NCBI GenBank assembly: GCA_964187785.1
Contig: OZ076409.1
Location: 5,582,001-5,646,000 of the forward strand
Length of the DNA stretch: 64,000 nt
Source of the DNA: Amphiscolops sp. MND2022
Lineage: Eukaryota
Direction of reading: 5' to 3'
This document shows positions 1 through 64,000 of this stretch, piece after piece. Both the position numbers and the translations under genes were made by a program. Within the stretch, counting starts at the first letter, position 1, and the number at the start of each line of letters is the position of its first letter. Below the pieces are notes generated by a model, which saw only the letters and a program-made list of their open reading frames with translations, did not search any database and was not told the DNA's origin.

Positions 1-559
1 CGCAACAAATCTTTATCTCAACGCAAGCAACACAATTGTAAGGCTGTACAATTTGAAAAGAGAAAACGAAAAATGACGGAAACTTCAGTTTTCATTTCTA
101 ATCTACCTTTTATGGAAGGAATGACTCACTGAATCAAAAAAGAGACAGTTAATCACTAAAAAAACTGGCGTCAACGTTCCCTCTCAAATAATGTTGATCA
201 TTTTTCTTCTCTGTGAACGTTAAATGCTCAAGTACAATAAGTTGTCTGCGAGGTTCACCAAAACCACTAAAGTGGGCCAAATCGTCTCTATACGACGTGC
301 ATTCGTGTGGTAAAACAACTGAAGAGGTATAAATGCCCTCAAAAAAGGTCGCACTGTCTGGGAAATCTACTGTTGGCAAACAAGTTACGTCAGCTTGACC
401 CGACATTGTAGGCGAAAATCACAATCACCAGAGACAAACTATAGAATGTTTGAATATATTCAGCCTGCCTAACTGACAGTTGACAGTCACCTTGCTATCT
501 CGTCTTTTGTTCAACAATTATTGTCCAAAAATTATTGTCCAATTAATGTCCCCAATTAT

Positions 560-3500
560 TGTGACGCCGAGTGATGCTCGAAACAGACAAACGTACTGTA
601 CTTGTCAATAAACATAGTGAATGAACATAGTGCATCGACACTAATCGCCAAGCTGGAAATGAAAGATGCGAACTACAACTCAGCATTTGGGATCTTTAAG
701 GACAGATACGGTGACAAATTTTGCATTTTCGAAACACACTACAGAAACTACCTAACTTGGAACCCAAGACAGAAGGTTACACTCACTTGAAGCAGTTTTT
801 TGACAACTTGGAGCTACACATACGTGGACTCGAACCGAACACAATACAAAAACAAGAACTTGGAGATCTTCTCATTCTACTTTTGTTGGAACAACTATCC
901 GGAGATATGAGAAGATGTTTTGCCAGAGGTCACAGAAAGACGACATGAACACTCGATCACTTCGTTACAGCCCTCAAACGAGAACTACAAGTTATGGAAC
1001 AAGACAAAACCAAAAAAGTAAACTCAACAAAAAATTGCAATCCCGTTCGATAGCAGCCTTTTGCACCGACCAAACACAAAGTTCAAAGACACAGTGCCGA
1101 GCTGCATACGGAACGAAAGACTACACAGCACAGAAGACACCAGCAGCGGAGTGTTTTTTCTGTGGATCATCACATAGCATTCAGCGACTGACTAAACGAC
1201 ACCAACAGTAATTATCGCCTCGAAATACCTAAAAAGGAAAAGGACTATGTTTCAATTGATTGGAAAAAATACCAAAATGGATTGACTTTTGCAGCTCAAT
1301 GCAAAAGAGGAACCTGCCGGAAGTGCAGCGGAAAGCACCTTACAGCACCTCACAAGGAACACATCGGGGAATAGAAAAAAGACGTCAGAGCAAAGACCAG
1401 ATAAATACAATCAAAGTTCACTTACGCTAATCAGAGTTGACCCTGAAGACATTTTTGGAAACTATAGCAAGTGGAAACAGAACGATGAAAGCAGCAGTTT
1501 TACTGGACAACGGAAGCTCCGACACTTTTTGCACTATAAACTTAGCATAGAGAGTCCAGCTACCTGCAACTCCACATCAACTAAGCCTTTCACACTCTGG
1601 ATTTGAGTATAAAACATATGTTGCAACATTAGCCCCACCTCGTTGAATACAAAAGAAGAACATGCTCACCTGAAAGCAATTGTTGTACCCAAAATCTGTA
1701 CACAGAAAGTTCGACAGCTCTACCGATACAGAAAAGAAAAACAAGGAAACGTACTGTGGAACCAGTCAACAAAGGAAGAGCGATCGACCTCCTCATTGCA
1801 TCAGACTTTCATTACTCAATAGTAAAAGATGGACTCATCCGACCAAACAATGAAACTGTCGCAGTGGAAACCAAAATTGGATATCTTGTATGTTGTGGCA
1901 AACACAATGCTTCACAGATTGATACCTACTACACAACAGCACAAACAGCTCGCATTGTTATAGACAAAGAACATATCAAAGAACCACAGCAGCTCTTCGA
2001 GTGGATACAAGCAGAGCCTGAAGTTTGCTGAACACAAGTTAATCAATTAGACGACTCTCTACATACTTTAGTCCAAAACCCGAAACAGGACATTATACAA
2101 CATCTCTGCCATGGACACGTGAATGTGACAAATCAAAAAAACCTGACGATTGGGCACAGAGCATATCACAGTGTAACAAACAGTATCTTAAAATGCCTAG
2201 CTACAAACAACTCTTGCAGAAGCCAAATGACGTTTTTTGCAGATAACCAAAGACGTGGATGCATCGGGCCTCACGACCAACTACAACTAACACGACGACA
2301 GCCCACTTTAACAAACAGCGTAGTTGACATACATCTCTGATTTCGACTACATGGGAGTGCCTTGAAAGAAGACATCGAAGTAAAAATCAAGGAAAAAAAC
2401 CGAAAGTACTTGAGATTCTACTACTTACTTAACCCCAAATATGAAGAACAAGGAACTGGACATATAGCTGTATACCATTTTACCGAAATCATTCAATGTT
2501 ATTGGATCTCGAGCATCTTCTTTCATCCTCGCAGCGGTTTACCAGCGCAATCTGTAGAAATACATCCTGCGTCACACAGCGCTGGACACTGGGTGAAACA
2601 TACTTGTGGACAAGCTCGTCATGGGAACCGACACACAAAAAAGAAGCATTGATTCATTTTGAAAGGACCAGGAAGATCTTTCAAAAAGCATCAATGATCA
2701 GTGGATCACCAAAGAAGATCAGTTATCACTGAAACCATCTAAGCAACACTCGGAATCAGTTTGGACAAAAAGGAAAAAAAGATTCAGCCAGTTCGCCACA
2801 CCTTTCGACCCTTTTAGATAGACAACCCCAGCGACATTCAAACTCTTTATGAGCGACCTTTGGAAAGAAAGTAGGACATGTGATGAAGAACTACCGAAAC
2901 AGAAGAAAGACTGAAGGCAAGTGGCGCTTATTTAGGCAATGCAACAACATACGTAAGACCAAGACCCATACTGATTACAGAGAATACCGCATTGACATCT
3001 TTGTGGATAGCTTGCTCTCAGCATACACAGCAGCTGCCTACCTTAAAGTGGAGCTTTACATGGCGAAGACTAGACTTGCCCCAGTATCACAAAAGACTGC
3101 ACCCGAGTTCGAGTTGATGGCAATGGCCCTCCGTTCACAGCTAGTACAATTTCTACAACAATCTTCCCAACACCAGCCCATTGTTGCAGAATCAATTTCC
3201 GGAGAAATTCACAAGTTCATAAGATTGCCTGCCTTGGCTCAAATCAACTAAGCCACTGGAGATTTTATTCGCTACCGAGTGATCTTGATCAATAACTACC
3301 AAACTTAGTTTCTTCTTCATTCCAACGGACCCCAGTCCAGACGACACTGCAACCCGCAAATGTGAGCTAAAAGAAATGCAACAACAACTTTGGTTTTAGT
3401 CACAATGTTAGCTCTAATATGAACGCAACTATGTTAGCTCCATTCAAGACCTCCAAGGCAACTAATCAAGACCTCTCGGATCCATTGGAGAACGCAGCTT

Positions 3501-5340
3501 TCATCTCTGGAAAGTGAGAAGAACGAAGAGAGGGTAAACCTGAATTTACCCTGGAAACAAAAACTCAGCAGCTAGACACTATACCGCAATACATGGTAGC
3601 CCCGAAGACACCCTTAACACAGACCAAACTCAACGCAGTAAATTATCGCAACAAGACGTGGTAAACAAGATGCACTGTATAAAGACTATTTTGATCAACA
3701 TCAATTGATAGAAGAGATGATAGAGCACTCTGAAGTTTCCTGCAACTTCACAACACCCAAATCATCACGCGAGACACCCGTAACTGTAATCAACAATAAG
3801 ACACGCCATTCTAAATTGAGAAATTTGTAAGGGAATCTCGCCTGGATCAACCGTTTCCTGAAAAACTTTAATCAAACACCTCACAGCAGCAATGAGAACT
3901 CCAAAGTCAAAATAGAGCACCAACCTCTCACTCGAACGGAAGAAAGGACGACTTTTTTCAACACCTTTCGTCAATCACAAGAAACATCACACGCCGAAAC
4001 AAAAAAAACAATATCATCTTGTAAAGAAAAACCAATTCACCAGAAGTCTCAGACTTTGTATCGATCAACATTACATCATTCGATGGGGAGGACGTTTGGG
4101 AAACTGCAACGACTTATCACCCGAAAAAAAACAGCCCATACTGCTTACACAGGATCAGTTGTCAAAACTGATTGTGGAAGACTGCCACAAGAGAACTCTA
4201 CTCTTCGGAATCAGAGCAACTTCAATATTTTCCAGTACACAATTTTGGTGACCGAGAGAAAGAAGTTTCACAGAGAAGATTCTCAGAAAATGCAACACCT
4301 GCCGTCGTATGGGGAGCAAAATGAACAGATACCCAGAACAAGCTACCAAGCTATTGCATCAACTCTGCACAAACCTTCAGCGCTGTCGGAATTGACAACA
4401 CAGGACACATCTTCCCACAAATCCCACACCGCAGAATAATCCAAAGACTACAGCGCAGTTTTCCCTTAATGCATCACGCGTGCATTACACCTGGAACTTG
4501 TGACAGATCAAACAGCCGCGTTGTTTCTACTAACGTTCCGCCATTTTTGGGCGAGAAACATCGTTCCAACAACAGTTGCATCGGATACTGCAACTTCTTT
4601 CATTGCAGGAGAATCTGCATTCAAGCCGATTTTGGAAAACGACACTTCAGCAGACATAAAAACGAATGAATACACATTTCGGAAAACACCAAGTTGGAGG
4701 AGGATTGAACGAATGACTTCTCGGTATTGTCAAAAAACATACCGAAGAAAGTTCTCGGGAAGGCTTCACTGGCACAAACAGAACTCCACACGATCCGAAA
4801 AAAACCAAGGCCACTGTCAACACTAGACCCCTAGCATATCTGGAAAGCATAACAACACCTAGATGATCAACAGCACTGACACCGTCACATCTCATCAGTA
4901 AACGAAACAGATCAACATTATCCCACTTTGAAGACACCCAACAAAACATCATCCAGAAAGACCTCGGACACGTGCAGGCCAACCAAGGAACTTGACACAA
5001 CTATAACAAAGTATTTGGACCAAATGGGCGACAGAGTGTTTGAGTTCTATAAGAGTACCCTGAGAAGCCAAAAACTGGAAGACGTCACAAACAACAGCAA
5101 GCGAAAGAGATCTAGAACTAGTCTACGACAACACACCTCGCTGGAAAATGGAAATGGGAGGAATTGAAGAACTGTACAAAGAAAATGACAGACAAGAAAG
5201 GTCGGCTCGAGTAAGACCACAAGAAAATGACATTAGCCGAGCACTTTATAAATTGTTCCCTATTGAACTGACAACAGTAAGAAGATCGAAGCCTGATGAA
5301 ACTGCAGAGGACCTTCAGATGGTAATATCCTAGTATTAGA
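560..5340 (+). pseudogene. Decayed BEL/Pao LTR retrotransposon gag-pol (many stops and frameshifts; boundaries approximate, LTRs not found)
   Basis: Fragments occur in Pao order: DUF1759-like Gag (NYNSAFGIFKDRYGD, LKQFFDNLELHIRGLE), Zn knuckles (CFFCGSSH), protease remnant (LLDNGS near 1500; IDLLIASDF...AVETKIGY), Pao RNase H (IDIFVDSLLSAYTAAAY...MAKTRLAP), integrase core (LHLELVTDQTAALFL...SDTATSF) and DUF5641-like end (WKMGxIEELY...SARVR...RALYKLFPIE). Confidence 0.9.
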
Positions 5341-5888
5341 ACTGTCACAAGACAATATTAAACCGAGTCTGAGCAGTAATTGCAGACTGCGGCGCAAAGC
5401 CTTCAATCATGAAGTTTCGTGCGACAAAAGAATCTCTCGTCTTCTGGTGGAGAATGGGACACGTTCAGAGACAAAGAAAAAGTGCAACTAGGTATCATTA
5501 GACCCTACTATGCCACGCTACGGTCCTTTCAGCAACGAAACAAGTGGTGTTGAGAAACGGACTGCATTCTTTGGCACAGAATTCGGGGCAGCATAGCGTT
5601 TGGTCAAAAGAAAAGATCAACCAGCCGTCCCAATTGTATTTTATGATGACGCTTTTTAGCTCTGTGGGCTATCATGTAGTTTTGCGATTGATATCCAAAG
5701 ACGCATGACTGCCTCAGCACGGGACAACAACCCAAGGGGTCAAAATGCCCCCAAATGAGAGTTGCCACGAGTTCTGTACATGAATCAACAGACTATAGAA
5801 CTATCACTAACAACACTCGGAACACTGACAACCAAGTGATAGAATGTATAGGTGGAAAACTATTATCAACTTCGAACTATGTTTCTTA

Positions 5889-6125
5889 TGATGTAACCAT
5901 CTTTCATATCCGCTATCCCCATCAATCATAAATTTGTCTAGGCACCAGTATATTCGTCTTGCATAATAAAGTATCATAATTTGTATTCATGTTAAAATGT
6001 ACCTTCAAAAAATGGTAGAAAACTTTTAATTTGTATCTGTCTCTCTCTTAGAGTACTTCAACTACGCCGTTCATCCTAGTCTGACATAAATTCACTTCTT
6101 GAAATAAACAAAATAAACTGGTTCA
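5889..6125 (+). repeat. 5' LTR of element A
   Basis: TGATG...TTCA. Shares blocks with 19421-19650, e.g. CATCTTTCATA, CGCTATCCCCATCA, GTACTTCAACTACGCC, AATAAA. Confidence 0.75.
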
Positions 6126-6132
6126 TTCAAGT

Positions 6133-6148
6133 TGGTCCCTTTCGTTCC
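6133..6148 (+). promoter_or_regulatory. Putative primer-binding site of element A (degenerate, tRNA-Tyr-like)
   Basis: TGGTCCCTTTCGTTCCG lies 7 nt after the LTR and loosely resembles the tRNA-Tyr PBS TGGTCCTTCGAGCCGG. Confidence 0.45.
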
Positions 6149-6160
6149 GACAATAGTTCC

Positions 6161-6371
6161 TGTAGTAACCAAATCAATTTGGTTTGATATTCAATATCAG
6201 TACAAATCTCTTCTGTACAAATCACAAATCAGGGATGCGACCTCGCCGTCGGTACAAGTCAATCCCTTTCTGTATTAACTCTCAAAAACGTGATTGGATA
6301 TATCTGTCGGTACAACCAATTTCGTTAGTGCTTTCCAGATAGTTCATCAGTTCGACGTTCCCGTCGGTGCA
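6161..6371 (+). repeat. Array of 4 structured 45-60-nt units in the leader of element A
   Basis: Unit pattern is TGTAC-T-AAYCAC..GTGATT-CGAC..GTCG-GTACA, with variants such as AACCAAA/TTTGGTT and TGATA/TATCA. Confidence 0.75.
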
Positions 6372-6681
6372 AAAGCATTTCTATCCAAGTGCCTCCCGCT
6401 ATTGATCTTGTTTGAAAATTACTAATAGTTTTGTAGTCTCTGATAGATATGGATAGTCTTTTTGGCCATCTGGCAATCATTGCTCTTGTTGTAAACAAAT
6501 TCATCCTTTATTTCATTCCTTGATAATTTTTTCTCGTCTTCGTCAATGTTTTTCACCAAAACTCTTGTAACAACAATTCTTTTCACGTCATATACCTTTG
6601 CCATGACAGGTTTTAATGATTCTAGTTGAACAAAAGTGTAGTTTCTTTGTTTCTTTAGTATTCCTTTTCAACCACTCCTCT

Positions 6682-6890
6682 TGTTGTATCTACTTTCTTA
6701 CTGTTAAAAGATTGTATGATGGCTAAGAATTACCTTCTTTCTTTCAATTCTTTTTCTATGACTGAGTTAAGAATTCATCTGCTCTTAAGTGGCAGGACTG
6801 GTATTTAATCAAATAAGTACAACAATAAATATAAACAAGAGGCAGACTAATTAATGTTTATAGTTTGTAGTAGTTGGTCTGTCCTCTACA
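6682..6890 (-). repeat. 3' LTR of the Mag-like element (209 bp)
   Basis: Direct repeat of 12564-12768, with a few substitutions and a 4-bp indel. Confidence 0.97.
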
Positions 6891-9800
6891 TTCCCCCTTC
6901 TACTATTGGCTGATGATCTGCCAATGGGGGCGTTCTGCTTTTCGCTGTGGCGGTTGTTCCTCCAATGGTCCAATGTTTGGTGAGCGGTAGGCCGTTCCCG
7001 GCTGTTGTATATGTTGCGGTGATTGGCTGTCCGTAACGTCTGTATTTTGTCTTGCGACTGGTTCAGATGCTTTCTTCCCCCTCCTGTCCGTCCTCTGTTT
7101 GACTCGGTATGGGTCCCGAGTTCAGCCTTTTTACGGTATGAACTGTAATCATGACATATTGGGTTATTGTATCTTACGTTAGGGTTGGTTTTTGTCAATT
7201 TTTTTGATCTGCGTATAGGTTCGTTTTCTTCTATTTCGATTTCAGTACTGGAACTCAACTTACTTGCTAGGTCTAGTTCAGAGTTTTCTAGGATTTCTTC
7301 AAATGGACTCGGCTGGGTTTTATTATCAGTAAATACCTTACCGTTATCGTCTCTGATAAAAACTTCCTGGTCGGCAATTTTAGCGTCTTCTATGGCACGG
7401 TCTACTTCCGTGTCCGTCATGTTTGTGGTGGTTATGGTTAAAGGACCCGTACTGCTTCCTTGTGTAGGGTTGTTGTCCTGGCTGGTTTGGGGCGAATTTG
7501 AGCTGTTCCGGTCTCTGATCAGCTTGGGTCTGCCTCGGCCGAGTGAACCCTTCTTTGTTACCGTTGTATTGGGGAACTCCAGTGTCTTTTGATTTGCCCA
7601 TTCCATCAACGGTGCCTCTGAATCGTCTTCGGAGTCGATCACCATTGTCCGTCTCTGTTTGGATGGTGATCTGATAAACCGGCCGTCCGATCCGCGTGGT
7701 CCGGTCCCTCTGTTGTTGCTTTCCTATTTAAATGTTTCAATTGGTTTACTAATTAGTTTTCTGTGTATCACTCTTCCGTTTGGTGTAGTTACGGTGTAGC
7801 TTGTGCCCGATATTGCTAATTGTGGTTTATCGGAATATGCACTTTCAAATTTATTTCATTGATGTTTCTTTTCTAAAAATGAAAAATGATAGTTACTTAC
7901 TCCTTTTGCGCCTTTCTTTGGCTTGGTGGGTAGCTGGTCAGACACACCGCCAGCTCCACTGAAAGAATATACCTGCAAGGTATCTGGTTTGGCTGAAACG
8001 GAACGTTTTGTTAGTTTTTCTGTTTCGTCAAGGTTTAGTAGGTTGCTTATTTCCGTGTTAGGTTTTCTACCGTAATGTAATTCGAAAGCGGATTTTTTCA
8101 ATCCCGTATGTGGCGTTTTTCTCATTACGTCTAGAGACATGTCTAGGGCTTTTGCAAATCGTTCTCCAGTTTTAGGTTAGTTAGGAGATTTTCTTTCAAG
8201 GTTCTGACTCCTCGTTCTACCAGTCCGGTAGGTGTGTGTACATACGGTGTCCCGTATATTAGCTTAATGTAGTGTTTTTTACAGAAGTCCCTGAAAAAGC
8301 GTCCCGTAAAAGCAGTGGCTCTATCCGACCTTATTGTTTTTGGTATACCGTTTAATTGGATGTATTATTCGAGAAATTTTACCGCCGTTTCACCGTCCGT
8401 GGATGTGCAAAAGCTCGCGGCTGGCCATTTGCTGTACCGGTCCATGGATAGTGAGATGTAGAATCGACGGTTGTTTTCCGTGATTGGTCCGATGAAATCC
8501 ATTTGGATTTTTTCGTTTGGACTATTTAATGGTTGAAGGCTATTTGTTTCCGTACTTGGGATGTTAGGTTCAATGTTCTTACCAGACATTTTGCACGGAA
8601 GAAATGACTCGCACTTCTTTTGTATCGCCTCAGTCATCCGTGGCCACCAGAAGTGTCGTGCGGCGAGGGTCATCTTATTGATGGCAGGATGGCCCTTGTG
8701 TAACAAGCTGATAACGGTGGCTCGGAGATTTTTCGGGACGATGATTTTATCCTCGATGAAAACTAAGCCGAACTTGCTCGAGAGATTTCTTTTGTGTGTT
8801 TGGTATTCGTCTGGTATTAATTATGTTGTTGTCGCTCCAGACAAACCAGAGTCTTCAGTAGAGTCGGGTCAATGGTTGTTTCGGTCATCAACAGTTGTAA
8901 ATCTGTTGAAAAATTCTTTTCCGTTTCACGAACGGCTTGCTCCAGATCCCAGTTGTTTTCTTCCTGTGCCGCTACTTTACGGGCGTGTCCCATTTTGACG
9001 TACTGGACTCTTTTTACCCCTACATAGTTTGCCCAACTCCAAGCGGGTACATCTAGGATAGACGGGTCCTGGTCCGTCTCAGAGTCAATCTCGCCTTCTT
9101 CTATCGGTACCGGATTGAACTGCTGGTAGGTACTTGTTGTGGCTAGTTGTCTGACTGGGTTTTGTTGTTGTTGTTGGGCCGGTGTTGGTCGATCTACTTC
9201 CCAGAAGGGGTCTACGGTCCATTGCTCTGACCTTCTCGTTTGCGGTTGAAAACCTCCGCTGTGTTGCGGACCGATTCTTTGTCGTGAGTTGCCTTGTTCC
9301 CGGCCCCGCATTCTTTGTTGTAATCTTTCTTCGATTACTTTTCTTTCACTCCGCAAGACTTTCGGCTCGTGGTATTTTTTCCACTTTCCCCCGGTTAGGC
9401 GGTAAATACCGGGTTTATCAATATCTTTCCATCGTTGTATTAACTCGGTAGTTTCAACCGATGAATCAGTAGCAGCAATTTGATCAATGGTTCTGACGTC
9501 CATTGTTGAATTAAAATTTGAAGGTTTGGCTTTTGTACGTGATAACGCTGTGTTGCTAAGGCAATTAATGGCAGTTTGTTCACGCGTTTCTTTTGACCGT
9601 AGCTTTTTGTTTGCTTTATGTTCGCTTTTGTCCGTTTCGCTTTCTGATTGGTCGAATTGGTTGCTAAGGCAACCGTGTTTGGAAATGAATTTGTAGTGTG
9701 GCAAGATGTTGTTGATTACATATTCTTCGTCGTATGCGTCATCCGTTTGCGGCGGCGCTGTCGGATTTTTACTTAGGTAGTCCGTGAGTGCTAAATGTTT

Positions 9801-12516
9801 GCCTGCGATATGTTTACGTTGATGGTGAAATGTGCTAATCGGTCGAACCATCTCGTTAGCCGTGCGCTATATGTTTTATTGGATCGGTTCCGTTTGATCA
9901 ACGGTTCTAATGCTTGATGGTCCGTGAGTAATTTTATCGGTTTACTGTAGATGTATAAATGGAAATGTTCTAATCCCCAAACGACTGCTAATAGTTCGAG
10001 TTCGTTAATTGCATATTTTTTTTTCAGTGTCGGATAGAAATCGGCTTGCAAAACCGATCGGTTTTAATTTCCCATCTGGCTGTTCTTGCCATAGTGTTGC
10101 ACCGAGGCCTTTTGTACTGGCGTCGGTTGTTATCACGTTTGGGTAATCTGAGTTGTAATGAGCCAGACATGGTATCTCCGTGATCTTTTGCTTGAGGTTT
10201 TCGAACACTCGTGTGTGTTCTTCCGTCCATAACCATTCGGTATCTTTCTTTAACAGTTGTCTCAGACTGTCTGTTTGTGCTGATAGGTTATCTATGTATT
10301 TGGACATGTATTGAATCGCCCCCAAGAATGATTTGAGTTCTTTTTCATTGTTCGGCTGTTTCAAATCTTTTATTGCCATTAGTTTGTCCTGTAGCGGTCT
10401 GATACCGTTTTGGTCAATTTTGTGGCCAATCCATTCAATTTCCGTTTTTATAAGTACGGATTTGTTCTCACTGAGTCTGTATCCAGCGTTTTCTAGTTTA
10501 GTTAAAACTTCCGCCAGCTCTTTTTTATGTTGTTCTTTGGAGCCTTTGGTTACCAGTTTGTTTGTTTTCCAGTGTTTGGTCAATTTTGTCCTGAAAAATA
10601 GTCGGTATATCCGCAAACCCGTAAAACCCCTTCAGGAAACGATAGTAACCGGTAAAATTTCCACCGGTTACGGCAAATATGCATAGGTTTCGAGCTTCTC
10701 TGGATAACAGTAGTTGGCCGTATGCGTAGTCCAGATCAAGTTTTGAGGTCCATATCTCGTCTGCCGGTCCGTCCGCAATTTTCCTGGATATTCTGGAAAT
10801 TAGTTCCTCCATATTAGGCATTTGTGCCTTTCTCTTGATGGTTATTTCGTTCAATTTCCGTGAATCTAGGGCAATTTTTACCGACTTGTCCTTTTTTACG
10901 GTAATGACTGCCGGGCTAACAAAACAATTTTCGTCAATGTTGTTCGCTTTTTCAATGTGTCCCTGTTTCATCAGCTTGTTGATTTTCTTTTCAACCGATT
11001 GTTGTAAGTGAATCGGTATTGGTATTCCTTTTTGTTGAATTAATCTCGCGTCGTCTTTTAGCTGTATTTTTACTTCCAGTCCCTTTACGGTGTGGTTTTC
11101 ATGGAAGAGTTTTTTGAACTTTCTTTTCAGAGAAGTAATATCCGGGTCTTCTATGACGTGATTTATTTGAGGACCGGTTTTACCGGTGTCCAGCGTTCTT
11201 CCCAACTTTCCCATCCAGTCCAATCCTAGTAGGGGGTTGGTTTTCTTTGTGGTTATCTGGTTATTTGTGGATTTCTAAATTGTTTTGTTGTCCGTTTATT
11301 TCTACAATTGCGGTAGTTTTTCCTTCGAATCTAATTATGTTGTCGTTCACATCTCTGTATTCTGCTGTTTTCAGCGGTTTCAGCGGTGTTGTTCCGTTGA
11401 ACAGTGATTTCGGTATTAATGCCACTGGTGATCTGCTGTCTATTATGAATTTGATTGGTCGCTTGTTGACCAATGCGGTGAGAGTGACGATGTCTGGACC
11501 GTCTTTATTCACTTGACGTGTTGAATGGATCTTCTGGTTAATGCAATGGATTGTGTCTTGGCTCCAGTCGTCTTCTTCCGCACTACTGGTTTCGTGTTCC
11601 TGTAGGCGGTTTATTTTCTTATTTGTTCGGCAACATTTTGCATAGTGGCTGATCTTTTCGCACTTTGCGCATTTCTTTCCCCTGGCCGGACATTCATGCT
11701 GTCTCGACCAGTTCGGGGCTCCGCATCTGTTACAATCCATTTCTTGAATTTGGTCGGTTTGTCCGTTTGTTCTTTATGGCTTTTTGCTTTTCTTTTTTTG
11801 AGGTATCTGTTTTTTTTTCTCTTCTTCTGTTTCTGGTGAGTCGTTTAGTTTCTCGTACATATGTTCATGTAGTGCTTCTGTAATTGCTTCCACTGACATG
11901 TCACTTTTTCTAATTTTCTTCTTGAGGTCATAATCGCCTGTCGATTTTCCGATTACCGAGAGACACTTTGATGCCAATAATTGCGCCGCGGTTATTGTTT
12001 CGAATTCGCAGTTTCTTTCGATTGCCAGTATCAGTTTCCAGACATCTGCCGCTGACTCTCCTTCTTCTCGCTTCAATTCGAAGAAGTCAGCTCTGCTGTG
12101 GTGGACATTTCTTTCCGGAGTGAAATGTTACCGGAATAGTGAGTACAATTTATGTAACGGTAGTGAGCTTGGTTCTCTTTCTCTAACCGTTTTGGTCATT
12201 TCCGTGTTAGCGTTTTGTCCAATTGCCCACAGGAATATGTCTTTTATCTCTGCTTCTAATTGATCACGGTATTGTGGCAGTATCTCTTTGCTGTTTGTCA
12301 TCGTTGATGGATCTAGGTACGAATTTCCGCCACCACATGTTTGCACTGTTACAGTCTTGCTTCTCCAGTGTTGGTATGGTTAGTTTTTGTGTGCAGGTCC
12401 GTTCAACTGTTCTGTTCATCGTCTCGTTTGGTGGCGGTTGTTCGCCTGATTGCGATCCCCGTCATCGTCATGTTTCTGTCTCCATTTCTTGGAGGAGTGT
12501 TTGTGCTATCGTCCAT
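6851..12516 (-). pseudogene. Frameshifted gag-pol of the Mag-like element
   Basis: Gag knuckles CNRCGAPNWSRQHECPARGKKCAKCEKISHYAKC, protease IIDSR (G mutated), RT (VSPAVITVKK, LDSRKLN, KLDLDYAY), RNase H (TDASTKGLGATL, ELELLAVVWG), integrase (LHKGHP, QMDFIGP, MDRYSKWP). Confidence 0.93.
6891..6904 (-). promoter_or_regulatory. Polypurine tract
   Basis: AGTAGAAGGGGGAA on the minus strand abuts the 3' LTR. Confidence 0.9.
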
Positions 12517-12550
12517 TGTTTCTGATTTTTCGATAGCTGTTTGGGGTTAA

Positions 12551-12563
12551 TCTGACTGCGCCA
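12551..12563 (-). promoter_or_regulatory. Primer-binding site, tRNA-Ser-like
   Basis: TGGCGCAGTC follows the 5' LTR directly and is complementary to the ...GACUGCGCCA 3' end of invertebrate tRNA-Ser. Confidence 0.75.
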
Positions 12564-12768
12564 TGTTGTATCTACTTTCTTACTGTTAAAAGATTGTATG
12601 ATGGCTAAAAATTAACTTCTTTCAATTCTTTTTCTATGACTGAGTTAAGAATTCATCTGCTCTTAAGTGGCAGGACTGGTATTTAATCAAATAAGTACAA
12701 CAATAAATATAAACAAGAGGCATACTAATTAATGTTTATAGTTTGTAGTAGTTCGTCTGTCCTCTACA
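12564..12768 (-). repeat. 5' LTR of the Mag-like element (205 bp)
   Basis: Direct repeat of 6682-6890. Confidence 0.97.
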
Positions 12769-13634
12769 CCTCTCCTAGTCTATAATAGTCCTTTACAAAT
12801 TCTCTCTTTTTTTTAAACACATCTCCTCAATTTCAACGATTGAACACTGTTTCCATTTACAACAAAACATTTTCTTCTACTCTTTATTTAACCTTACTTC
12901 TTTCAGAGACAGATCCTTATTCTTTACATATTCACCTTGTCGTAAAAACAACACATAAATTTTCTAAATGTCTTAATTAGCAATCCCCTTCGAATTTACT
13001 CATCAACCCCAATATAAACGTCAAATTCAAATAACTCTAAAACCTCTTTGTCTCAAACAGTCACAAAAATCTTTTTCAACCTACTACTTCATGGTCTTGT
13101 TTTTATTTTAACAGAACATTTTCATCCTCTCACTACAACATTTCCTCATTTCGAGTTCTTTTATCGTATCCATCACATTTTTTAAAAAACTCAGAACAAT
13201 CATCTACCAAATTCTCTATCGTGGAAATCACACCTCTCTGTAGAAATCTCTATCCCCCTCTGAACCAACACTGAATCCTGATATCCTTCTTGATTGCAAT
13301 TATTTAATGTTTATACCTCGTCATCATTCCTAATTTTTGAAAACCCCAGTTCCTCCTTCAGTTCAAGTCCCCTTCACCTTAGATGATAAACTCATAACTC
13401 AAGAGAAGTTGAAACAAACATCTCCAATTTGTCGGACCGTCTCATTTAAAACTCAAACTGTACTCGTTTTAAAATCGTGAACATCATGAATCCTATCTAT
13501 ATTATATAAACACTCACTCTTTAACTGAAACGCTAGACGAACTTCTTTTTTCTATACCACTCAAACGCTTCTTCAACAAGACGGAACCAATTGACAAAAA
13601 ACGTCTCTCCTGATAATATATATATATATATATA

Positions 13635-13816
13635 CCGAGTAGTAAAACAATTCACTATTTTTTTCAAACTCACAGTTCTTTTATTTATCTATATATCTAT
13701 ATAAAATTTATAAAATATATAAAGATAAAATTTATAAAATTTTAAAAATAAAATTTTAAAATTTAAATAAAAGAACTGTGAGTTTAAAAAAAATAGTGAA
13801 TTGTTTTACTACTCGG
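13635..13816. mobile_element. MITE-like fold-back element flanked by (TA)n
   Basis: Near-perfect terminal inverted repeats of about 52 bp (CCGAGTAGTAAAACAATTCACTATTTTTT... / ...ATAGTGAATTGTTTTACTACTCGG), an AT-only core, and TA microsatellites on both sides (about 13615-13634 and 13817-13852). Confidence 0.7.
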
Positions 13817-13854
<38 letters not shown>

Positions 13855-15129
13855 AGTTAATGGGGCCAATTAATTGCCACTTATGCCAGGCTTTATAAGC
13901 GCCAATTATGTAGAGAGCAAATAGTGCTAAACGTGTCTCAGTTTCCAGAATTTTATTCAGTAGAGTAATTCGTACACCTACAATACGCAACACGTATATT
14001 CTGTTTCCGTATTTTATCTCTTGAAATCAGATGAAAATTGCTAAAAAAGATAATGTTGGGAAACAACTTTCTTTTAATCACGATTTGACCGACGATTGGA
14101 ACCAAAATATTTCCAATTCCACACTAACTAGTTCAATTAAATTTTCATTTTTTCAATTTCATTACAGGTAGAAATGTAGTATTTCGCTATTGTATATCAC
14201 TATAGTCTAATAATTACAGTTGAAAGTCTAAAGATTACAGCTCTTTGAACCTGGGACCAGTTTGTTTGAAAAGAACCTTGGTATAACATACCCTCTCGTT
14301 CGGAAGTAAAGTTTTGAATACGTTAAAATGATTTCACGTTATTCTCCACTTCATTTTCTGTCTAGGCTTGGTAATGAACATTCAAATAATCACTCTTTAC
14401 CTTGTCACTCAGGAGAAACAATCTTTTGGGACTAGACTTACCAGCTGTCCAGTCGATTCCTCAAACATTCTGAAAAACTGCCAAACCTAAAAAGTTACCG
14501 GTAATATTTGACATTTTTATATAAGTGTCTCTATTCCCACAAATGATTCTCTTAATTTTCAATTGTCTAACTGAAAATACATCATCCTCTAATACTTCTT
14601 GTCTCTACCGAACCTTTAAAATACGCTTCAGACTCGTTTTCTTATTTTATATCGTTTTCCTCTAGATCCCATATTTATTACTCCTCGTTCGGAACAATTC
14701 GAAAAACACTCTAAATCATAATTCGATAACAAACCCATTAACAACTCTGAACAACAAGTTCAAAACTTTCCTTTTTCAGACACTGAATTTTATAAAAACT
14801 CCTTTTTATATAACACCTTGCCATTCTCTACCCCGTTCTCTTCGCCATATACCTGATCCTAGTGATGTTAGCCCTTCACTCCTAAGTAATATTAACAAAC
14901 CCCCTGACCGTAGATCAATAACAGAACCAACCACCATTGAATCCCGATGTAGACACTCTCACTTCGACTCTTCAATGTTTTTCGACCCATTCACCTTTTC
15001 AAGATAATCAAAAACAACATTTTCTTGAAACTAAACAACTACTTTTTACAATTACCAAACTCAACATCTACCTTTATGGCTCTTTTGCCTGACTCAGTAG
15101 TTCTCAACTTGTTTCAATCGCAGCTCTCA

Positions 15130-15760
15130 AAGAAAAAACTTCTTTTGGGACAGACATGATAAAATAATCGAAAACGATAAATGTTCTCTCATTGTCAAAC
15201 AAATTCAAATCACATTGGATGAAAAAGAAAACCTTCATCATGGACACACTTTACATTGCCTCCATGAGGATGGTTTTTCTGAAACAAGTAGACTAACACC
15301 TTACACCATTGTATGGCTTCCCAAGATTTTCCTTCCCGAAGTCCTTTATTTTGAAATTCACTCGTTTTCAGGACGAATGTCTGAAATCAATACTCGAATT
15401 GGCTTGAAACCGAACACTACTGTATGCCACCCTACTCTTCACACCAAAATCCTTAGCATGACACCCAAACTCAAGATCGACTCTCAAGATTTGAAATTTT
15501 TCCCGAATGCAATTTATTTTGTATTAAACCCACACCTTTGGACGCAACTCAATACCCTGATCTTCTCGTAACCTATGATCAAGGTTTCAATATGCACATT
15601 GGTTAACGTAACTCCCTTCATTTACCTGAAGTTGAATAGTATGGCCACTTCTCACCTCAACTCATTAGTAAACCACTCATTCAAGACGATCAAAATGGAA
15701 TAAATTTAGCAGCCCTGAACTCATCTGATGCAACTAATTCCAAAACTCTTGAAACTCTTC
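15130..15760 (+). pseudogene. env-like glycoprotein remnant in element A
   Basis: HGHTLHCLHEDGFSETSRLTPYTIVWLP...SFSGRMSEIN aligns by eye to element C env HGHSLPCLYADGFCKPTILTPFTIAWFP...SFNGRMSKLN. Confidence 0.75.
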
Positions 15761-18700
15761 ACTCATTAAAAATTCCTTCTCAATCTAATACAACGTCCAA
15801 TGAATTTCGCAAAACTCATCCCCAGCTTAAAGCGAATCACTCCTTTTTATACACGAGTTCACCTCATATAATTTTGAAATCCCACAAAACTGTAATTATG
15901 ATGACTTTCAATTCAAATTTAAATTTCTCGAACTTACTCAACAAGACCTCAATACCAATTTGAATGTCTTAACTACTTATCCTTCTGTTAAAATAAACAC
16001 AACATATAATCTCTTCCTTGGAGAAAAATTTCGTATTCCAAAACCACGAATTGACTTCAACTCTCTACTATCGTACTCATTATTCTGTAAATCACCTCTA
16101 TAGAATTGGCAAAATCCGCAGTTATGATCCTGTCAAACAAAGTTACATTCAAATGCGTATCGTGAACCAACTCGTCTTCTTTTAGCTCCACAAGAATCAC
16201 CCAATCTCAACAATGGTTTTCTACTGCCTTCTCACATCCCTACCATTGTTAAACACGCCGTCCCAAACTCAATAATCTTGTTGATTCTACTCTTGATGAT
16301 CATGCACGCTCACTTTATGTTTCCCTTGAACATAAACACTAGTTGATTGCCCAACTGAATTTTATAGTTGCCAGACTTTCCTCATTTGTCATTAAACAAA
16401 AAAATAAATTCTTGCTACCACGAATTTTCTTGAAGATTATTTGAACACAAAGCATTGCCTAAACTTCATCCCCCTCACCCCACTTCGTCTGAACACTCTC
16501 AAAAATTCACTCCACAAGCAAACCATCTCATCCCAACTTCTAACCTGTCCGCCTATGTACTCCAAATTGACAAGCTTAACGTTTACATTAATACATCCTC
16601 GTACCACCTATAATTTCGTCACAGAAATCCTCACGCTACTTGATTTCGATGTTAAAACTGTCCCTGAGTTAAAACTATCCCTCCTTAATTCGCACTCATG
16701 TTTTTGAAACTTACAGTACACTTCGAAGCCTTCTTCAAATTCACAGTAAAGATAATCAAACAATCTCAACCCTTCATGTAAAGGACTCTGTAGAGAAATT
16801 TACCCATCTAAAAACTCATTCTTTTCCTAGCTTCTACTGAATCTACTCTATTGATTCTTTGCACACACAATACCACATCTAAAGCTCCTCTGAACAACTG
16901 TTACATACTCCCAAATTTCACAACTCTCTGCAAACACTTTACACTGTTTTATGGGTACGTTCTTACTGACTCTGTAATTTAGATGTTTTTTTTTATATCC
17001 TATAAGTGAAATCAATGGCATTTCACTACTTGGAAACTTGAACTCTATGTAGCATTTTACGAATTCCGCTTCATCAACGATCTTATTCAATCAAAACACT
17101 ATTTTTATTTTGACAAACTATTTTGCGAAAAAGTTCAACTCTCTATCAAGTTAGCAATACTTCACCAAAGGCTATTACCATCAATTCATTTATCTTTTCA
17201 CGTCAACGCACTTGACAGTTTTCGAAAATCCATGAAACATTCACCATTCCCGAAAGAAATTGTTTCTGGTTTTTCTTTCTGATCACAATTTCTTCGAATT
17301 TTTTTAATCACCTCACCAGAAGTTTAGCTCCAATGTGTATCTCAACATAGTTCTTTCTTCGTACTGCTTCTTTTAATTGCGGATATCTTTCATTTTCTTC
17401 ATTTTCAACTTCAATTCTTCACTACTTCTCTGCTCTGTGATCTTTCATCATGTGTTTCATCAACTCATCTTTTGAATACCTTTACACTCACACTACATAA
17501 ACGATTATCAACCAGTTATTGAATGCCCAATCCACTACTGATGCTGTCGCGATGACATCACCACCAGTTTTGCCACTGGTCTCCACAATGGTGAAATCCG
17601 TCTTCACGTCTGTTCTTTCTACTTCAGCACTCGTTTTCACTCCCAACATTTACTTTTTGGTGACTCCCATGGTCCAGATTCCACAGCTTCCTCAAAATTC
17701 CGTTGAAACAAACTCTGAGCTTCAAAAACTTACTGACGCCACACCCACAGCAGCGTGATATCAGTTGTTGCTGCCAGGTGAAACTGGTTCCATCACAAGA
17801 AAAATCATCCATTCCGTCGTCTATAAAAAAACTTAACAAATATAATGAAGCCCTTGAAACTTATGAACAATACTTAGACTCTTTATTAAATAAATATAAA
17901 TCTGACCTTATAAATTTTGCATCTAAGCAAATAGCTAACATAAGTTCAATTTCTTCTCCTTCAACTTTTAGCGTACATCACTAATATAATCCTTCACAAT
18001 TTGCATCACATAGCTACCCCCAACATCAAAAATATTTTTGATTACGATTCTTCAATCCTCTTATTCACAATATTAGTTTCCAAACCTCTTGTTGCTCATC
18101 AAGTTTCCTCCGACTCCCTGTCTTCAGTTCCTATGCCAATTCAAAGTCATGTTAAATCTGCAAACCCAAAATACAATGCCCTTAATTCAATGAACTCTTT
18201 TCATACAACTTTAAAAGATGTTGATTTATGGTAACCCATACTCTCTTCATGTTTTTACTCTGCTCATTTTGTATCTACTCACTTCCCGTGGATGAAAAAA
18301 CAAAGAAAAAACAAATTTTTCTTCGAAGCTACCACTATAACACATTCTTACACTTTGTAATCTCACCAACTGTTCTATCATATTGAACAAATTTTAAAGC
18401 TCCCTCTGGATGATTTTATATCAAATTTTTGTATGATTGTTCTAAATGCAATACAGCAATGTGACCCTCTTCTCTTTTCTTACAAAATCAACTTCAGTTT
18501 TTTTGAAGCATACTCCTCAAAAACTTCAATTCTAAAACATCTCATTTCAACTTGCAAGTCTTCTAATTAAATTTAACTCAAATCAAAATGTAAAATTCCA
18601 CTTTGTCAGTATATTGAAGATGTGAACGTTTTTGAAACACCCGCCATTTGTGAACTAATGTTCTAACTAATGTTGAGCAACAATGATTTCCCCTTAGGAA

Positions 18701-19420
18701 AACATGCTTAATCACGCCGCCACTTTCGCAGTGAAGCAACTTCGACCAATAACTGAATCTGAATTTATTTTCGCTTCGAAAGACCATGGCTTAGTTGTCA
18801 GGAAAACTAAGATTCGTTTGCCATTTCCTGCTCATGCTTCATGTTTGTAAAAGGGCTGCATCAAATAAACACACAGGGTACATTATCTTGATTGTTTTAA
18901 ACTTAAACGTCTGTCAATCATACGACACTTCACAGAAACAAACCTCTAAAGATGCACTCTGATATTGCTCTACAGATGCAAATGCAAATATGTGAAAGTT
19001 TGATGCACATGCGGTCCAAAATTTTATGCAAAAACCTTTCATAAAATTGAACAGTTTTGAAGCCTTACACCCACTTTAAATTGTCTCTAACCTGAAACTT
19101 TGTTAACTTCATCTCCACCTTTTGAAAATTTTCTCTAACATGATTCTGTTAGTGCGTGAACTCTACGTAAGGAAAGAAAGAAAAACTCAAAACCAAAAGA
19201 TATCATGAACAACTATAACTTCATGAACAACTATAATCACTAATTTAAACAACCACATCTGCTCAAACTTTGAAAGAGACTGTACCTCCTCAAACTGTTC
19301 TCCAAATCATTACTCGATTTTTTCGATCTCTTCATTTACCATATAAAATTCCTGTAGAAAAAAGTCAACCACATATGATGCTATCACATAATTTTTTCTT
19401 CATTTTGAAACCCGGTCGGA

Positions 19421-19650
19421 TGATATACTCATCTTTCATATTCGCTATCCCCATCACCCATTTATTTGTCTGGACACCAGTGTACTCGTGATCCCTCTCA
19501 GAACGGACAGTATATTCTTCACGTACATTTGTCTTTGACTAAGACTCAGCATTTCAACTCTGTTAGTGTCTCTCTTAAGGTACTTCAACTACGCCCTCCA
19601 TCTCAGTGTAAAATAAATTAACTTTCCTAAGTGAAAAATAAAGTAATTTA
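19421..19650 (+). repeat. 3' LTR of element A
   Basis: Starts TGATATACTC after AAACCCGGTCGGA, is homologous to 5889-6125 and is followed by TSD CTTA. Confidence 0.75.
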
Positions 19651-20203
19651 CTTAGTAATGTTAAACGTCTGGATTTTAAGCTTCAAGCAAAAAAACTTAC
19701 TTAAAAACCGTTCATCGATCTTTTGTTCACTCAACTTGCAACTACCAACGTCGTTTGAAATTGAACCTTAACATTCACCTAATTCAAAGGCAACCTAAAA
19801 AGTGCCGAATACAAGTCAATTGCGCTTTTGGTATGATAAAAATACGGATAGAGCATATTACGACAGCTTTAACAAGACGAACCACGGAAATAGAAACACA
19901 AATTACGTTAAAAGTGAAAGTGAAAGGCGGAGTTCTCATAACGGAAGAGGCATATTCAAGCATTGAAAATTGCACTGACATCCAACGTGTTTCCAATTTG
20001 TTCCCAAACCAACAGATCTGTTCCGGACGGACAAGAAGCCTTATCGTTTTGGACAAAAACACAAATCATTTAAAATATTGGAAAATAGGACGACTGCTAT
20101 GAGCAATATCGAATAAATGAAGCGCGACGACTAGTTTTGTTTGACGGATTATGAAATGCCATAGACCGTACTGCAAACACGGCCAAAAGACAATAAAGCA
20201 AAC

Positions 20204-20683
20204 TGTGATGCCATGATACATGACATCAAAACTTCCATTCCACAGATTTTGAAAGTTCTTCTATAGAAATTGACAGCTGAAATCTTTTTCAAAGAAGTTG
20301 CTTCAATCTATTATCTATTTAGTGAATGCTTTTACTATCCAGATATGGTAATCCGCTCATGTAAAATATATTTAGTGAATGCTTTTCTTATTCAGTTATT
20401 GTTACCCACTAATGTAAAATCTATTCTGTGATGCTAGTCTAGTTTCTAGATGATGACTGTTATAATATTGACTTGGGTCCTGAAAAGTTTATACTCGGAG
20501 TTAACTAAAATATCTCTCGAAAGATTGGTTTTCTCTCAGTTCAGTACTCGTGAAAGAAAGAATAAAAGTTAGACAAGGAGTTTAGCTAAGTATAAAACAG
20601 ACATTTTACCTGAAGTTAGACAGCGGTTATTCCCTGGGACTAAAATAACTTCTTATGAAAAACCACCAAGTCTTAGCAGTTCA
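20204..20683 (+). repeat. 5' LTR of element B, with about 2.5 internal copies of a roughly 56-bp unit
   Basis: Direct repeat of 24387-24817, which lacks about 90 bp near its 3' end. Recurring AATCTATTTAGTGAATGCT unit. Confidence 0.9.
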
Positions 20684-20854
20684 ATTGGTGCGACCACGAG
20701 AATTTTCTACCTGCCTTTCTTTTCACAACTCTCCTCTTCTTGTACACGTTTCTTCAACTTCTTTATTCGAAACTTTTTAACAGACATACTGTATCGCCTC
20801 CTCTTGGAGTAATATATACTTTCTAACCTTTGGTTTCAACCAATTTTTACAGAA

Positions 20855-21105
20855 AAATGATTCATGTTCGTATGGTTCTGACTGCGTACCTAACGTAATT
20901 CCTGTCAGTTATTTTTTGCACCGTTCCAACCACGTAAACAGTGATTCGTGTAGGTCAATTCCGTCTGCGTTCCCACCACTTCACAATGATTCGTGTTGAT
21001 CACTTTCTTCTCCGTTCCAATCCAAACGCAAAAAAAAGACTCGTGTTGGGTTTCTCTTTTAACGTTCCAACCTCAGACGTGCGATACGTGTTGATTCTTT
21101 TGAAA
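20855..21105 (+). repeat. Array of 5-6 units of 45-50 nt in the leader of element B
   Basis: Recurring CGTTCCAAYC...TGATTCGTGTTG at about 20922, 20968, 21013 and 21063, plus degenerate upstream copies. Confidence 0.75.
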
Positions 21106-21699
21106 GTGCTATCCGACGATTCCTTCTAGTAGACTCGGTTCTAGCCGTTTGGATCAACTCTTTGAGTTGGCACAAAGATAACACTACCCTTTTGTTTTAT
21201 TCAACTTTATTTTGATACATCATCAAACAATTTTCAAACATTATATCACTCCTTTCTACCTAACAAAAACAACACTTTTTTACAATTCCATGGATATGAC
21301 AGATTTGGATTCCACTTTTTTACAATTCCATATATGACAGATATGGATAGATCTATAACAGATATCAAATAAGAGATGTATCACCTAATTTTAAATAAAT
21401 AACACCTTCTAATGCCTGCTGCTGACGATTTTGTACGTTTTATTGTATTCATTTGGTTTTCTCTTGGTTTCATTGCTACCGTTGCTCTTGTCATTGTCTT
21501 CGATCACTTTTCAACCCCTTTTCTTCCAGACTTCTAAAACTTAAGATCTCTTATGAACATCAACATACTATTGCTTTTTCCTGGACTGTTTGGTGTATAC
21601 CATACATCTCGTTCTTTATAACATATATAACCTATACATCCTTTTATTACAAAACCTCATCTTCCAGTACACAAATCCATCACCTTTTGAAACCCTCGA

Positions 21700-22440
21700 A
21701 TCTATCTTGTCACTGATCGCGGAACAGAAAACATTAGTACTGAAATGACACATCTTTGTACTTTCACGGGTATTGAGCAATCTCCTAGAACACCTTACTC
21801 TCGTTGTACTTATGGACTCGTTGAAGTACCAAATAATATTCTTGGTACACATATTCATATGTTTTTAAAAACACACCCAAGGATTGGGAACACCAAGTTC
21901 ATTTGTACGCTTTTACACATAATTCACAACCCCTTTCAACACTAAATGTTTCACCTTGTGGATTAATTTTTTTTACACGACTTCGAAGCCCTCTATCATT
22001 CGATATAAATCTTAATTGTACTGAAATTTATACTTGTATATCACAATATTGGTCTCAACTTCCAGAACACTCTCATTATGACAAAACTGATTTTGACTCA
22101 TTCTTTTACGAAACACTGTCAAAACCTCTACCACAATGGTCCCTTGCCGTTGAAACTGCTATGCTACAAATCTTTTCCATAGTACATGATTATACTCTAA
22201 AAAGTTAAATTCCAAGCAAATATTAAAAAGACTTATCACGAAGGTAAACCCCTTCCACTCGGTACTATTGTTTTGAAACGTAATTTCACTGGTGTTCATT
22301 TTTCAGACAAACTCAAACTCAAACCTCTTCGTGTTGGTCCTTATAAAAGACTTGACCGGTTCTCAGACGTAACCTGTGATCTTTTATCACAAGATGGTAC
22401 TACATTTCACATCTATCGAAATCAATAAAAACCTTACTAT
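21700..22440 (+). pseudogene. Integrase core and GPY/F remnant in element B
   Basis: LVTDRGTE, RTPYS...GLVE..N..LG, and a C-terminal GPYK motif, all broken by frameshifts. Confidence 0.75.
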
Positions 22441-24386
22441 TCAAAAGAACCACTCCTATAACTTCATCTCCGAAACTTTATGCGTTTCTCAGACTCCATT
22501 AATGTAGACATCCCAAAACCCATTAAATTTGCTAATAGCGACTCTTCTCCATTTAATACTGACACTTCATCAACGGAAGATGGATCTTCTAAAACCACTT
22601 ATCCAGTTAATCCTGATACTTCTTTAAATGACAGTTTGTCCTTTAAGACAATTATAAAAACTCATGACACTAATCCTTCTTATACTTGTACTCGTCACCC
22701 AGCTGACAACCATCTCATTTTCTCATCATACGTATTCATCATTTCTTCCAATGATATATATTTTAAATCTCATGATCAATTGAGACAACAACCACGAAAG
22801 TGTTATCAACTTTTCTTTTCACCATCTGAAAATTTGGAACAATGACCATTCATAAATTTTTCAGCTAAGAAAACGGTAACAACTATAAAAAATCAACAGA
22901 TAGTAACCAAAAAACAAATTCTTAGAAGCTTCAGAAATTTAGAACAATCAAAACGTAGCGTAGAATAGAAATAGAAAAAACAAAAACTAACAAGACTTCA
23001 AAAACTTGAAGGTTTCTTCAGACATTTCTCTATCTGCTCCAAGATTATCTAGTTCACTTTCTCAAACAGTAATAACCACTCAACCAAGCTATAAAACTAC
23101 ATCACATATGAAACCAAATTCTAACATTTTTGACAACTCTCCAACTAAAAGTTACAGAACATCTTCTTCCTCTCCTCCAAAAAAGTACCATTCGAGCAAT
23201 ATTATCGTCTACATCTCACAGGTCCAAAAAGTGCCATATGCGAAACGACGTCTTCTAATGTTTTCGTCATAGATAACACCTCCTTTGAACAAGGCAACTT
23301 CTATCTCCTTCATGCTCTCCATGAAGCCCTCGACGCATTCACCAATGTTTTGCAAGATTTTGGCTTCTCAGCAAAAACCATTCATAAACACCCATTCTAC
23401 TACAAACCGTAGACTGGTCGCCACTTTCCGTGCCGACTCCAACTTCTTCGTCACTTCGCAGACTTCACTTCATCTTCGCCACTTTGCAGATTTCTTCGTC
23501 ACTTCGCAGACTTCATCTTCGCAGCTTTGCAGACTTCTTCGTCCTTTTGCAGACTATGTTTTATCTTCTTTGTTGCCACTTTGTTGACTTGTTCCTGTTC
23601 TTTGCACTGTCTTCTTCAGCACAAATGTGGTTTCCAACTGTATGAACTATGTTTCCAACCTGTATTTCAAACTTTAAAAATCATCTGAACTCTTATATTC
23701 TTAAATACTCGTATAACCCAATATTGAATCATCTATAATCGTTTGTTATAACCATAATGTTTCATAGTGTACTGTTCGTATATACTTTTTATGATGCTAG
23801 ATTGTGCTATTACTCTATATTACAAATACATTATTGTCTATCTTTTTTACAGTACAAGTTTAATGCTTCTAGAACAATATGGTACACTTTCAAATCTCCA
23901 AGATTGAAACATTTTTCAACGTCTTTTGAATTCGTTTTCTTAGAGCTAAATGACTTCTTTCACTTTCGTTCACTGCTTGCCAATGTTGGTTCGTAACTCC
24001 TTGACAACTCCAATTACGCACACAAACTTTTCAGCCTTCAAAACGTTTGTTCATATCACACAACACTTGCTGATAAACGTTTTTCTTTTAGGGCCGATGA
24101 ATGAAAACTTAATCGAATGTGAATCTAAATGCACAATACATGTGAACAAGATGTCAAATAACAATAACTAGAACCGAACTGTCCGTAAAAAATTACTTTG
24201 ACTTTAGCTGCACCGAAAGGAAACTAAAACCTCACCATAAGGCTCTCACTCCTTAACAATAGAACACTTCTTCAAAATATAGAACATAATCTATAACACT
24301 TGAAAACAACAAGATATAAAACATTCCAGAAGACAAAACCACTTCTTGCGTGTAATGTTTTAAAAATTTTTCAAAATCCGGTTGAT

Positions 24387-24817
24387 TGTGATGCCATGAT
24401 ACATGACCTCAAAAATTTCATTCGTAGAATTTGAATTTGAAAAGTTCTTTTATAGAATTGGACAGCTTGACATATGGCATCTTGTCCAAAGAAGTTGCTT
24501 CAATCTATAATCTATTCAGTGAATGCTCTTACTATCCAGATATTGTAATCCGCTAATCTATAATCTATTTAGTCAATGCTCTTATTATTCAGATTTTGTT
24601 ACCCACTTATCTATAATCTACCTAGTGATGCTAGTCTAGTTTCTAGATAATGACAGTTTTTGATGACAGTTATATTATTGACATTTGTATTGATGAGTAT
24701 ATACTCAGAGTTAACTAATATCTCTTAAAAACGATAGGTTTTCTACTGTTCAGTTCTCGAGTTCAGTACTCGAGAAAAAAATAAAAGGTAGACAATAAAC
24801 TTAGTCTTAGCAGTACA
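24387..24817 (+). repeat. 3' LTR of element B
   Basis: Preceded by AAATCCGGTTGAT and followed by TSD AAAC. Confidence 0.9.
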
Positions 24818-24867
24818 AAACAACACAAAAAGAAACCCAAAATAATATGTTCAATTTTGATTCATAG

Positions 24868-27026
24868 TTAAAGTTGCAGCATATATAAAAAATACATCTC
24901 GATCCTGTGATCTGTAGGGAGAAACGTTCAAATTGACTTACTATGATAACAAAGGTCATTTTGATCCTAAAATGTTTGATGTATAGAATCCAACAGCATG
25001 TGATTTAGGATCAGTAAGTTTTTTCTTGCATGATCTTACCTGTTTTTGCAGTTAATCGCTTCAGTTCAGCTGACAGCTCATCCAACTTAGCCAAGTCTGC
25101 GGCCAGTTTCTCCGAGTCTCTTTTGATATATTCGACGTAGTGCTCAAACTCTGCTATGTCTTCATCGTCTGAAGAAAGTTTCCATGGTTACTGAACTTCC
25201 ACGGAACATCCCAGATTTTTAAACAAGGAAAATAATTGAGCTCACCGTGATCAAAATCTTTCCGTTGTAATTTTTCGTCAATTCGCAGCTGCTTCTGTTG
25301 AAGAGAAAGACATATGTCAGCAATCTTGTTATACCGTTCCTGCTTCCCAAGAAGGAAATCTACACCTTCGCCAAAAGCTTCGGCTGCTTCCAAGCACAAC
25401 TTTCGCAAATCCTAGAAGAAAACGAATTGCTCGGAAGGCCGTCATACTTGTAAATAAACAAAAAATTAAGTGAAAAGTTTTATCTTACGTCACCTTTCGA
25501 AGCTTTTACCGAAAAAATTATTCCATTTTGAACTACACTCACTTCGTTGACGGTTCTTCAGCGGTTCTTAGCAACAACAATGACAATTGTGCTGATTTCT
25601 GATGAGTATTGCGGCTTTTTGGTTTGAAGAACATACATAAGAAGTTCAAACAAAGTTTTTAAAACGGAAATTATTTGTCATAAACTGAAAACTTTTTATT
25701 GTTCTGCTATGACTTCCAGGTTTCACATATCTGGTCATTGGACGACTTCAATGTTTTTTCTATGATCTTTGTATAACTTACATGCTCTTCTGTTAAGAGG
25801 GCATCTATAACAATGATTTCCGACACGAAAACACAAGCCCAAAATTTCAGATGCTACAAAATCCGTTCAACTAGTTTTGACTTCGAGGCGCCTTCTTACG
25901 TCCGAGTAGTCATGAATTAATAAACCTCGGACTGTTAGTGTTTGAGATAATGCTGTCATATTTTTTAAGAAGTTGATGCATTGGATGAAAAGTAATCAAA
26001 ACATTCATCAGCATCAGCGTTACTTAACTACAATGAACTAAGTTTTTTTCCAGTCGCCGATTTCATGTGTTTTAATCCATGTGAGTACCATAGTATGGAA
26101 AGTTTGTTTACCATAAATTTGCCACTTTTTCGTCACTGTATTAGTTATATGATTTCAGTCAATATGTTTTATGATTGGTCTACATACTTTTTGTATGCAG
26201 GTCAAATGCAGGTCAATCGGTGCTTTTGAAATTTCAAAACACTCTCTTTTAGCCTCCTTAATTGATCATGGTATGTTGATCTCTTCACGTGGGCCAATTC
26301 ATCGCATATCTTTCACAATTAGACAAAAAAAGTATTTTTCGTTTCAAGTCTCTCTAGTCTCGATCAAAATTTTTGATCGTTATAGTTTTGATAACAATGA
26401 ATGAAAAAATGAAAGAATGGTTTTCAAGTTGTTTTTATGTATTCCAACAACTAAAAACAAGCCTCGCTCAATTCCAGACATTTGATAAAGGCAACATGCA
26501 TTTCGGGAACATGCATCATTTCAACCAATAGTCCGAACCTGACAATTCGAGCCATCGTTTTTGGCTTTTCACGGTCCAACATTCATTTGAATTCATTTTA
26601 AAATTGCTTAGAAGTTGACCCATATGCAAAATAGATCTTAAATTTTGTCGTATGAGGCAATCACCACAAGATTGCTGTGGAACACCGTAACAAGATAGTT
26701 GAATTGAGAGCATGTATGATGCTATATCCGAACTGATTTTGAAGCAGTCCCGATTTCAACTGAAACTCAATTCAAAGGCAACCTGAACTCACCTCTAATT
26801 GTCGGCGTTCCCACTTCGGTGAAAGTTTGTTGCACTTAGCAATTTCAATGAGATCGATGTTGTGTTTCAAGTGGCCCTCCTTCCAGCATAGGTCGCATAT
26901 TTCTTCCTTGTCCTCATTACAGTAAAACTTGATTTCAACTTTATGTCTCTCACAAACACGCATGTTCTCGATGCCTTCTAGCAAATCTCTGAATCCGTAG
27001 GGAGTCAGAGCATCTGATGCCTCCAT
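24868..27026 (-). CDS. Spliced host gene or pseudogene: B-box type 2 zinc finger plus coiled coil (TRIM-like). Candidate exons 27026-26793, 25411-25246, 25168-25040, 24911-24868
   Basis: CERHKVEIKFYCNEDKEEICDLCWKEGHLKH is a canonical B-box2. GT-AG sites with compatible phases join it to helical exons (DLRKLCLEAAEAF...; DEDIAEFEHYVEYIKRDSEKLAADLAKLDELSAELKRL). Additional or upstream exons cannot be resolved. Confidence 0.65.
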
Positions 27027-27539
27027 CTTGGAAACAAGAGAAACGAAACATCATTTGTTGTCAAGAGCTCAACTACCAAATCAGTGTGCAAGAATTTTTC
27101 ATGGACTTTTAAAATGCTTTCTCTGCCTATCATGTAGAGTTTGTAGCTCTTTCTGTTATTCGTGTTTCAACCTATGAAAACGTGAAGAAGTTAATCATAG
27201 ATTTTGGCGTGTCTCAATTATTGCTGTCATCAGCTACTAAGTGACAGGTTGATTGGTAGAAGCAATTTTAAAAAATAAGTTGAAAAAAAAGAAGAGAAAT
27301 GTGGGAATTCATGAGGTGATTTTGAAGGCTAGATTTGACTTTTGGAACCATGGGCGTTCTTGGTGTAGGTAATATGATCACGGCGTCCATGACATTTAGG
27401 CAGGATGAACAAGAGATATGATTATTAATTACGCACTTCTATAATTTGCGAAAACAAAACAGCAGACAAAGCAATGACACTACGATACATCTCATGTAAG
27501 TTTTAAAAGTCTGTCCTTTAAGAAACACAGTAAACCTTT

Positions 27540-27885
27540 TGAAGTACCTTGGATTTGTTTAAGTTTTAGAAAGTTATCAGATCTTAGATGAATTATTTTA
27601 AAAAAGGTACAGTACTTTAAAGAGACGCTAACAGAGCTGCAGTGTTAGGTCTTAAGTCAAGACAACTTGATTGTGAAGAGTAAATTAGCGTTGTGTCGGA
27701 TATAAATCAGATTGATGCTTTACAATGTTGAGTATGGTATTGAATATAAATTAGATATCTTGATTACATTAATATTCAGAATACAAACATCTAGTCTAGA
27801 CATTAAGCAAAGAGGGGGGGTGAATGATCGAATATGAATTAAAAGTACATCAGTAAATGATCGAATATAAATTACAAGTATATCA
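27540..27885 (-). repeat. 3' LTR of element C (about 346 bp)
   Basis: Minus strand TGATATACT...TTCA, preceded by AAACCCGGTGGGA; matches 63835-64000. Confidence 0.85.
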
Positions 27886-28175
27886 TCCCACCGGGTTTAT
27901 CGTATCAAGATACGTTTTAATGAAACGGATTAGAGGTTTGTTTAAATCAGTTGAGGTAGTTTTATAGTCTCTAGGAGAGTTGGTTTTAAGGTGTACAGGA
28001 TTGAGAGAAATTGTAAGAACAGAAAATTTTTCTTTTGTGAATTTGTATATTTTTGATATTTTTCATCAAGTTGTAGGGTATCAAGTTGTATTATTTTTTC
28101 CTTACGTGTGAGTTTCGGGCGAATATGTAATTGGTATCTAGAGTCCAGTTTAAAACGAACGGAGTGTGGTTGTGA

Positions 28176-28908
28176 TGTAGCGATTACCTATCGAGTACAC
28201 GATTTTGAAAGTTTCGATGAAAATTTCGTTCAAGGGACTATATCCCCTCTACTGAAAAGTCATATTCCGCTGGACGGCAGCGTGTCTTTATTCAAGTACC
28301 TGCCCACAAAATTGAAGAGAATTTGAGCAAAAGACTCCGGGCAGACCCCAACCGAACGAGAAGACTGCAGAAAAACACGGCCGCTGTCAGAAAAAGACTC
28401 AAATTTCTGTCAAAACGGACTGAACTTTGTTTTAGCCAGTGCTTTCTTCAGCGAAGCGTTACAAGACGCTGTGATTACCGAAAATGAGTCAATTGGCTTG
28501 ACCAAGCATCCGTGCTTGTGTCCCCGGCTAATTGCTGCCTCAAAAGTGCTGATTATGTAGTAATTTTTGTATTTTCTTGTTGTAACAGCTCGTGAGCTAC
28601 TTATTTCGATTTCCTGTGTAACTTCTAAAAAACTTGATTTTCCTTTCCACCACTTGCATTTTTTAAAGGCTATCTAAGCGTTGGTTCCGAAGAAAAAGCG
28701 TAATGCGCGCTACTGTTAGCAATTACAGACTGGATCAGGCCGGCAAGCACTTCTTAAGAAGCGGAATCCTCCTCTGACGGGACATTTCTTACCCGAAGGA
28801 GGCAAAATGGACTCATGGCCATGGGCGCCTGTCCCGGGCAAATACCCATGCCATGTGTTCCTCCTGCTCTTATGGTTACGGCGACAATGGTGAGAGCTTG
28901 TCGTTACA
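28176..28908 (+). repeat. 5' LTR of element D
   Basis: Direct repeat of 46636-47368. Confidence 0.98.
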
Positions 28909-28924
28909 TGGAGAACACATTTTA

Positions 28925-28941
28925 TGGCGACCACAGAGGGA
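28925..28941 (+). promoter_or_regulatory. Primer-binding site, tRNA-Arg-like
   Basis: TGGCGACCACAGAGGGA resembles the complement of the tRNA-Arg 3' end (...UCCCUUCGUGGUCGCCA type) and lies 16 nt from the LTR end. Confidence 0.75.
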
Positions 28942-31285
28942 TCGCTTCGAAGTGCTCCCCTTAATGGTTTTAAAATAGCCGACCCTCTGGTGATTGACGC
29001 CAAGTACGACCCGACTCTGATGAAACGAAGAGAGAAGCAGAGTTTTTCCACGTTTTTACCCTGTGTGTGATTGAAGACTTCAAGCCCGGTGGATAAAGGT
29101 AAATCTTGTAAAAAAGCGCTGTATGTGATTTTCATGCTTTTTCAGTAGTTGACAGGTAACGATTGAAATAGCCTACCCTCTTAACGGGTCACTCATAAAA
29201 TTGGTCTAGCAAGCCGCTGGAAGGCTGCTAGAAACGTTAGCAGGTGTTTTCTAGCCTTTTTCAGCTTTTTATGACCAATGAAGTGAGTGTTGAGAAGAGG
29301 ACGATCCTTGCTCAGACGAATCTTACAATCTGCCGAAACGAGTTATACGACTCACCGATCCCATTTCTCGTACAGGCAACCTAGAGGAATGAAATTTGGT
29401 GGAGACGTATTACAAATGCTGACGTGTCTAATGGTGCAACCCGTTTATCTCTAGCTGTTCTGGGTGATGAGCAAAAAGAACGAGAAGACACGACTCGTCA
29501 GTCCGGGTTGTATAATATTTTTGAGTCAGGTTGAAAAAATTTTTTGGGTTGCTCAAAATTTTGTGTACGACCACTTGCCAATGTTTTTACGAGCCTTCTG
29601 TAACTAGGTGTGTGCTTTTGCACCTGTTTTGTGCGAAAAAAGTGCGTTTTTTCATGTATTTTCGACGAAAAGTGCCAAATTTGGCCATTTTGAGGCGAAA
29701 CACCTACATGAGCGCGAGCGCTCTTGGTGCTAGCCACACCCCTGCAGAAATTAAATAAAAGTAGCTCAGGACTCTAATGAGTTCGCAAAAAACGCGACGA
29801 ACTGCTCAAAGTTGCCCGAAAAGGCACTTAGTATAAATTTTGTGAGGAAAAAACCCCGTTTTTGGAAGACTGAACATTTCTAGCACTTTGTGGGGGAACT
29901 TGTATAGAAGCTTTTAAACACCCCCGTATGGTTGCAATTAGGTTGGGGTACACCTGCCGGTACCCAACAATACCCATTTTGGTAATTATAACCACTACTT
30001 CTTGAAAAAAGTTACGAGAACTGTGATTTTGAGGTTTTTCCAGAGTACTCTTAGAAGAAACCCAATTTGACTATTGACGAACACTTTTACGCTTAGAATA
30101 GCCCCCGGGCTATTATTTTCAGTTTATTCAGTAAATTTAACGATCTACAGTGAAGACCGCATCCCAAAACTCCTTTTCAGTGCTGAGAAAAGTAGAAAAA
30201 TGCACTAAAAAACCTCCATTCTCCTAAAATCCGGACTGTCTCTGAGCTAAGGTCGGGTCATTGATTCTTGGACCTTAGCCAAAAGGTGGTTGCATTTTCA
30301 TAACCACCACTAAAAAGAACGCTAGTGCCGAAAATTTGGTGGACGTAACTTTCACCAAAGTCGAAAAAAGTTCTCTAACGTTTCAACTTTAGGGGACTGT
30401 AAAACTGCCGAAATAATCCAAAACTGACGGACTGTCGGTGCCTCGTGTTTAACGGGCACACCTAATCGAGGGTTTATCCTAGTACTACGAGTAGTGGGGC
30501 AACACGTAGGTCCCATTTTTTTTAGCCCTACCACTTTTTGAGGTGACCCTCTTAGCCAATTTGAAAAAAAAGTAGTCCAAAATTTTTTTTATGAGTGTTG
30601 TCCAAGTAAGGTCGGAACCTCTAATAAGCATCCGCGCTTTCATTTGATGGTTTCACCGGCATTGTACACGCTCATCGACTGTAGCTACAAAGTTTCGTGT
30701 CAATCCAACCGGTACTTGGTGAGAAAATAGAAAAAACGTACCACTCAAAAAGTTGGGCATAGAGGATAATTTTTCAAATTTTTCCTGAGTGATCCGAGTA
30801 CCTTAATTGAAAAACGACGTTGAATTGCCGTTCATTTCTATCATTTGTACCAGATACTACGTTGTTTTGCAAATTTTGAGCCCGCTAGCTTTTTTTCAGT
30901 AAGGCACAATCTTGAAATAAGCATGAAAATTGATGTATCTTGGTGATTAAGGGTACCGAACGTCCGAATCAGCCTGAATCTTGAAATAAGAACCTTAGCT
31001 TAGATTTGATTTTGCTATCGTGTAGTACACCTACCACAAGGTCAGGTGGCCAATTTTCAAGTGTCTCCGACGATTAGACGTTGCGCTCGAGGCATCTTAG
31101 TCATTTTTAAAGAAATCTGAAAAACTCAAAAATTGTCTAAAAACTCGATTGTTTGCGAATTAGCTGTTCCGCAAGCCCCAAACGCACGGTTTCCGGCCCC
31201 ACACCACGGTATAAATGCGCTGTGTAAATTTCACGCCGGTACGACCCCTAGATTGATTTTTGACTTTTTCGAGACGTGTGAAATC

Positions 31286-32125
31286 ATGAAAACTAACAGT
31301 TTGCGTAACCTTTGGAATTCTATAACGAGAACATTAATCAGCACGAACACCCGGCGATGCTCTAATCTTTCAAGAGGGGGGAGGAAGGACACGTCGCGAC
31401 GCGCTGAAGCATCGAAAACACCAGACCCAACGGGATGCGAGACAAATCGCAGTGCAATATCAGACCTGACCTCAGACCCCAGGGAGGAAGATTGGCCAAC
31501 TGATGACAGTTTCGTTATGGAACCCGATTTTTCAGACCCTATGTCAGACGACGCATCGGAGAAGTATCAGGCCAAGCCGGTCGCCAGGACTACCGATGAT
31601 ATCGGAGGTTCAGTTGACGAAACAGGAAGTCAGACCCATACTTCCAAATGGTTGCTGAACTTACCCAGCGCTGTCACACCCTATGGTGTAGATGACACTG
31701 GAGCGTGGCCTAACTCCAACAAGACGAATGAAGATGAAGTAGAAATGAGCTGCCTGAATGCGACGGGGCAATTCAAAGCTCCAAGCACTGCGAGTGAGGG
31801 CACAGCTCATACCACAGAAGTACTCCAACAAATGTCCTATATAGGAGGCATGGATTATGCCAGGGCACGTCTTCAAGAAGCTACGGCTCCCCGAGCATCT
31901 GGGAAGGGTAAGCAAGTACGGCCCCCAGCTTTATTAGCACTAACCAGTACTACAGGACCTCATGGCGATTCACGCTCATCCTCACCCTCATCAAAAGCTG
32001 CATCTGCCCGATCTTCGGCATATCGAGCCGTACATGAAGCAGCGAAAGCGCGCAAAGCTCTATTAGATGCTCAGATAGGCGTGAAGCAAGCTGCTTCACA
32101 ACTGTCTGAGCGCAAGGCAAGGTGA
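31286..32125 (+). CDS. Disordered N-terminal part of element D Gag; in frame with the next ORF across one TGA
   Basis: First ATG at 31286. After TGA at 32123-32125 the same frame continues D-R-E-H-Q-S-I into the ATG at 32147. Confidence 0.8.
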   Translation: MKTNSLRNLWNSITRTLISTNTRRCSNLSRGGRKDTSRRAEASKTPDPTGCETNRSAISDLTSDPREEDWPTDDSFVMEPDFSDPMSDDASEKYQAKPVARTTDDIGGSVDETGSQTHTSKWLLNLPSAVTPYGVDDTGAWPNSNKTNEDEVEMSCLNATGQFKAPSTASEGTAHTTEVLQQMSYIGGMDYARARLQEATAPRASGKGKQVRPPALLALTSTTGPHGDSRSSSPSSKAASARSSAYRAVHEAAKARKALLDAQIGVKQAASQLSERKAR

Positions 32126-32146
32126 GATAGAGAGCACCAGTCAATA

Positions 32147-35100
32147 ATGGAGGAAATAGAAGCCGTGCAGGCTGAATTGCGAACATCAACTGAGCGACAA
32201 GCGCAAGGACATGAAATTCAGGCCGCCCGAATGGATGCTATGGGCTATCGAATGGCCGAAATGAAAGACATGGTGGCCGAAAGAGAGGTGCGCATGGAAG
32301 CTCAAATGCAAGAGGTATGTTCACAGATACAAGCAATGGGCACTATGTTAAAAAATATCCAATCTCGACCCGCACCAGCGAGCAACACTATCAAAGAGTT
32401 GCTGCAAGACACTGACGTATCACTGCCAAAACCCATGAAAAGCGTCTCCCTCAAGCCAAAAGAGAGTGTGACGACTGCAACAAACCCATCTGGCTCTAAA
32501 CAGCACTTGGCGAGGTACGCGCCTTTGCCACAACCTCTGGTCTCAAATGGAGAGGCCGCATCAACCTCGACGAAATTTATCCCGTCTGCGGTATCAACAA
32601 AATATATTCCACGCACGACCAAAGCTCACAAGAAAGAACCAACGTGCGAGGTGATAACTATCGACACTTCAAGCATGGGTATCACCGGCCTGCGAGAGCC
32701 CACACGCACAAACGAGCTGACTGAAGTCACCAGCACCTTCCAAACAGCAAATGCAACTTTGGGAGAATCAGCTGCAGAATTCCAAACCGCGGACGATGGG
32801 TTGCCCCTGGGCAACCCATGCGCCAGCAGCACCCGACGCCGAGAAGTGACAATCCCCGAGAACACCGATGACTCTGTCAACTCAACGCGAGGCAGCAGTA
32901 TCCCGCCACCAGCTATCACTGAAGAAGCGCCTATATCACCGGAGCAACTCAGGTTTACCGAGGCAATATCCAAGGCCATGTCCAAGGAACTGGCGCCGCT
33001 AATTGCTAATCGAGATCAAACTAGGGTCCGCCCTACGGTGTACAAAGGCACTAAAGATGGTACTGTCGATGGATGGCTTCCAGTGATGAAGCGATTTCTA
33101 GAAAGGGTGCATGCAAAATCACCGAAGATCGACAAAGCCTGGGCTATCATCGACCACCTGGAAGGGGAGGCGAGAAATTATATGATCAACAAATCTGAAC
33201 CTGAACGAGACGAGCCCGACAAGGTATTCTCTCTCTTGGCCAGCAGGTTTGGAACCGGTGGAAACCGCATGCACGTCAGGCAAACCTTCATGTCTCGTGT
33301 CCAACAGGAAAAAGAGGATTGGATGCAATTCTTGGACGCATTGGAAGGTCTGCGCACCCAAGGTTTCCCAGACGAGCCTATCACTACACGTCGTTATGAA
33401 ATCCTGCAACGTTTTATAGATGGCGTCAATGACCCGACGCTGCGACAAGAGTTGGCCGTGGTGTACGCTGCGGAGACGTATTTGACTGAGCCACCAACTG
33501 TAGAATCCCTGAGATTCACCACGAGACAATTGCAACGGCATCGCCCAAACACGTCAAAACCTTACGACCCAAGGTATGCAATGAGATCGAGGCCTAATCC
33601 TTTCGTGCCAGGGAAATTGGTTCACCCGGCACCAGGCCTACCACAAAATGTGCTGCCTCCAAACCAAGGACAGCGAGAGGCAAAGCCCCAGATGGCCCCA
33701 CCAGGCCCTGCATCGGTAAAACAGGCTCCTGCACAGCAGCAACCAGCGAGAGTGATTCCCCAAGGAGCATGCTTCAACTGTGGACTATCGGGTCACTTTG
33801 CGAGGGAATGCCCACATCGAGACCTAGCAAAGAAACCCGCGGCTCGCGCTGCACCCGAAGAGCGAGTGAACCTGTGTGAGAACAATGTGGCCTCTGTATG
33901 TTCTGGCCCCGTATTCTGTGTTAAATGTGGCATGACCGAACACTCTGCATCACAATGCCAAAATGTTTCAGTACATGAGGATTTGGCCTACAGCCTCTGG
34001 GCTGAACAGCCATCTGCTTCTCAAACGATGAGTGACAATGAAATGGTACTCATGCTACGCCCTGCTGAAGCCGCTCACGTGGCGACGCCTCTTACCGTCA
34101 CATGTGGCAAAATCCAAATCCAGACGAACCCAGAGCCAACTACTTTTGATCCCCCGGGACGCACTATCATGTCTGCCCGACTACTGTTGGCGGTCGAGAG
34201 AGAAACCCGCCCAGAACTCACCATAGACGCTCCGATAGAAGAGATGACCGCAAACGAGAATTGCCGGCAACTGACTCTGCCCCAACCGGAGGAGTGGCAA
34301 GTGAAAGGTGTCACTTCGACGTATCATGCCTATTCTCCGATTCCAGTCAAAGTCTGCATAGTTGGTGTTGACATGCGTTTTGGCGCCACTATTATTACTG
34401 ATGCGTTTCCTCCTGGAATCTGCTTGGGACCGCAAGAGCTGCGCTGCTATAACATTGACGCTCAAGAACCAACTGGTGAAGCGAGAATCGATGAGCGTTC
34501 GTCGCTCGAGGTTTCATTCGTGGTTCCCGATGCTGCTCCCGTGCCATTACGTGGTCTAATAGACACTGGATCAGGAGTATCCATCCTCACCTTCTCAGCC
34601 TACAACCGAGTCGCCGTGCGCACTGGCACACTCTTACGACCTTATGGTATTGACTTATATGCCGCGAATGGGAAGACGATCAAAACTTTTGGTCTAGCGG
34701 AGAAAGTCAAATTCCAATTGGGAGGCTATGAATTGGAAACTAACTTCGTGGTAGTTGATGACGCTATGGGAGTGGAAGACTTCCTCCTGGGCAGAAACTT
34801 CCTAAGAGCTTATCAGGTCTTGGTAGACCTAACCGCGATGAAGGTCATTGTCCGAGCTCCCTCTGAACCGGTGTGGTACCATGCCCACGCGCAAGTAAGT
34901 AACGAATCGCTCAATTCGTCGGTAGCGATTGCACAGGACGTAGTGTTGCAACCTTTTGAACGCGCGATACTACGCGCTAGATTGCTTTCAGACAACTTAG
35001 AACCTTTCATGTTTCGAACCGTGCTAATCAATTTTCAAACACCTAACCGAATGTTAAAAAACGCCATCTTTTTAGAGGACACCGTGGCGACCGTGGGGGA

Positions 35101-38100
35101 AACTGGTTTCCTTTACGTCAGTTTAGGAAATCTCACCAGCAACGTACAGCGGATCAAAAAGGGCACTCTTTTAGGAACCGCGGTACCTGTGACGATGGTT
35201 CATAAAGCCATCCCCCAAATTGTCCCCGGACAATCAAATGAAACTCTGCAGTCAAATGCAAATTATGTTTGTAAAGTTTACGAACAGATGAACCTTGATT
35301 CTTCTTCTGAATATAGTTCTCCATCTGAATTTGAGTTTTTGTCCTCTACCGAACCGTCAGAACTAGGCTTGTCCGAGCGTGAAATAAAAAAACGAACCGA
35401 TCCGGCGCTAATGGCTCCGATACCGGGCCCGGAAGCACAACTCGACGAAGTGCGCGGTTTGTGGGGCTCGACCGCCAGCGACACGCTTAGTAAACGTTTG
35501 AACGAATTTGATGATTTGTTTATGAAATTCAAAGTCGACATTGGCAAATGTAAAATCGCTAAGCACCCGGTGGAAGTAGAGCCAGGGGCTATACCTCACG
35601 GTGAAGGTGCAAGACGAATGTCGCCTGACAAGGCAGAACGTGCTAACCAAGAAGTCCGTGACTTGCTAGCTTTGGGAATGATACAACCTTCCCTATCCCC
35701 TTGGGCGAGTGGAATTGTTATGGTCAAAAAGAAGAGTGGTGAATTGCGATTCTGTTGTGACTTTCGACCACCTAATGAAGTGACCATCAAAGACGCTTAT
35801 CCCTTGCCACGTATCGATGAGAGTCTATCCCGATTGGGCAAAGCCAAAATCTATACCAGTATTGACTTGGCATGGGCATTCTGGCAAATCCCTGTCCGAA
35901 AAGCCGATCGTCAAAAGACTGCCTTCGCTTGTGAACTTGGGTTATTTGAGTGGCGGCGTATGCCTTTTGGTATGTGTAACGCATCAGCAACATTTCAACG
36001 GGCAATAGCGCGAGCGCTACAAAGAATAGTGAACCGCGAAGGAAGTATGGTTATGGCCTATATCGATGACATTGTGATTGCTACCGAGACCATCGAGGAT
36101 CACATGGATAGACTACGCGAAGTATTGCAATGCCTGCGTGAGGCCGGCTTCAGAATGAGAGTCTCCAAGTGTGACTTTATGAAATCGGAGATCAAATATT
36201 TGGGCCGAGTTGTATCCGCAGATGGTATCAAGCCAGATCCAAAAGCTGTCGCCAAGCTGAAAGATTGGGATATCCCGCGAACCAAAACTGAATTGCAAAG
36301 TTTCTTGGGTTTTGCCAACTACTATCGGGATTTTATCCCATGGCATGCAAAGCTAGTTGCCCCTTTACATGCGATGACGGGCGCAGGCTCTCCATTTTTA
36401 TGGGGGGAGGAGCAGCAGCGAGCCTTTAACAGCATCAAAGTGGCACTAATGGAAGCCACTGCTCTGGCGCAACCCGACACTGAAGGCGAATTTGTTCTTG
36501 ACACCGATGCTAGTGGTGTAGCTATATCAGGTATTCTTCACCAATGGCAAGGACCACCTGAGAGTCACAAATTGCGACCGATTGTATTCGGAAGCAAAAA
36601 GTTAACCTCTACGCAAGCAAAGTATGGAGCCCCAAAACTGGAAATGTACGCTGCATACTATTTCATCTTGAAAAACCACAGCTATCTCTGTCCACGGAAA
36701 TTCACACTGAGAGTCGACAATCAGGCCCTATCCTGGCTAAAGACATATTCGATGGATCAGGCGATTATTGGTCGATGGATTATGGCTCTTGAAAAATATC
36801 ACTTCGGTATTGAGCACCGACCCAGAACGCAACATCGAAATGCTGATGGTCTTAGCAAACGAACAAATGACTATAAAAAACACGAAAAGCAATTAAAGGG
36901 TTTACCCGCAATTGCAGACCAATGGGATTTCCTATCACTAGAGGAATACAACAAACTCCCGCTAGCCCCATGGTTTGATGTCCACGGATGTGTGATACCA
37001 AATCACCCAGAATTGCCTGCACACTTGCAGAGGTTGGCTAGCCAAAGTTCACCCGAAACCACAGTTGCCGCTCCCACGCGAAGGAGCGGACAAAGCAAAC
37101 GAAGTGCGATCATGCGCGACGAAGCCATGAGAGCACCCCTACCTAGATTGCCAAAACCAGAACTGGCACTGCCTGCCGAACTTTATCCAGAGTATCCTGA
37201 GGATTGGTTGGAACTGACCGAGGAATATCAACGAGACTATTTGCTCCCCACGCATGCTGCTAACGTACCATCAAGAACCACTTATCCACTGACGGAAAAG
37301 CAAGCAACTAGCACTGCACCAGAGCACGTAAAACAAGCCGCGTTTGTGGTAAACAGCATATCGATGGAATTGCATGAACATGCTGACACAGTCCATGGGT
37401 TGAAAGATCTACTACTGGCACAAAACCGTGACGTCCACGTCTTGGCTATCAAGAAATTGGTAATGCAAGAGTCAATAGATCATGACATCTTTCCGGAAAA
37501 TGTACGTGCCTTTGCCAAAAACTACCACAAACAGAAGAAGAACCTTCTGCTGGTAAACGCGAACGGGGTTTTGTGTGTAAAGTACTCCAAAAGTCAAAAA
37601 GCTTTGCATGAACGCCCCTGCATGATAGTGATGCCCCAATTGTATCAGCATGAGATATTGTTCAAGGCCCACGACGCGATGGGACATCAGGGCATCGCGA
37701 AAGTCTTGGCCAGAATTCAAGAGCGCCACACTTGGCCAGGCATCCGCCGCACCATTGGACAATACGTCAGCCAATGTATCACTTGTCAACAAGTACGTGA
37801 CAAGCCTGGTGATGTACGCTTTCACTTGAAAAATATCCAAAGCGACTATTTTAACGAGCTAGTCCAATATGACCACATGAAAATTTGTCCCTCTGACGAT
37901 GGTAACACAGGGATCTTGGTTATTATTGATCATTTCTCTAAGCTCGCAGAAGCTGTGCCGTGCAACCACGATGAGTATGATGCAGCGACCACTTCAAAAT
38001 TGTTGTTGCAGAAATGGTTTGCCCGCCATGGAACGCCGACGAGAATGCAGTCAGACAATGCTCCCAACTTCACCGCGGCAGTATCTGCTGAGTTTATGAA

Positions 38101-39640
38101 AGCCGCCCAAGTGACCAAAGTAACCTCAACTGCTGGCCACCCCAAGACTCAAGGGTTGGTAGAGCGACAAAACCGAACGTTACTCACCCTACTGCGTGTA
38201 TTCTGCTCTAGACGAATGCGTGATTGGGACCAGTATTTAGATGAAGTCATGGGTGCATACAACTCCACACGTCATGCCACTACTGGGTTCTCCCCGTATA
38301 TGCTGACCAGAGGCATGGAAAAAGCTATACCCCTGACTTTCTTGTATCCCGAATTTGCAACTCAGTCATTCGAATCACACGAAGCCTATGTGGAACATGT
38401 GCTGGCTCGACAGCAAGAGATTCATGACTTAGTCCGTCGTAACACGCATCAAGCCCAGCAGCGACAAAAGTTGAAATACGACCGAGCAATTCGTGCTAAA
38501 GCCTATGAAGTGGGCGAACCTGTTTGGGTATTCTGCCGATACATTCCTCAAAAAGGATCTCCTAAATTGATGAGAGCCTGGCATGGTCCTCACAAAGTAG
38601 CACGAGTGCTACAAGAGGGACGCGTCTACATACTTGACACTGGTCAAAAAGTACATTTCGAACGATTGAAACCGCACCATGGTGGTCCAACAGAATGGGC
38701 AGCTGTTCCTGCGCATAACGGCGAGGTTGCTATCATCATGGACCCTCACCCAGAACAATCCCACGAGGAAGTGAGAGACGATGCTTCGCAACCTTCTTAT
38801 CGTGCGGAGGAACCAATTTCAGAAGCCAGTAATGCCTCTTTGCCTTCTCGACAAAGACATTGGATGGACACACGGTTGCGCACACGCATGCGCGCTGGTG
38901 GCAGCCGCCTACATTATCAACAATTTGACTATTCTTCGACTGAGTCTGACGACGAACGTTCTGATGTACTCCTGTCGAGTGTTCAGGCTAATCCCGATGA
39001 GAGTGCTATCTTGTCATCACATGTGGATGAACCTGCGCCTATTCCCGAAATACCAATATCACCACTGCCTGCTATGGAGGCTCTATTCTCAGAGAATGAA
39101 GCAGTGCCCGACGTCTTGGATATCGCCCCAAATCCTACTATCCACGCACCCACCAAAAGTGCCGGCACCTCTCTGACCGGTACATCCGCCCCATTATTGA
39201 CAAATCCATCTCTTACGGATATGTTGAGTAACTTTCCCATTTGGCCCCTAATCGATGACAATGTTCTCAATCCCACCTTAGACGACAACGGTGCTGAAGC
39301 ACCAATGACCAATGACGAAAAGGGATTTATTCCCCCTACGACAGTTCCCACCAACAACAACGCAGCTACTACCACGAAACTCTCCAATGCTCCTAGAGGG
39401 CATAGACCGCGAGGACGTCCGCCAGGCAGAGCGAGGCCGCGAGCCTCGCTGCCACGTGGCCACCAACAGAGAGGTGCTATTAGAGGCGCTCGCATAAGAG
39501 GCCGTCCCAGAGGAAGACCTCCTCGTACAACACACGCCAGACCTAACACCTCTACCCGTGTTCGTCGCACTCCATCTGTGGACACTGACTCTTCTGCCCC
39601 TAGCGCGGCGGTTACCTCAGATCAAGCAGCACCGCCATAA
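32147..39640 (+). CDS. Gag-Pol polyprotein of element D (capsid, two CCHC knuckles, protease, dUTPase-like region, RT, RNase H, integrase)
   Basis: CFNCGLSGHFAREC and CVKCGMTEHSASQC; LIDTGS (34562); PWASGIVMV, MPFG, YIDD (36059-36070); DTDAS; HDAMGH..CITC; YDH / SDNA / VERQN (DDE); WHGPHKV. Confidence 0.98.
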   Translation: MEEIEAVQAELRTSTERQAQGHEIQAARMDAMGYRMAEMKDMVAEREVRMEAQMQEVCSQIQAMGTMLKNIQSRPAPASNTIKELLQDTDVSLPKPMKSVSLKPKESVTTATNPSGSKQHLARYAPLPQPLVSNGEAASTSTKFIPSAVSTKYIPRTTKAHKKEPTCEVITIDTSSMGITGLREPTRTNELTEVTSTFQTANATLGESAAEFQTADDGLPLGNPCASSTRRREVTIPENTDDSVNSTRGSSIPPPAITEEAPISPEQLRFTEAISKAMSKELAPLIANRDQTRVRPTVYKGTKDGTVDGWLPVMKRFLERVHAKSPKIDKAWAIIDHLEGEARNYMINKSEPERDEPDKVFSLLASRFGTGGNRMHVRQTFMSRVQQEKEDWMQFLDALEGLRTQGFPDEPITTRRYEILQRFIDGVNDPTLRQELAVVYAAETYLTEPPTVESLRFTTRQLQRHRPNTSKPYDPRYAMRSRPNPFVPGKLVHPAPGLPQNVLPPNQGQREAKPQMAPPGPASVKQAPAQQQPARVIPQGACFNCGLSGHFARECPHRDLAKKPAARAAPEERVNLCENNVASVCSGPVFCVKCGMTEHSASQCQNVSVHEDLAYSLWAEQPSASQTMSDNEMVLMLRPAEAAHVATPLTVTCGKIQIQTNPEPTTFDPPGRTIMSARLLLAVERETRPELTIDAPIEEMTANENCRQLTLPQPEEWQVKGVTSTYHAYSPIPVKVCIVGVDMRFGATIITDAFPPGICLGPQELRCYNIDAQEPTGEARIDERSSLEVSFVVPDAAPVPLRGLIDTGSGVSILTFSAYNRVAVRTGTLLRPYGIDLYAANGKTIKTFGLAEKVKFQLGGYELETNFVVVDDAMGVEDFLLGRNFLRAYQVLVDLTAMKVIVRAPSEPVWYHAHAQVSNESLNSSVAIAQDVVLQPFERAILRARLLSDNLEPFMFRTVLINFQTPNRMLKNAIFLEDTVATVGETGFLYVSLGNLTSNVQRIKKGTLLGTAVPVTMVHKAIPQIVPGQSNETLQSNANYVCKVYEQMNLDSSSEYSSPSEFEFLSSTEPSELGLSEREIKKRTDPALMAPIPGPEAQLDEVRGLWGSTASDTLSKRLNEFDDLFMKFKVDIGKCKIAKHPVEVEPGAIPHGEGARRMSPDKAERANQEVRDLLALGMIQPSLSPWASGIVMVKKKSGELRFCCDFRPPNEVTIKDAYPLPRIDESLSRLGKAKIYTSIDLAWAFWQIPVRKADRQKTAFACELGLFEWRRMPFGMCNASATFQRAIARALQRIVNREGSMVMAYIDDIVIATETIEDHMDRLREVLQCLREAGFRMRVSKCDFMKSEIKYLGRVVSADGIKPDPKAVAKLKDWDIPRTKTELQSFLGFANYYRDFIPWHAKLVAPLHAMTGAGSPFLWGEEQQRAFNSIKVALMEATALAQPDTEGEFVLDTDASGVAISGILHQWQGPPESHKLRPIVFGSKKLTSTQAKYGAPKLEMYAAYYFILKNHSYLCPRKFTLRVDNQALSWLKTYSMDQAIIGRWIMALEKYHFGIEHRPRTQHRNADGLSKRTNDYKKHEKQLKGLPAIADQWDFLSLEEYNKLPLAPWFDVHGCVIPNHPELPAHLQRLASQSSPETTVAAPTRRSGQSKRSAIMRDEAMRAPLPRLPKPELALPAELYPEYPEDWLELTEEYQRDYLLPTHAANVPSRTTYPLTEKQATSTAPEHVKQAAFVVNSISMELHEHADTVHGLKDLLLAQNRDVHVLAIKKLVMQESIDHDIFPENVRAFAKNYHKQKKNLLLVNANGVLCVKYSKSQKALHERPCMIVMPQLYQHEILFKAHDAMGHQGIAKVLARIQERHTWPGIRRTIGQYVSQCITCQQVRDKPGDVRFHLKNIQSDYFNELVQYDHMKICPSDDGNTGILVIIDHFSKLAEAVPCNHDEYDAATTSKLLLQKWFARHGTPTRMQSDNAPNFTAAVSAEFMKAAQVTKVTSTAGHPKTQGLVERQNRTLLTLLRVFCSRRMRDWDQYLDEVMGAYNSTRHATTGFSPYMLTRGMEKAIPLTFLYPEFATQSFESHEAYVEHVLARQQEIHDLVRRNTHQAQQRQKLKYDRAIRAKAYEVGEPVWVFCRYIPQKGSPKLMRAWHGPHKVARVLQEGRVYILDTGQKVHFERLKPHHGGPTEWAAVPAHNGEVAIIMDPHPEQSHEEVRDDASQPSYRAEEPISEASNASLPSRQRHWMDTRLRTRMRAGGSRLHYQQFDYSSTESDDERSDVLLSSVQANPDESAILSSHVDEPAPIPEIPISPLPAMEALFSENEAVPDVLDIAPNPTIHAPTKSAGTSLTGTSAPLLTNPSLTDMLSNFPIWPLIDDNVLNPTLDDNGAEAPMTNDEKGFIPPTTVPTNNNAATTTKLSNAPRGHRPRGRPPGRARPRASLPRGHQQRGAIRGARIRGRPRGRPPRTTHARPNTSTRVRRTPSVDTDSSAPSAAVTSDQAAPP

Positions 39641-41047
39641 TCAACCAACGCTCGCTATGGCCTGCGACGCAATCGTATTCCCAGATATCGTTGCGGAACA
39701 TGTGGCCTACGAGACTGCGAATGTAACTACATGGTCCATGCGGGCTTCCCAATTAAACCCCAGGGAGTCCTGCTAGCACGTAAACAGGAGAAAACGCTTC
39801 CAAGCAGCACGATTGACCGTTTGGTAATTCGAGCTGAGAAGACTTATACTGGGCTACAACGCAGCGACACTCCATATCCTGTGAACTATATCCTATCCAA
39901 AATGAAAGATTCTACGATAGCAAAGGCCCCGTGCCCAAGATTCAAGGAGTGGACCTATGATCTTATTTGTTTGGATTTCACATTACCTATCACTGTTCCC
40001 CCCTTGCCTACAAATTTTGCTTTTGGTCCTTTCAACTATGAACGAGAACCTATCCAAATGGTACGCTGTATCCCTGCTGACCTTTTGTATGACAAGTACA
40101 ACGTCACCGCAAAACCAGGAGACGTTTATCAGTCTGCAACCAACTGGTGGCTACTAATTACGGCCAAACAAGTGTCCGACCTGGTTCATCCCAATAACTT
40201 GAGCACCTGTCTGGAGAGTTTGCGGACAATGGCCTCTCCTGATAGAATCACTTGTTTCCACACCATAGACCTGTATCGTGGTAAAATTAAGTTTGAATGG
40301 TGGCTGGAACTTATCATAGCAGTCTTATCGAGCTTTTCACGAATCCGATTCCTGGACGATTGGACGCACTCATTTTCTAGTCCTGTATCACTCCAATCAG
40401 CCCTACACGCACTGGATACATGGTCCAGGGCTAACATTGATAACCAATCGTTGCCGCGATCTGTGTGGCAAGACTTGGGCGCCATTAAAGGCCTCCTTCC
40501 GAACACATGTGACGATGCTCTCTCCAATGACCCCGGACGAGAGTTAATATACCATGGAGCCGTGAGACCTCAATTGGTTGACTATGTGCAGTATGCCAAT
40601 ACGGACTTCCTGCAAACTCCCCATCATATTGTTTTATGTTGTCCCGCAAACCTTGAGACTAATTCTGCCGCTCTTCGTTACGTCATTCGTGAGCATGGTG
40701 CAGATGCAATCTTTCAACTTCTACCGGAGGTTGGCAATATTGTGACGCTACCCACATCTTTGATAGACGGCCATCCTCAGACTATCCACCTTTTAATCAC
40801 ACGAGCTACACCTCGCTGCCCTATGCTCGCTGATATTCTCTTGGGATGTCTTGATCATTTGAAAACGTTACTCGAGCGCTTAGAGGCGATAGAAGTACAC
40901 TTTGCCATCATTGATCCTGAGCGCCCAATACGTAATCTTTTCGACTTTTATACCTGTTTGATGGACGTATTCGCTGACACGCCCCTGACCGTCGTTCTTC
41001 ACGATCGCGTTTACGTATCTATCGCAAGCGTCGCTAGCTTTCCGTAG
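39641..41047 (+). CDS. In-frame continuation of Pol: RYGLR motif, Cys cluster and two degenerate macrodomain-like repeats (TARG1/Poa1p type)
   Basis: The frame stays open from the TAA at 39638-39640 (STNARYGLRRNRIPRYRCGTCGLRDCECNY) into the ORF at 39731. Two repeats show the pattern C.padl...pG.v....llIT......L..CL..L...idxxr...vf. Confidence 0.75.
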   Translation, partial: STNARYGLRRNRIPRYRCGTCGLRDCECNYMVHAGFPIKPQGVLLARKQEKTLPSSTIDRLVIRAEKTYTGLQRSDTPYPVNYILSKMKDSTIAKAPCPRFKEWTYDLICLDFTLPITVPPLPTNFAFGPFNYEREPIQMVRCIPADLLYDKYNVTAKPGDVYQSATNWWLLITAKQVSDLVHPNNLSTCLESLRTMASPDRITCFHTIDLYRGKIKFEWWLELIIAVLSSFSRIRFLDDWTHSFSSPVSLQSALHALDTWSRANIDNQSLPRSVWQDLGAIKGLLPNTCDDALSNDPGRELIYHGAVRPQLVDYVQYANTDFLQTPHHIVLCCPANLETNSAALRYVIREHGADAIFQLLPEVGNIVTLPTSLIDGHPQTIHLLITRATPRCPMLADILLGCLDHLKTLLERLEAIEVHFAIIDPERPIRNLFDFYTCLMDVFADTPLTVVLHDRVYVSIASVASFP

Positions 41048-41269
41048 AACTTTTTGTTTTTCCTTTCGCTCTTTTTTTTTCTTTTGTCCGCTCGATTAAG
41101 TTTAGTGAATCGACACGGAGTTTACTTGAAACAAATACGTTACCTTTTCTTTTAATGTTAATTTGTGATATCCTATTACTTCCCCTGGTATTACCCTTAA
41201 AGTGACCTATGGTGTTACCCTACTATCAAGTGTGCTACAATCGACCTGCACTCTTTCAGAGTTTCCGTC

Positions 41270-44200
41270 ATGAACCAAAGTGACGATGAAAGCAACTACG
41301 TCCCTCCAAGATCTTCAGATGACTCTCCTGCCTTGGGGCACCGCGTTTACGACACTGCGCGTGTCCAGCGTACCCCACAAATTGCTTTCATTCGAGACAG
41401 ACTCGACCAAGGTCTGTCGCCAGCTACAGTAGCCGGGGTGGCGGCGATCATAGCCCAGATGGAGTCACAAGTGCAAGCCCCTATGCTGACGATATCTATC
41501 ACTTCAGGCTTTCCTGGGTTCCAGCGATCTATGACGTTCCAAGATGGAGTGTGGTACGGCCATGATCTCACACATCACTTTACGGATGATCGTGCAGCGA
41601 TCTCATACAGTCCTGCGAATGGCGGAGTCCATCAGACCAGATCTCTACAGATCCCTTCTTGCCCGCCTCCACCTCCACCGCCACCTCCTGTATCAATGCC
41701 ACAAACAGTAGTGCGTGCAAGCACTTCTGCTCCTGCAGTACCTAACTTGTCCAATCAACCAATGGCAGAACAAGCAGTTATCTCAGCACTGCAAGCAGTA
41801 GCTATCAACCCTAATTACGCTGATTTCATGCGATCCATGGAGCAGTGTTGGCCTGAACTACGCCAAATTGCTCTGCCTACTGTTACTATTCGCAACGAAA
41901 ACGCCACTTTGAACCAAACAAGTTAAGATGCTATCACTATTCCTCACGTCAATCCTCAGTCTGAACAGCCAGGGCACTCCCGCACCGTGACTGTAGAGCG
42001 CAGTCGTTCGCCTTCCCGCTCTTCTCAAAAGGGGGGAGGAGAGAGCCGCCCTGCCTCCAGAAAACGCAATGACCGTTCTCCAACAAGAATGAGTGCTCAA
42101 CAACCACTAACTGCTCGTGACAGCCCCTCGAGCAAGCCACCACCCGACAAAAAGATCTCCAACGAGAAGGCCACAACCTCCAAGACGCCAAACCAAACAA
42201 AATCAAAAGTGTCGGAAGCATCCGTGCTTCCCTCACCCCAGCCACAACCAAACGCAACAGGCGAACAACAAGGACTGCCGCAGCCACCACCCACGCAGTC
42301 TACAACACGCGAGTCGCTGGCTCAACGAGCGGTTCCTAAGACTTCTACATCAAGACAGCCACAAACGGAGCAAACTGTGGTTTATCAAGGCACCCCTGAA
42401 CCTCAGCGAACTGTCAAGGACATAATGGGTGATTACCCAGGATTGAAGGTAACCAACAGTGGTCCAACTGGAACCCCACTCCGCAAACAGGCAATTCAAC
42501 ACCCAACTAAGAGGACCTTTACAAAGCAACCGACGTACCTGAGTCCAATGCAAAACACGAAGGGCAAGCTGATCACCAAGGACTCCCGACGTATCTGGGA
42601 ATCGGCAGTTATTGTATCACCCGAATGGCTGTTTGAAAAGAACATGTGTCCTCCGAATGACGAAGAGCATGCGAAATTGAAGAAGGCGAAAGTATCTGTA
42701 TTCATGAATCGTCCAATTCGCCCCGACCACACCCCTACTAATGAGCCGCCATGGCTAGGGAAGGCAATGAATATTCTGCCAAACGTAGAAGACAACTACT
42801 TGGACGCCCTCAACATTGACCTTCGTGGGCAATTCGCTGCCGATACTTCCTCAACGCTGGAGAGACCTTCGAGATCAACCCGCGGTACGCCCGTGACCTC
42901 GAAGCCCAGCTACCAATGCCAAAAGAAAGGTTGCAGCGTGCGCGCTTCGCCTTACTTGTAGACTCGACCTTCCTCAAAAATATCCCTATTGACAATGTGC
43001 TGTCAGACGTGATGGTTTTCACTCTACCGCTGTCACGTATCCCCGAGATGGCTGAAGTGTTGGTCACCATGTTTGACCCCGAGATGACGGGGACCTTCAA
43101 AGAGCCACCCCCACGCAGAGTGATCATCAGTAACGTTTTCGATCACATGGCCTGTGAAGGACTAATGGCCCAGATCGCGAACGTTGAAATCATAAATCCA
43201 ACTCCAGCACAGCGAGCAACAGTACGCAACGCAGTACTGAATGTGGCCCGAGCCATGGAAAAAGCCCAAAATATCCTAAAGAATAAACTCAACGTGCCAG
43301 TCTTGTTTGTAACACCCCCAGGTTTCTGCCAGTGGCATCCCGCCTTGCAGAGATTTATCTATATGGTAACAGAAATTTGCAAATGTAGAGAAATAGACTT
43401 TGCGATCTGCGCGCCCAATATGCGGATCAGCTCCGACGACTTGCGTCCCTCCTGGCTTTCCTACATGGGGTACGTTGCCTCAGTGTCTAAAGTGCTACAG
43501 TCAGTGGAAAAGACAGGGAACGCGCAGCTGACAATCGACGATGCCATCTATTTTGATCACGGCACTCGTATGGGCTTGTTAGTATTCAGCAACAACGGAG
43601 AAAGGCGAGTCCCAGAACCTAGCACGGCTGAATGTCAGGCAATCCGCCTGAATAACTGGATGGAGCGCGCGCGCTCCTCCGGTGGAAAGACTTGCATTAA
43701 AACTGATCTTGCGGAAGTCACCGCCATAATGAGCAAAATCCCCAGCGACCGAGAAGTGGAACGAGCCATCCCGCGAGTTCAATTTGCCCAGGACCTCACT
43801 ATTGACCAACTATCAGTGGGAATGAGGTATATCGCTGCAAAATTGACGAGCGAGACTCAGGCTGAAATCCAAGCCTTCAGCAGCACCTACGACGCTTGGT
43901 ACCAGCGGCTGCAAACTACCACCGTAGCAGACATTGCAAAAGAACTTGGGATGTCAACCGACCAATTTGCCATCTGTTTGGGATTGGGTTGGAGTCCCGA
44001 TGTTATTCGAGTTGAGTTCGGCTTGGACGAACACTGGTTGATCGGAATCAGCAAGATTATCGGCACCATGCAAGTAAACGAACTCTTTGCACTGATACTC
44101 ACCTTCGGGCAGAAACGCTTCGTAGCTGGCCCAATGATGATATTGACCGACCTGGTTACTGAGTGTAATCTGGAATGGCTATTTTCGTATTTAGTGATTG

Positions 44201-45625
44201 CGCGAGGCAATATCTCAGGCCTCACCGCCTTAGCCAAGCTGCTACAACGAAAAGACGCTCAGGATTATCCCGCTCACCTGGAGCGCATGACAAGTTCGTT
44301 ATATCACTGGATATACTGCAGTCTGGTCTTTGCCTCGGGACTTTTCGTGGGCGTAGATAAGCACCAACCATTATATGACGGACGTCAGCTGGTGACCGAG
44401 GTAGCTGGATTTCTGACACCTAACCAGCTGGCAGATTTCACTTTGGCTGAAGTCGAAGACCTTGTACCGGTGTTAGCACCCGTGCTAACTCCGATATTTG
44501 GCCCAACCGGGATACTTCGCTATCCCACCAAGCCTCTGCGACTCGCCTGGGAAACACCAACAGTCTCCATCCTGACTTTTCTGAAGAATGTAAAACCGTA
44601 CAACTATCAGCAGATGCTTGAACGCGGGTTGTTCCATGTATACCACCATAAAGAACGAAACGCAGCAGGACGAAAACCTGGCCGGCATTCTCAAAGCCCG
44701 GACAAAGAAGGCGTGCCCTTTACCTCGCGAATACGGCCCGGTGAATTGGTACAATTCGCCCCTAGATCACCATGGAATCCCACAGCGATTCAATTGGAGT
44801 TTCGCACACCTCAGGAAGTACGTGACCGAATGCGTACAAGCCATGGGCGGTCACACAAACCAGGGGTATAATTTTCAGATGATCAAGCTTCCAGCCAGGT
44901 ACTGGCGAGGACCCATCGGCTATGCCCGGGCTAAGCCAATCAGCATGGTTGAGAAAGGCTTTAATGAGCAGTACGCCTATCGCGATCACTACAAACTAGG
45001 CGTGTGGATGTCAAGGACCCTGGAGGAACGCCAAGGGCGCCTAAAAGGCTTGATCATCCCTCCACAGACAATGCCTGTTTGGAATCCAGTGGCGAGGGTC
45101 ACTATGGGAAGCGACATGCCAGCGGAGACCTGCTACCATGTCATGGAACTGCTGAGTGATCCCCTCGGACCCGAATGGGAAGCCTCCAGGCAAATTATAG
45201 AACATGAAAACAGGGACAACTGGTCCAGAGCCTGCGGGCTCTGGGGCCGACCTGATCTACGCCCGAAACTCAGTGCCAAGCAGAAACGACCCATTGCCAC
45301 CCGCAATAGACCGCTAGATCTACCACACCTGTTTAATGCCAGTAGATTGGATGTGCAGATCCCAACCTCCACGTCGACCACAAGTTCTGCCAATGTTAGC
45401 GGCTCAGCCAATGCAGCGCAAGAACATTCGCCAGAAGTCTCAACTCCCGTAGCTGCGGAAAATGGCCCTAGTGGCTCAAACACGACTCCCAGGACCCATG
45501 AAACTGCCAGCGCCGAACCAAGGCCAGTCCTGCGAGAAGGAAATGTGCGAAGAGGATCCCTGTCCGAACCACAACCGAAAGCCGACGTCTCCCCCAGAGC
45601 GCGTCAATTCTCCGCCACCCAGTAA
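41270..45625 (+). pseudogene. Accessory ORF of element D (about 1450 aa reconstructed; one in-frame stop and two frameshifts) with an SGNH-hydrolase-like domain
   Basis: 41270-41926 and 41987-42961 share a frame across one TAA; frameshifts near 42820-42845 and about 44630 join 42916-44871 and 44618-45625. SGNH-like blocks: FALLVDS, VIISNVFDH, VLFVTPP, SDDLRPSWLSY. Confidence 0.75.
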
Positions 45626-46621
45626 AACAAACCTAACATTATTGCCATTCTGTTTTAAACTTCAATAGTCCTGTGCTAAATGAACCTTTGCAAAACCTCA
45701 TGGTTTCAACCACTGTTGTTGCTAAACTTTGATTTTGGAAGTGCCAATTGGTCATGGGTAAAAACCTCCAAGTGGAGATGAAGCCCCCGGGCTTCATCCT
45801 CCTCATTATTCCGTTTTGGGACCGGCAACCCAACCATAAAACTACGCCTTTGCCTTGCCTTAGTTAAATGCATTATTCAATTTGCAATTTGTGTTTGCAG
45901 TTAGTGCTTTTTCAAGCTACCTTATGCTACCTTATGGATGCGCTGTGCGCACTCCGTGCTCTGAATTTTCGGTGCTATTACACCCTTTTAGTTACTAGTT
46001 ATTGTTTACACTGTTGCTATTGTCGAAAAAGACAAAAGGAAAAAAATGAAGGAAAAGGAAACAAAAGGAGAGAGATGAGAAATGGATAGAATAAAAAGAT
46101 TGATGGACCTAGACTATTGTTTTTTCTTTGAGTTACCTGATAGGATTGAGAGTAAGTCTCGCAAAAGAAATTTTATATTGACTGTACTTATTGGTTGATT
46201 TTATGGCAACTGCTTATCAAAAGAACTTTTATCAAACGCCAAGCAGTGCGAAGCTCCCGAGCTTCGGAAAATAAATTTTGAACTGTCATGGTCGTTGACC
46301 TTAAAACAAGTTTTAACACTAACGGCAAAAAAAAAATTTTGTATGAAAGGCCGAAAAGAAATTTTAACGCCTGAACTGCTCACGACAGGCTACAAAAAGT
46401 AATAACCTTGCCGTATAAGATTTGTATACGAAGTTGTATTAATTTGATCAAAATGCAGCAACGCTGGGTCAAAAACACTTCCACGAGGCCAACTTGACGA
46501 CGTCCCAATGAACTGCCCAGCGCTAGTTGATGTGCACTCTACCTCCTCAGTGGGACATAGATGACCCTGGGTAAAGACTCGATGATGCCAACCCACACTT
46601 GACGGGGACGTCAAGACTAGA

Positions 46622-46635
46622 CCCCGGGGAGTGTA
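46622..46635 (+). promoter_or_regulatory. PPT-like tract of element D
   Basis: CCCCGGGGAGTGTA lies directly before the 3' LTR. Confidence 0.7.
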
Positions 46636-47368
46636 TGTAGCGATTACCTATCGAGTACACGATTTCGAAAGTTTCGATGAAACTTTCGTTCAAGGGACTA
46701 TATCCCCTCTACTGAAAAGTCATATTCCGCTGGACGGCAGCGTGTCTTTATTCAAGTACCTGCCCACAAAATTGAAGAGAATTTGAGCAAAAGACTCCGG
46801 TCAGACCCCAACCGAACGAGAAGACTGCAGAAAAACACGGCCGCTGTCAGAAAAAGACTCAAATTTCTGTCAAAACGGACTGAACTTTGTTTTAGCCAGT
46901 GCTTTCTTCAGCGAAGCGTTACAAGACGCTGTGATTACCGAAATTGAGTCAATTGGCTTGACCAAGCATCCGTGCTTGTGTCCCCGGCTAATTGCTGCCT
47001 CAAAAGTGCTAATTATGTAGTAATTTTCGTATTTTCTTGTTGTAACAGCTCGTGAGCTACTTATTTCGATTTCCTGTGTAACTTCTAAAAAACTTGATTT
47101 TCCTTTCCACCACTTGCATTTTTCAAAGGCTATCTAAGCGTTGGTTCCGAAGAAAAAGCGTAATGCGCGCTACTGTTAGCAATTACAGACTGGATCAGGC
47201 CGGCGAGCACTTCTTAAGAAGCGGAATCCTCCTCTGACGGGACATTTCTTACCCGAAGGAGGCAAAATGGACTCATGGCCATGGGCGCCTGTCCCGGGCA
47301 AATACCCATGCCATGTGTTCCTCCTGCTCTTATGGTTACGGCGACAATGGTGAGAGCTTGTCGTTACA
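46636..47368 (+). repeat. 3' LTR of element D
   Basis: Direct repeat of 28176-28908. Confidence 0.98.
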
Positions 47369-48789
47369 TGATATTCATATGGAGTTGGGGTGAAGTTTGA
47401 AAAGGTATAATGATTTGAACAATTATAGTTTTTACATCATCAATTTTTTATTGTTTGTTTTCCGTGGGGGTTTTGAAAAGTTTGTTTAAGGAGGCATTGA
47501 TTGACATGTGAAGACGTGGTGAGAAAAAGTGATGAGTAGCAGAAAAAGAGCAAAAATGAAAAAGAACGGCCCTGTTGACAAACATGAAGATTCATGAAAG
47601 ACGAAGAATTCTTAGTTATCGTGTCAACGTAAGCGTTTTCCTTACGCGCGTTTTTTCGTGAAAACACAATTAATGAGTTTGAGAAGCTTCTGCGGCCAGA
47701 AGGCGGCCTAAACGAAATCAAAAAATTCAAAAAACAAGTCAAGTATCAGTCAATATGTGTTCACAATTCGATCACATGAAGCGGGTAAACGAGCGAAAAA
47801 GAATTGAGTCAGTCAGGAGTTGTCATTAAAAATATCATTTGATTAAAAATTAAACGCAGTGGTAAGTAATTTTTATTATGTGAACTAGGAGAAGTAAAAA
47901 AGATTTGGGAAAACTGTTAAAACCGAAGTTATTGAAATGTAAGGTAAAGATTTTTGTGAGAATCAGGTGAAAAGTGGAGTTGCGGTTTTTAAAAAATGTT
48001 GGGAAATGGAGTCAAAATTTTAAAAATTAGCAAACGCACCACAAGAACAGTTGAAATAGACTATACCGATTATGCTAAGAGAGAAAACATATCAAATATT
48101 TTGTAGAATTGAAATTAGAGGTGTAGAAAGTTGAAATTTAGAGCATCGAAAAACAAATTTTTACTGATTATGTAAACAAAAACGTTACTACAATATTTTA
48201 GATTGTACGGAAAGAGAGCGTAGTCACGAAGAGTAAAAAGGGAACATTCGGGGTGTGAAAATGGAGTGATTGTTAAATTATTTTGAGTTAAATCAAAGAA
48301 GCGAGGACATATTTTTATGAAAAATATAGGGGAATTGTGCATAATTTTACTTAATCAACCTCTTTAAGGGATGTAATCATAGGAGGAAATCCGTTGAGCG
48401 AGTCACGAAATAGGGGGGCGTAAGAGATTCGATGCTAACCGGTATTAGCGGCGGATTTGACGCGGGGAAGGGGAAATGAATGGGAATTACAATCATTGTG
48501 GGTTAGATAAGAACATTTTTGTGGGAACCTTTACGAAAAGGTTCTGGGAAATATTGAAAATTGAAATCTATCGAAAGCTGGAGGAGGGAGAAATTAAATG
48601 TGAAAAATTGGAGGAGAGTGAAGGTTGAAGATGAATTAGGAAGAAGCAGGAATTGTAGGAGTTTAAAGGTCCTATAGTTTTCTTAAGAAAGTCATTAGTT
48701 TGTGAAGTGGACAGAGTGAGGGATTGCATATCCTTGTTATGGAGATGAAGGAGATGTTGATGGTTGCGGTAGGTGTCAAAAAATGGTTA

Positions 48790-49400
48790 GGGATTACAAA
48801 CGGATCAGTATTAGGAGAAAGTTCAATATGTAGGCGATGAGAACATAGGAGGATGATAATGGTGGTACAACAGCAGTAGGAGGATGAAATGAAGAATCAG
48901 TAGATGGAAGAACATGTTTTGGAAAAGCAATAATAATTTCATCATTAATATTGTGTTTGGTGGGAAAATACTTATAATATTGTTTTTCTAGAATGAAAAA
49001 AGAGAGTTTAGCAATTACGAATTTCAGTTCGGCAATGGAGTTATGTTTGTGGACAAGGGATGTATAAAGAACACGAGAGTGATCATCAACGGGCGTTTCG
49101 ACTAGTTTAGTCATTTTTGGAAAGAAATTTGAGACATTTTTGGGGATGTGTGCAGGTAAAAGAAAATCATCATTGAGATTGAGTGCTGCCTGGGGAATGA
49201 AAAGAGAACGAGTAGGATCATGGTAAGGAGAGATAATTTAATATTGTTTAACTGGATCATAGTTATGGATAGTGCCAATTGTGAAGAGGTAGTTTACAGA
49301 ATAGTGAGATTGGTATGAGAGTAGAGAAGTGAATTTATGATTTTGAAATGTGAAGTTTTGGGGATGTTTTTGTTCACGAAAAAGTTTTTAGGTTTGATGG
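48790..49400 (-). pseudogene. Post-env accessory ORF remnant of element C, also present in element A (about 16090-16420)
   Basis: IGTIHNYDPVKQY..YHDPTRSL...DDHSRVLYTSLVHKHNSIAELKFVIAKL versus element A IGKIRSYDPVKQ..YREPTR...DDHARSLYVSLEHKH.LIAQLNFIVARL. Confidence 0.65.
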
Positions 49401-50999
49401 TGAAGGTTGTGACACAAGGAGCAGAGGTGATATCGTTTGCGTTAGTATTAAGGTCATGCTGTGTTGGTTTAGGAAAGTTGAATTGAAACTGGAAGAAACA
49501 AATTCAGTCATTATGATAGAAGGAGAGTTGTTCAAGATTTTTGGAGGCATATGCAACATAGTGATCAAAGTTGCTATCTTGTGGGAAGCGAAATTTATAA
49601 GTGGTAGGATTCATGTAAAAAGAAGAGAGATTAGCTTCAAAAATGGGGTGAGTGCATTGAAGTTCATCGGTCATAGTATTGGATTGAGAAGGCTGTTTGA
49701 CTGGGTTTAAGATAGGATGAAGAAGACCAGAATCAAGGAAGACAGGATCTTCGAATATGTTAGATTTTTTCATGGTGGGAACGGTATAAGTGGCATGGTC
49801 AATAGTTAATTGAAGACACTTATGTGGAGGAGTAGGTGAGTGACGAGTTTTAGGAGTAGAAGTGGTAAGGTGAGTATTTACAATTGGAGTAGTGGAAGAG
49901 GAAGGTTTAATTTCAGTAGTGGTTTCAGGAGTTGTGGCGACTTCGATATTGATCGCGTCAGTGTTATGAGGGAGTTCAGGTGTACCAGATTTAGGAGACA
50001 AAGGAGGAGAGAATGAAGCAATACTATAAAGGAGTTCTTCATTACATACAGAGCAGGACATTTTGACCAAAGTTATTGAGTTATTACTGAGTATATGCGA
50101 AGTTGTTTTTTGAAATGTTCAAAGAGTTAGATATTTTATATTAGATATAGTATAGGGCAGAAATGTGCGCTGTGTGGAACGAACGGTCTGAGATATAGAG
50201 GGTAGGTGATTTAGAGATTACAGATGCAGGAAGACAAATTAATTGTAAAAAGAATTTTGACGAAAGTAAAATGAATTTGGAAGCAAGATTAAACCAAGAA
50301 AAGAAGAGATTGGGAGATGGCGACTGATCAATGAGAAGAAAAAAAAGAGAATGAATGGTGGAGTGAAGAAGAGAGATCGGTAATTAATCCGGGTAAAATG
50401 ATCCAGGGGAAAGCGACATGAGAATAAAAATTTAGCAGGGCTTTCCGGTGGAGTGAATATGCAATTAACAGATGCTAATGTGATGTCCTTAAATTTCATA
50501 GGTGGTGGAGTAGGAGGATAAATTTTAGTTGATTGCCATACATTGCGGACATGGGAATTATCAGAGGAGTTGTCAATATTGGTATCTTCAGGGGGAATGG
50601 AATTGTGTGAATGAGGAGGAGAAGACAAAGAAGGTAATTGAAAGTGTCGAGGTTAAAACTTAGTAGGTGGATTAGTATGTAAACTATAATAAGGAGGGAG
50701 GATGGTGAAGTATTGTCAGTTAATGAAGAAGTGGTATTAGAAGGATATGGTGGAAAAATATTAAGTGAGGAGGATTTCTTAGGCGAGATTAAAATTTTTA
50801 TTTTTGAGATTTAAAATTTTAGATTTGATGTTAGGTTTGTATTTATGAGATTTCATAGTTTTGTTTTTTGTTTTATGGTGTGAAAGAGACGGGGTGTCAG
50901 AAGCATTGGAGGCGGAGTTAGAATCAGGTGGTTTTGTCATAGCAGTCATCATTGTTTTGGTTACTGTTCCAAAACGCCGTAACCAAACCAAGAAACAAG

Positions 51000-53050
51000 A
51001 GAGTCTGGTTTTTCAAGAATTTACTTAACAGTAAAGGAGCAGTATAAACTATGATCACTAAGCTTGAGTGAACCATTCAGGTGAAAAGAAAGGAGTTAAT
51101 TTTACCATATAGTCATGGAGACCGATTCGGAGTGATTTATAAGGATTATTTGCGATAATTTCAGACGATTGTTTACTCATCAATTCATAACTAATACCTT
51201 TACCTAAAAGTTGTAATGTGTTGTCAGAGTGTTCCAAAAATAAATTTCGATTCCAAAAGTCTTTAAGTTCTTTTTAGAATATAAACCTGCATCTTGGGCA
51301 GTAGAGGTGTTTGGGAAAATAGCAGTTTGGTTTTGTTTAGTTTCGAATAATTGAGGAGTGTCTTTTTAATAGATTGCGGATTTAGGACAAAAAATTGATC
51401 AGGTTCAAGAGCACAAACATTTTGGGGGTTAGTTTTGCATGAGAATTGATTTGCATTATTGAATGTTTGACGTGTAATTGGGTCAACATTCATAACATTG
51501 TCAAGATGAGAGATCGGGATTTTATAATAAAATTGTTCAGCTATGTATAAAGCGGTGAGGACAATCATAGAGCCAGAGAGAGGTGGTGAGGACAATCAGA
51601 GAGCCAGGCAGTAGGACTTTCAGTAAATAGAAAATTACTACGATTTTGGGTTTGGAGAAAACCAGCAAATTGTAAATTCTAACAGACATTGCGATGATGG
51701 TCATAAGTTGGGTTCTTTCAACTTCACAAACAGTGTGAAGAAACTTCAATTTGGCAACGGACATTGTTTTGAAGACGCGAATAATAGAATAGTCAGTTTT
51801 AGTGAATATGTGAGCTTCATATTCAAAAGTGGCGAAATTGTTAGAGGAGTTCAGGGCAGGTAAAAAGAGTTTCTTTTGAGTATGTACGAGTTTACGAGAA
51901 TTGAGTTGAGTAGAGAGTTTGGTATATTGTTCAACTTCAAGGAGTTGAAGAGGATTACCAATATGCATATTGAACCCTTCTTCATATGTAATAAAGAGTT
52001 CAGGATATTGATTAGTATACAATGGTGTGGGCTTATTACAAAACGTTTTACTTTCGGGGAAGAGTCGGGTTCGAGAATTAGAGTCAGGGTAAGGAATTTG
52101 AGATAAAATATGAGATTTATTTTTGATAGAGAAGTGTTCAAATTCAAGCCAATAACGGTTGTTCAGTTTAGACATACGTCCATTAAAGGAAAGGATGGAG
52201 AAAGTTAAACAACGATCTTCGGGGAACCAAGCAATTGTGAACGGGGTTAAAATGGTAGGTTTGCAAAAACCATCAGCATAGAGACAAGGTAAACTATGAC
52301 CATGATAGAATAATTTGTTATCTTCATCGTCATATGTTGATTCAATTTCACGAACGATTAAAGACCAACTTTCTTTTTTGATTATTCATTCATAGCGATT
52401 CCAACAAACAACTGTTTCTTTAAGTATTGAAGTTAAAATAAGTTGAGAGTTAGTTATCAAGCAGAAGCACCATAATGAAATGTGTTAGGTTTAGTTATTC
52501 GAAAAAGAGGTTGTTCAGTTTCAAGAAGGCGTTGTGTTTGAAGATCAACAATAAAGGTAAAGGAGTTACTGTAAACAAAAGCGTTAAGTTGAGGAATATC
52601 AGTACCGTTTAGATGACGGATAGCATGTTTGCATTCCGTGGGGTCTAAAATACGGGGGCGTTTAATAGAATTTTGTTGGTAGTCAAAACGATCATGGCGG
52701 CGATATTTGTAATCAGACTGGGCACAAACAATTTTTTCTCGTTTAACATAAACTTCACATGTCCAAGTTTTGAGGCGTTTAGCTTTAGCGCGAACAAAAA
52801 CGTTAGCAATAGCACGAGTACTTTCAAATGATGAAGGGTCTTGAGCACAAGGTTGTACTCTGGTTAAATTGAACTGACGGAGGTTGTGTTGTTTAGAACA
52901 ATCATAGTGAGATACTAGGAGGTCAGAGATATGGGGATCATTAGGTTCTACTATGTCAGTAGAGGGGTCAAGTGAGAGAATGAGGAGAAAAATATTTGAG
53001 GAGGAAAAGAAAAAGAATTGAGTGTTTGAAAGAGGAAGTCATGAGAGAAA
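51000..53050 (-). pseudogene. env-like glycoprotein, class III fusion protein (herpes gB / chuvirus G-like), frameshifted
   Basis: Hydrophobic leader, then SHYDCSKQHNLRQFNLTRVQPC, TCEVYVKREKIVC, LHTVCEVERTQLMTIIAMS, AWL(S/Y)DCPH and KIPI...VDPITRQTF...FSC...PQNV. Located downstream of integrase. Confidence 0.7.
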
Positions 53051-55199
53051 AGTAAAACTGAGCAGTATATGTGAGAAAGGTGATTGTATTTAGGAAAGTA
53101 ATGGATCCGTGAAGAAGACGTAGGGGAAGATTGTCACTGACGAAAGGATTGAGGATAATGGCAATGAAAGGGTAAGAAATAGTATTAAAATTGACAGTTG
53201 TATGATAAGGGATATGATGAGGACTTAAATTATGAGATTCAGCAGTGATTTCAAACTTAATTCCAAGAATCGTAGTGTCCAACTGTTGAATTTCTTCTCG
53301 ACGACGTTCGTCAGAAATATGTGTATTGGAGTTTAGTTTATGAGTAGCAAGGTATAAAAAACGGAGATCTTGAAGATGACTAGTAACAAGAGTATTGTTG
53401 ACAATAGGTGGATAATCAACACGATTAGGTGTAAGGAGGTAGAGTTTTGATCAGTGCTAAGGTCAATAATCAGGAGATGAGAGTCGGAAGAGAGATTACT
53501 GGTCTTTTGAGAAGTGGCTCTAGAGAAGAGATGACCGGTGTGAGTAAAAGAAGCAAAGGAAGATCATTGTGAAAAAACAACGTCAGCACCAGATGTGGGG
53601 ATATTGTTGTTAGAGGAGACAGATTCAGAAGCACGAGATTCAGCGTGGTTTCTGACCAACAAAGAATAATTAGTGCTTGCAAGTGAAGGAGAGGGAGAAG
53701 GAGAAAAAAGAGGATTACTTCGCAAATTATATCTATGACGAGGTTGTCTACGGAGAGTAGATTCAGAAGTAGAATCCAAAAGATTATCTAGGGAGGAAGT
53801 GGTGTGTTTAGAAGCAGAATTAGAAGGAGGAATTCGGGGATAGAGGAGAGAAAAGGTAGTAGAATCGACGTCACTCAAAGAAAATTTTCCACTTGGGGTT
53901 TCAAGAGGTTCAGTAACAGGAATTTGTAAGGGTTTAGGAGGAGGAAGAGAAGGTCCGGATTGAGAGTGGGAACAAGGTTTAGGAAGAGGGAGAGAAGGAT
54001 CAAGATGAAAGTGCCTACGGCGGCCTTCGATGGAGGTACGAATAAGAGGTTTTTCAAGAGTATGAGGTTTGTTATTATTGCGCAGGAGTATGAGATCAAT
54101 ATCACTGGGATCAGGGATATGGCTAAAAGGAGGAGGCGGAGAGAGAGTTGGTGTGATATCAAACGGGTCTAATGGAAATTCAGTATCAGAAAGAGGGATA
54201 GTTAAAGTTTTTTGAGTTTGAAGAGCAATAGGAGTAGTGTGTGGAGTTTGAGTAGGAGTTTGAGTTCGTGGAGTATGAGTAGGGGTAGTGTTAAGAGAAG
54301 GAGTGATAGGGATTGGATTTAAAGGGGGACGATATTACATAAAAGAGGGAGTTTGAGAAGAATAAATGGTATCGGTAGAGACGGAAGAGGAAACAGAGGA
54401 GCTCGAGTAGTTAGAACTAGAGGATAGAGTGACAGGAGAACCCAGGATGGAAACAAGGGAGTAAGAAAGTGGTGGAAAAAAAGAAGATCAATTGGGTAGA
54501 AGAGATTATGTATTGTTAGTCAATGCAAAAGATGAAATTTTTTTAGCATTATTTGTACCAACTGTTCAGTCAAAAGTTCAGAACAAAATGAACAGAAGGG
54601 AAGTAAAAAATGGCTAATGCAATTGAAGGTGTCAAACGTCAAATCTAATTAGGTGACTAGACAAGAGACAATGACAGGTCATTGGGTACGATTGAAATAT
54701 TGACAGGTCAGACAAGTAATTCAATTATTGAAAGAGAGAATAATTTCAAGAGGGAAACAAAGAATAGGTTTCAAGTGGTTATAGTCTTTAAAAAGAAGTG
54801 AGCGTAAATTGCATGGAGAGTGACGAGCTCGAACATGAATAGGTTAGGTTTTCGGAGGGAAGTTTAAAGCTTTCGGAGGGAAGTCAGCGACACGAGGAAA
54901 TGATTTGGAAAAGAAGCGGAATGATAAATCGGTTTATGGAGCATTTCAGAATCTGAATCAGTAGAGTTGACGAAATCATGAAAAGTATCATGTGAAAGAG
55001 GAGAATGAGGAAGATTTTGATACGTAGGAGGAAGGTGGGAATTTGGTTCTAGTAGAGCAATGGGTTTAATAGAAGTGTGTAATTGAAATAGGTCAAATGG
55101 ATTATTATCATTAAAAGGAGGAGAGTTAGAATGAAAATTTTGATAAGAGTCAGTATTAGGGTTATTGGGGAGAGAGGCTGTTCAATGATATCGACGGAG

Positions 55200-58100
55200 A
55201 TATAGGAAAAAATTAAATTAGGTTATTTGGGGTAAAATGGTAAAATAGGATTTCTATGAGTGTGAAATGTGGAATCATCTTGGGCCATAAGTTCCTGAGG
55301 TTTGTCAGAGAGATGTTGTTAAGTTTTATATTGGCCCAAACGAAGGAGTTTGAGTTTACTTAAAATTTAACAGGCCTAAAATTAGTGTGTATACCAAAGG
55401 TGTGAAGAGGAAGTTGTTTTTAATGTGTGGTTTCAAAGATGGAATTTTGTGAGTTTATTTTTTTGTGATGTGGCGATGAACAGTAGAATAATTTTCTATC
55501 ATCGCATGTTAGCGGAGAAGGCCCATGGAGAATGAGGTTTGGTTATGAGTGAGTGAAAAAATGGGTTAGGATCTTGATTACTATAAAGTGTGTGGAAGAG
55601 AATTGCAATATGTTGCGATACAAGATTTAGAAGAGTCGTGTGCTAGATTGGTCAGTGACGAGATTTTGTGGTGGGCCAAAGTAAGTAATCCAATGATGGA
55701 GTGATGTTTGAATAACATATTTTGAGGAGATTTGAGGAGCAGGGATAGTAACAACAAAATGACTGAAAGCGTCGATTATAACACAATAAGAATTTCTTTG
55801 AAACGAGGGAAAATAGGTCCTTTAGTGTCCATAGAAAATTTGTAATTAAAGTGAGTTGCGTTTTCATAAAAAGGTAGTGGACGAGAGATATTATTAGGTT
55901 TGATAAGAAAATGTTTGTTTGTTTGTTTGGCATTCAATATGGATGAAAACGGAAAACCATAAAGGTAGGTGAGGAATATAGTACAATTGGTTAAAGTTTT
56001 AATAGAGTACTTTTCACCTGAGTGACCATGTGAGTGAGTTTTGTCAAAGGCAGCAAAAAAGAGTTTAAATGGTGAACATATTCGAGTTTAATTAATAGCA
56101 GGTTCAGTGTTGATGGTGTTGATGAAGGCGTCTTCAAAAATACGAGAGTCGGGAGTATAGTATTTAATGAGGTATGAAGTTGGGTCAATATATAAAAGTT
56201 GAAACTGTTTATAATAAGTATAGAGGAGAGAGTTAGCTTCAATACCTGGGGTTACAAATGGAGGTCTTTGTTTTTGTTTTAACCATTCATATACCATTCA
56301 AGAGGACATGGTCGACTTTCTGAGATGAACAAATATCCGAGGGAAGAAAGAAATTTTCAAAAGCTTTATATTGGGCAAAGAAGGAAGGGTCAAAAATGGT
56401 AGTGAAATTGTAGATGTGGATTTGATTGGAGTTTTGCTTATAGCATTCGATTGAGAAATTTCAGTAAGGGAAACGGAGTCATTATCGAAATGTGGAGTTT
56501 GAGTTTTCTCGATATAGATTAAAATATCGTGAGAGAGGTGAGAATCGTCAAAGTGTTGATGTTAGATTTCAGCTAGGAGAGAATGAATAAGATGAGATGA
56601 CTGAGTTTTGTGTGCAATTTGGTGGGGAAATCTTTTGGAAACGGGATGGGTATGTTCATATAAGTCAGTTTCCTTTAGAAGCGGATGATTTTAGATTAAA
56701 ACTTTAATTTTATTCTTTATGTCTTTTTTGTATTTTTTCAAAAAAAGATGAAACAGATATAAAGGAGACTGAGTGTAGAGGAGTACAAGTAACAGTGTTC
56801 CCTCTGTCTAAGATACGGAGTGTGAATTGATCATCACCATAATTAACTAAGATTTGACACATTTTATTAGTAATTTGAGAATAATCTCGACTGAGCATAT
56901 CAGCAACAGTTAAACTTGTTCCTGCTGTGTTAACAATTTGGAGATTAGAGAATTTAGTAAAATAACCTTTGGGCTTTATATTGTCTTGGGGTTAAATTTT
57001 CTTTGCGTGTAAAACGAAAAAGGATAGGATTGTGATCCATGAAAACAAAGATTGGGAATTTGGAACCAATTATCAGACACTCATATTGCGAGAGAGCAAA
57101 AGTTAAAGCACAAAGTTTTCTATCATATGTAGAGAGTTTTTGTTTTTGGGTGGTTAAAATACGAGAGTTATAAGATATACCTTGCATTTTGTTATCGATG
57201 TTGGGTTGAAATAGTAATGCACCTAAACCAATTAGAGAGGCGTCAACTGTAATTTTAAAGGGATGGGTGGTTTTGGGAATCGCAAGTTCGGCATCTATCG
57301 AAAGAGAAGCCTAATTTCATCAAAGAGTTTGTGCAGTTCTGCAGTCCATTCAAAGGAAATATCATTTTGAAAGAGAGTATAAAATGGTTTAGGAGAGATG
57401 TGGAATTTGTTTATAAACTTGGAGTAGAAATATATTGAGCCAATGAATCGCATCAGTTCAGTTTTAGAAGTGGGCGTTTTCAATTTGTGGATACCAACAA
57501 TTTTGGATGAAGTTAGTTTAATAGTATTGTTGCCAATTTCATGTTCAAAAAACTTGACAGTGAGACGAGTATAGATGGATTTTTCAGGAGCTATTTTAAG
57601 GTTGTTGGAGCTACAACTCTGCTGTAGTTGTTCAATTAAATCTAACATATGAGTTTTTGTGTGAGCAAGATGGAGAATGTCGTCAAAATAGACAAGTGCA
57701 AAGCCTTGCTTGATCAAGGAGTTTTTTTGAAAAGTGAGTACATTTGTGTGGTGAAAAAATTTGGGAGTCCCTTGAGACCATATAATCCTCGAATGAATGC
57801 ATAAAGAGTTTTGTCTTCAGAGGAGAAACAAGTGAGAGAGATAGTTTTTTCATCTAGAGGGGCATTTGCATAGGCATACATAAGGTCAATTGCAGATTTG
57901 ATTTTGTTATTTGCACGAACAAGTTGAGGAGCTAGAGGTTCGATATGCTAAGATTCAAAGGATTGATCAGTGTTAGAGTGTAGGCGTCAGGCGGCAAAAA
58001 CTACCTATTTTGTATCTCCTTTAGGGATAATATTGAGAGGACTTAAAAAGATGGAATCATAAATGGATTAATCAGAAGGTTGGAGCCAGTTTGTTTATTG

Positions 58101-58900
58101 ATATTATGGTGTTCGAGTTCATCGAGTAATTTTTTAAATTTATCTCTGAAATGGATAGGGACTTTAGTGGGTCGTTGAGTTTGAAGTTTGGCATTTAGTT
58201 TGAGGCGGATTCTAAAAGGAGTGGCTAATCGACCAACATCATTACGATGAGTAGTATAACAATGTTGATATTTAACCATATTGGAACAAAAGTTTAAATA
58301 TTTAAATATTCGTCATCATTGACATCAGGGTATTGGAATTCGAAATTGTTGAACATATGGGGAGCGAACAAAAATAAAAGCGGACGATTTAGAATTTGGG
58401 GGGGGATTATTGATATCAACTTTAGATCGTTTAAGAGAAGAACGACAAAGAGGCGGTTTTGGTTCGGAAAGATGAGGGTAGTGTGTGTGAAATATAGTTA
58501 GTATCAAACGGTTGACGTCATTTACTTTATAATGTGGTGGTTCAATGTTTCAAAATTAGTTGAGGGAACTTCAATATAACCTATATATCCTGGTGAGATT
58601 ATAGCTGAGGTGTGGGTGGTATTTTGAATTATGACAGAACACCTGTAGGGTTCAGTTTTAATATTCTGATAAACGTGGAGGAAATTAAAGGTAGAGTTGA
58701 AACGAGTGGTAACATATGGATGTGGGTTGATGGAAATATGATTTCAGATTCAGATGTTTCAATCGTTAACGGAAGAGTAGGTTGAATTCGGAAGTGAATG
58801 ACTGGAGAGGCGTTCGGATTAAAATATATTTTAAGTTTCACTTTAATGGTATAGATGTATGAGAAGTAAGGATAGTCCTTTTTTATGAGCTGTAAAAGGA
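55200..58900 (-). pseudogene. pol remnant of element C (dUTPase-like region, RT, RNase H, integrase)
   Basis: HRNDVGRLATPFRIRLK, ALVYFDDI, LMRFIGS, VDASLIGLGALL, YDRKLCALTFAL, ADMLSR, MDTKGP, GPYK. Confidence 0.9.
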
Positions 58901-58907
58901 AGAGTGA

Positions 58908-59107
58908 NNNNNNNNNNNNNNNNNNNNNNNNNNNNNNNNNNNNNNNNNNNNNNNNNNNNNNNNNNNNNNNNNNNNNNNNNNNNNNNNNNNNNNNNNNNNN
59001 NNNNNNNNNNNNNNNNNNNNNNNNNNNNNNNNNNNNNNNNNNNNNNNNNNNNNNNNNNNNNNNNNNNNNNNNNNNNNNNNNNNNNNNNNNNNNNNNNNNN
59101 NNNNNNN
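58908..59107. other. Assembly gap (200 N)
   Basis: Run of N. Confidence 1.
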
Positions 59108-59850
59108 AGATAGGCTTAATTCCATCAGCAATGGATTAAAGTGAACGCAAATGTATGACTTATGCACGACAAAATGAACAAAAACATTTGACAAAATGTG
59201 AGCACGAATTATTCAAATTGTAAAAATCATATGTTCTGGCTAAGAGGTATTTAGATAGGGAATGTTTCAACGTTGTCAAGGACATGTCAAACGAAATGAT
59301 TTTCAGCCGTATGAGTTCGTTAGCAGCACGTGTTGATCGGATGAAAAAGTTGTCATCAGTAGAAATTTTGCGCGAAGAAGGAATCTGAAACAGCCCGATT
59401 GAAGAGGATCGTGTTGGCAAGGAAACAGAAGGGATGCTACAATGCACATCGATAGCTCCATTACAGAGTTTCCAAAGAAAAACGATGTCATCTCTGATCA
59501 GGCAGTAACACACTGGAAACATCTTGAGAGATTGAAGGCCTGAAACATACGAAGAGCAATTAGTTATCCAGCGAAGAACTTTATACTGAAATAATTCGAG
59601 TTGATGTAACATAGTTAAAGAAGGAGACCAGGCAGGGGCACCGTAAAGTAAAATAGGCAGGATAAGGGATTTGTAAGAAGGAATTTTCTACTACTAGAAA
59701 CAGAGAAGGGAATACTACGTTTGAGGAAGCCGAATATTCTGTTGCATTTAGGAAGTTTCGATTCAACATGAGGTTTCCATGATAAAGAGCTGGATACAAT
59801 AAAACCCAAATCTTCGATCTGATTGACAAATATAGAGGTTGACAAACCAA
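59108..59850 (-). mobile_element. 5'-truncated non-LTR retrotransposon (CR1/L2-like LINE) 3' end inserted in element C
   Basis: RT thumb region IEDLGFIVSSSLSWKPHV...CNRIFGFLKRS, then LELFQYKVLRWIT and a short 3' UTR with a stem-loop running into the gap. Confidence 0.85.
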
Positions 59851-59919
59851 GTAGCGGGAGTGATAGCGTTAGCGTGACTATTTGACTTTTGAGAACATGA
59901 GGAGATATTTGGGTGATAC

Positions 59920-61800
59920 ATATTTATTTCGAATTTAGGTTCTGTTCAGGGAGAATGATGAAAATTAGGAACTGGTGGTTGAGTAAGATTGATAGTAGGT
60001 TTGTAATGGGAATTTGAACAATTCCTTGAGTACGAGTGAGATCGGCTTCGATATCGATCAGAACATGGTTTAAAAGGAGAGCGATAGGGTGTTTTTTAGC
60101 GTCTAAAAGATGAGTTATTATAGCTAGAGGAGCCTTCACGCGAACGAGGGTAAGGTTTATATGGACTACGAGATGAGGTTGAATTATTATAGGTGCGAGA
60201 AGAATAAAATGAACATGAGGAGGAGTTTTTATAATGTTGATCATAACGAGATCGGTTACGATCATAATATGGGAAATGGTTTTGAGAAGAGTAGTTGTGA
60301 TAAAAACTTGGGCGGAAATTTGAGCAAGAATGGGAACGGGATTAATAGCGCGATTCTCGTGGGAATCTTCTATATTGGTTACTATTGCTACGGCTGCGGT
60401 AACGAGGAGTTTGATTATCATGTTTATTGGGGTATTGGGGGGTGTTTTAAAATGTTGATAAAAAGATGAAGTAGGTGATGTGGATTGAAGTATAAATTAC
60501 TTCAGCATATTGATTCTTCGACAACATATTGAGACAGAACGAATATTTTTATGACAAAAGGAGCAGTATTTTCTATGTCGGGGTTTAGATTTATTATAAG
60601 GATCTACGGCTTGTATTTGTAAAGTTTCAGAAAATTTATCGGTATTAGAGGTGTTTTGGGTGAATGTATCTGAGAGAGTGCTAAATTGAAGTGAAAGTTC
60701 TTTTGTTTTGAATTTTACGAGTGTATTATCCTCTTAATCAACCATATTAACAAGAGAGATAAAAAGAATGGAAGGTTCGAGTGAACTTGAAATATTTTTA
60801 ACTTGGCGTTTATTGGCGAAATCTTTGAATTTTTTCTGAAGACCACGAGTAAAAACTTCATTACAATTAAGGTTTATGGTGGGTGGGTATTCATTATACC
60901 AGCCTTGATTAACAAGAGTTTCATCTCCTAAAGCATAGTGTCGAACATTTTCATTGAACATATACAAACTTTTTGAGAATTTTTTTCCGAAAAGTTGGAG
61001 GAAAGAAGACCAATCATTTTCTTGATTTTGAGGGAGACGGTCATACCAAGAGGAGGCAGTTCCTGTAAGGGAACAATAAAGAAGAGATATACGTCTAGAG
61101 TGCCAGGTTAAATAGGGTTGCATATCAAGGGTTGAGGTCCAAGTTGATATGTTACTCGTGCACTAAGTTGAGCTAAGAACTTTTCAGGAGGATACGTATG
61201 ATCCAAGCCATCGAAAAGTTAAATAGGGTTTGAGAGAGCAGCAAAAGGAACTGAAGGAGTCATTTGAAATCCAGAAGGAAGAGGTTGAAAAGCGAGAGTA
61301 TTAAAAGGATGAGTAGATGTTTGAGGCGGTGGGCAAGGGTTAGGAGGAAGATTAGGAGGTTGGAAAGAAGGATTAGGATAATTATGAAAACTAGGATGGA
61401 GTCATTCATAAGAATCATAAGAAGTGGAAGCAGGAGGTGGATTAGATGTTTGAGGGAGATTGTGGGTTGGCAAGGAATATGAATGATTCGGATTAGAGGA
61501 GAGAGTTGGCGGAGGAGATGTATTAGAAGAGTGAGATTGAGGTTGAGTAGTAATAACAGAGAAGAAAGAAATGGGAATTGAGGGAGAGGTTGCTGTATTT
61601 GAGAAGTTGTTGGTTGAATAGTTATTGCGTTGTTACTTGGTGGGGGACTGTTTGAAGGAATATTATTTTGAAGTGGGGAATGAGAAGTAGGCGGCTGAGT
61701 GTTCGTAAAATTATTAGAAGGAGGAACAGAATTACTAGGGGGAAAAGGAGGTGGATTAAGATTAGGATGAGGATTGCCAATAGAGTGCGTGTTTACTAAC
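59920..61800 (-). pseudogene. gag remnant of element C
   Basis: Pro/Ser/Asn-rich N-terminus, capsid motifs (LTGTASSWYDRLP...WSSFLQLF...ENVRHYAL...FTRGL) and an Arg/Ser/Tyr-rich tail. Confidence 0.8.
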
Positions 61801-63490
61801 ACATTGGAAGTAGAAGGGATAATTTGGAGTGAAACATCAGAAGTAATCTCTGAAGTAAGCGTTTGAGGGAGGTATATCTAATATGGTCTGACAGGAGGAG
61901 GACGTTCAAGAATTTTGTTATTACTATGAGTATCATAAGTAAGAAATTCGAAATGAGTGACGGGGAAATCACGGAGTTCATAGAAGGAAATGTCTTGATT
62001 TTCAGAGCTGGCAATAAAAAGAAGAAGTTCATGTTTAGAAAATTGAGAAGGTATGTTAGTACAAGCGTCTGGAATTCCAAATGAGTTGGTAGTTATTTCT
62101 AAAAATACTTCTAAGAATCAAAGAGTATAACCGAATTTGTTCTTCAGTCTGGGTGTTTAAAGTGAAATTTTGAACGAATTGATGTTGGAAGTGAATTTGA
62201 AGAATATCCGTAACAAGCCAATGATGAGGATTATTTTCAAGTGTACGAAGGTGTTCATTATTAGGGATTCAAAATAAATGTCTTTTGTGTGATGTGCTTG
62301 TATAGCAGAGGGAGTGAAAAGATGATGAGGTAGGAGATTATTCTTCTCCGAGAGGTTTTTGAGAAAAGTTATGAAAACATGAGCGATGGGAATATAATTT
62401 TTGGGGTAAATACTTTTACGAAAGGAATTAGTCGGATGAAGAGGAGAGGTGAAAAGTCTAGAGAAAGGACGTTCTTCAGGAGTAGAATTTACAGAATGAG
62501 TGTCAATTTTTTAAAGAAATGAGTCGCGATGTTCACGAATGAGAGGGATAGTATAAAATCTTCAGAATAAGTTTCAAAAGAAAGGAGGACAGTGGTGTTA
62601 TTGATAATGTTTTTAAGTGATAGTGTTAAAATGCGAGTGTTTTCGCGAGAAAGGCGAGGAGAACGAGAAGAATCAACTGCAAATGGGAGAGAAATCAGAG
62701 GAGGAGGAGGTGTATCAGCCATCAGGAATGGTGAAGTGGGTGAAAAATGAGAAAAATACGATCGAGGAGAATATCAGGATCAATACGTGGTTCTGGAAGA
62801 GGTGGTCGATTATTAAAAATATAGAGTTAATGGCGAAAATCTGAATATTAGGAAGAAAATTTCTGTAGAAGAAAAGAGAGGCAAGAGAAAGAATAGGAGA
62901 AATGAGCAAGAGTTGAAAAACTGGAATGCAAGGGTTTGGGTTTGAAAGAAACAGAAAAATATTGAGAAAACGAATAAAGTGAGGAGTTGTTTGGTGGAAG
63001 GTGAAAGTAGTTAGGTTAAAGTGTAAAGTATATTGAAGAGAAGTGGGTAAAATCAATGAGTAGTAGTGTAATTCGGTAGGAGGTATGAGAAAGAGCGTTG
63101 GAGAGAAATTTTACTTTTGGGAAGAAAAGGGAAATGGGAAAATAGTATAGAAAGGAAGTGTGAGAAAAGGAGAGTAGGTTCGAAGATTTTTAGGTAAAAA
63201 GTGTGGTGACCAAGTTTTCAGCAAATCATAAGAAAAACAAGCATAGCAAAAATAATATGAGACAAAAAGTCTGAATGGTTGTAGCAAGGTTTTCGGTTAG
63301 AAACATTGGCTAGAGAGCGAAGAAAATATCAGGGAATGAAATCAATCATGAATTTGTCGACGGCGAGAAAAGCAATTGCAAGCAGGCCACAAAAATCCAA
63401 TATAATCATTAGAGCACAGATGAGGTCATGGAGATTGTACATGTCAAATTTAGGTTGCAAGTTTTTAAAAAAGGAAGAAGATGGAAAAGA

Positions 63491-63767
63491 TGCACCGCCA
63501 GAAGATCGAGTCAAGAGGTTAGCACTAGAAAGTACCGACAAAGTCGAACCATTTTGATTAGTACAAAAGAGACGGTGTACCAGCACGTAGCTTAATCACT
63601 TCAGTGGTGATTAGTACAGAAAAAGGGTTCTACCAGCTTCGAGGCTGAATCACTTTTTGTGATTAGTACAGAAGAATTGTTTGTACTGACGACTTGGTCG
63701 AATGGTTAGTATAGAAGAAATGATGTACCGACTGTATGTCGAATCACTTTTGTTCGCGATTAGTACA
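63491..63767 (-). repeat. Array of 6 structured 40-55-nt units in the leader of element C
   Basis: GATTAGTACA-like cores on the + strand at about 63517, 63556, 63609, 63661, 63704 and 63758. The sense-strand unit is TGTAC-T-AATCAC..GTGATT-CGAC..GTCG-GTACA. Confidence 0.85.
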
Positions 63768-63819
63768 AAAAGAAGAAAAAAAATGTTTCGAGTAGAAAAA
63801 GGAAGGAAAGAAAAAGAGT

Positions 63820-63832
63820 CTTGGTCCCACCA
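63820..63832 (-). promoter_or_regulatory. Primer-binding site of element C (tRNA not assigned)
   Basis: TGGTGGGACC lies 2 nt from the LTR and is nearly identical to the element B PBS TGGTGCGACC. Confidence 0.75.
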
Positions 63833-63834
63833 GT

Positions 63835-64000
63835 TAAAATACTTTTGGTTTTGTTTAAGTTTTGGAAAGTTATCAGATGAAATATTTCAAAGGAAAAGTA
63901 CTTCAAAGAGACGCTAACAGAGCTGCAGTGTCAGGTCTTAAGTCAAGACAACATGATTGTGAAGAGTAAGTTAGCGTTGTGTCGGATATAAATCAGATTG
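63835..64000 (-). repeat. 5' LTR of element C (partial)
   Basis: Direct repeat of about 27540-27714. Confidence 0.9.

Follow-up and report, generated by a model that had tools for sequence, protein, structure and literature searches.

The unit at positions 28176–47368 of the forward strand of the window (the whole stretch analysed, 64,000 nucleotides) belongs to an autonomous Ty3/Gypsy (Metaviridae) family that replicates by the ordinary LTR route; this copy was inserted recently and is now disabled. Overall it is probably best explained as a disabled recent copy of an autonomous family in which accessory folds have been repurposed non-catalytically. Five such domains (a pseudo-protease, a dUTPase-like domain, macro 1, macro 2 and an SGNH domain) are present, all without canonical catalytic residues. 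The lineage is apparently undescribed, and its marker is a second, inactive protease domain.

Structure of the element and its open reading frames

The exact coordinates give a total of 19,193 bp, 3.15 times the length of the neighbouring Gypsy element (6682–12768; 209-bp LTRs, 96% identical, 5-bp target-site duplication), as a sequence-only reading of the window had put it at about threefold. The LTR pair differs by eight substitutions and no indels over 733 bp (98.9% identity, against about 99% in that reading). The following anatomy is assigned with high confidence.

28173..28175 (+): TGA of the left flank, a candidate target-site duplication of 3 bp, as the same three bases follow the 3' LTR (seen in a single copy)
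28176..28908 (+): 5' LTR, 733 bp, TG..CA
28909..28941 (+): primer-binding region, with TGG directly behind the LTR and, at 28925, another TGG motif that is more tRNA-like
28909..31516 (+): non-coding leader, 2.4–2.6 kb, with no Rfam matches and no notable repeats
31517..41047 (+): ORF1, a gag-pol-accessory polyprotein in one frame (about 3,176 codons), interrupted by stops at 32123 and 39638
41246..41259 (+): putative splice acceptor predicted from sequence, a CAG with a pyrimidine tract, 10 nt before the ORF2 ATG
41270..45625 (+): ORF2, about 1,450 codons long, broken by one stop (41924) and by frameshifts near 42838 and 44635, in which no envelope features were seen
45626..46635 (+): 3' UTR, 1.0 kb, with a short purine run at its end before the LTR
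46636..47368 (+): 3' LTR, 733 bp, TG..CA
47369..47371 (+): right flank TGA

Measured to 31286, where the first in-frame ATG lies, the leader is 2.4 kb long; measured to the ATG at 31517, which aligns with the start of an intact relative, it is 2.6 kb. Intact relatives P0054 (3,113 aa) and P0061 (2,999 aa) span ORF1 in one frame, and all five breaks of the copy (three stops and two frameshifts) are read through in natural relatives; the reading as two ORFs therefore holds. The earlier figures of a leader of about 2.4 kb, a 3' UTR of 1 kb and about 14 kb of coding sequence in two reconstructed ORFs thus stand, the coding total being 13.9 kb. Three stops were observed where a rough estimate from LTR divergence predicts about three. 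Rfam gave no matches, and no tRNA gene was found within the window.

At the flanks of this single copy no 4–6 bp target-site duplication was present. TGA alone is common to both sides, a match with a chance probability of about 2%, and would extend to TGAT on the assumption that the left junction has lost one base. The absence of a 4–6 bp duplication is explicable by recombination of two copies, and linkage of ORF2 to ORF1 was seen in this copy only, both of which would suit a 19-kb composite formed by nested insertions, inter-copy recombination or mis-assembly. Such an origin is nevertheless highly improbable: natural proteins from three families repeat the ORF1 architecture, each within a single chain; neither a further LTR nor a repeat was found inside the element; and one independent sequencing run contains pieces of it in 25 of 30 bins over LTR, leader, ORF1 and ORF2 (43 short low-depth contigs). 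The same run (0.06 share) yielded no joints and no usable flanks from these contigs. Two related loci, both uninformative, were present in metagenome contigs and none in viral contigs.

Domains of the ORF1 polyprotein

32993..33565 (+): capsid-like region, 71% and 53% identical to sister families, with weak PNMA matches in relatives
33770..33958 (+): two CX2CX4HX4C zinc knuckles
34067..34486 (+): pseudo-protease, a retropepsin-like duplicate without D[TS]G (hhalign against the protease of the clade itself)
34508..34870 (+): aspartic protease with its DTG at 34562 (Pfam PF13975)
34883..35215 (+): dUTPase-like domain without catalytic motifs, by hhalign to annotated dUTPases
35633..36325 (+): reverse transcriptase, YIDD at 36059 (Pfam)
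36398..36805 (+): RNase H (Pfam)
37523..38695 (+): integrase with HHCC, DDE and GPY/F-like WHGPH (Pfam)
39413..39520 (+): three GRP AT-hook cores behind an acidic, proline-rich spacer; 44 of 45 full-length relatives have a GRP core
39692..39724 (+): CxxC-x4-CxC motif, a putative small zinc finger conserved in all but one of 45 full-length relatives
39998..40495 (+): macro 1, which duplicates macro 2 in degenerate form (hhalign against macro 2)
40574..41014 (+): macro 2, a macrodomain of TARG1/OARD1 type that lacks both the Lys84/Asp125 dyad and the phosphate loop

The domain order is gag-PR-RT-RH-IN with Gypsy-type reverse transcriptase and RNase H by Pfam, and Ty3 Gag-Pol is the PDB entry that clade member P0132 matches best (E 7e-101). 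When compared with the clade's own protease by hhalign, the pseudo-protease matched at 91.5% (E 9e-7; reversed control 0.4%), a likeness at profile level only, and D[TS]G was present in none of 19 alignment rows. The non-homologous P0157 was left out of both this alignment and that of the dUTPase-like domain, the latter also being without P0146, in which the domain is deleted; removing P0157 changed the pseudo-protease score from 91.3% to 91.5%. A complex prediction for protease and pseudo-protease gave a score of 0.00, with the alignment unused and the partner fold uncertain. The dUTPase-like domain matched 11 annotated dUTPases at 82.5% (E 1e-5), with six controls below 1%, and the match dropped to 19% with only the three families with two macrodomains as input. 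RSG, IDSDY and the C-terminal GFG occur in the fetched dUTPases and are missing from the element rows. The ESM Atlas returned unnamed clusters only for this region (0.95–0.96).

The modelled fold of macro 2 is of the TARG1 type, matching human TARG1 at Z 18.0–18.9 and rmsd 2.0–2.3 (Foldseek E 3e-8). At sequence level phmmer of the macro region against PDB gave nothing, a profile reached TARG1 only at E 0.056, and the ESM Atlas held no usable match. Macro 1 matched macro 2 at 86.9% by hhalign (E 4e-6; reversed control 1.4%), its strand and helix order agrees and there was one two-domain match to PARP14 macros 1–2. A beta region lies ahead of macro 1. A macrodomain at the same place behind the integrase of P0132 matches human TARG1 at E 3e-26 and keeps the Lys, the Asp and the RIGCG loop; a profile of the TARG1-like pair P0132 and P0136 matched macro 2 at 98.3% and gave no direct match to macro 1 (0.1%). 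The macro tail would descend from an ADP-ribose hydrolase once captured, of which P0132 has a version that still appears intact.

In the available text of PMC5087735 the catalytic dyad of TARG1 is named as Lys84/Asp125. At the position of Lys84 the element's alignment has Arg in 30 of 35 rows and Lys in two, and the phosphate loop, RIGCG in the TARG1 class, is replaced by DPER. The same text describes SCO6735 as lacking the TARG1 dyad and using a different catalytic mechanism, and loss of the dyad is therefore no proof of lost activity. With this precedent, the intact-looking TARG1 of P0132, the viral macrodomains among the fold matches of the region and the involvement of ADP-ribosylation in L1 silencing, as reported in the portion of PMC4695847 available, the macro pair might be a working counter-defence which, through non-canonical chemistry, binds the ADP-ribose marks of the host or takes them off, in the manner of viral macrodomains, or which decoys their readers. 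We consider this unlikely, however, as dyad and RIGCG loop have both been replaced in the lineage and macro 1 is eroded even further.

The second open reading frame

42943..43518 (+): SGNH/GDSL-fold domain that retains Ser and has Arg where His is expected from the motif
43816..44634 (+): conserved helical domain, about 45% identical to a distant tier of ORF2 proteins; low-confidence model

Given the candidate acceptor, ORF2 is probably made from spliced RNA. The model of its SGNH part (mean pLDDT 48) makes a weak but consistent fold match: Z scores in VIA were 5.6–7.8, that is under 8, and about 44 of 50 rows were SGNH-type by title or by known family. Foldseek with the ORF2 model gave nothing at E<=0.001, and profile comparison with two SGNH-like stretches of P0134 gave 0.2% and 6%. 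The catalytic Ser is present in 34 of the 35 rows with a letter, and the putative His position (D-x-x-H), placed by motif position, is Arg in 42 of 43; new near-invariant residues are also present. No Pfam fusion domain was detected in ORF2 in the window or in relatives, no longer ORF2 relatives were found in the size range searched (2,075–5,000 aa), and at most two hydrophobic 19-mers (score 1.7–2.1) occur in four relatives, the C-terminal part not being reliably folded.

Sister families, clade and conservation

Among 45 relatives of at least 2,900 aa (two rows from a family at 73% and 43 from one at 57%), 44 carry macro 2 at the end together with the CxxC motif and an AT-hook core. With the element's own family, the ORF1 architecture is therefore found in three families. 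One sister family contains 28 intact ORF1s of equal length, 96–99.8% alike, and a cluster of 1,094 member sequences lies at 96% to the element's pol; taken with the LTR identity, these data bear out the earlier view of a recently active lineage.

Identity to the farther family is 36% for the pseudo-protease, 39% for the dUTPase-like domain and 42% for each macrodomain, against 9–30% for linkers and 61–79% for core enzymes. The folds without catalytic residues are thus conserved above linkers in that family and are therefore, on this comparison of sequences, probably binding or scaffold modules; that the accessory folds are conserved but non-catalytic appears quite likely. The opposite reading, that they are functionless, decaying relics of captured enzymes hitch-hiking in an open frame, would fit the loss of all catalytic motifs and identities to the nearer sister family that are close to some linkers (accessory domains 47–61%, linkers 28–47%, a modest margin, with macro 2 equal to the RH-IN spacer at 47%). 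It is improbable given that the folds are full length and in frame in 44 of 45 full-length relatives, that identity exceeds that of linkers in the farther family, that the pseudo-protease and dUTPase-like domains persist over a clade with reverse transcriptase identity down to 37%, and that the SGNH part has gained near-invariant residues.

Carriers of the pseudo-protease form one clade (100/100) in a reverse transcriptase/RNase H tree of unnamed or generically named matches only, with no named GyDB or Repbase references. Behind the integrase, members of this clade carry an intact-looking TARG1, two inactive macrodomains, an SF1 helicase or no recognised domain. That this copy is dead corrects the sequence-only reading, which was silent on the catalytically dead appearance of all accessory folds, on the pseudo-protease as clade marker and on the lack of a 4–6 bp duplication.

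It is possible, though we think it unlikely, that the family or clade is already in Repbase or GyDB with its architecture noted, which would be compatible with the preferred explanation of a disabled copy with repurposed folds. Clade members P0132, P0138 and P0144 come from NCBI, so relatives exist in public assemblies, and single cargos have been published (in the available text of PMC5408684 and PMC6431247). On the other hand, no report of macrodomains in Gypsy elements, TARG1-type ones included, or of a tandem protease and pseudo-protease was found in the papers searched; Pfam recognised none of the five accessory domains in the element's family; and no name is borne by any of 52 ORF2 relatives or by any of the first 87 pol relatives listed.

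Proposed functions of the accessory modules

Roles can be given to individual modules only tentatively. The AT-hooks, the CxxC motif and the two TARG1-derived folds behind the integrase would most likely anchor the integration complex on chromatin or on some protein of the host; in chromoviruses a chromodomain occupies the corresponding place. The pseudo-protease would most likely either pace activation of the adjoining protease or act as a spacer when particles assemble. For ORF2 the probable role is that of a factor of RNPs or particles other than an envelope; its dead SGNH fold would, by analogy, bind RNA or membranes, for which the dead OSK domain of Oskar is a precedent.

A broader proposal, which we hold to be doubtful, is of an undescribed Gypsy clade with tandem pseudo-protease and protease and, after the integrase, a site at which cargo is exchanged (TARG1 in intact form, TARG1 dead and duplicated, or an SF1 helicase), in one branch of which, that of this element, the captured enzymes have all become pseudoenzymes that serve as tether or decoy against surveillance of ADP-ribose and RNA by the host, with 3-bp duplications and TG..CA ends. 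The combination of such duplications and ends lies outside the rules stated in the available text of PMC12440569. The captured ADP-ribose eraser is visible as intact, eroded and duplicated-dead in related elements. In this natural series one could ask if LTR retrotransposons are restricted by ADP-ribosylation, and by what steps an enzyme becomes a binding module. The tandem pseudo-protease cleanly marks a clade with cargo that escapes standard domain scans.

Comparison with known elements

The term giant, used in the earlier reading, does not apply: the internal region, 17,727 bp from the LTR coordinates, is below the criterion of more than 20 kb given in the available text of PMC6431247, and the element is large only. 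The domain list of that reading (pseudo-protease, dUTPase-like, AT-hook, two macrodomains, SGNH) was supported throughout, macro 1 and SGNH less strongly. Its view of the combination as unrecognised holds for the tandem pseudo-protease and Gypsy TARG1 macrodomains, as judged by the literature search, and fails for dUTPase and GDSL/SGNH, published in Gypsy elements, and for macrodomains as such, published in fish ERVs, in the source texts available.

Like Burro/GYPSM1 of planarians, as described in the accessible part of PMC6431247, the element has a single huge gag-pol polyprotein with many accessory domains, accessory ORFs and a dUTPase-like domain between protease and reverse transcriptase. 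Burro differs in its internal region of up to 25 kb, its 4,873-aa ORF1 and its MATH, BIR, BCL2, ankyrin and env-like cargo, and that part of the account, compared by architecture, mentions no pseudo-protease, macro or SGNH. Membership in Burro was rejected on the length of ORF1 and the absence of MATH, BIR, BCL2, ankyrin and env-like Pfam domains in the window and in intact relatives. Vesta and Juno, bdelloid rotifer Gypsy elements, likewise have a dUTPase between protease and reverse transcriptase and a GDSL/SGNH domain in an extra ORF downstream of pol; their SGNH residues are intact, whereas here the His is apparently replaced and the domain lies within a 1,450-codon ORF, and macro does not occur in the available text of that paper (PMC5408684). 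The fold of macro 2 resembles the class of human TARG1/OARD1 (C6orf130), DarG and ALC1-like proteins (Z 18–19 and 16.7), from which the macrodomains here differ in lacking dyad and phosphate loop, in being duplicated and in being fused behind an integrase. Epsilon-like fish ERVs are also retroelements with a macrodomain, but are Retroviridae with macro in separate ORFs (PMC4977317, as far as its text was available), in contrast to the pol-fused, duplicated and degenerate pair of this Gypsy element. A 3-bp target-site duplication would be shared with Troyka if the TGA flank is a true one; Troyka has CG..CG ends, LTRs of 100–400 bp, CX2CX8-10HX4C knuckles, no GPY/F and an internal region below 7.7 kb in the available description (PMC12440569), none of which applies to this element, and membership was rejected on the TG..CA ends, 733 bp LTRs and CX2CX4HX4C knuckles found here.

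By description only, the element also resembles plant Ogre, a large Gypsy with extra ORFs. The springtail element Daidara is reportedly of this kind as well, a likeness again by description only. Elements like the one described here may occur in LTR-rich acoel genomes. For these genomes the available text of PMC9911081 gives LTR content at class level only, and the size of Ogre is attributed to LTRs of 1.9–6.5 kb in that of PMC6431247. The unit itself is an LTR retrotransposon of a known superfamily, with some retroelement precedent for each kind of cargo except the pseudo-protease.

Structure and coding layout of the large element

Self-comparison of the window revealed a single long direct repeat, located at the ends of the large Ty3/Gypsy element (28176-47368), and the two LTRs so defined differ by 8 substitutions and 0 indels.

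28176-28908, 5' LTR of the large element, 733 bp, TG..CA
46636-47368, 3' LTR of the large element, 733 bp, TG..CA
6682-12768, minus strand, neighbouring Gypsy, ordinary, 6.1 kb, 209-bp LTRs (96%), 5-bp TSD, pol frameshifted

At 19,193 bp the large element is 3.15 times the length of the neighbouring Gypsy, confirming the sequence-only reading of a long Gypsy with near-identical LTRs. The interpretation placed on it there was supported in part; the label "giant" falls, since the internal region is 17,727 bp and the accessible portion of PMC6431247 applies the term to internal regions >20 kb. Only TGA is common to both flanks of this single copy (TGAT if one base is lacking on the left side), the chance of a 3-bp match being approximately 2%. 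The available text of PMC12440569 gives a TSD rule of 4-6 bp, with 3 bp only in Troyka; Troyka has CG..CG ends and other features, none of which the large element shares. The putative primer-binding stretch 28909-28941, 3' of the 5' LTR, contains two TGG motifs, and the one that looks more like a tRNA match lies at an offset of 16 nt.

The ORF1 reading frame (31121-41047) is uninterrupted save for internal stops at 32123 and 39638, and the ORF2 unit, which begins with the ATG at 41270 and ends at 45625, is broken by a stop (41924) and by frameshifts close to 42838 and 44635. Every break is crossed by related natural proteins: ORF1 is covered in one frame by P0054 (3,113 aa) and P0061 (2,999 aa), and the ORF2 breaks are bridged by P0001, P0003, P0005, P0006, P0008, P0021 and P0037. 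The copy in the window is therefore dead, and the family plan comprises two ORFs of approximately 3,176 and 1,450 codons; that the element is a composite is extremely improbable. Three stops in 13.9 kb of coding sequence approximates the number predicted, roughly, from 0.55% divergence per LTR. The ORF2 ATG is preceded, at a distance of 10 nt, by a pyrimidine tract with CAG, an acceptor-like site that suggests a spliced ORF2 message.

Other repeats in the window

A BEL/Pao remnant with a Peptidase_A17 match occupies 804-4439, dispersed repeat pairs lie at 20204-20576 / 24387-24795 (77%) and 27549-27714 / 63845-64000 (88%), and there is a 200-N gap at 58908-59107. Decayed retroelement pieces on the minus strand at 48794-61877 follow the order gag (60737-61162), RT (57298-57816) and fusion glycoprotein, the last a Monjiviricetes-type match (52460-53038, minus strand, E 2e-4). 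No LTR pair was found for these pieces, which possibly represent an envelope-carrying element. The plus-strand region 14770-16406 has 64-71% DNA similarity, inverted, to 48978-54196 and is another copy, likewise decayed, of the envelope-like region.

Core enzymes and accessory domains

The large element combines an ordinary Gypsy core with conserved accessory folds that lack catalytic motifs. Pfam matches were obtained for zinc knuckle, protease, RT, RNase H and integrase, with the PR, RT, RH and IN catalytic motifs all present, and none for the accessory parts. The 140 residues preceding the protease matched the protease profile (91.5%, E 9e-7; reversed control 0.4%) and D[TS]G was absent in 19/19 rows, upholding the pseudo-protease proposed earlier, which is a true protease duplicate. 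"Pseudo-protease" is also an old name for retroviral dUTPase, which is not what is meant here. Against a profile built from 11 annotated dUTPases, the domain 3' of the protease scored 82.5% (E 1e-5; <1% for each of six controls; 19% using the three closest families alone), in agreement with the dUTPase-like assignment, and its catalytic motifs are absent.

In the macro-region model (71-row alignment, mean pLDDT 73.5), macro 2 (residues 312-458) matched human TARG1 (Foldseek E 3e-8; Z 18.0-18.9; rmsd 2.0-2.3), followed by DarG (Z 16.7). In the alignment Arg occupies the Lys84 position in 30 of 35 rows, and DPER replaces the RIGCG loop including Asp125; Lys84/Asp125 form the TARG1 dyad in the accessible parts of PMC5087735 and PMC7050489. 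Macro 1 matched the macro 2 profile (86.9%, E 4e-6; reversed control 1.4%) and gave no match in direct profile comparison with a TARG1-like pair (0.1%), making it a probable, more eroded duplicate of macro 2; of the two macro domains read from the sequence, macro 2 stands and macro 1 is supported less strongly. A search with the macro region found 312 representatives at E<=0.001. Activity of the macro pair, or a decoy role, against host ADP-ribosylation is unlikely. A relative without the dyad works by another mechanism, as described in the part of PMC5087735 available.

The ORF2 model was poor (mean pLDDT 48 overall; about 66-90 over residues 70-200). Of the 50 top structural rows, approximately 44 were SGNH/GDSL-type proteins by title or presumed identity, including the Oskar OSK domain; they covered ORF2 residues 42-233 with Z scores of 5.6-7.8, all below the caution line of Z 8. 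In this SGNH-like domain Ser is present in 34/35 rows and Arg stands at the inferred His position in 42/43. P0134, a sister-lineage protein in which a deletion has apparently fused pol to an ORF downstream, carries in that ORF an intact-looking GDSL domain (Pfam E 9e-7) and then a second, degenerate SGNH-like stretch. The earlier SGNH assignment is favoured by the structural rows and weakened by their Z scores, by Foldseek, which found no match with the model at E<=0.001, and by weak profile matches of the ORF2 region to the two P0134 stretches (0.2% and 6%). No envelope signature was seen in ORF2.

Relatives, clade and conservation

Among the best 120 of 122 matched pol relatives, nearly all ENA records, identities fell into tiers of 92-96%, ~73%, ~57% and ~40%; the nearest cluster has 1,094 member sequences. 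Macro 2 at the end, a CxxC motif and an AT-hook core were found in 44/45 listed upper-tier proteins of at least 2,900 aa, bearing out the AT-hook. One sister family accounts for 43 of the 45, and the 28 of its members that are 2,998 aa long share 96.2-99.8% identity, which points to a recent burst. One relative, P0056, has its whole gag region duplicated internally in tandem. The ORF2 search gave 52 relatives, mostly at ~84% and ~45% identity and not assignable to particular ORF1 families.

Thirty-one representatives, chosen from the 111/121 sequences with enough coverage, were placed in an RT/RNase H tree, where the nine rows from pseudo-protease-bearing families formed one clade (100/100, bootstrap not fully settled). 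The pseudo-protease profile, trained on clade members, matched 84/120 listed proteins and 0/25 outside the clade, where some rows may be incomplete. Two dead macros behind the integrase mark the large element's own branch; other members have one near-canonical TARG1 at the pol end (P0132; E 3e-26, Pfam Macro), a single eroded macro (P0136), an SF1 helicase (P0138 and P0144) or no recognised domain (P0125). P0138 and P0144 (3,697 and 3,930 aa) are pol proteins of this clade fused to an Upf1-like SF1 helicase (AAA_11/AAA_12), and P0144 has ~1,000 residues without domain assignment between RNase H and integrase.

Against the farther family, identity was 36-42% in accessory domains, 9-30% in linkers and 61-79% in core enzymes; against the nearer family the margin was smaller (47-61% and 28-47% for accessory domains and linkers). 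Accessory domains exceeding linkers in this identity comparison, which is not dN/dS, favours a function without catalysis, and that they are relics is very unlikely.

Possible roles and comparison with known elements

The tail (AT-hooks, CxxC, macro pair) may derive from a captured ADP-ribose eraser and could act as a tether or protein-binding module of the integration complex. The pseudo-protease might regulate the protease or space it, and ORF2 would be a non-envelope RNP factor made from a spliced message. That the clade, a pseudoenzyme-decoy role and a 3-bp TSD all hold together is doubtful. A search of openly accessible papers found no account of TARG1-type macros in Gypsy or of a tandem pseudo-protease. 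In the portions of the sources available, macro ORFs are described in fish ERVs (PMC4977317), a dUTPase and a GDSL ORF3 in rotifer Gypsy elements (PMC5408684), and in Burro a dUTPase-like domain at the same place as in the large element (PMC6431247).

Follow-up and report, generated by a model that had tools for sequence, protein, structure and literature searches.

Ty3/gypsy retrotransposons with chromatin readers at the C-terminus of their integrase are known, and chromatin tethering has been documented for MAGGY (10.1101/2021.11.30.470311, accessible part). Macro domains also occur in LTR retroelements, since epsilon-like endogenous retroviruses of teleosts with macro-domain ORFs are mentioned in a review (Basta et al. 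2009, cited in the accessible text of PMC4977317). Of the macro domains of PARP14, the second and third retain ADP-ribose binding, as stated in the consulted part of PMC4695847. For human TARG1, the exchange of Gly123 to Glu (G123E) gives a protein that neither binds ADP-ribose nor is active, but is more stable than the wild type and binds RNA via surface patches (PMC5928194, consulted sections). A literature search, outside whose coverage lay most subscription papers as well as Repbase, did not turn up any publication describing macro domains, degenerate or in tandem, in a gypsy integrase, nor any on 3-bp duplications in LTR elements; the supplements of 10.1101/2021.11.30.470311 may list macro-transposon fusions.

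Here, we analysed a window of 64,000 nucleotides from Amphiscolops sp. MND2022, which contains a Ty3/gypsy element of 19.2 kb (28176-47368), whose single Gag-Pol frame is closed by the segment under study (Table 1). The element is bounded by paired TG...CA LTRs, as expected for an LTR retrotransposon, which differ from each other at 8 positions, and its Pfam domains follow the Ty3/gypsy order Gag-PR-RT-RH-INT. The family is large and has been spreading recently. No tRNA was matched to the primer-binding-site-like motif at 28925..28942. The second ORF is co-inherited in two subfamilies; sequence searches of Pfam and the PDB gave no match for it, and an SGNH-like fold, suggested by eye, was discarded after it matched neither the SGNH region of P0382 nor the PDB.

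Table 1 Features of the element and of its integrase tail, in window coordinates.
Feature	Position	Strand	Remarks
5' LTR	28176..28908	+	733 bp, TGT...ACA; target duplication TGA in front, at 28173-28175
Primer-binding-site-like motif	28925..28942	+	TGG start; 16 nt inside 5' LTR end; similar spacer in second subfamily
Single Gag-Pol frame	31121..41047	+	~3,300 aa long in relatives; interrupted in this copy by stops at 32123 and 39638
Gag CCHC zinc knuckle	33767..33817	+	Pfam PF00098, E 6.6e-6
Aspartic protease	34544..34807	+	PF13975, E 1.1e-5, under curated cut-off
Reverse transcriptase and RNase H	35723..36799	+	PF00078 E 1.9e-34, PF17919, PF17917
Integrase	37634..38599	+	H2C2 finger, catalytic core, GPY/F-like motif (GPHKV at 38585); PF17921, PF00665
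Acidic low-complexity linker	38681..39385	+	13 K/R and 36 D/E in 235 aa
Basic segment with AT-hook cores (RGRP)	39404..39523	+	Pfam AT_hook weak (best E 0.2, 6/52 members, below cut-off)
Stop codon private to the window copy	39638..39640	+	sense codon in 29/29 other copies
C-x2-C-x4-C-x-C cluster	39692..39724	+	conserved; putative zinc site
Small beta-rich N-domain ahead of M1	39803..40006	+	conserved; absent from the earlier note
M1, shortened TARG1-type macro fold (predicted)	40007..40360	+	neither GAGIA loop nor the helix after it; Lys84 and Asp125 without counterpart
Helical linker joining M1 and M2	40361..40579	+	
M2, full-length TARG1-type macro fold (predicted)	40580..41008	+	GAGIA replaced by NSAAL, GCGLD by DPERP; net acidic
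Hydrophobic C-terminal extension, then family-wide stop	41009..41047	+	conserved; common to degenerate sister lineages; low pLDDT
Second ORF	41201..45625	+	four pieces here; ~1,479 aa in many copies
3' LTR	46636..47368	+	followed by target duplication TGA at 47369-47371

An earlier note on this DNA had read the tail as fused to the integrase and had suggested a comparison of the stop at 39638 with other genomic copies. Among the best 30 of 40 listed matching copies the stop occurs in the window copy alone and the other 29 read through it (29/29), and the terminal stop at 41045-41047 is common to all of the copies compared (30/30). An open frame of at least 3,200 aa including M2 was counted by hand in 32 of the 150 listed copies, and the fusion is also kept in subfamilies with 38-53% tail identity. 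The motifs named in that note all lie where it placed them (RPRGRPP at 39404, RGRPRGRPP at 39497, the stop at 39638-39640, RYGLRRNR at 39653, CGTCGLRDCEC at 39692, VRCIPAD at 40061, WWLLITAK at 40145, VLCCPAN at 40631, IHLLITR at 40784, LMDVFADTPLTVV at 40958-40996 and the final stop at 41045-41047).

The two tandem TARG1-type folds, which had been proposed by eye, were borne out by AlphaFold models, for which human TARG1 was the top structural match in both cases. The M2 model aligned with TARG1 (4j5r) at Z 17.6 and an rmsd of 1.9 A over 136 residues (Foldseek E 8.5e-9), and M1 modelled alone at Z 13.2 and 2.5 A over 114 residues; the predicted alpha/beta/alpha macro fold is closest to TARG1, DarG and Poa1p. 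At the sequence level, the homology of M2 and TARG1 is both direct, since TARG1 ranks first when the PDB is searched with the M2 profile (E 0.0018) and accounts for the top 5 of 8 matches, and transitive via the gypsy lineage P0403, whose domain is linked to TARG1 at E 3e-26 and to the M2 profile at E 1e-9. M1 and M2 are related to each other (trimmed domains, hhalign probability 85.5, E 5.7e-6; of 20 reversed or block-shuffled controls, 19 scored 0.3-8.9 and one 48). The sequence link from M1 to TARG1 runs only through M2, with a probability of 0.07 against the intact domains alone, and M1 found no PDB match even as a profile. Searched as a single sequence, the tail gave no macro family in Pfam or the PDB, and Pfam Macro (PF01661) matched 0/52 family members, whereas the P0403 domain does pass its cut-off. 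In the Atlas search, nothing usable was obtained for M1, and M2 returned mostly unnamed viral clusters, one of which, at rank 18, has Macro in 14% of its members.

Lys84 and Asp125 are the catalytic residues of TARG1. We counted pocket residues in 35 non-redundant M2 rows and 42 M1 rows, with equivalences taken from sequence alignment and not from superposed coordinates. The Asp125 position holds Asp in 0/35 M2 rows and has no equivalent in 42/42 M1 rows; at the Lys84 position, M2 has Arg in 33/35 rows and M1 a basic residue in 0/42; across the domains the equivalent is Arg or Ala/Ser. As the earlier note had seen, the glycine loops GAGIA and GCGLD are both gone, which holds for the rows of both domains. 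DPERP in place of GCGLD puts Glu at the Gly123 position of M2 (Glu 29/35, Gly 1/35), the Gly121 position is Asp in 33/35 and the Gly43 position Ala in 34/35; M1 has Tyr (29/42) or Phe (8/42) at the Gly123 position and is shorter than TARG1 by about 24 residues, loop 1 among them. Judged from these alignments, the ADP-ribose pockets of M1 and M2 are likely to be blocked.

Both M1 and M2 are under strong purifying selection (dN/dS 0.04-0.11, with dS saturated or high). Two of five subfamily pairs were not saturated (3/5 were) and gave dN/dS values of 0.037 and 0.064 for M1 and of 0.113 and 0.105 for M2; the M2 changes common to several of 30 close copies comprised 1 non-synonymous and 9 synonymous ones.

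The AT-hook cores and the Cys cluster that the earlier note had seen after the integrase both proved to be conserved. RGRP lies at most 120 aa upstream of the Cys cluster in 21/21 long relatives having the cluster, which 1 of 22 lacked, compared to a single occurrence elsewhere in 23,397 aa. Its context is basic, the AT-hook segment having 20 basic vs 3 acidic residues. AT-hook cores indicate double-stranded DNA. The Cys cluster has no fold in the AlphaFold model (pLDDT <50 for residues 1-51).

The target duplications of Ty3/gypsy elements usually measure 4-6 bp, which is typical rather than strictly defining. This family deviates, with 3 bp in 9/9 LTR pairs and in 4/6 of a second subfamily, which hints at an unusual integrase geometry in this clade. 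The suggestion of the earlier note that the tail directs integration gained no support from the composition of the insertion flanks. Compared to 20 fixed background stretches the flanks are AT-leaning (GC 0.357 vs 0.400 at 100 bp, p 0.003), but this apparent AT-targeting disappeared against a first unrelated LTR family (0.356 vs 0.343, p 0.22) and against a second one (0.352 vs 0.358, p 0.91, n 10; 10/60 flanks passed the uniqueness filter), which was added as a family without a GRGRP core because the first has one. Repeat content did not differ from the background (p 0.65), and neither property of the 30 flanks showed a family-specific bias.

The captured enzyme has likely become a non-catalytic grip, which would help to keep the insertion machinery on chromatin. 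The likeliest reading of the whole tail, to which we assign a probability of roughly 0.45, is that it tethers the integrase to chromatin without acting as an enzyme; of the non-catalytic chromatin- or protein-binding module proposed earlier, the non-catalytic part stands as the likeliest reading and chromatin as the putative partner. DNA would be held by the basic AT-hook segment, with little preference for sequence, and a protein partner by the acidic M2 (9 basic vs 18 acidic residues) together with the shortened, neutral M1; our leading guess for this partner is a basic chromatin protein, e.g. a histone tail. Through the long acidic linker, the integrase core could come within reach of DNA nearby, and the element would gain by staying on chromatin rather than by choosing a sequence. 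Against such a tether speaks the lack of a targeting signal in the flanks. In addition, the sister lineage P0386/P0431 retains a degenerate macro domain without any RGRP core, so that the macro domain is independent of the AT-hooks, and M2 keeps an adenine-side Asp and, at the Lys84 position, a nearly invariant Arg, both of which would be dispensable in a purely structural domain. Finally, the first AT-hook follows GPY/F only after about 270 mostly acidic residues, and M1 after about 470, so that the protease might cut the module off the integrase.

Such a cleavage, or a role before it, is the basis of an alternative that we regard as improbable but worth weighing, namely that the module serves as a scaffold of the particle or ribonucleoprotein, which binds the element RNA, Gag, itself or the second-ORF product. 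The long unstructured stretch that joins the integrase to the module, the conserved hydrophobic C-terminal strand, which is disordered in the monomer model, and the co-inheritance of the large second ORF are consistent with it, and the ADP-ribose-blind TARG1-G123E keeps RNA binding (PMC5928194, consulted sections). However, a net acidic M2 and a neutral M1 are unlike an RNA-binding surface, no cleavage site was identified and the AT-hook cores suggest double-stranded DNA.

The residues retained in M2 point to a further, rather unlikely possibility, that M2 has been remodelled into a reader or decoy, which binds adenine nucleotides, PAR or ADP-ribosylated chromatin in a reshaped pocket without hydrolysis and guides integration to damage sites or shields the cDNA from PARP signalling. 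M2 keeps the adenine-side Asp (Asp20 position, 29/35), the Asp37 (28/35), Gly66 (33/35) and Thr83 (29/35) positions and the Arg at Lys84; its loop-1 Ser-Ala is almost invariant, and M1, M2 and the sister lineages all have the conserved Asp-x-x-Arg loop. Yet two acidic residues replace the backbone glycines that hold the diphosphate, Glu at Gly123 by itself abolishes binding by TARG1 (consulted sections of PMC5928194), and M1 lacks loop 1 entirely. An anti-PARP device, as also considered in the earlier note, would consist of active hydrolases that remove host ADP-ribose marks from the proteins, RNA or cDNA of the element; the ancestry of the two domains, which goes back to intact TARG1-type ones in the same place, and the intact domains in other families of the genome are in line with this, but it is very unlikely, because the pockets are predicted to be blocked, with Lys84, Asp125 and both glycine loops lost. 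That the tail is a functionless decaying relic, as the missing Pfam match and the broken window copy might suggest, is refuted by the selection data, frame and motifs being kept across subfamilies at ~40% identity.

Returning to the tether, a fuller version would be that a giant gypsy clade turned a captured ADP-ribose eraser into a tandem chromatin-reading pseudo-enzyme, fixed for the very Gly123-to-Glu change that kills TARG1 in the laboratory, joined to AT-hooks and a zinc cluster, and thus into a new class of integrase tether on an integrase with an unusual 3-bp stagger. We offer this only tentatively. In the RT tree, the 21 rows group at 100/100 and an Asp-loop clade of 18 degenerate rows, to which this family belongs, at 96/92, with the intact P0403/P0405 outside. 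The ancestor may thus have borne one intact TARG1-type hydrolase after the integrase; in one clade, the GCGLD loop would have changed to Asp-x-x-Arg and the domain would have been duplicated, and selection would have retained the macro fold for a new surface. P0389 is collinear with M1 over 214 columns, at a probability of 0.36 that lies within the range of shuffled controls. The intact, single degenerate and tandem degenerate states in one retrotransposon clade and one tree form a readable series from active enzyme to conserved pseudo-enzyme. The TARG1 fold would thereby be shown with an ADP-ribose-independent function under strong selection, one that lends itself to testing because the domains are small and soluble and a natural active control exists.

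Among known systems, the P0403/P0405 gypsy lineages are closest in belonging to the same RT clade and in carrying a TARG1-type domain likewise C-terminal past a long acidic linker; they differ in having one domain only, with GCGMD and Thr-Lys intact and without an RGRP core, and they were not found at high identity in the Amphiscolops genome. Since intact copies exist in these lineages and in other families of that genome, capture of a TARG1-type domain by retroelements is not in itself new; the new part is the twin dead form. The teleost epsilon-like retroviruses, compared by the review's description, share the capture of a macro domain by an LTR retroelement, but there it is described as additional ORFs (PMC4977317, accessible text). 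The tandem arrangement recalls PARP14 macro 1-2 (PDB 4d86/3vfq), which aligns across both domains of the model, and non-catalytic macros of the ALC1 type; these readers keep ADP-ribose binding, whereas M1 and M2 are predicted to have lost it. Human TARG1 (OARD1, C6orf130; PDB 4j5r, 4j5s, 2l8r), the top structural match, is a free, single, active hydrolase, unlike the two copies fused into a polyprotein here, with both glycine loops replaced, Glu at Gly123 in M2 and a shortened M1. In chromoviruses, the spacer after GPY/F comprises some tens of residues. The chromodomain-like position claimed earlier for the module therefore applies only loosely: it is C-terminal in the integrase frame as in chromoviruses, but far beyond GPY/F, of another (macro) fold and without a targeting signal, and Pfam searches of the element and 52 members found no chromo family. 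If the tail is indeed a tether, this new module joins the short list of integrase targeting domains.

The integrase tail is located in a 19.2-kb LTR retrotransposon whose zinc knuckle, protease, RT, RNase H and integrase follow the Ty3/gypsy order (Pfam) and whose 733-bp LTRs differ at 8 sites between the 5′ and the 3′ copy. The family is abundant and young, its copies being 97-100% identical among the 40 matches listed to positions 39450-40050. M2, the second of two macro-like segments, lies inside an open frame of at least 3,200 aa in 32 of the 150 copies listed (counted by hand), so that Gag, Pol and the tail are parts of a single frame. An earlier note had proposed this fusion despite a TAA at 39638, and indeed this stop is private to the window copy, with a sense codon in 29/29 others of the 30 best copies, while the stop at 41045 is common to all 30. 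The condition under which the earlier note would have given up the fusion, a conserved stop followed by an independent start in most copies, is thus not borne out, and the fusion stands. Integrase or its tail shares one chain with the macro region in subfamilies with 38-53% tail identity (22 long matches to unnamed public proteins).

Features of the window, in window coordinates
Feature	Position	Strand
Broken gypsy element: 209-bp LTRs, 5-bp duplication, GRGRP core near 7537 past the integrase region	6682-12768	minus
Inverted repeat pair (72 bp) and short tandem repeat array	13616-13835 and 23439-23552	
Older decayed LTR element: Pol fragments, further ORF region near 48800-53450	27549-27714 and 47369-64000	minus
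Target duplication	28173-28175/47369-47371	
Studied element	28176-47368	
Primer-site-like motif region	28909-28942	
Extra residues before the integrase H2C2 finger	37000-37600	
Putative beta-rich domain	39803-40006	
M1	40007-40360	
M2	40580-41008	
Second ORF	41201-45625	
SGNH-like segment	42928-43500	

On either side of the studied element lies a repeat of another LTR element on the minus strand, the two repeats being similar, and the studied element appears to have inserted into an older, decayed LTR element. Its primer-site-like motif starts 16 nt past the 5′ LTR instead of 0-3 nt, with a similar spacer in a second subfamily, and no clear polypurine tract was found ahead of its 3′ LTR. Between RNase H and the integrase H2C2 finger lie about 280 additional residues. 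The second ORF, downstream of Gag-Pol, has a length of about 1,479 aa in many copies, against 1,403 aa in the second subfamily (core 33% identical). It is split into four pieces in the window copy and had no sequence match in Pfam or the PDB; by eye, one segment resembles a degenerate SGNH fold. An intact-looking SGNH esterase lies in frame behind a truncated integrase in P0382, a public protein record from a sister lineage (Pfam PF13472, precomputed), and rotifer LTR elements carry GDSL third ORFs, macro domains being unmentioned in the accessible part of that report (PMC5408684).

The anatomy of the tail proved to be real, conserved and correctly described in the earlier note, its folds being predicted. 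Single-sequence searches of the tail gave no macro match in Pfam or the PDB. With profiles against the PDB, TARG1 chains were the top five of six matches for the whole tail (E 0.13-0.16) and again the top five for M2 (E 0.0018); M1 had no match. The model of the 468-aa tail (pLDDT 74, pTM 0.54) matched TARG1 in Foldseek (E 8.5e-9), and, in VIA runs re-scoring Foldseek's own 1,000 best chains, its range 314-456 superposed on TARG1 with Z 17.6 and 1.9 Å rmsd over 136 residues. Folded alone (pLDDT 80), M1 likewise resembled TARG1 (Z 13.2, 2.5 Å, 114 residues), other macro domains coming next. The M1 and M2 profiles aligned with a probability of 85.5, where one of 20 controls reached 48.

Ahead of M1, RGRP is found up to 120 aa upstream of the Cys cluster in all 21 long relatives having the cluster and has a single further occurrence in the remaining 23,397 aa, Pfam AT_hook matches being weak (6/52 members, best E 0.2). 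All four cysteines are conserved between subfamilies, and residues 1-51 of the tail are unfolded in the model. Judging from motif knowledge, the cluster would bind zinc and the AT-hooks DNA. A conserved, putative beta-rich domain precedes M1.

Of the subfamily pairs in this genome, two had measurable dS, and selection was visible in them: dN/dS was 0.037 and 0.064 in M1, and in M2 it was 0.113 and 0.105. The remaining three were saturated at synonymous sites, pN still being 0.15-0.20. Across 30 close copies, changes private to one copy look neutral (M2: 46 N, 14 S), unlike those shared between copies (M2: 1 N, 9 S; M1: 6 N, 5 S), the AT-hook segment giving no signal (shared: 3 N, 1 S).

Lys84 and Asp125 have a catalytic role in TARG1. 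Equivalences were taken from sequence alignment, gapless through the pocket motifs in M2, and counted in non-redundant rows (35 of 110 for M2; 42 of 145 for M1), with numbering from the PDB alignment, consistent with Gly43, Ile44 and Gly123 in PMC5928194. In M2, Gly43 is replaced by Ala (34/35) and Lys84 by Arg (33/35), and the GCGLD loop reads Asp (33/35), Pro (26/35), Glu (29/35) and Arg (31/35), with Asp at the last position in 0/35. M1 lacks about 24 residues including loop 1 and its helix, carries Ala or Ser at Lys84 and has Asp-x-Tyr/Phe-Arg-Gly as the equivalent loop.

An RT search identified sister lineages at 52-58% identity (best 120 of 442 matches). Both P0403 and P0405 have a single, intact TARG1-type domain at their end (E 3e-26 against TARG1; Pfam Macro above cut-off in P0403 only), which the M2 profile matches at E 1e-9 and 3e-12. 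P0386 and P0431 carry a single degenerate domain with a DPNRG loop; P0389 has DWDRD and a possible, non-significant second domain upstream. A tree was built from 29 RT-RNase H rows chosen by hand, and 21 of them cluster (100/100): 11 have a complete macro domain, one ends within the tail and nine end or are rearranged ahead of the macro region. All Asp-loop forms fall inside an 18-row group (96/92), with P0403, P0405 and P0429 outside; P0389, P0429 and the outgroups were flagged as long branches. No close copy of the P0386 or P0403 lineage was found in this genome (best 31% and ~40% identity), and the degenerate state therefore spans more than one host assembly. P0429 and P0430, in the branch with the intact P0403/P0405 domains, show a second, independently degenerate macro domain without Asp loop. 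Intact TARG1-type domains also occur in other gypsy families of this genome, following the protease in L087-L096 and placed between RNase H and integrase in L086.

As for function, we infer that the tail may act as a tether, in which the AT-hooks would hold DNA while a pseudo-macro pair that has probably lost ADP-ribose binding binds a protein; we give this reading a probability of about 45%. A particle or RNA scaffold is a rather unlikely second reading. TARG1 carrying G123E is reported to lose both ADP-ribose binding and activity, to gain in stability and to retain RNA binding (PMC5928194). M2 retains the Asp20 equivalent in 29/35 and the Asp37 equivalent in 28/35 rows (Asn at Asp37 in the window copy); that it is a remodelled reader or decoy seems somewhat more doubtful still. 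With both Lys84 positions substituted, an active hydrolase is highly improbable.

The target duplication was 3 bp in 9/9 pairs (seven full elements, two solo LTRs), against an all-against-all match rate of 24/224, and in 4/6 copies of the second subfamily, of the other two, one has a mismatch and one a damaged end. In an unrelated family the identical method gave 5-bp duplications. A weak palindromic preference was seen (A at -3 in 10/16, T at +3 in 11/14). Flank GC was under background, yet not under that of two other LTR families. These data lend no support to family-specific targeting.

Macro capture by retroelements is already known; PMC4977317 mentions macro-domain ORFs of fish endogenous retroviruses; a survey of chromo and PHD fusions to retrotransposons (10.1101/2021.11.30.470311) shows no macro fusion in its accessible part, and TARG1 and reader macros have been covered (PMC4695847). 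For the tandem pseudo-enzyme module with AT-hooks and a 3-bp stagger, the literature searched gave no description. LTR elements usually duplicate 4-6 bp of target, and the 3-bp duplication of this family is shorter than that.

Follow-up and report, generated by a model that had tools for sequence, protein, structure and literature searches.

The window, a 64,000-nucleotide stretch of DNA, carries a young Ty3/Gypsy (Metaviridae) LTR retrotransposon of 19.2 kb, whose third gene, here called ORF3, is our subject. The layout of the element fits this group, with LTRs, a gag zinc knuckle and then PR, RT, RNase H and IN in that order, and its gag-pol product matches the Pfam families RVT_1 (1.9e-34), RT_RNaseH_2, Integrase_H2C2, rve and zf-CCHC. 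The gag-pol frame of the window copy is interrupted by two private stops, at 32123-32125 (a sense codon in 9/9 other copies) and at 39638-39640 (a sense codon in 3/3 other copies). ORF3 follows the end of pol (41047) and precedes the 3′ LTR (46631), and thus occupies the env position, in an element that contains no env-like ORF, which is how the first-pass annotation of this DNA had described it. The features of the element are as follows.

28172-28910, + strand: 5′ LTR, a direct repeat of 740 nt that shares 98.8% identity with 46631-47370
31121-41047, + strand: gag-pol frame with zinc knuckle, protease, RT, RNase H, integrase and a 468-aa C-terminal extension
41250-41259, + strand: pyrimidine tract with a terminal AG, 10 nt before the ATG of ORF3, a candidate 3′ splice site
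41270-45625, + strand: ORF3, accessory gene of 1456 aa in open copies, broken in the window copy
41924-41926, + strand: lesion 1, in-frame TAA, a sense codon in the open copy L002
42838-42840, + strand: lesion 2, 1-base deletion relative to L002, near 42839
44633-44635, + strand: lesion 3, 14-base deletion relative to L002, near 44634
46631-47370, + strand: 3′ LTR, the partner of the 5′ LTR direct repeat

ORF3 begins with an ATG at 41270 and ends with a stop at 45623-45625. Its window copy is spread over four ORFs (41201-41926, 41927-42961, 42820-44871 and 44594-45625), which the first-pass annotation had joined into one hidden gene of about 1450 aa through one TAA and two single-base frameshifts. 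We mapped the lesions by aligning the window copy to L002, a natural open copy. The TAA and the first shift, a 1-base deletion, were found as described, but 14 bases are missing from the alignment at the second, which is therefore a 14-base deletion with an unchanged net effect on the frame. The joining of the pieces was borne out when copies were aligned. The family as counted comprises 30 loci, namely the window's own and 29 others that are 98-99% identical, and nine of them have a single open frame of 1476-1480 codons, with one further locus at 1473 codons; open copies encode a protein of 1456 aa. This number of open frames is far above chance.

Conservation of ORF3 between element families

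At least three diverged sister families keep ORF3 within the same 1.07-Gb genome, at protein identities of ~80% and ~40%. The family at ~80% identity has a 1527-codon open frame in 8 of 39 scored places, the family at 42% identity is stop-free in 17 of 33, and a relative with 25% identity, which has no close copy of its own in this genome, led as a query to further places with open frames of 1430-1451 codons. Among shorter proteins there were 140 matches, and the 120 that were listed are all unnamed and have no Pfam domain; likewise, every member found in a protein cluster look-up is an unnamed ENA protein. No fused forms were found at E <= 0.001 among 1936 longer candidates (2549-5000 aa), which is weak evidence.

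Families 1 and 2 share 81% amino acid identity over 1125 codons, and differ at 17.2%, 7.6% and 53.1% of first, second and third codon positions, a pattern that indicates strong purifying selection. The Nei-Gojobori dN/dS is approximately 0.04, with dS saturated, and is thus below 1, as the first-pass annotation had predicted for a real gene. Judged by codon pattern, ORF3 is constrained as strongly as pol, since the C-terminal extension of pol behaves alike in the same two families (82% identity, with differences of 15%, 7.8% and 45% at the three positions).

A captured or chance ORF could instead be decaying neutrally, without selection. Only a minority of loci are open, and within the family the singleton differences number 254 non-synonymous, 131 synonymous and 10 stops, both of which fit decay after insertion. 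As nearly all variation within the family is such decay, the within-family test of selection is uninformative (the shared variants are 25 non-synonymous and 12 synonymous). However, third positions differ seven times more than second positions between families, and the protein is still recognisable in the homologue at 25% identity, P0198 (679 residues, E 2e-48), while the non-coding DNA 3′ of ORF3 cannot be aligned between families beyond four patches of 22-51 nt. The codon pattern between families rules out the neutral reading, to which we give almost no credence. ORF3 is almost certainly a real gene under selection, and is neither an env gene nor decaying debris.

A probable SGNH-like domain within a large protein

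The ORF3 protein is predicted to consist of a conserved N-terminal region, a long disordered region, an alpha/beta domain and a large helical part. Positions of these features in the window are given below, with residue numbers of the protein.

41270-41659, + strand: conserved N-terminal region, residues 1-130, alignable across families
41660-42694, + strand: Pro/Ser/Thr/Gln-rich, net basic region, residues 131-475, probably disordered, from composition and gappy alignment
42940-43533, + strand: probable SGNH-like alpha/beta domain, residues 558-755, from an AF2 model, fold searches and conservation
42964-42966, 43033-43035 and 43132-43134, + strand: key codons S566, S589 and N622
43141-43146 and 43444-43446, + strand: key codons D625-H626 and R726
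43798-44340, + strand: all-helical domain, residues 844-1024, confidently predicted
44299-44517, + strand: conserved pair of hydrophobic segments, residues 1011-1029 and 1065-1083, from Kyte-Doolittle values

When families 1 and 2 are compared, residues 1-130 have 84% amino acid identity, with differences of 15%, 4.7% and 59% at first, second and third codon positions. These residues are hydrophilic, with no hydrophobic segment and, as previously noted, no signal peptide. The Pro/Ser/Gln-rich disordered region that the first-pass annotation had placed at the N-terminus follows the conserved residues 1-130 and occupies residues 131-475. It begins with the poly-Pro run that had been placed near 41661-41688, which we find at 41660-41692. 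Its composition is 14% P, 10% S, 10% T, and 12.5% K+R versus 7.8% D+E, and it is still constrained, with second positions differing at 11% and third positions at 54%. Toward the C-terminus, the helical domain is followed by one or two hydrophobic segments, then by a region rich in Cys and Trp and finally by a Ser-rich tail. The two hydrophobic segments have 19-residue Kyte-Doolittle means of 1.54 and 1.73 in family 1, and the second reaches 2.11-2.28 in family 3. Peaks of at least 1.4 are restricted to residues 1011-1083, and the two segments are possible membrane-inserting helices. The helical C-terminal half matched no known fold in a fold search.

Evidence for an SGNH-like domain comes from predicted structure. 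An AF2 model of residues 476-830 has a mean pLDDT of 67.9, and within residues 576-755 the mean of every 10-residue block is at least 74. The predicted structure has three layers, alpha/beta/alpha, with a parallel sheet of five strands. When the model was searched against 48,161 chains, 41 of the best 50 were esterases or SGNH-type proteins by title, and there was no VWA or integrin I-domain title among these 50. An SGNH-like globular domain had previously been proposed at ~42946-43500, and the model and fold searches predict such a fold at ~42940-43533. We consider it probable that the domain has this fold.

At the sequence level, on the other hand, SGNH homology has no support. In Pfam searches the window pieces, 79 family members and 8 full-length homologues all went without a match, and for GDSL-type families this held at E up to 10. 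The same library, which includes Lipase_GDSL and Lipase_GDSL_2, finds canonical GDSL ORFs at other places in this genome (39 matches to PF13472, of which 31 are above the cut-off) and no ORF3. PDB sequence searches returned only bL20, at E 0.41, with a profile of the core, no match with a 79-row profile and nothing below E 0.3 with P0198. With hhalign, comparison to one GDSL ORF family of the same genome gave a probability of 0.1%, and the addition of five more diverse GDSL ORFs gave 0.55% (E 0.11); the real score was reached by 1 of 60 column-shuffled templates, and a reversed template scored 18.8 versus 17.6 for the real one.

The domain might be a three-layer alpha/beta sandwich of another kind, VWA-like or lineage-specific, in which the SGNH-like motifs are coincidental. 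The nearest clusters in a language-model atlas are VWA domains, which we count against the SGNH reading, but their scores of 0.75-0.78 are below the atlas threshold of 0.9 and so are leads only. A separate atlas query with residues 500-1340 gave no usable match. Pfam VWA likewise gave no match. Moreover, the titles of the best 50 chains point to esterases, and the hhalign alignment, insignificant as it is, is colinear over 162 columns and sets motif on motif, with D-S on GDS, PP on the block IV PP and D-L-R-P on D-x-x-H-P. For these reasons we consider a non-SGNH fold unlikely.

The motifs on which the first-pass annotation had based its SGNH assignment (FALLVDS, VIISNVFDH, VLFVTPP, CREIDF and SDDLRPSWLSY) are all present. 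Its match to SGNH blocks is upheld insofar as the blocks coincide with conserved positions and His is replaced by Arg, but it does not extend to homology detectable by Pfam, PDB or hhalign. The block I-like motif is V-D-S-T, with Gly replaced and with D565, S566 and T567 in 34, 32 and 35 of 37 rows. S589 is conserved in 37 of 48 rows, and trimmed structural alignments start at model residue 103 versus target residue 1, which would put S589, and not S566, at the nucleophile. Because the strand bearing D-S-T has a pLDDT below 50, the register of block I is ambiguous between S566 and S589. The Gly of block II is absent, the hhalign register reading P587-L588 (43/48 and 42/48 rows). N622 (43/47 rows) directly follows the third strand, within (A/S)-N-x-x-D-H rather than G-x-N-D. 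At the position of the block V His, R726 is found in 44 of 55 rows, followed by C in four, S in two and P in one, so His is outside the four commonest residues; the next residue, P727, is conserved in 46 of 55 rows. Three positions before R726, the site of the block V Asp is mostly Gly (19/53 rows), and D724 is present in 32 of 53. For D625 the conservation is 43 of 46 rows, and for H626 it is the same. P0198 keeps D-S, N622, a PPG motif and R726, and has Asp in place of H626. Conserved D625 and H626 could form an alternative acid-base pair, so that the residue pattern suggests, rather than establishes, that the domain is inactive.

Possible roles of ORF3 and comparison with known systems

Like errantiviral and retroviral env genes and sORF2, a group of fusogen-like proteins described for MDG1-group elements (bioRxiv 10.1101/2025.03.14.642691), ORF3 lies between pol and the 3′ LTR and could be expressed from a separate, possibly spliced message. 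However, it lacks a signal peptide and any Pfam match to a glycoprotein or fusion-protein family, and its 1,456 aa contrast with a short transmembrane protein.

The closest parallel is with Vesta LTR elements of bdelloid rotifers, in which an ORF3 encoding a GDSL esterase/lipase has been described (Rodriguez, Kenefick & Arkhipova 2017, PMC5408684). With these rotifer ORF3s, an SGNH domain in an LTR element has more precedent than the first-pass annotation had implied, and the SGNH-like ORF3 reported here is thus a variant on an existing theme. In both cases the LTR element is Gypsy-like and has, 3′ of pol and in place of env, a separate ORF with an SGNH-type domain, whose product lacks a signal peptide and clear env features. 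But the rotifer ORF3s were recognised by HHpred and are reported to have the invariant catalytic S, G, N and H intact, whereas the ORF3 studied here has no sequence-level match, has Arg for the block V His and lacks the block II Gly. In addition, its SGNH-like part is only ~200 of 1,456 residues, and is joined to long disordered and large helical regions.

SGNH domains of retroelements are also found in ORF1 proteins of CR1/L2/RTEX LINEs, for which targeting of the RNP to lipids or membranes has been proposed; the ORF1p esterase of ZfL2-1 is active, and binds phospholipids and liposomes (Schneider et al. 2013, PMC3905857). LINE ORF1 differs from ORF3 in position, as it precedes pol in a LINE whereas ORF3 follows pol in an LTR element. 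The canonical GDSL ORFs of this genome, presumably LINE ORF1s, resemble ORF3 in the short spacing of blocks I and II and in the PP of block IV. They differ in being Pfam-positive, in keeping the block I Ser (GDS, GSS or TDS), block II Gly, block III Asn and block V His, and in having D-x-(I/L/V)-H where ORF3 has D-L-R. The OSK domain of Oskar, which is not known to have a catalytic triad, binds RNA. OSK of Drosophila Oskar (PDB 5a4a) has no sequence similarity to ORF3 and occurs in an unrelated host-gene context.

Since a block I-like D-S-T and an Asn resembling that of block III are retained, and since the Gly of block II is missing and Arg has replaced the His of block V, we judge a binding or scaffolding module to be the most likely role of the domain. 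Whereas the integrity and conservation of the gene, the purifying selection on it, the predicted fold and the residue pattern are results of the analysis, a binding role, an association with membranes, a spliced message and a part in the life cycle of the element are inferred. In this reading ORF3 is a third, functional gene in a highly successful group of Ty3/Gypsy elements, and its protein of ~1,456 residues (130 N-terminal residues, ~345 basic disordered residues, the alpha/beta domain of predicted SGNH/GDSL fold and the helical part) would help particles to assemble, traffic or exit the cell. The SGNH-like domain would act as a module for lipid/membrane or RNA binding or scaffolding, and not as a classical serine esterase. 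That ORF3 is a functional third gene with such a module, aiding the element's particles, seems to us to have not quite an even chance of being correct, and the non-catalytic binding role of the domain, taken by itself, is a tentative suggestion.

The protein would probably be translated from its own, possibly spliced, mRNA. The pyrimidine tract at 41250-41259 is a possible 3′ splice site for a subgenomic ORF3 mRNA, and in three families, one copy each, a similar Y-tract with AG precedes the start codon by 10-13 nt. These are not three independent cases, as families 1 and 2 are homologous at the tract. A donor at 32121/32122, which would join gag in frame to ORF3, was rejected as a private mutation that differs from 9/9 other copies.

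Alternatively, the domain might have hydrolase or acyltransferase activity at a rewired active site, in which Ser566 (or Ser589) is the nucleophile, Asn622 contributes the oxyanion hole, and Asp625-His626, after block III, replaces the lost Asp-His of block V, with lipids or glycans being modified at exit or entry. The conservation of these residues favours this idea, as does the fact that bdelloid GDSL ORF3s and LINE ORF1p esterases keep catalytic residues, with activity reported for the ZfL2-1 esterase (PMC5408684, PMC3905857). Yet the block II Gly is absent and H626 is Asp in P0198, and we regard this enzyme as improbable.

Another alternative is that ORF3 acts mainly on or against the host, as an antagonist of silencing or restriction or as a regulator of the element's expression, with the SGNH-like fold a mere scaffold that plays no part in lipid, membrane or RNA-packaging functions. 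Indirect evidence comes from the protein, which is large and multi-domain, with extended disordered stretches and a helical domain without a fold match, from the great abundance of the carrier families (1,413 to 6,255 candidates at first look) and from other LTR elements, whose accessory ORFs serve diverse functions (Cer1 CERV, PMC10309623; sORF2, bioRxiv 10.1101/2025.03.14.642691). However, the sequence points to no specific host pathway and contains no Pfam domain, and we consider a mainly host-directed role rather unlikely.

ORF3 bears on the questions of how env-less LTR retrotransposons get to the germline and what function their additional ORFs serve. A Gypsy group that is very abundant and was recently active keeps a 1,456-residue gene with a degenerate SGNH-like module, of a kind also seen in LINE ORF1 proteins, rotifer LTR elements and Oskar. 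Should lipid or RNA binding by the module prove true, a retroelement would have recruited the SGNH fold independently once more, and ORF3 would be a tractable protein for studying the proposed membrane step of retrotransposition. The helical half, which has no recognisable relative, may be a new fold. More speculatively, a Gypsy lineage might have captured an SGNH module of LINE type, rewired it (Ser and Asn retained, His to Arg, with a new Asp-His pair beside block III) and fused it to a novel, membrane-inserting helical domain, as a new class of proteins for envelope-independent membrane attachment or cell-to-cell transfer of capsids. This scenario is a long shot, but a capsid-transfer device would explain the large copy numbers of the carrier families.

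The element that carries ORF3

ORF3 is carried by an LTR retrotransposon of 19.2 kb with the Ty3/Gypsy domain order, in a eukaryotic assembly of 1.07 Gb. The LTRs enclose a long frame that encodes a CCHC zinc knuckle, an aspartic protease, RVT_1 (E 1.9e-34), RNase H, an integrase zinc finger and an integrase core.

Features of the element (window coordinates)
28172-28910 and 46631-47370: LTR pair, 740-nt direct repeats, 98.8% identical
32123-32125 and 39638-39640: stop codons in gag and pol, private to the window copy
39641-41047: pol C-terminal extension after the integrase, 468 residues, end of the gag-pol frame
41270-45625, + strand: ORF3, the accessory gene between pol and the 3′ LTR

A sense codon occupies the first stop site in 9/9 other copies and the second in 3/3. 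Since both stops are thus private to the window copy, gag and pol are expected to form one frame of about 3,308 codons (31121-41047) in open copies. The pol C-terminal extension found no match in Pfam or PDB sequence searches; between families it retains 82% amino acid identity, with differences of 15%, 7.8% and 45% at codon positions 1, 2 and 3, and is a domain in its own right, whose last 150 residues look by eye like a small alpha/beta domain. The candidate primer-binding-site region (28911-28950) contains the TGG-initiated TGGCGACCACAGAGGG, 16 nt past the 5′ LTR, at the expected position. A clean 4-5-bp target-site duplication was not found in the bases flanking the element.

The first-pass annotation had merged four listed ORFs into ORF3 through one in-frame TAA and two single-base frameshifts. 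All four ORFs are present in the window, and comparison with L002, a natural open copy, confirms the TAA (41924-41926) and one missing base near 42839, but the second supposed frameshift is a 14-base deletion near 44634. Our sample of family 1, the window's own element family, comprised 30 loci (the window's own and 29 others, 98-99% identical), taken from 34 scored matches and 1,413 first-look candidates. These copies bear out one continuous ORF: nine of the 30 loci are open throughout a single frame of 1476-1480 codons, and a tenth through 1473 codons. From the first ATG (window 41270) the product has 1,456 residues, and its poly-Pro run, hydrophilic N-terminus and quoted motifs are as originally described.

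A gap of 222 nt separates the end of pol from the start of ORF3. Upstream of the ORF3 ATG lies a pyrimidine tract ending in AG (10 nt in families 1 and 2, 12 nt in family 3), which would suit a spliced subgenomic mRNA, like those of env genes. This reading has weak support, given how short the motif is and that families 1 and 2 share homology at this point. A candidate splice donor proved to be an artefact of a mutation private to the window copy.

Relatives of ORF3 and selection

Sixteen relatives, all unnamed and without Pfam domains, came from a word-indexed protein search; one is 97%, one 84% and one 57% identical to ORF3, and the rest are 39-46% identical. Three ORF3-bearing families occur in the same genome. 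In the 42% family, one genomic place is 100% identical to the protein relative P0007, and 17 of 33 scored places are stop-free; in the 80% family, 8 of 39 scored places show an open frame of 1527 codons. Searching the genome with the most distant relative yielded further sets, whose open frames span 1430-1451 codons. In an exhaustive profile search covering 1.84 billion representatives, 609 proteins scored E <= 0.001, 401 of them reaching 1e-10 and 134 reaching 1e-30; short pieces are the majority among the 150 matches listed. One cluster member of 1,187 residues, P0198, is 25% identical to ORF3 over 679 residues (E 2e-48). As its best match in this genome is merely 27-30% identical, the ORF3 family is also present outside this assembly.

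Between L002 and L031, a truncated copy of family 2, the ORF3 proteins are 81% identical over 1125 aligned codons, and codon positions 1, 2 and 3 differ by 17.2%, 7.6% and 53.1%, which excludes neutral decay of the gene. The expected dN/dS below 1 was obtained: the Nei-Gojobori estimate is about 0.04, of which only 'far below 1' is safe because dS is saturated. The codon-position pattern is seen in all four ORF3 regions covered by L031, including the disordered stretch, and ORF3 is constrained as strongly as the pol C-terminal extension between families. In the non-coding DNA downstream of ORF3, only four short patches remain alignable between families. Judged from these codon comparisons, ORF3 is a gene under selection. 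Variation within family 1 consists nearly entirely of singletons (254 non-synonymous, 131 synonymous, 10 stops), a pattern typical of neutral decay following insertion, and uninformative on selection in the active lineage. The C-terminal tail (about 45540-45620) is Ser-rich and otherwise variable, with an end motif, R-R-G-S-L-S … R-A-R-x-x-S-A-(T)-Q, kept across families; we take this motif to resemble a basophilic kinase site.

The predicted SGNH-like domain

Sequence searches found no known domain: Pfam gave no match for pieces of ORF3 in the window and none of any credibility for eight homologues, full-length or long; searches of the PDB by sequence and by profile came back empty; and among 79 domain-alignment members 19 Pfam families were each matched by a single member (best E 0.026), none an esterase family. 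For a predicted structure, two overlapping parts of ORF3 were folded with family alignments. The model of residues 476-830 has a mean pLDDT of 67.9, with all 10-residue block means from 576 to 755 at least 74, and its strands and helices alternate as would be expected of an alpha/beta sandwich. Foldseek against the PDB gave no match at E <= 0.001; its rows of better probability (0.8-0.96) are PAF acetylhydrolase, TAP and GDSL-like lipases. Among the best 50 rows of a structural search of 48,161 chains, 41 are esterase or SGNH-type by title, 12 of them literally titled GDSL or SGNH; seven have uninformative titles and two are plainly other enzymes, one a methylaspartate ammonia-lyase, the other a phosphatase-domain protein. 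Some of the rows whose titles are missing or odd are presumably SGNH domains as well.

Conserved residues of the domain (counts from a 79-row alignment, many rows being pseudogene fragments)
D565: 34/37, block I-like D-S-T
S566: 32/37, block I-like D-S-T
T567: 35/37, block I-like D-S-T
P587: 43/48, block II position
S589: 37/48, alternative nucleophile candidate
N622: 43/47, block III-like Asn
D625: 43/46
H626: 43/46
G685: 45/49
R726: 44/55, block V His position
P727: 46/55

The first-pass annotation had proposed an SGNH match with Ser kept and His replaced by Arg. The D-S and the Asn are indeed conserved, and the block V His position is Arg in either register, with no conserved Asp three residues upstream; D724 is less well conserved (32/53). 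The D-S-T strand has pLDDT below 50 and most structural alignments leave it out, beginning at model residue 103 opposite target residue 1, so S589 could stand at the nucleophile position instead of S566. No block II Gly is conserved in either register. P0198 keeps D-S, N622, D625, PPG and R726, and has Asp in place of H626. That the protein is an enzyme whose active site was rewired around the conserved Asp625-His626 seems quite improbable to us.

The same genome has many GDSL ORFs that are canonical and lack introns, for example L032-L037 and L052-L056; of 39 matches to PF13472, 31 are above the cut-off, and several of the ORFs form near-identical multi-copy sets. Their block I is L-G-D-S-I-T, whereas ORF3 has L-V-D-S-T-F; block IV is PP as against V-T-P-P-G; block V is D-G-(I/V)-H-P or D-D-L-H as against D-D-L-R-P; the spacing between blocks I and II is short in both. 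Comparing the two alignments, hhalign recovers the same colinear block pairing over 162 columns, at an insignificant score (probability 0.55%, E 0.11) that was reached by 1 of 60 column-shuffled templates and exceeded by the reversed template. We consider a resemblance of fold without SGNH ancestry unlikely. The canonical ORFs are probably the ORF1 esterases of CR1/L2/RTE-type LINEs, in which case canonical and degenerate retroelement SGNH modules coexist in this genome.

Because block II, block V and the profile match, three defining features, were negative, we term the domain SGNH-like, not a family member. The original description of ORF3 holds, and its reading as an altered SGNH protein in the env position is borne out in part, for the selected gene and the predicted fold.

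Possible role, precedents and surrounding sequence

The ORF3 protein is a selected, element-encoded, multi-domain protein, with a predicted SGNH-like domain that has neither the canonical Asp-His nor the block II Gly. This domain may act as a binding module, as the OSK domain of Oskar binds RNA. Residues 1011-1029 and 1065-1083 are conserved and hydrophobic (Kyte-Doolittle means 1.5-1.7 in family 1; 2.1-2.3 for the latter in family 3). The former lies inside a confidently predicted helix of a globular domain and may simply be domain core; the latter could enter a membrane. With its disordered basic arm, its hydrophobic segment and its sizeable helical body, the protein could tether particles or RNPs to membranes, or escort them, a reading we hold tentatively. 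We think it rather unlikely that ORF3 acts on the host in a way unconnected with lipid or RNA.

The general idea has published precedent. Bdelloid Vesta LTR retrotransposons have an SGNH-type ORF3 with intact catalytic residues, recognized at HHpred level; the authors propose that a GDSL ORF3 might aid the crossing of host membranes or serve in auxiliary roles (PMC5408684). A review likewise notes GDSL ORFs among the giant retroelements of rotifers (PMC6431247). The present ORF3 is large, a sequence orphan and His-less, and full-text searches of open-access papers turned up no such version. ORF3 is a solid, abundant and selected accessory gene that joins a predicted degenerate esterase fold to a large helical half.

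A degraded second retroelement occupies 49500-62000 on the minus strand, with RVT_1 fragments (57298-57816, E 2.6e-6, below the cut-off). Its ORF at 52460-53038 weakly matches the Monjiviricetes viral fusion glycoprotein family (E 1.8e-4; 20 bits, the cut-off being 27), and the element may be env-bearing. A degraded third LTR-type element lies at 6850-11800 on the minus strand, where the ORF at 10008-10631 matches RT_RNaseH_2 (E 4e-23) and the end of RVT_1. The AT-rich flanks (12000-24000 and 48000-64000, GC 33-38%) have strong strand asymmetry of opposite signs, with GC skew ranging from -0.19 to -0.41 across 12-24 kb and from +0.35 to +0.55 across 48-64 kb. AT skew is +0.23 over 1-6 kb and lies between -0.27 and -0.39 over 6-12 kb. 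These skews may reflect old elements lying in opposing orientations, or deamination biased to one strand. The 200 N at 58908-59107 are an assembly gap or a masked stretch.

Follow-up and report, generated by a model that had tools for sequence, protein, structure and literature searches.

The window analysed here is a stretch of 64,000 nt of the genome of Amphiscolops sp. MND2022. On its minus strand, which is the sense strand of a retroelement (element C), positions 63491-63767 hold six units of about 53 nt, the first of them starting 55 nt after the PBS of that element. An earlier note on this DNA had read them as a multivalent, structured cis-acting RNA. The question raised by the locus is whether such an element is real, and what its place directly after a PBS says about its function. 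The units, built on three stems (P1, P2 and P3), are as follows.

63724..63767, minus strand: unit 1, an intact three-way junction with a P1 of 5 bp, an unpaired U, a P2 of 6 bp and a P3 of 4 bp; found by model and descriptor.
63682..63713, minus strand: unit 2, damaged, the 3' strand of P2 (the second stem) being deleted; weak model match (E 0.016).
63629..63670, minus strand: unit 3, of CAGC/GCTG type with a single P1 mismatch; found by model.
63576..63618, minus strand: unit 4, of CAGC/GCTG type, the first P3 pair broken through decay; found by model.
63531..63565, minus strand: unit 5, an intact junction with a P1 of 4 bp; found by model and descriptor.
63491..63526, minus strand: unit 6, decayed; missed by model.

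All six units noted previously are therefore present at 63491-63767, but only units 1 and 5 keep all three stems, and the window copy is decayed. A structure-only descriptor run on 291 nt of the sense strand found three junctions, a number reached by none of 300 shuffles; these are units 1 and 5 and one alternative pairing spanning units 3-4. The fold z-score is modest (-2.2 sense, -2.0 antisense). The stem swaps listed in the earlier note are of unequal standing. The change from CGAC/GTCG to CAGC/GCTG is a genuine double change in the unit alignments of the 68 loci described below, whereas AGC/GCT is not a separate swap but a decayed CAGC/GCTG, and GTACT/AGTGC exists in the subfamily of the window copy but is not kept in other subfamilies. 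A second, decayed junction array of family C type, followed by remnants of sORF1 and sORF2, lies at 6161-6380 (plus strand) of the window.

The host of the array is an env-carrying Ty3/gypsy element, with two LTRs, a tRNA PBS, gag, RT, RNase H and integrase in gypsy order, and then an env-like ORF. The parts of element C in the window are listed here.

63833..64000, minus strand: 3' part of the 5' LTR, 90% identical to 27549-27881; the LTR continues about 165 nt past the window end.
63822..63832, minus strand: PBS, with one mismatch against the family's usual PBS.
63329..63442, minus strand: sORF1, a hydrophobic peptide of 37 aa, 49 nt past the array, with homologues in related families.
63190..63306, minus strand: sORF2, a hydrophobic peptide, 37 aa in relatives and stop-interrupted in the window copy.
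62720..62724, minus strand: stop/start overlap TGATG, shared by the end of a third small ORF and the start codon of gag; five relatives have TAATG instead.
55500..62722, minus strand: gag-pol remnants with many stops and frame breaks.
52460..53038, minus strand: env-like remnant (Pfam Monjiviricetes_fusion, E 1.8e-4, below the cut-off).
27549..27881, minus strand: 3' LTR, separated from the body by the nested element B (28175-47370).

The usual PBS of the family is complementary, over 11-13 nt, to the CCA-bearing 3' end of either of two host tRNAs, tRNA-Val(TAC) and tRNA-Met(CAT). A young relative of element C has LTRs of 322 bp that are 100% identical, with about 19 kb between them. It contains, in order, the PBS, five units, three small ORFs (48, 37 and 78 aa, all hydrophobic), a stop/start overlap, gag-pol as one frame, env and two further ORFs. 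Its env encodes a 923-aa Monjiviricetes-type fusion protein (Pfam Monjiviricetes_fusion, E 1.7e-27), which we take to be the gB type of animal env-carrying Ty3/gypsy elements. One CCHC knuckle and an Arg/Ser-rich tract are found in 4 of 4 Gag proteins inspected. The animal errantiviruses share the LTRs, the tRNA PBS, the gag-RT-RNase H-integrase order and a separate env, but the elements described here are about 19 kb long, small ORFs preceding their gag and two ORFs following their env; UTR, stem-loop and small ORF find no match in the main text of that source (PMC13524379).

Other sequences were noted in and around these elements. Element B, at 28175-47370 (plus strand), is a nested gypsy element with LTRs 98.9% identical and a 2504-aa gag-pol frame, downstream of which are several long frames without a Pfam match. 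Inspection by eye found a LINE-like fragment inserted in the pol of element C (59130-59920, minus strand), and in another copy (L022) a tRNA-like or SINE-like sequence upstream of the array, in place of the PBS side of the leader.

The unit is not peculiar to this copy. Across the genome (1.07 Gb) its pattern is matched exactly 1352 times, and a reversed control 0 times. In a set of 68 loci (L001-L030 and L035-L074, with the near-duplicates L010 and L025 left out), a profile search without pairing information identified 325 units, distributed over 68 of 68 loci; arrays of the family have three to eight units. A PBS lies at most 700 nt upstream in 55 of the 68, at a median distance of 55 nt, and the array is present in well-preserved family members.

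Of 217 distinct cores, 20 recur in two or more loci, and covariation was scored on these. In these 20, 94% of cells are paired, compared with 9-45% for structures slid out of register, and 7 of 13 pairs have double changes; none of 500 shuffles is as high, although this is not a probability because the counted copies are related. All three stems covary, and RNAalifold applied to family C units gives the same junction fold. The third pair of P2 is loose among the 325 units (T-A 152, C-G 77, T-G 44, C-A 38). The loops are 3 to 15 nt long with 10% G. A single base is left unpaired at the junction, and it is a U in 310 of the 325 units. These observations uphold the earlier description of a multivalent, covarying, structured cis-element. 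Its statement that no hammerhead core is present also holds, CTGANGA occurring in 0 of 325 units, and a ribozyme-like processing role fares poorly, given a single unpaired junction base. We infer that folding takes place in RNA rather than in single-stranded DNA; the wobble pairs show no clear favour to the sense strand (G-U 166 against A-C 126 among the 325 units, 5 against 5 among the recurrent cores), the third pair of P2 tolerates C-A (38 of 325), and the antisense strand folds as well as the sense strand (z -7.5 versus -6.1).

The motif, which the earlier note could not assign to a known family, matches none in Rfam: a search with the window array gave only chance-level matches (best E 3.3), and four leaders gave none at E<=1. 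The flavivirus exoribonuclease-resistant RNA is a three-way junction with a pseudoknot from loop to downstream sequence. This candidate was rejected; the junction is present, but loop-downstream pairing is at or below shuffle, and there is no Rfam match. The hammerhead core, B-box, ACTAAY, loop pseudoknot and kissing loops were also considered, and none is conserved.

It had been suggested that the units form a chain of hairpins, with P1 strands pairing across neighbouring units, rather than closed junctions. The two registers were compared by means of two symmetric genome-wide patterns, which record pairing when both outer GTAC letters change, either within a unit or across neighbours. Within one unit there are 20 matches (control 1), comprising 14 C-G (in nine loop types, and not all independent), 1 T-G and 5 unpaired, and therefore 15 of 20 are paired. 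Across neighbouring units there are 5 matches (control 1), comprising 1 G-C, 1 G-T and 3 unpaired, so that 2 of 5 are paired, and the sole G-C match comes from a locus where both registers fit. A tally of registers over the 68 loci is biased, since L055-L074 were taken from the matches to these two patterns, and the fair test is the genome-wide one. On this evidence each unit is predicted to close on itself as a three-way junction whose one unpaired base is a U. Also against the chain are TCTAC..GTAGA units, which are flanked by ordinary neighbours, and a second intra-unit P1 swap, GCAC/GTGC, in L069 and L071; the chain register was rejected. Of 7 well-preserved arrays, 4 keep both P1 end halves with nothing outside for them to pair with, while the other three have a damaged further unit beyond the parsed end. 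Modelled energies do not separate the registers (junction -57 to -73 kcal/mol, chain with closed ends -54 to -73 kcal/mol).

The same core is found beyond family C. Three other large families in this genome, with Gag N-terminal identities of 36-42% to the young relative, keep it once per leader, as the last module of the array and with different stems. The junction GTGC-T-ATCC..GGAT-CAAC..GTTG-GCAC is present in 12 of 12 loci of one family (L091-L102) and 14 of 15 of another (L137-L151; one of the 14 is a T-G variant), and CTGC-T-ATCT..AGAT-CAAC..GTTG-GCAG in 15 of 15 (L103-L117). Of 10 loci of an older subfamily, 2 show a perfect junction and 9 a recognisable one. A descriptor of the core, which was written after family C and the first other-family junction had been seen, is matched by at most 1 of 100 shuffles, never on the antisense strand, and nowhere else in the 19-kb relative. 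Among 11 fully paired cores, each from at least two loci, the invariant positions are a T-A pair of P1, the inner C-G of P1, the unpaired U and the opening pairs of P2 (A-U) and P3 (C-G), all of which except the P1 T-A are fixed by the descriptor itself.

In these families the single junction is accompanied by modules of other kinds. The second module is a bulged hairpin, found at the following places.

L091-L102 at about 545-850, L137-L151, and window 20870-21175, plus strand: second module (bulged hairpin).

Its 5' flank and its bulge covary, in the flank/bulge combinations GG/CC (34) and CG/CG (35), with one mismatch; 12 near-identical copies reduce these counts to about six independent units. 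This pairing is likely to be a 2-bp pseudoknot. One bulged hairpin is circularly permuted inside P2 of a junction, and P2 of the junctions in these families has inserts of 36-90 nt. The third module is an internal-loop hairpin with a conserved RTTTATC / YGANA loop, of which about seven copies precede the single junction (L113-L117, about 4350-4660) in a leader 1.9 kb long. With a single junction and five to seven copies of a further module, the total of sites is roughly similar to that in family C. By energy, the leaders that carry these modules show no exceptional stability (z -1.6 and -0.3). Queries with two more distant families (P0033 and P0042, RT 43-44%) did not find them in the genome.

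Two deleted copies were also examined. In L143 (G000:C10:55077858) the whole array is deleted directly after the PBS, and the deletion junction occurs once in the genome; the array-less copy is thus a single unamplified deletion, which we count as weak evidence for the docking role proposed below. At 20204-24795 (plus strand) the window holds an internally deleted related-family element, with a PBS at 20687, an array of the second module, a junction at 21106 and sORF1, followed by integrase sequence. It was considered as an amplified non-autonomous family that keeps the array, and this was rejected, its internal-deletion junction occurring, out of 40 candidates scored, in the window alone.

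If the array served dimerisation or acted as a folding scaffold, the P1 strands would swap between units or between two RNA copies. GTAC is indeed self-complementary, and the junction and the chain with closed ends are close in energy. However, the non-palindromic P1 variants CTAC/GTAG, GTGC/GCAC and CTGC/GCAG are fixed in amplified families, and complementarity between loops, or between loops and linkers, is not above shuffle. We therefore give this explanation little credence. A subfamily (L048, L049, L069-L073) has a longer leader between PBS and array, with a CGGCCG palindrome that is a possible dimer-initiation site; sORF1 is apparently absent from it.

A role at the level of DNA has also to be weighed, either as an enhancer or insulator array or as a primary-sequence site for a host protein (ACTAAY for STAR proteins, or a B-box). 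The wobble pairs leave the covariation compatible with RNA or with a DNA strand, and ACTAAY occurs in 243 of 325 family C units; as RNA this is ACUAAY, a STAR/QKI site or branch-point motif. Of three other families examined, none (0 of 3) has it in the junction, and the AGTC/GACT variant lacks it too; it was rejected in both capacities. A B-box is found in only 10 of 325 units. Insect errantivirus 5' UTRs do carry enhancer or insulator-modulating DNA, and those of ZAM and Idefix are comparable in that an env-bearing gypsy element carries a regulatory sequence (putative here) in its 5' UTR (PMC1885662). Theirs act as DNA, though, whereas in the present array three stems covary despite spacers of 3 to 15 nt and, in other families, the long P2 inserts. 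A DNA-level function is on this evidence distinctly improbable.

It might further be argued that the array is a neutral by-product of tandem duplication and of template-switch correction of inverted repeats. The number of units changes readily, and template switching can mimic compensatory change. Against this, four families that have diverged keep the core unchanged and in the same leader position, and the rest of the element lacks it, which makes a neutral origin very improbable.

The sequence between the array and gag suggests a different function. It contains two or three conserved small ORFs of 37-78 aa, most of them hydrophobic (window 62720-63442, minus strand; L039, L040, L041, L053, L096, L113, L137). 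In family C relatives the stop of the last one overlaps the gag start (TAATG/TGATG), an arrangement that suggests coupled translation. The MDG1 group likewise has small ORFs (sORF1/sORF2), one of them transmembrane, between LTR and gag, but is described without env, whereas env is present here and the peptides are up to three in number, hydrophobic and shorter; the available part of that account mentions no RNA array (PMC11952523). The array could thus control translation of a polycistronic leader, through internal entry, shunting or repression, and so set the output of small membrane peptides and gag. That it is nearly AUG-free, with linkers of 69% pyrimidine, would suit this. However, the small ORFs rather than gag come next after it, its last junction is separated from the following AUG by anything between about 50 and 346 nt, and arrays differ in size (3 to 8 units). 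The IRES suggested earlier loses its force for the same reasons, namely variable spacing to the AUG and small ORFs between array and gag, and translational control in general seems rather improbable.

The ORFs after env are relevant to a further explanation.

L075 5398-6885 and 7535-8431: accessory ORFs of 495 and 298 aa after env; remnants in two window elements at 48670-50040, minus strand, and 15750-17910, plus strand.

An element with env and two further ORFs probably makes more than one RNA, and the junctions may recruit a host export factor, or a Rev-like protein encoded by the element, so that unspliced RNA leaves the nucleus. A host partner would suit a core common to several families, and there is precedent for an LTR retrotransposon that encodes an export protein itself, namely Cer1 CERV (PMC10309623). 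RRE, RcRE, CTE, MER11 and the Cer1 element are all structured cis-elements of complex retroelements, but the array has no Rfam match, a 5' position, modular repeats and no recognised Rev-like protein (PMC11379458, PMC10309623), and the RcRE and MER11 elements sit at the 3' end (PMC11379458). The 495-aa and 298-aa ORFs match no Pfam family, give no usable atlas match, and on scanning showed neither an arginine-rich motif nor an NES-like pattern; the structure model of the 298-aa ORF is of low confidence (pLDDT 52). We consider a nuclear export or transport element unlikely, while noting that Gag itself aids export in Ty1 (PMC4974528), so that this explanation overlaps with a role in binding Gag.

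On the basis of a fixed junction, free loops, repetition and position, the array is best regarded as a protein-binding site on the full-length RNA. We tentatively propose that it offers multivalent docking to the Gag of the element itself and would in this way mark full-length RNA for packaging. The proposal draws on the covarying stems, the register within units, the core shared by four families and the position after the PBS. The repeated closed junctions would form in the full-length RNA directly after the PBS; a protein, putatively the element's own Gag, would read the fixed junction and not the free loops; and repetition would raise avidity. A similar total of sites across families would suit cooperative assembly and family-specific selection.

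Gag and packaging were chosen because retroviral packaging signals occupy this region, because of the analogy with HIV-1, because Gag has a CCHC knuckle and an Arg/Ser-rich tract, and because family-specific modules suit a family-specific reader. In HIV-1 the packaging signal likewise follows the PBS in the 5' leader, is built as a tandem three-way junction and is bound by a Gag with a CCHC knuckle; but it is one non-repetitive domain, and HIV NC needs exposed guanosines (PMC7599994). Here there are 3-8 near-identical small junctions with G-poor free loops, and Gag binding is putative. Retroviral packaging signals are excluded from spliced RNAs; a scan of five leaders for GTRAG found no conserved splice donor. 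Exposed guanosines of the HIV type are missing, the loops having 10% G and the unpaired junction base being a U. A core common to four families could equally suit a host factor.

For LTR retrotransposons, packaging signals are in general poorly defined (PMC4974528), and no description of such a leader array was found in the open-access literature searched. The unit pattern has 0 matches in the viral contigs searched, and 18 single matches in metagenome contigs, none of them an array. Seven of the metagenome matches (L122, L125, L130-L133, L135) are one shared single-copy sequence with a GTAC-closed stem and an unpaired third stem, probably unrelated to the array. The array is thus a real, structured leader element that is uncatalogued, with no Rfam match and no published description in the literature searched.

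Docking of Gag may be extended to a more specific, and on present evidence doubtful, suggestion. A clade of giant env-bearing gypsy elements may label its genomic RNA with five to eight modules of three interchangeable kinds, in a family-specific mix read by the element's own Gag. The three kinds would be the three-way junction with one U, the bulged hairpin with a 2-bp pseudoknot (also circularly permuted), and the internal-loop hairpin. If this is true, co-resident families would each package their own RNA. The finding adds three uncatalogued RNA folds. It also presents a leader signal that evolution has cut to a module of roughly 40 nt with a seven-base invariant core, repeated, with neighbouring modules swapped between families. 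The long-standing problem of the way in which a gypsy Gag, or a host factor, picks its RNA thereby becomes testable with short RNAs and one protein domain.
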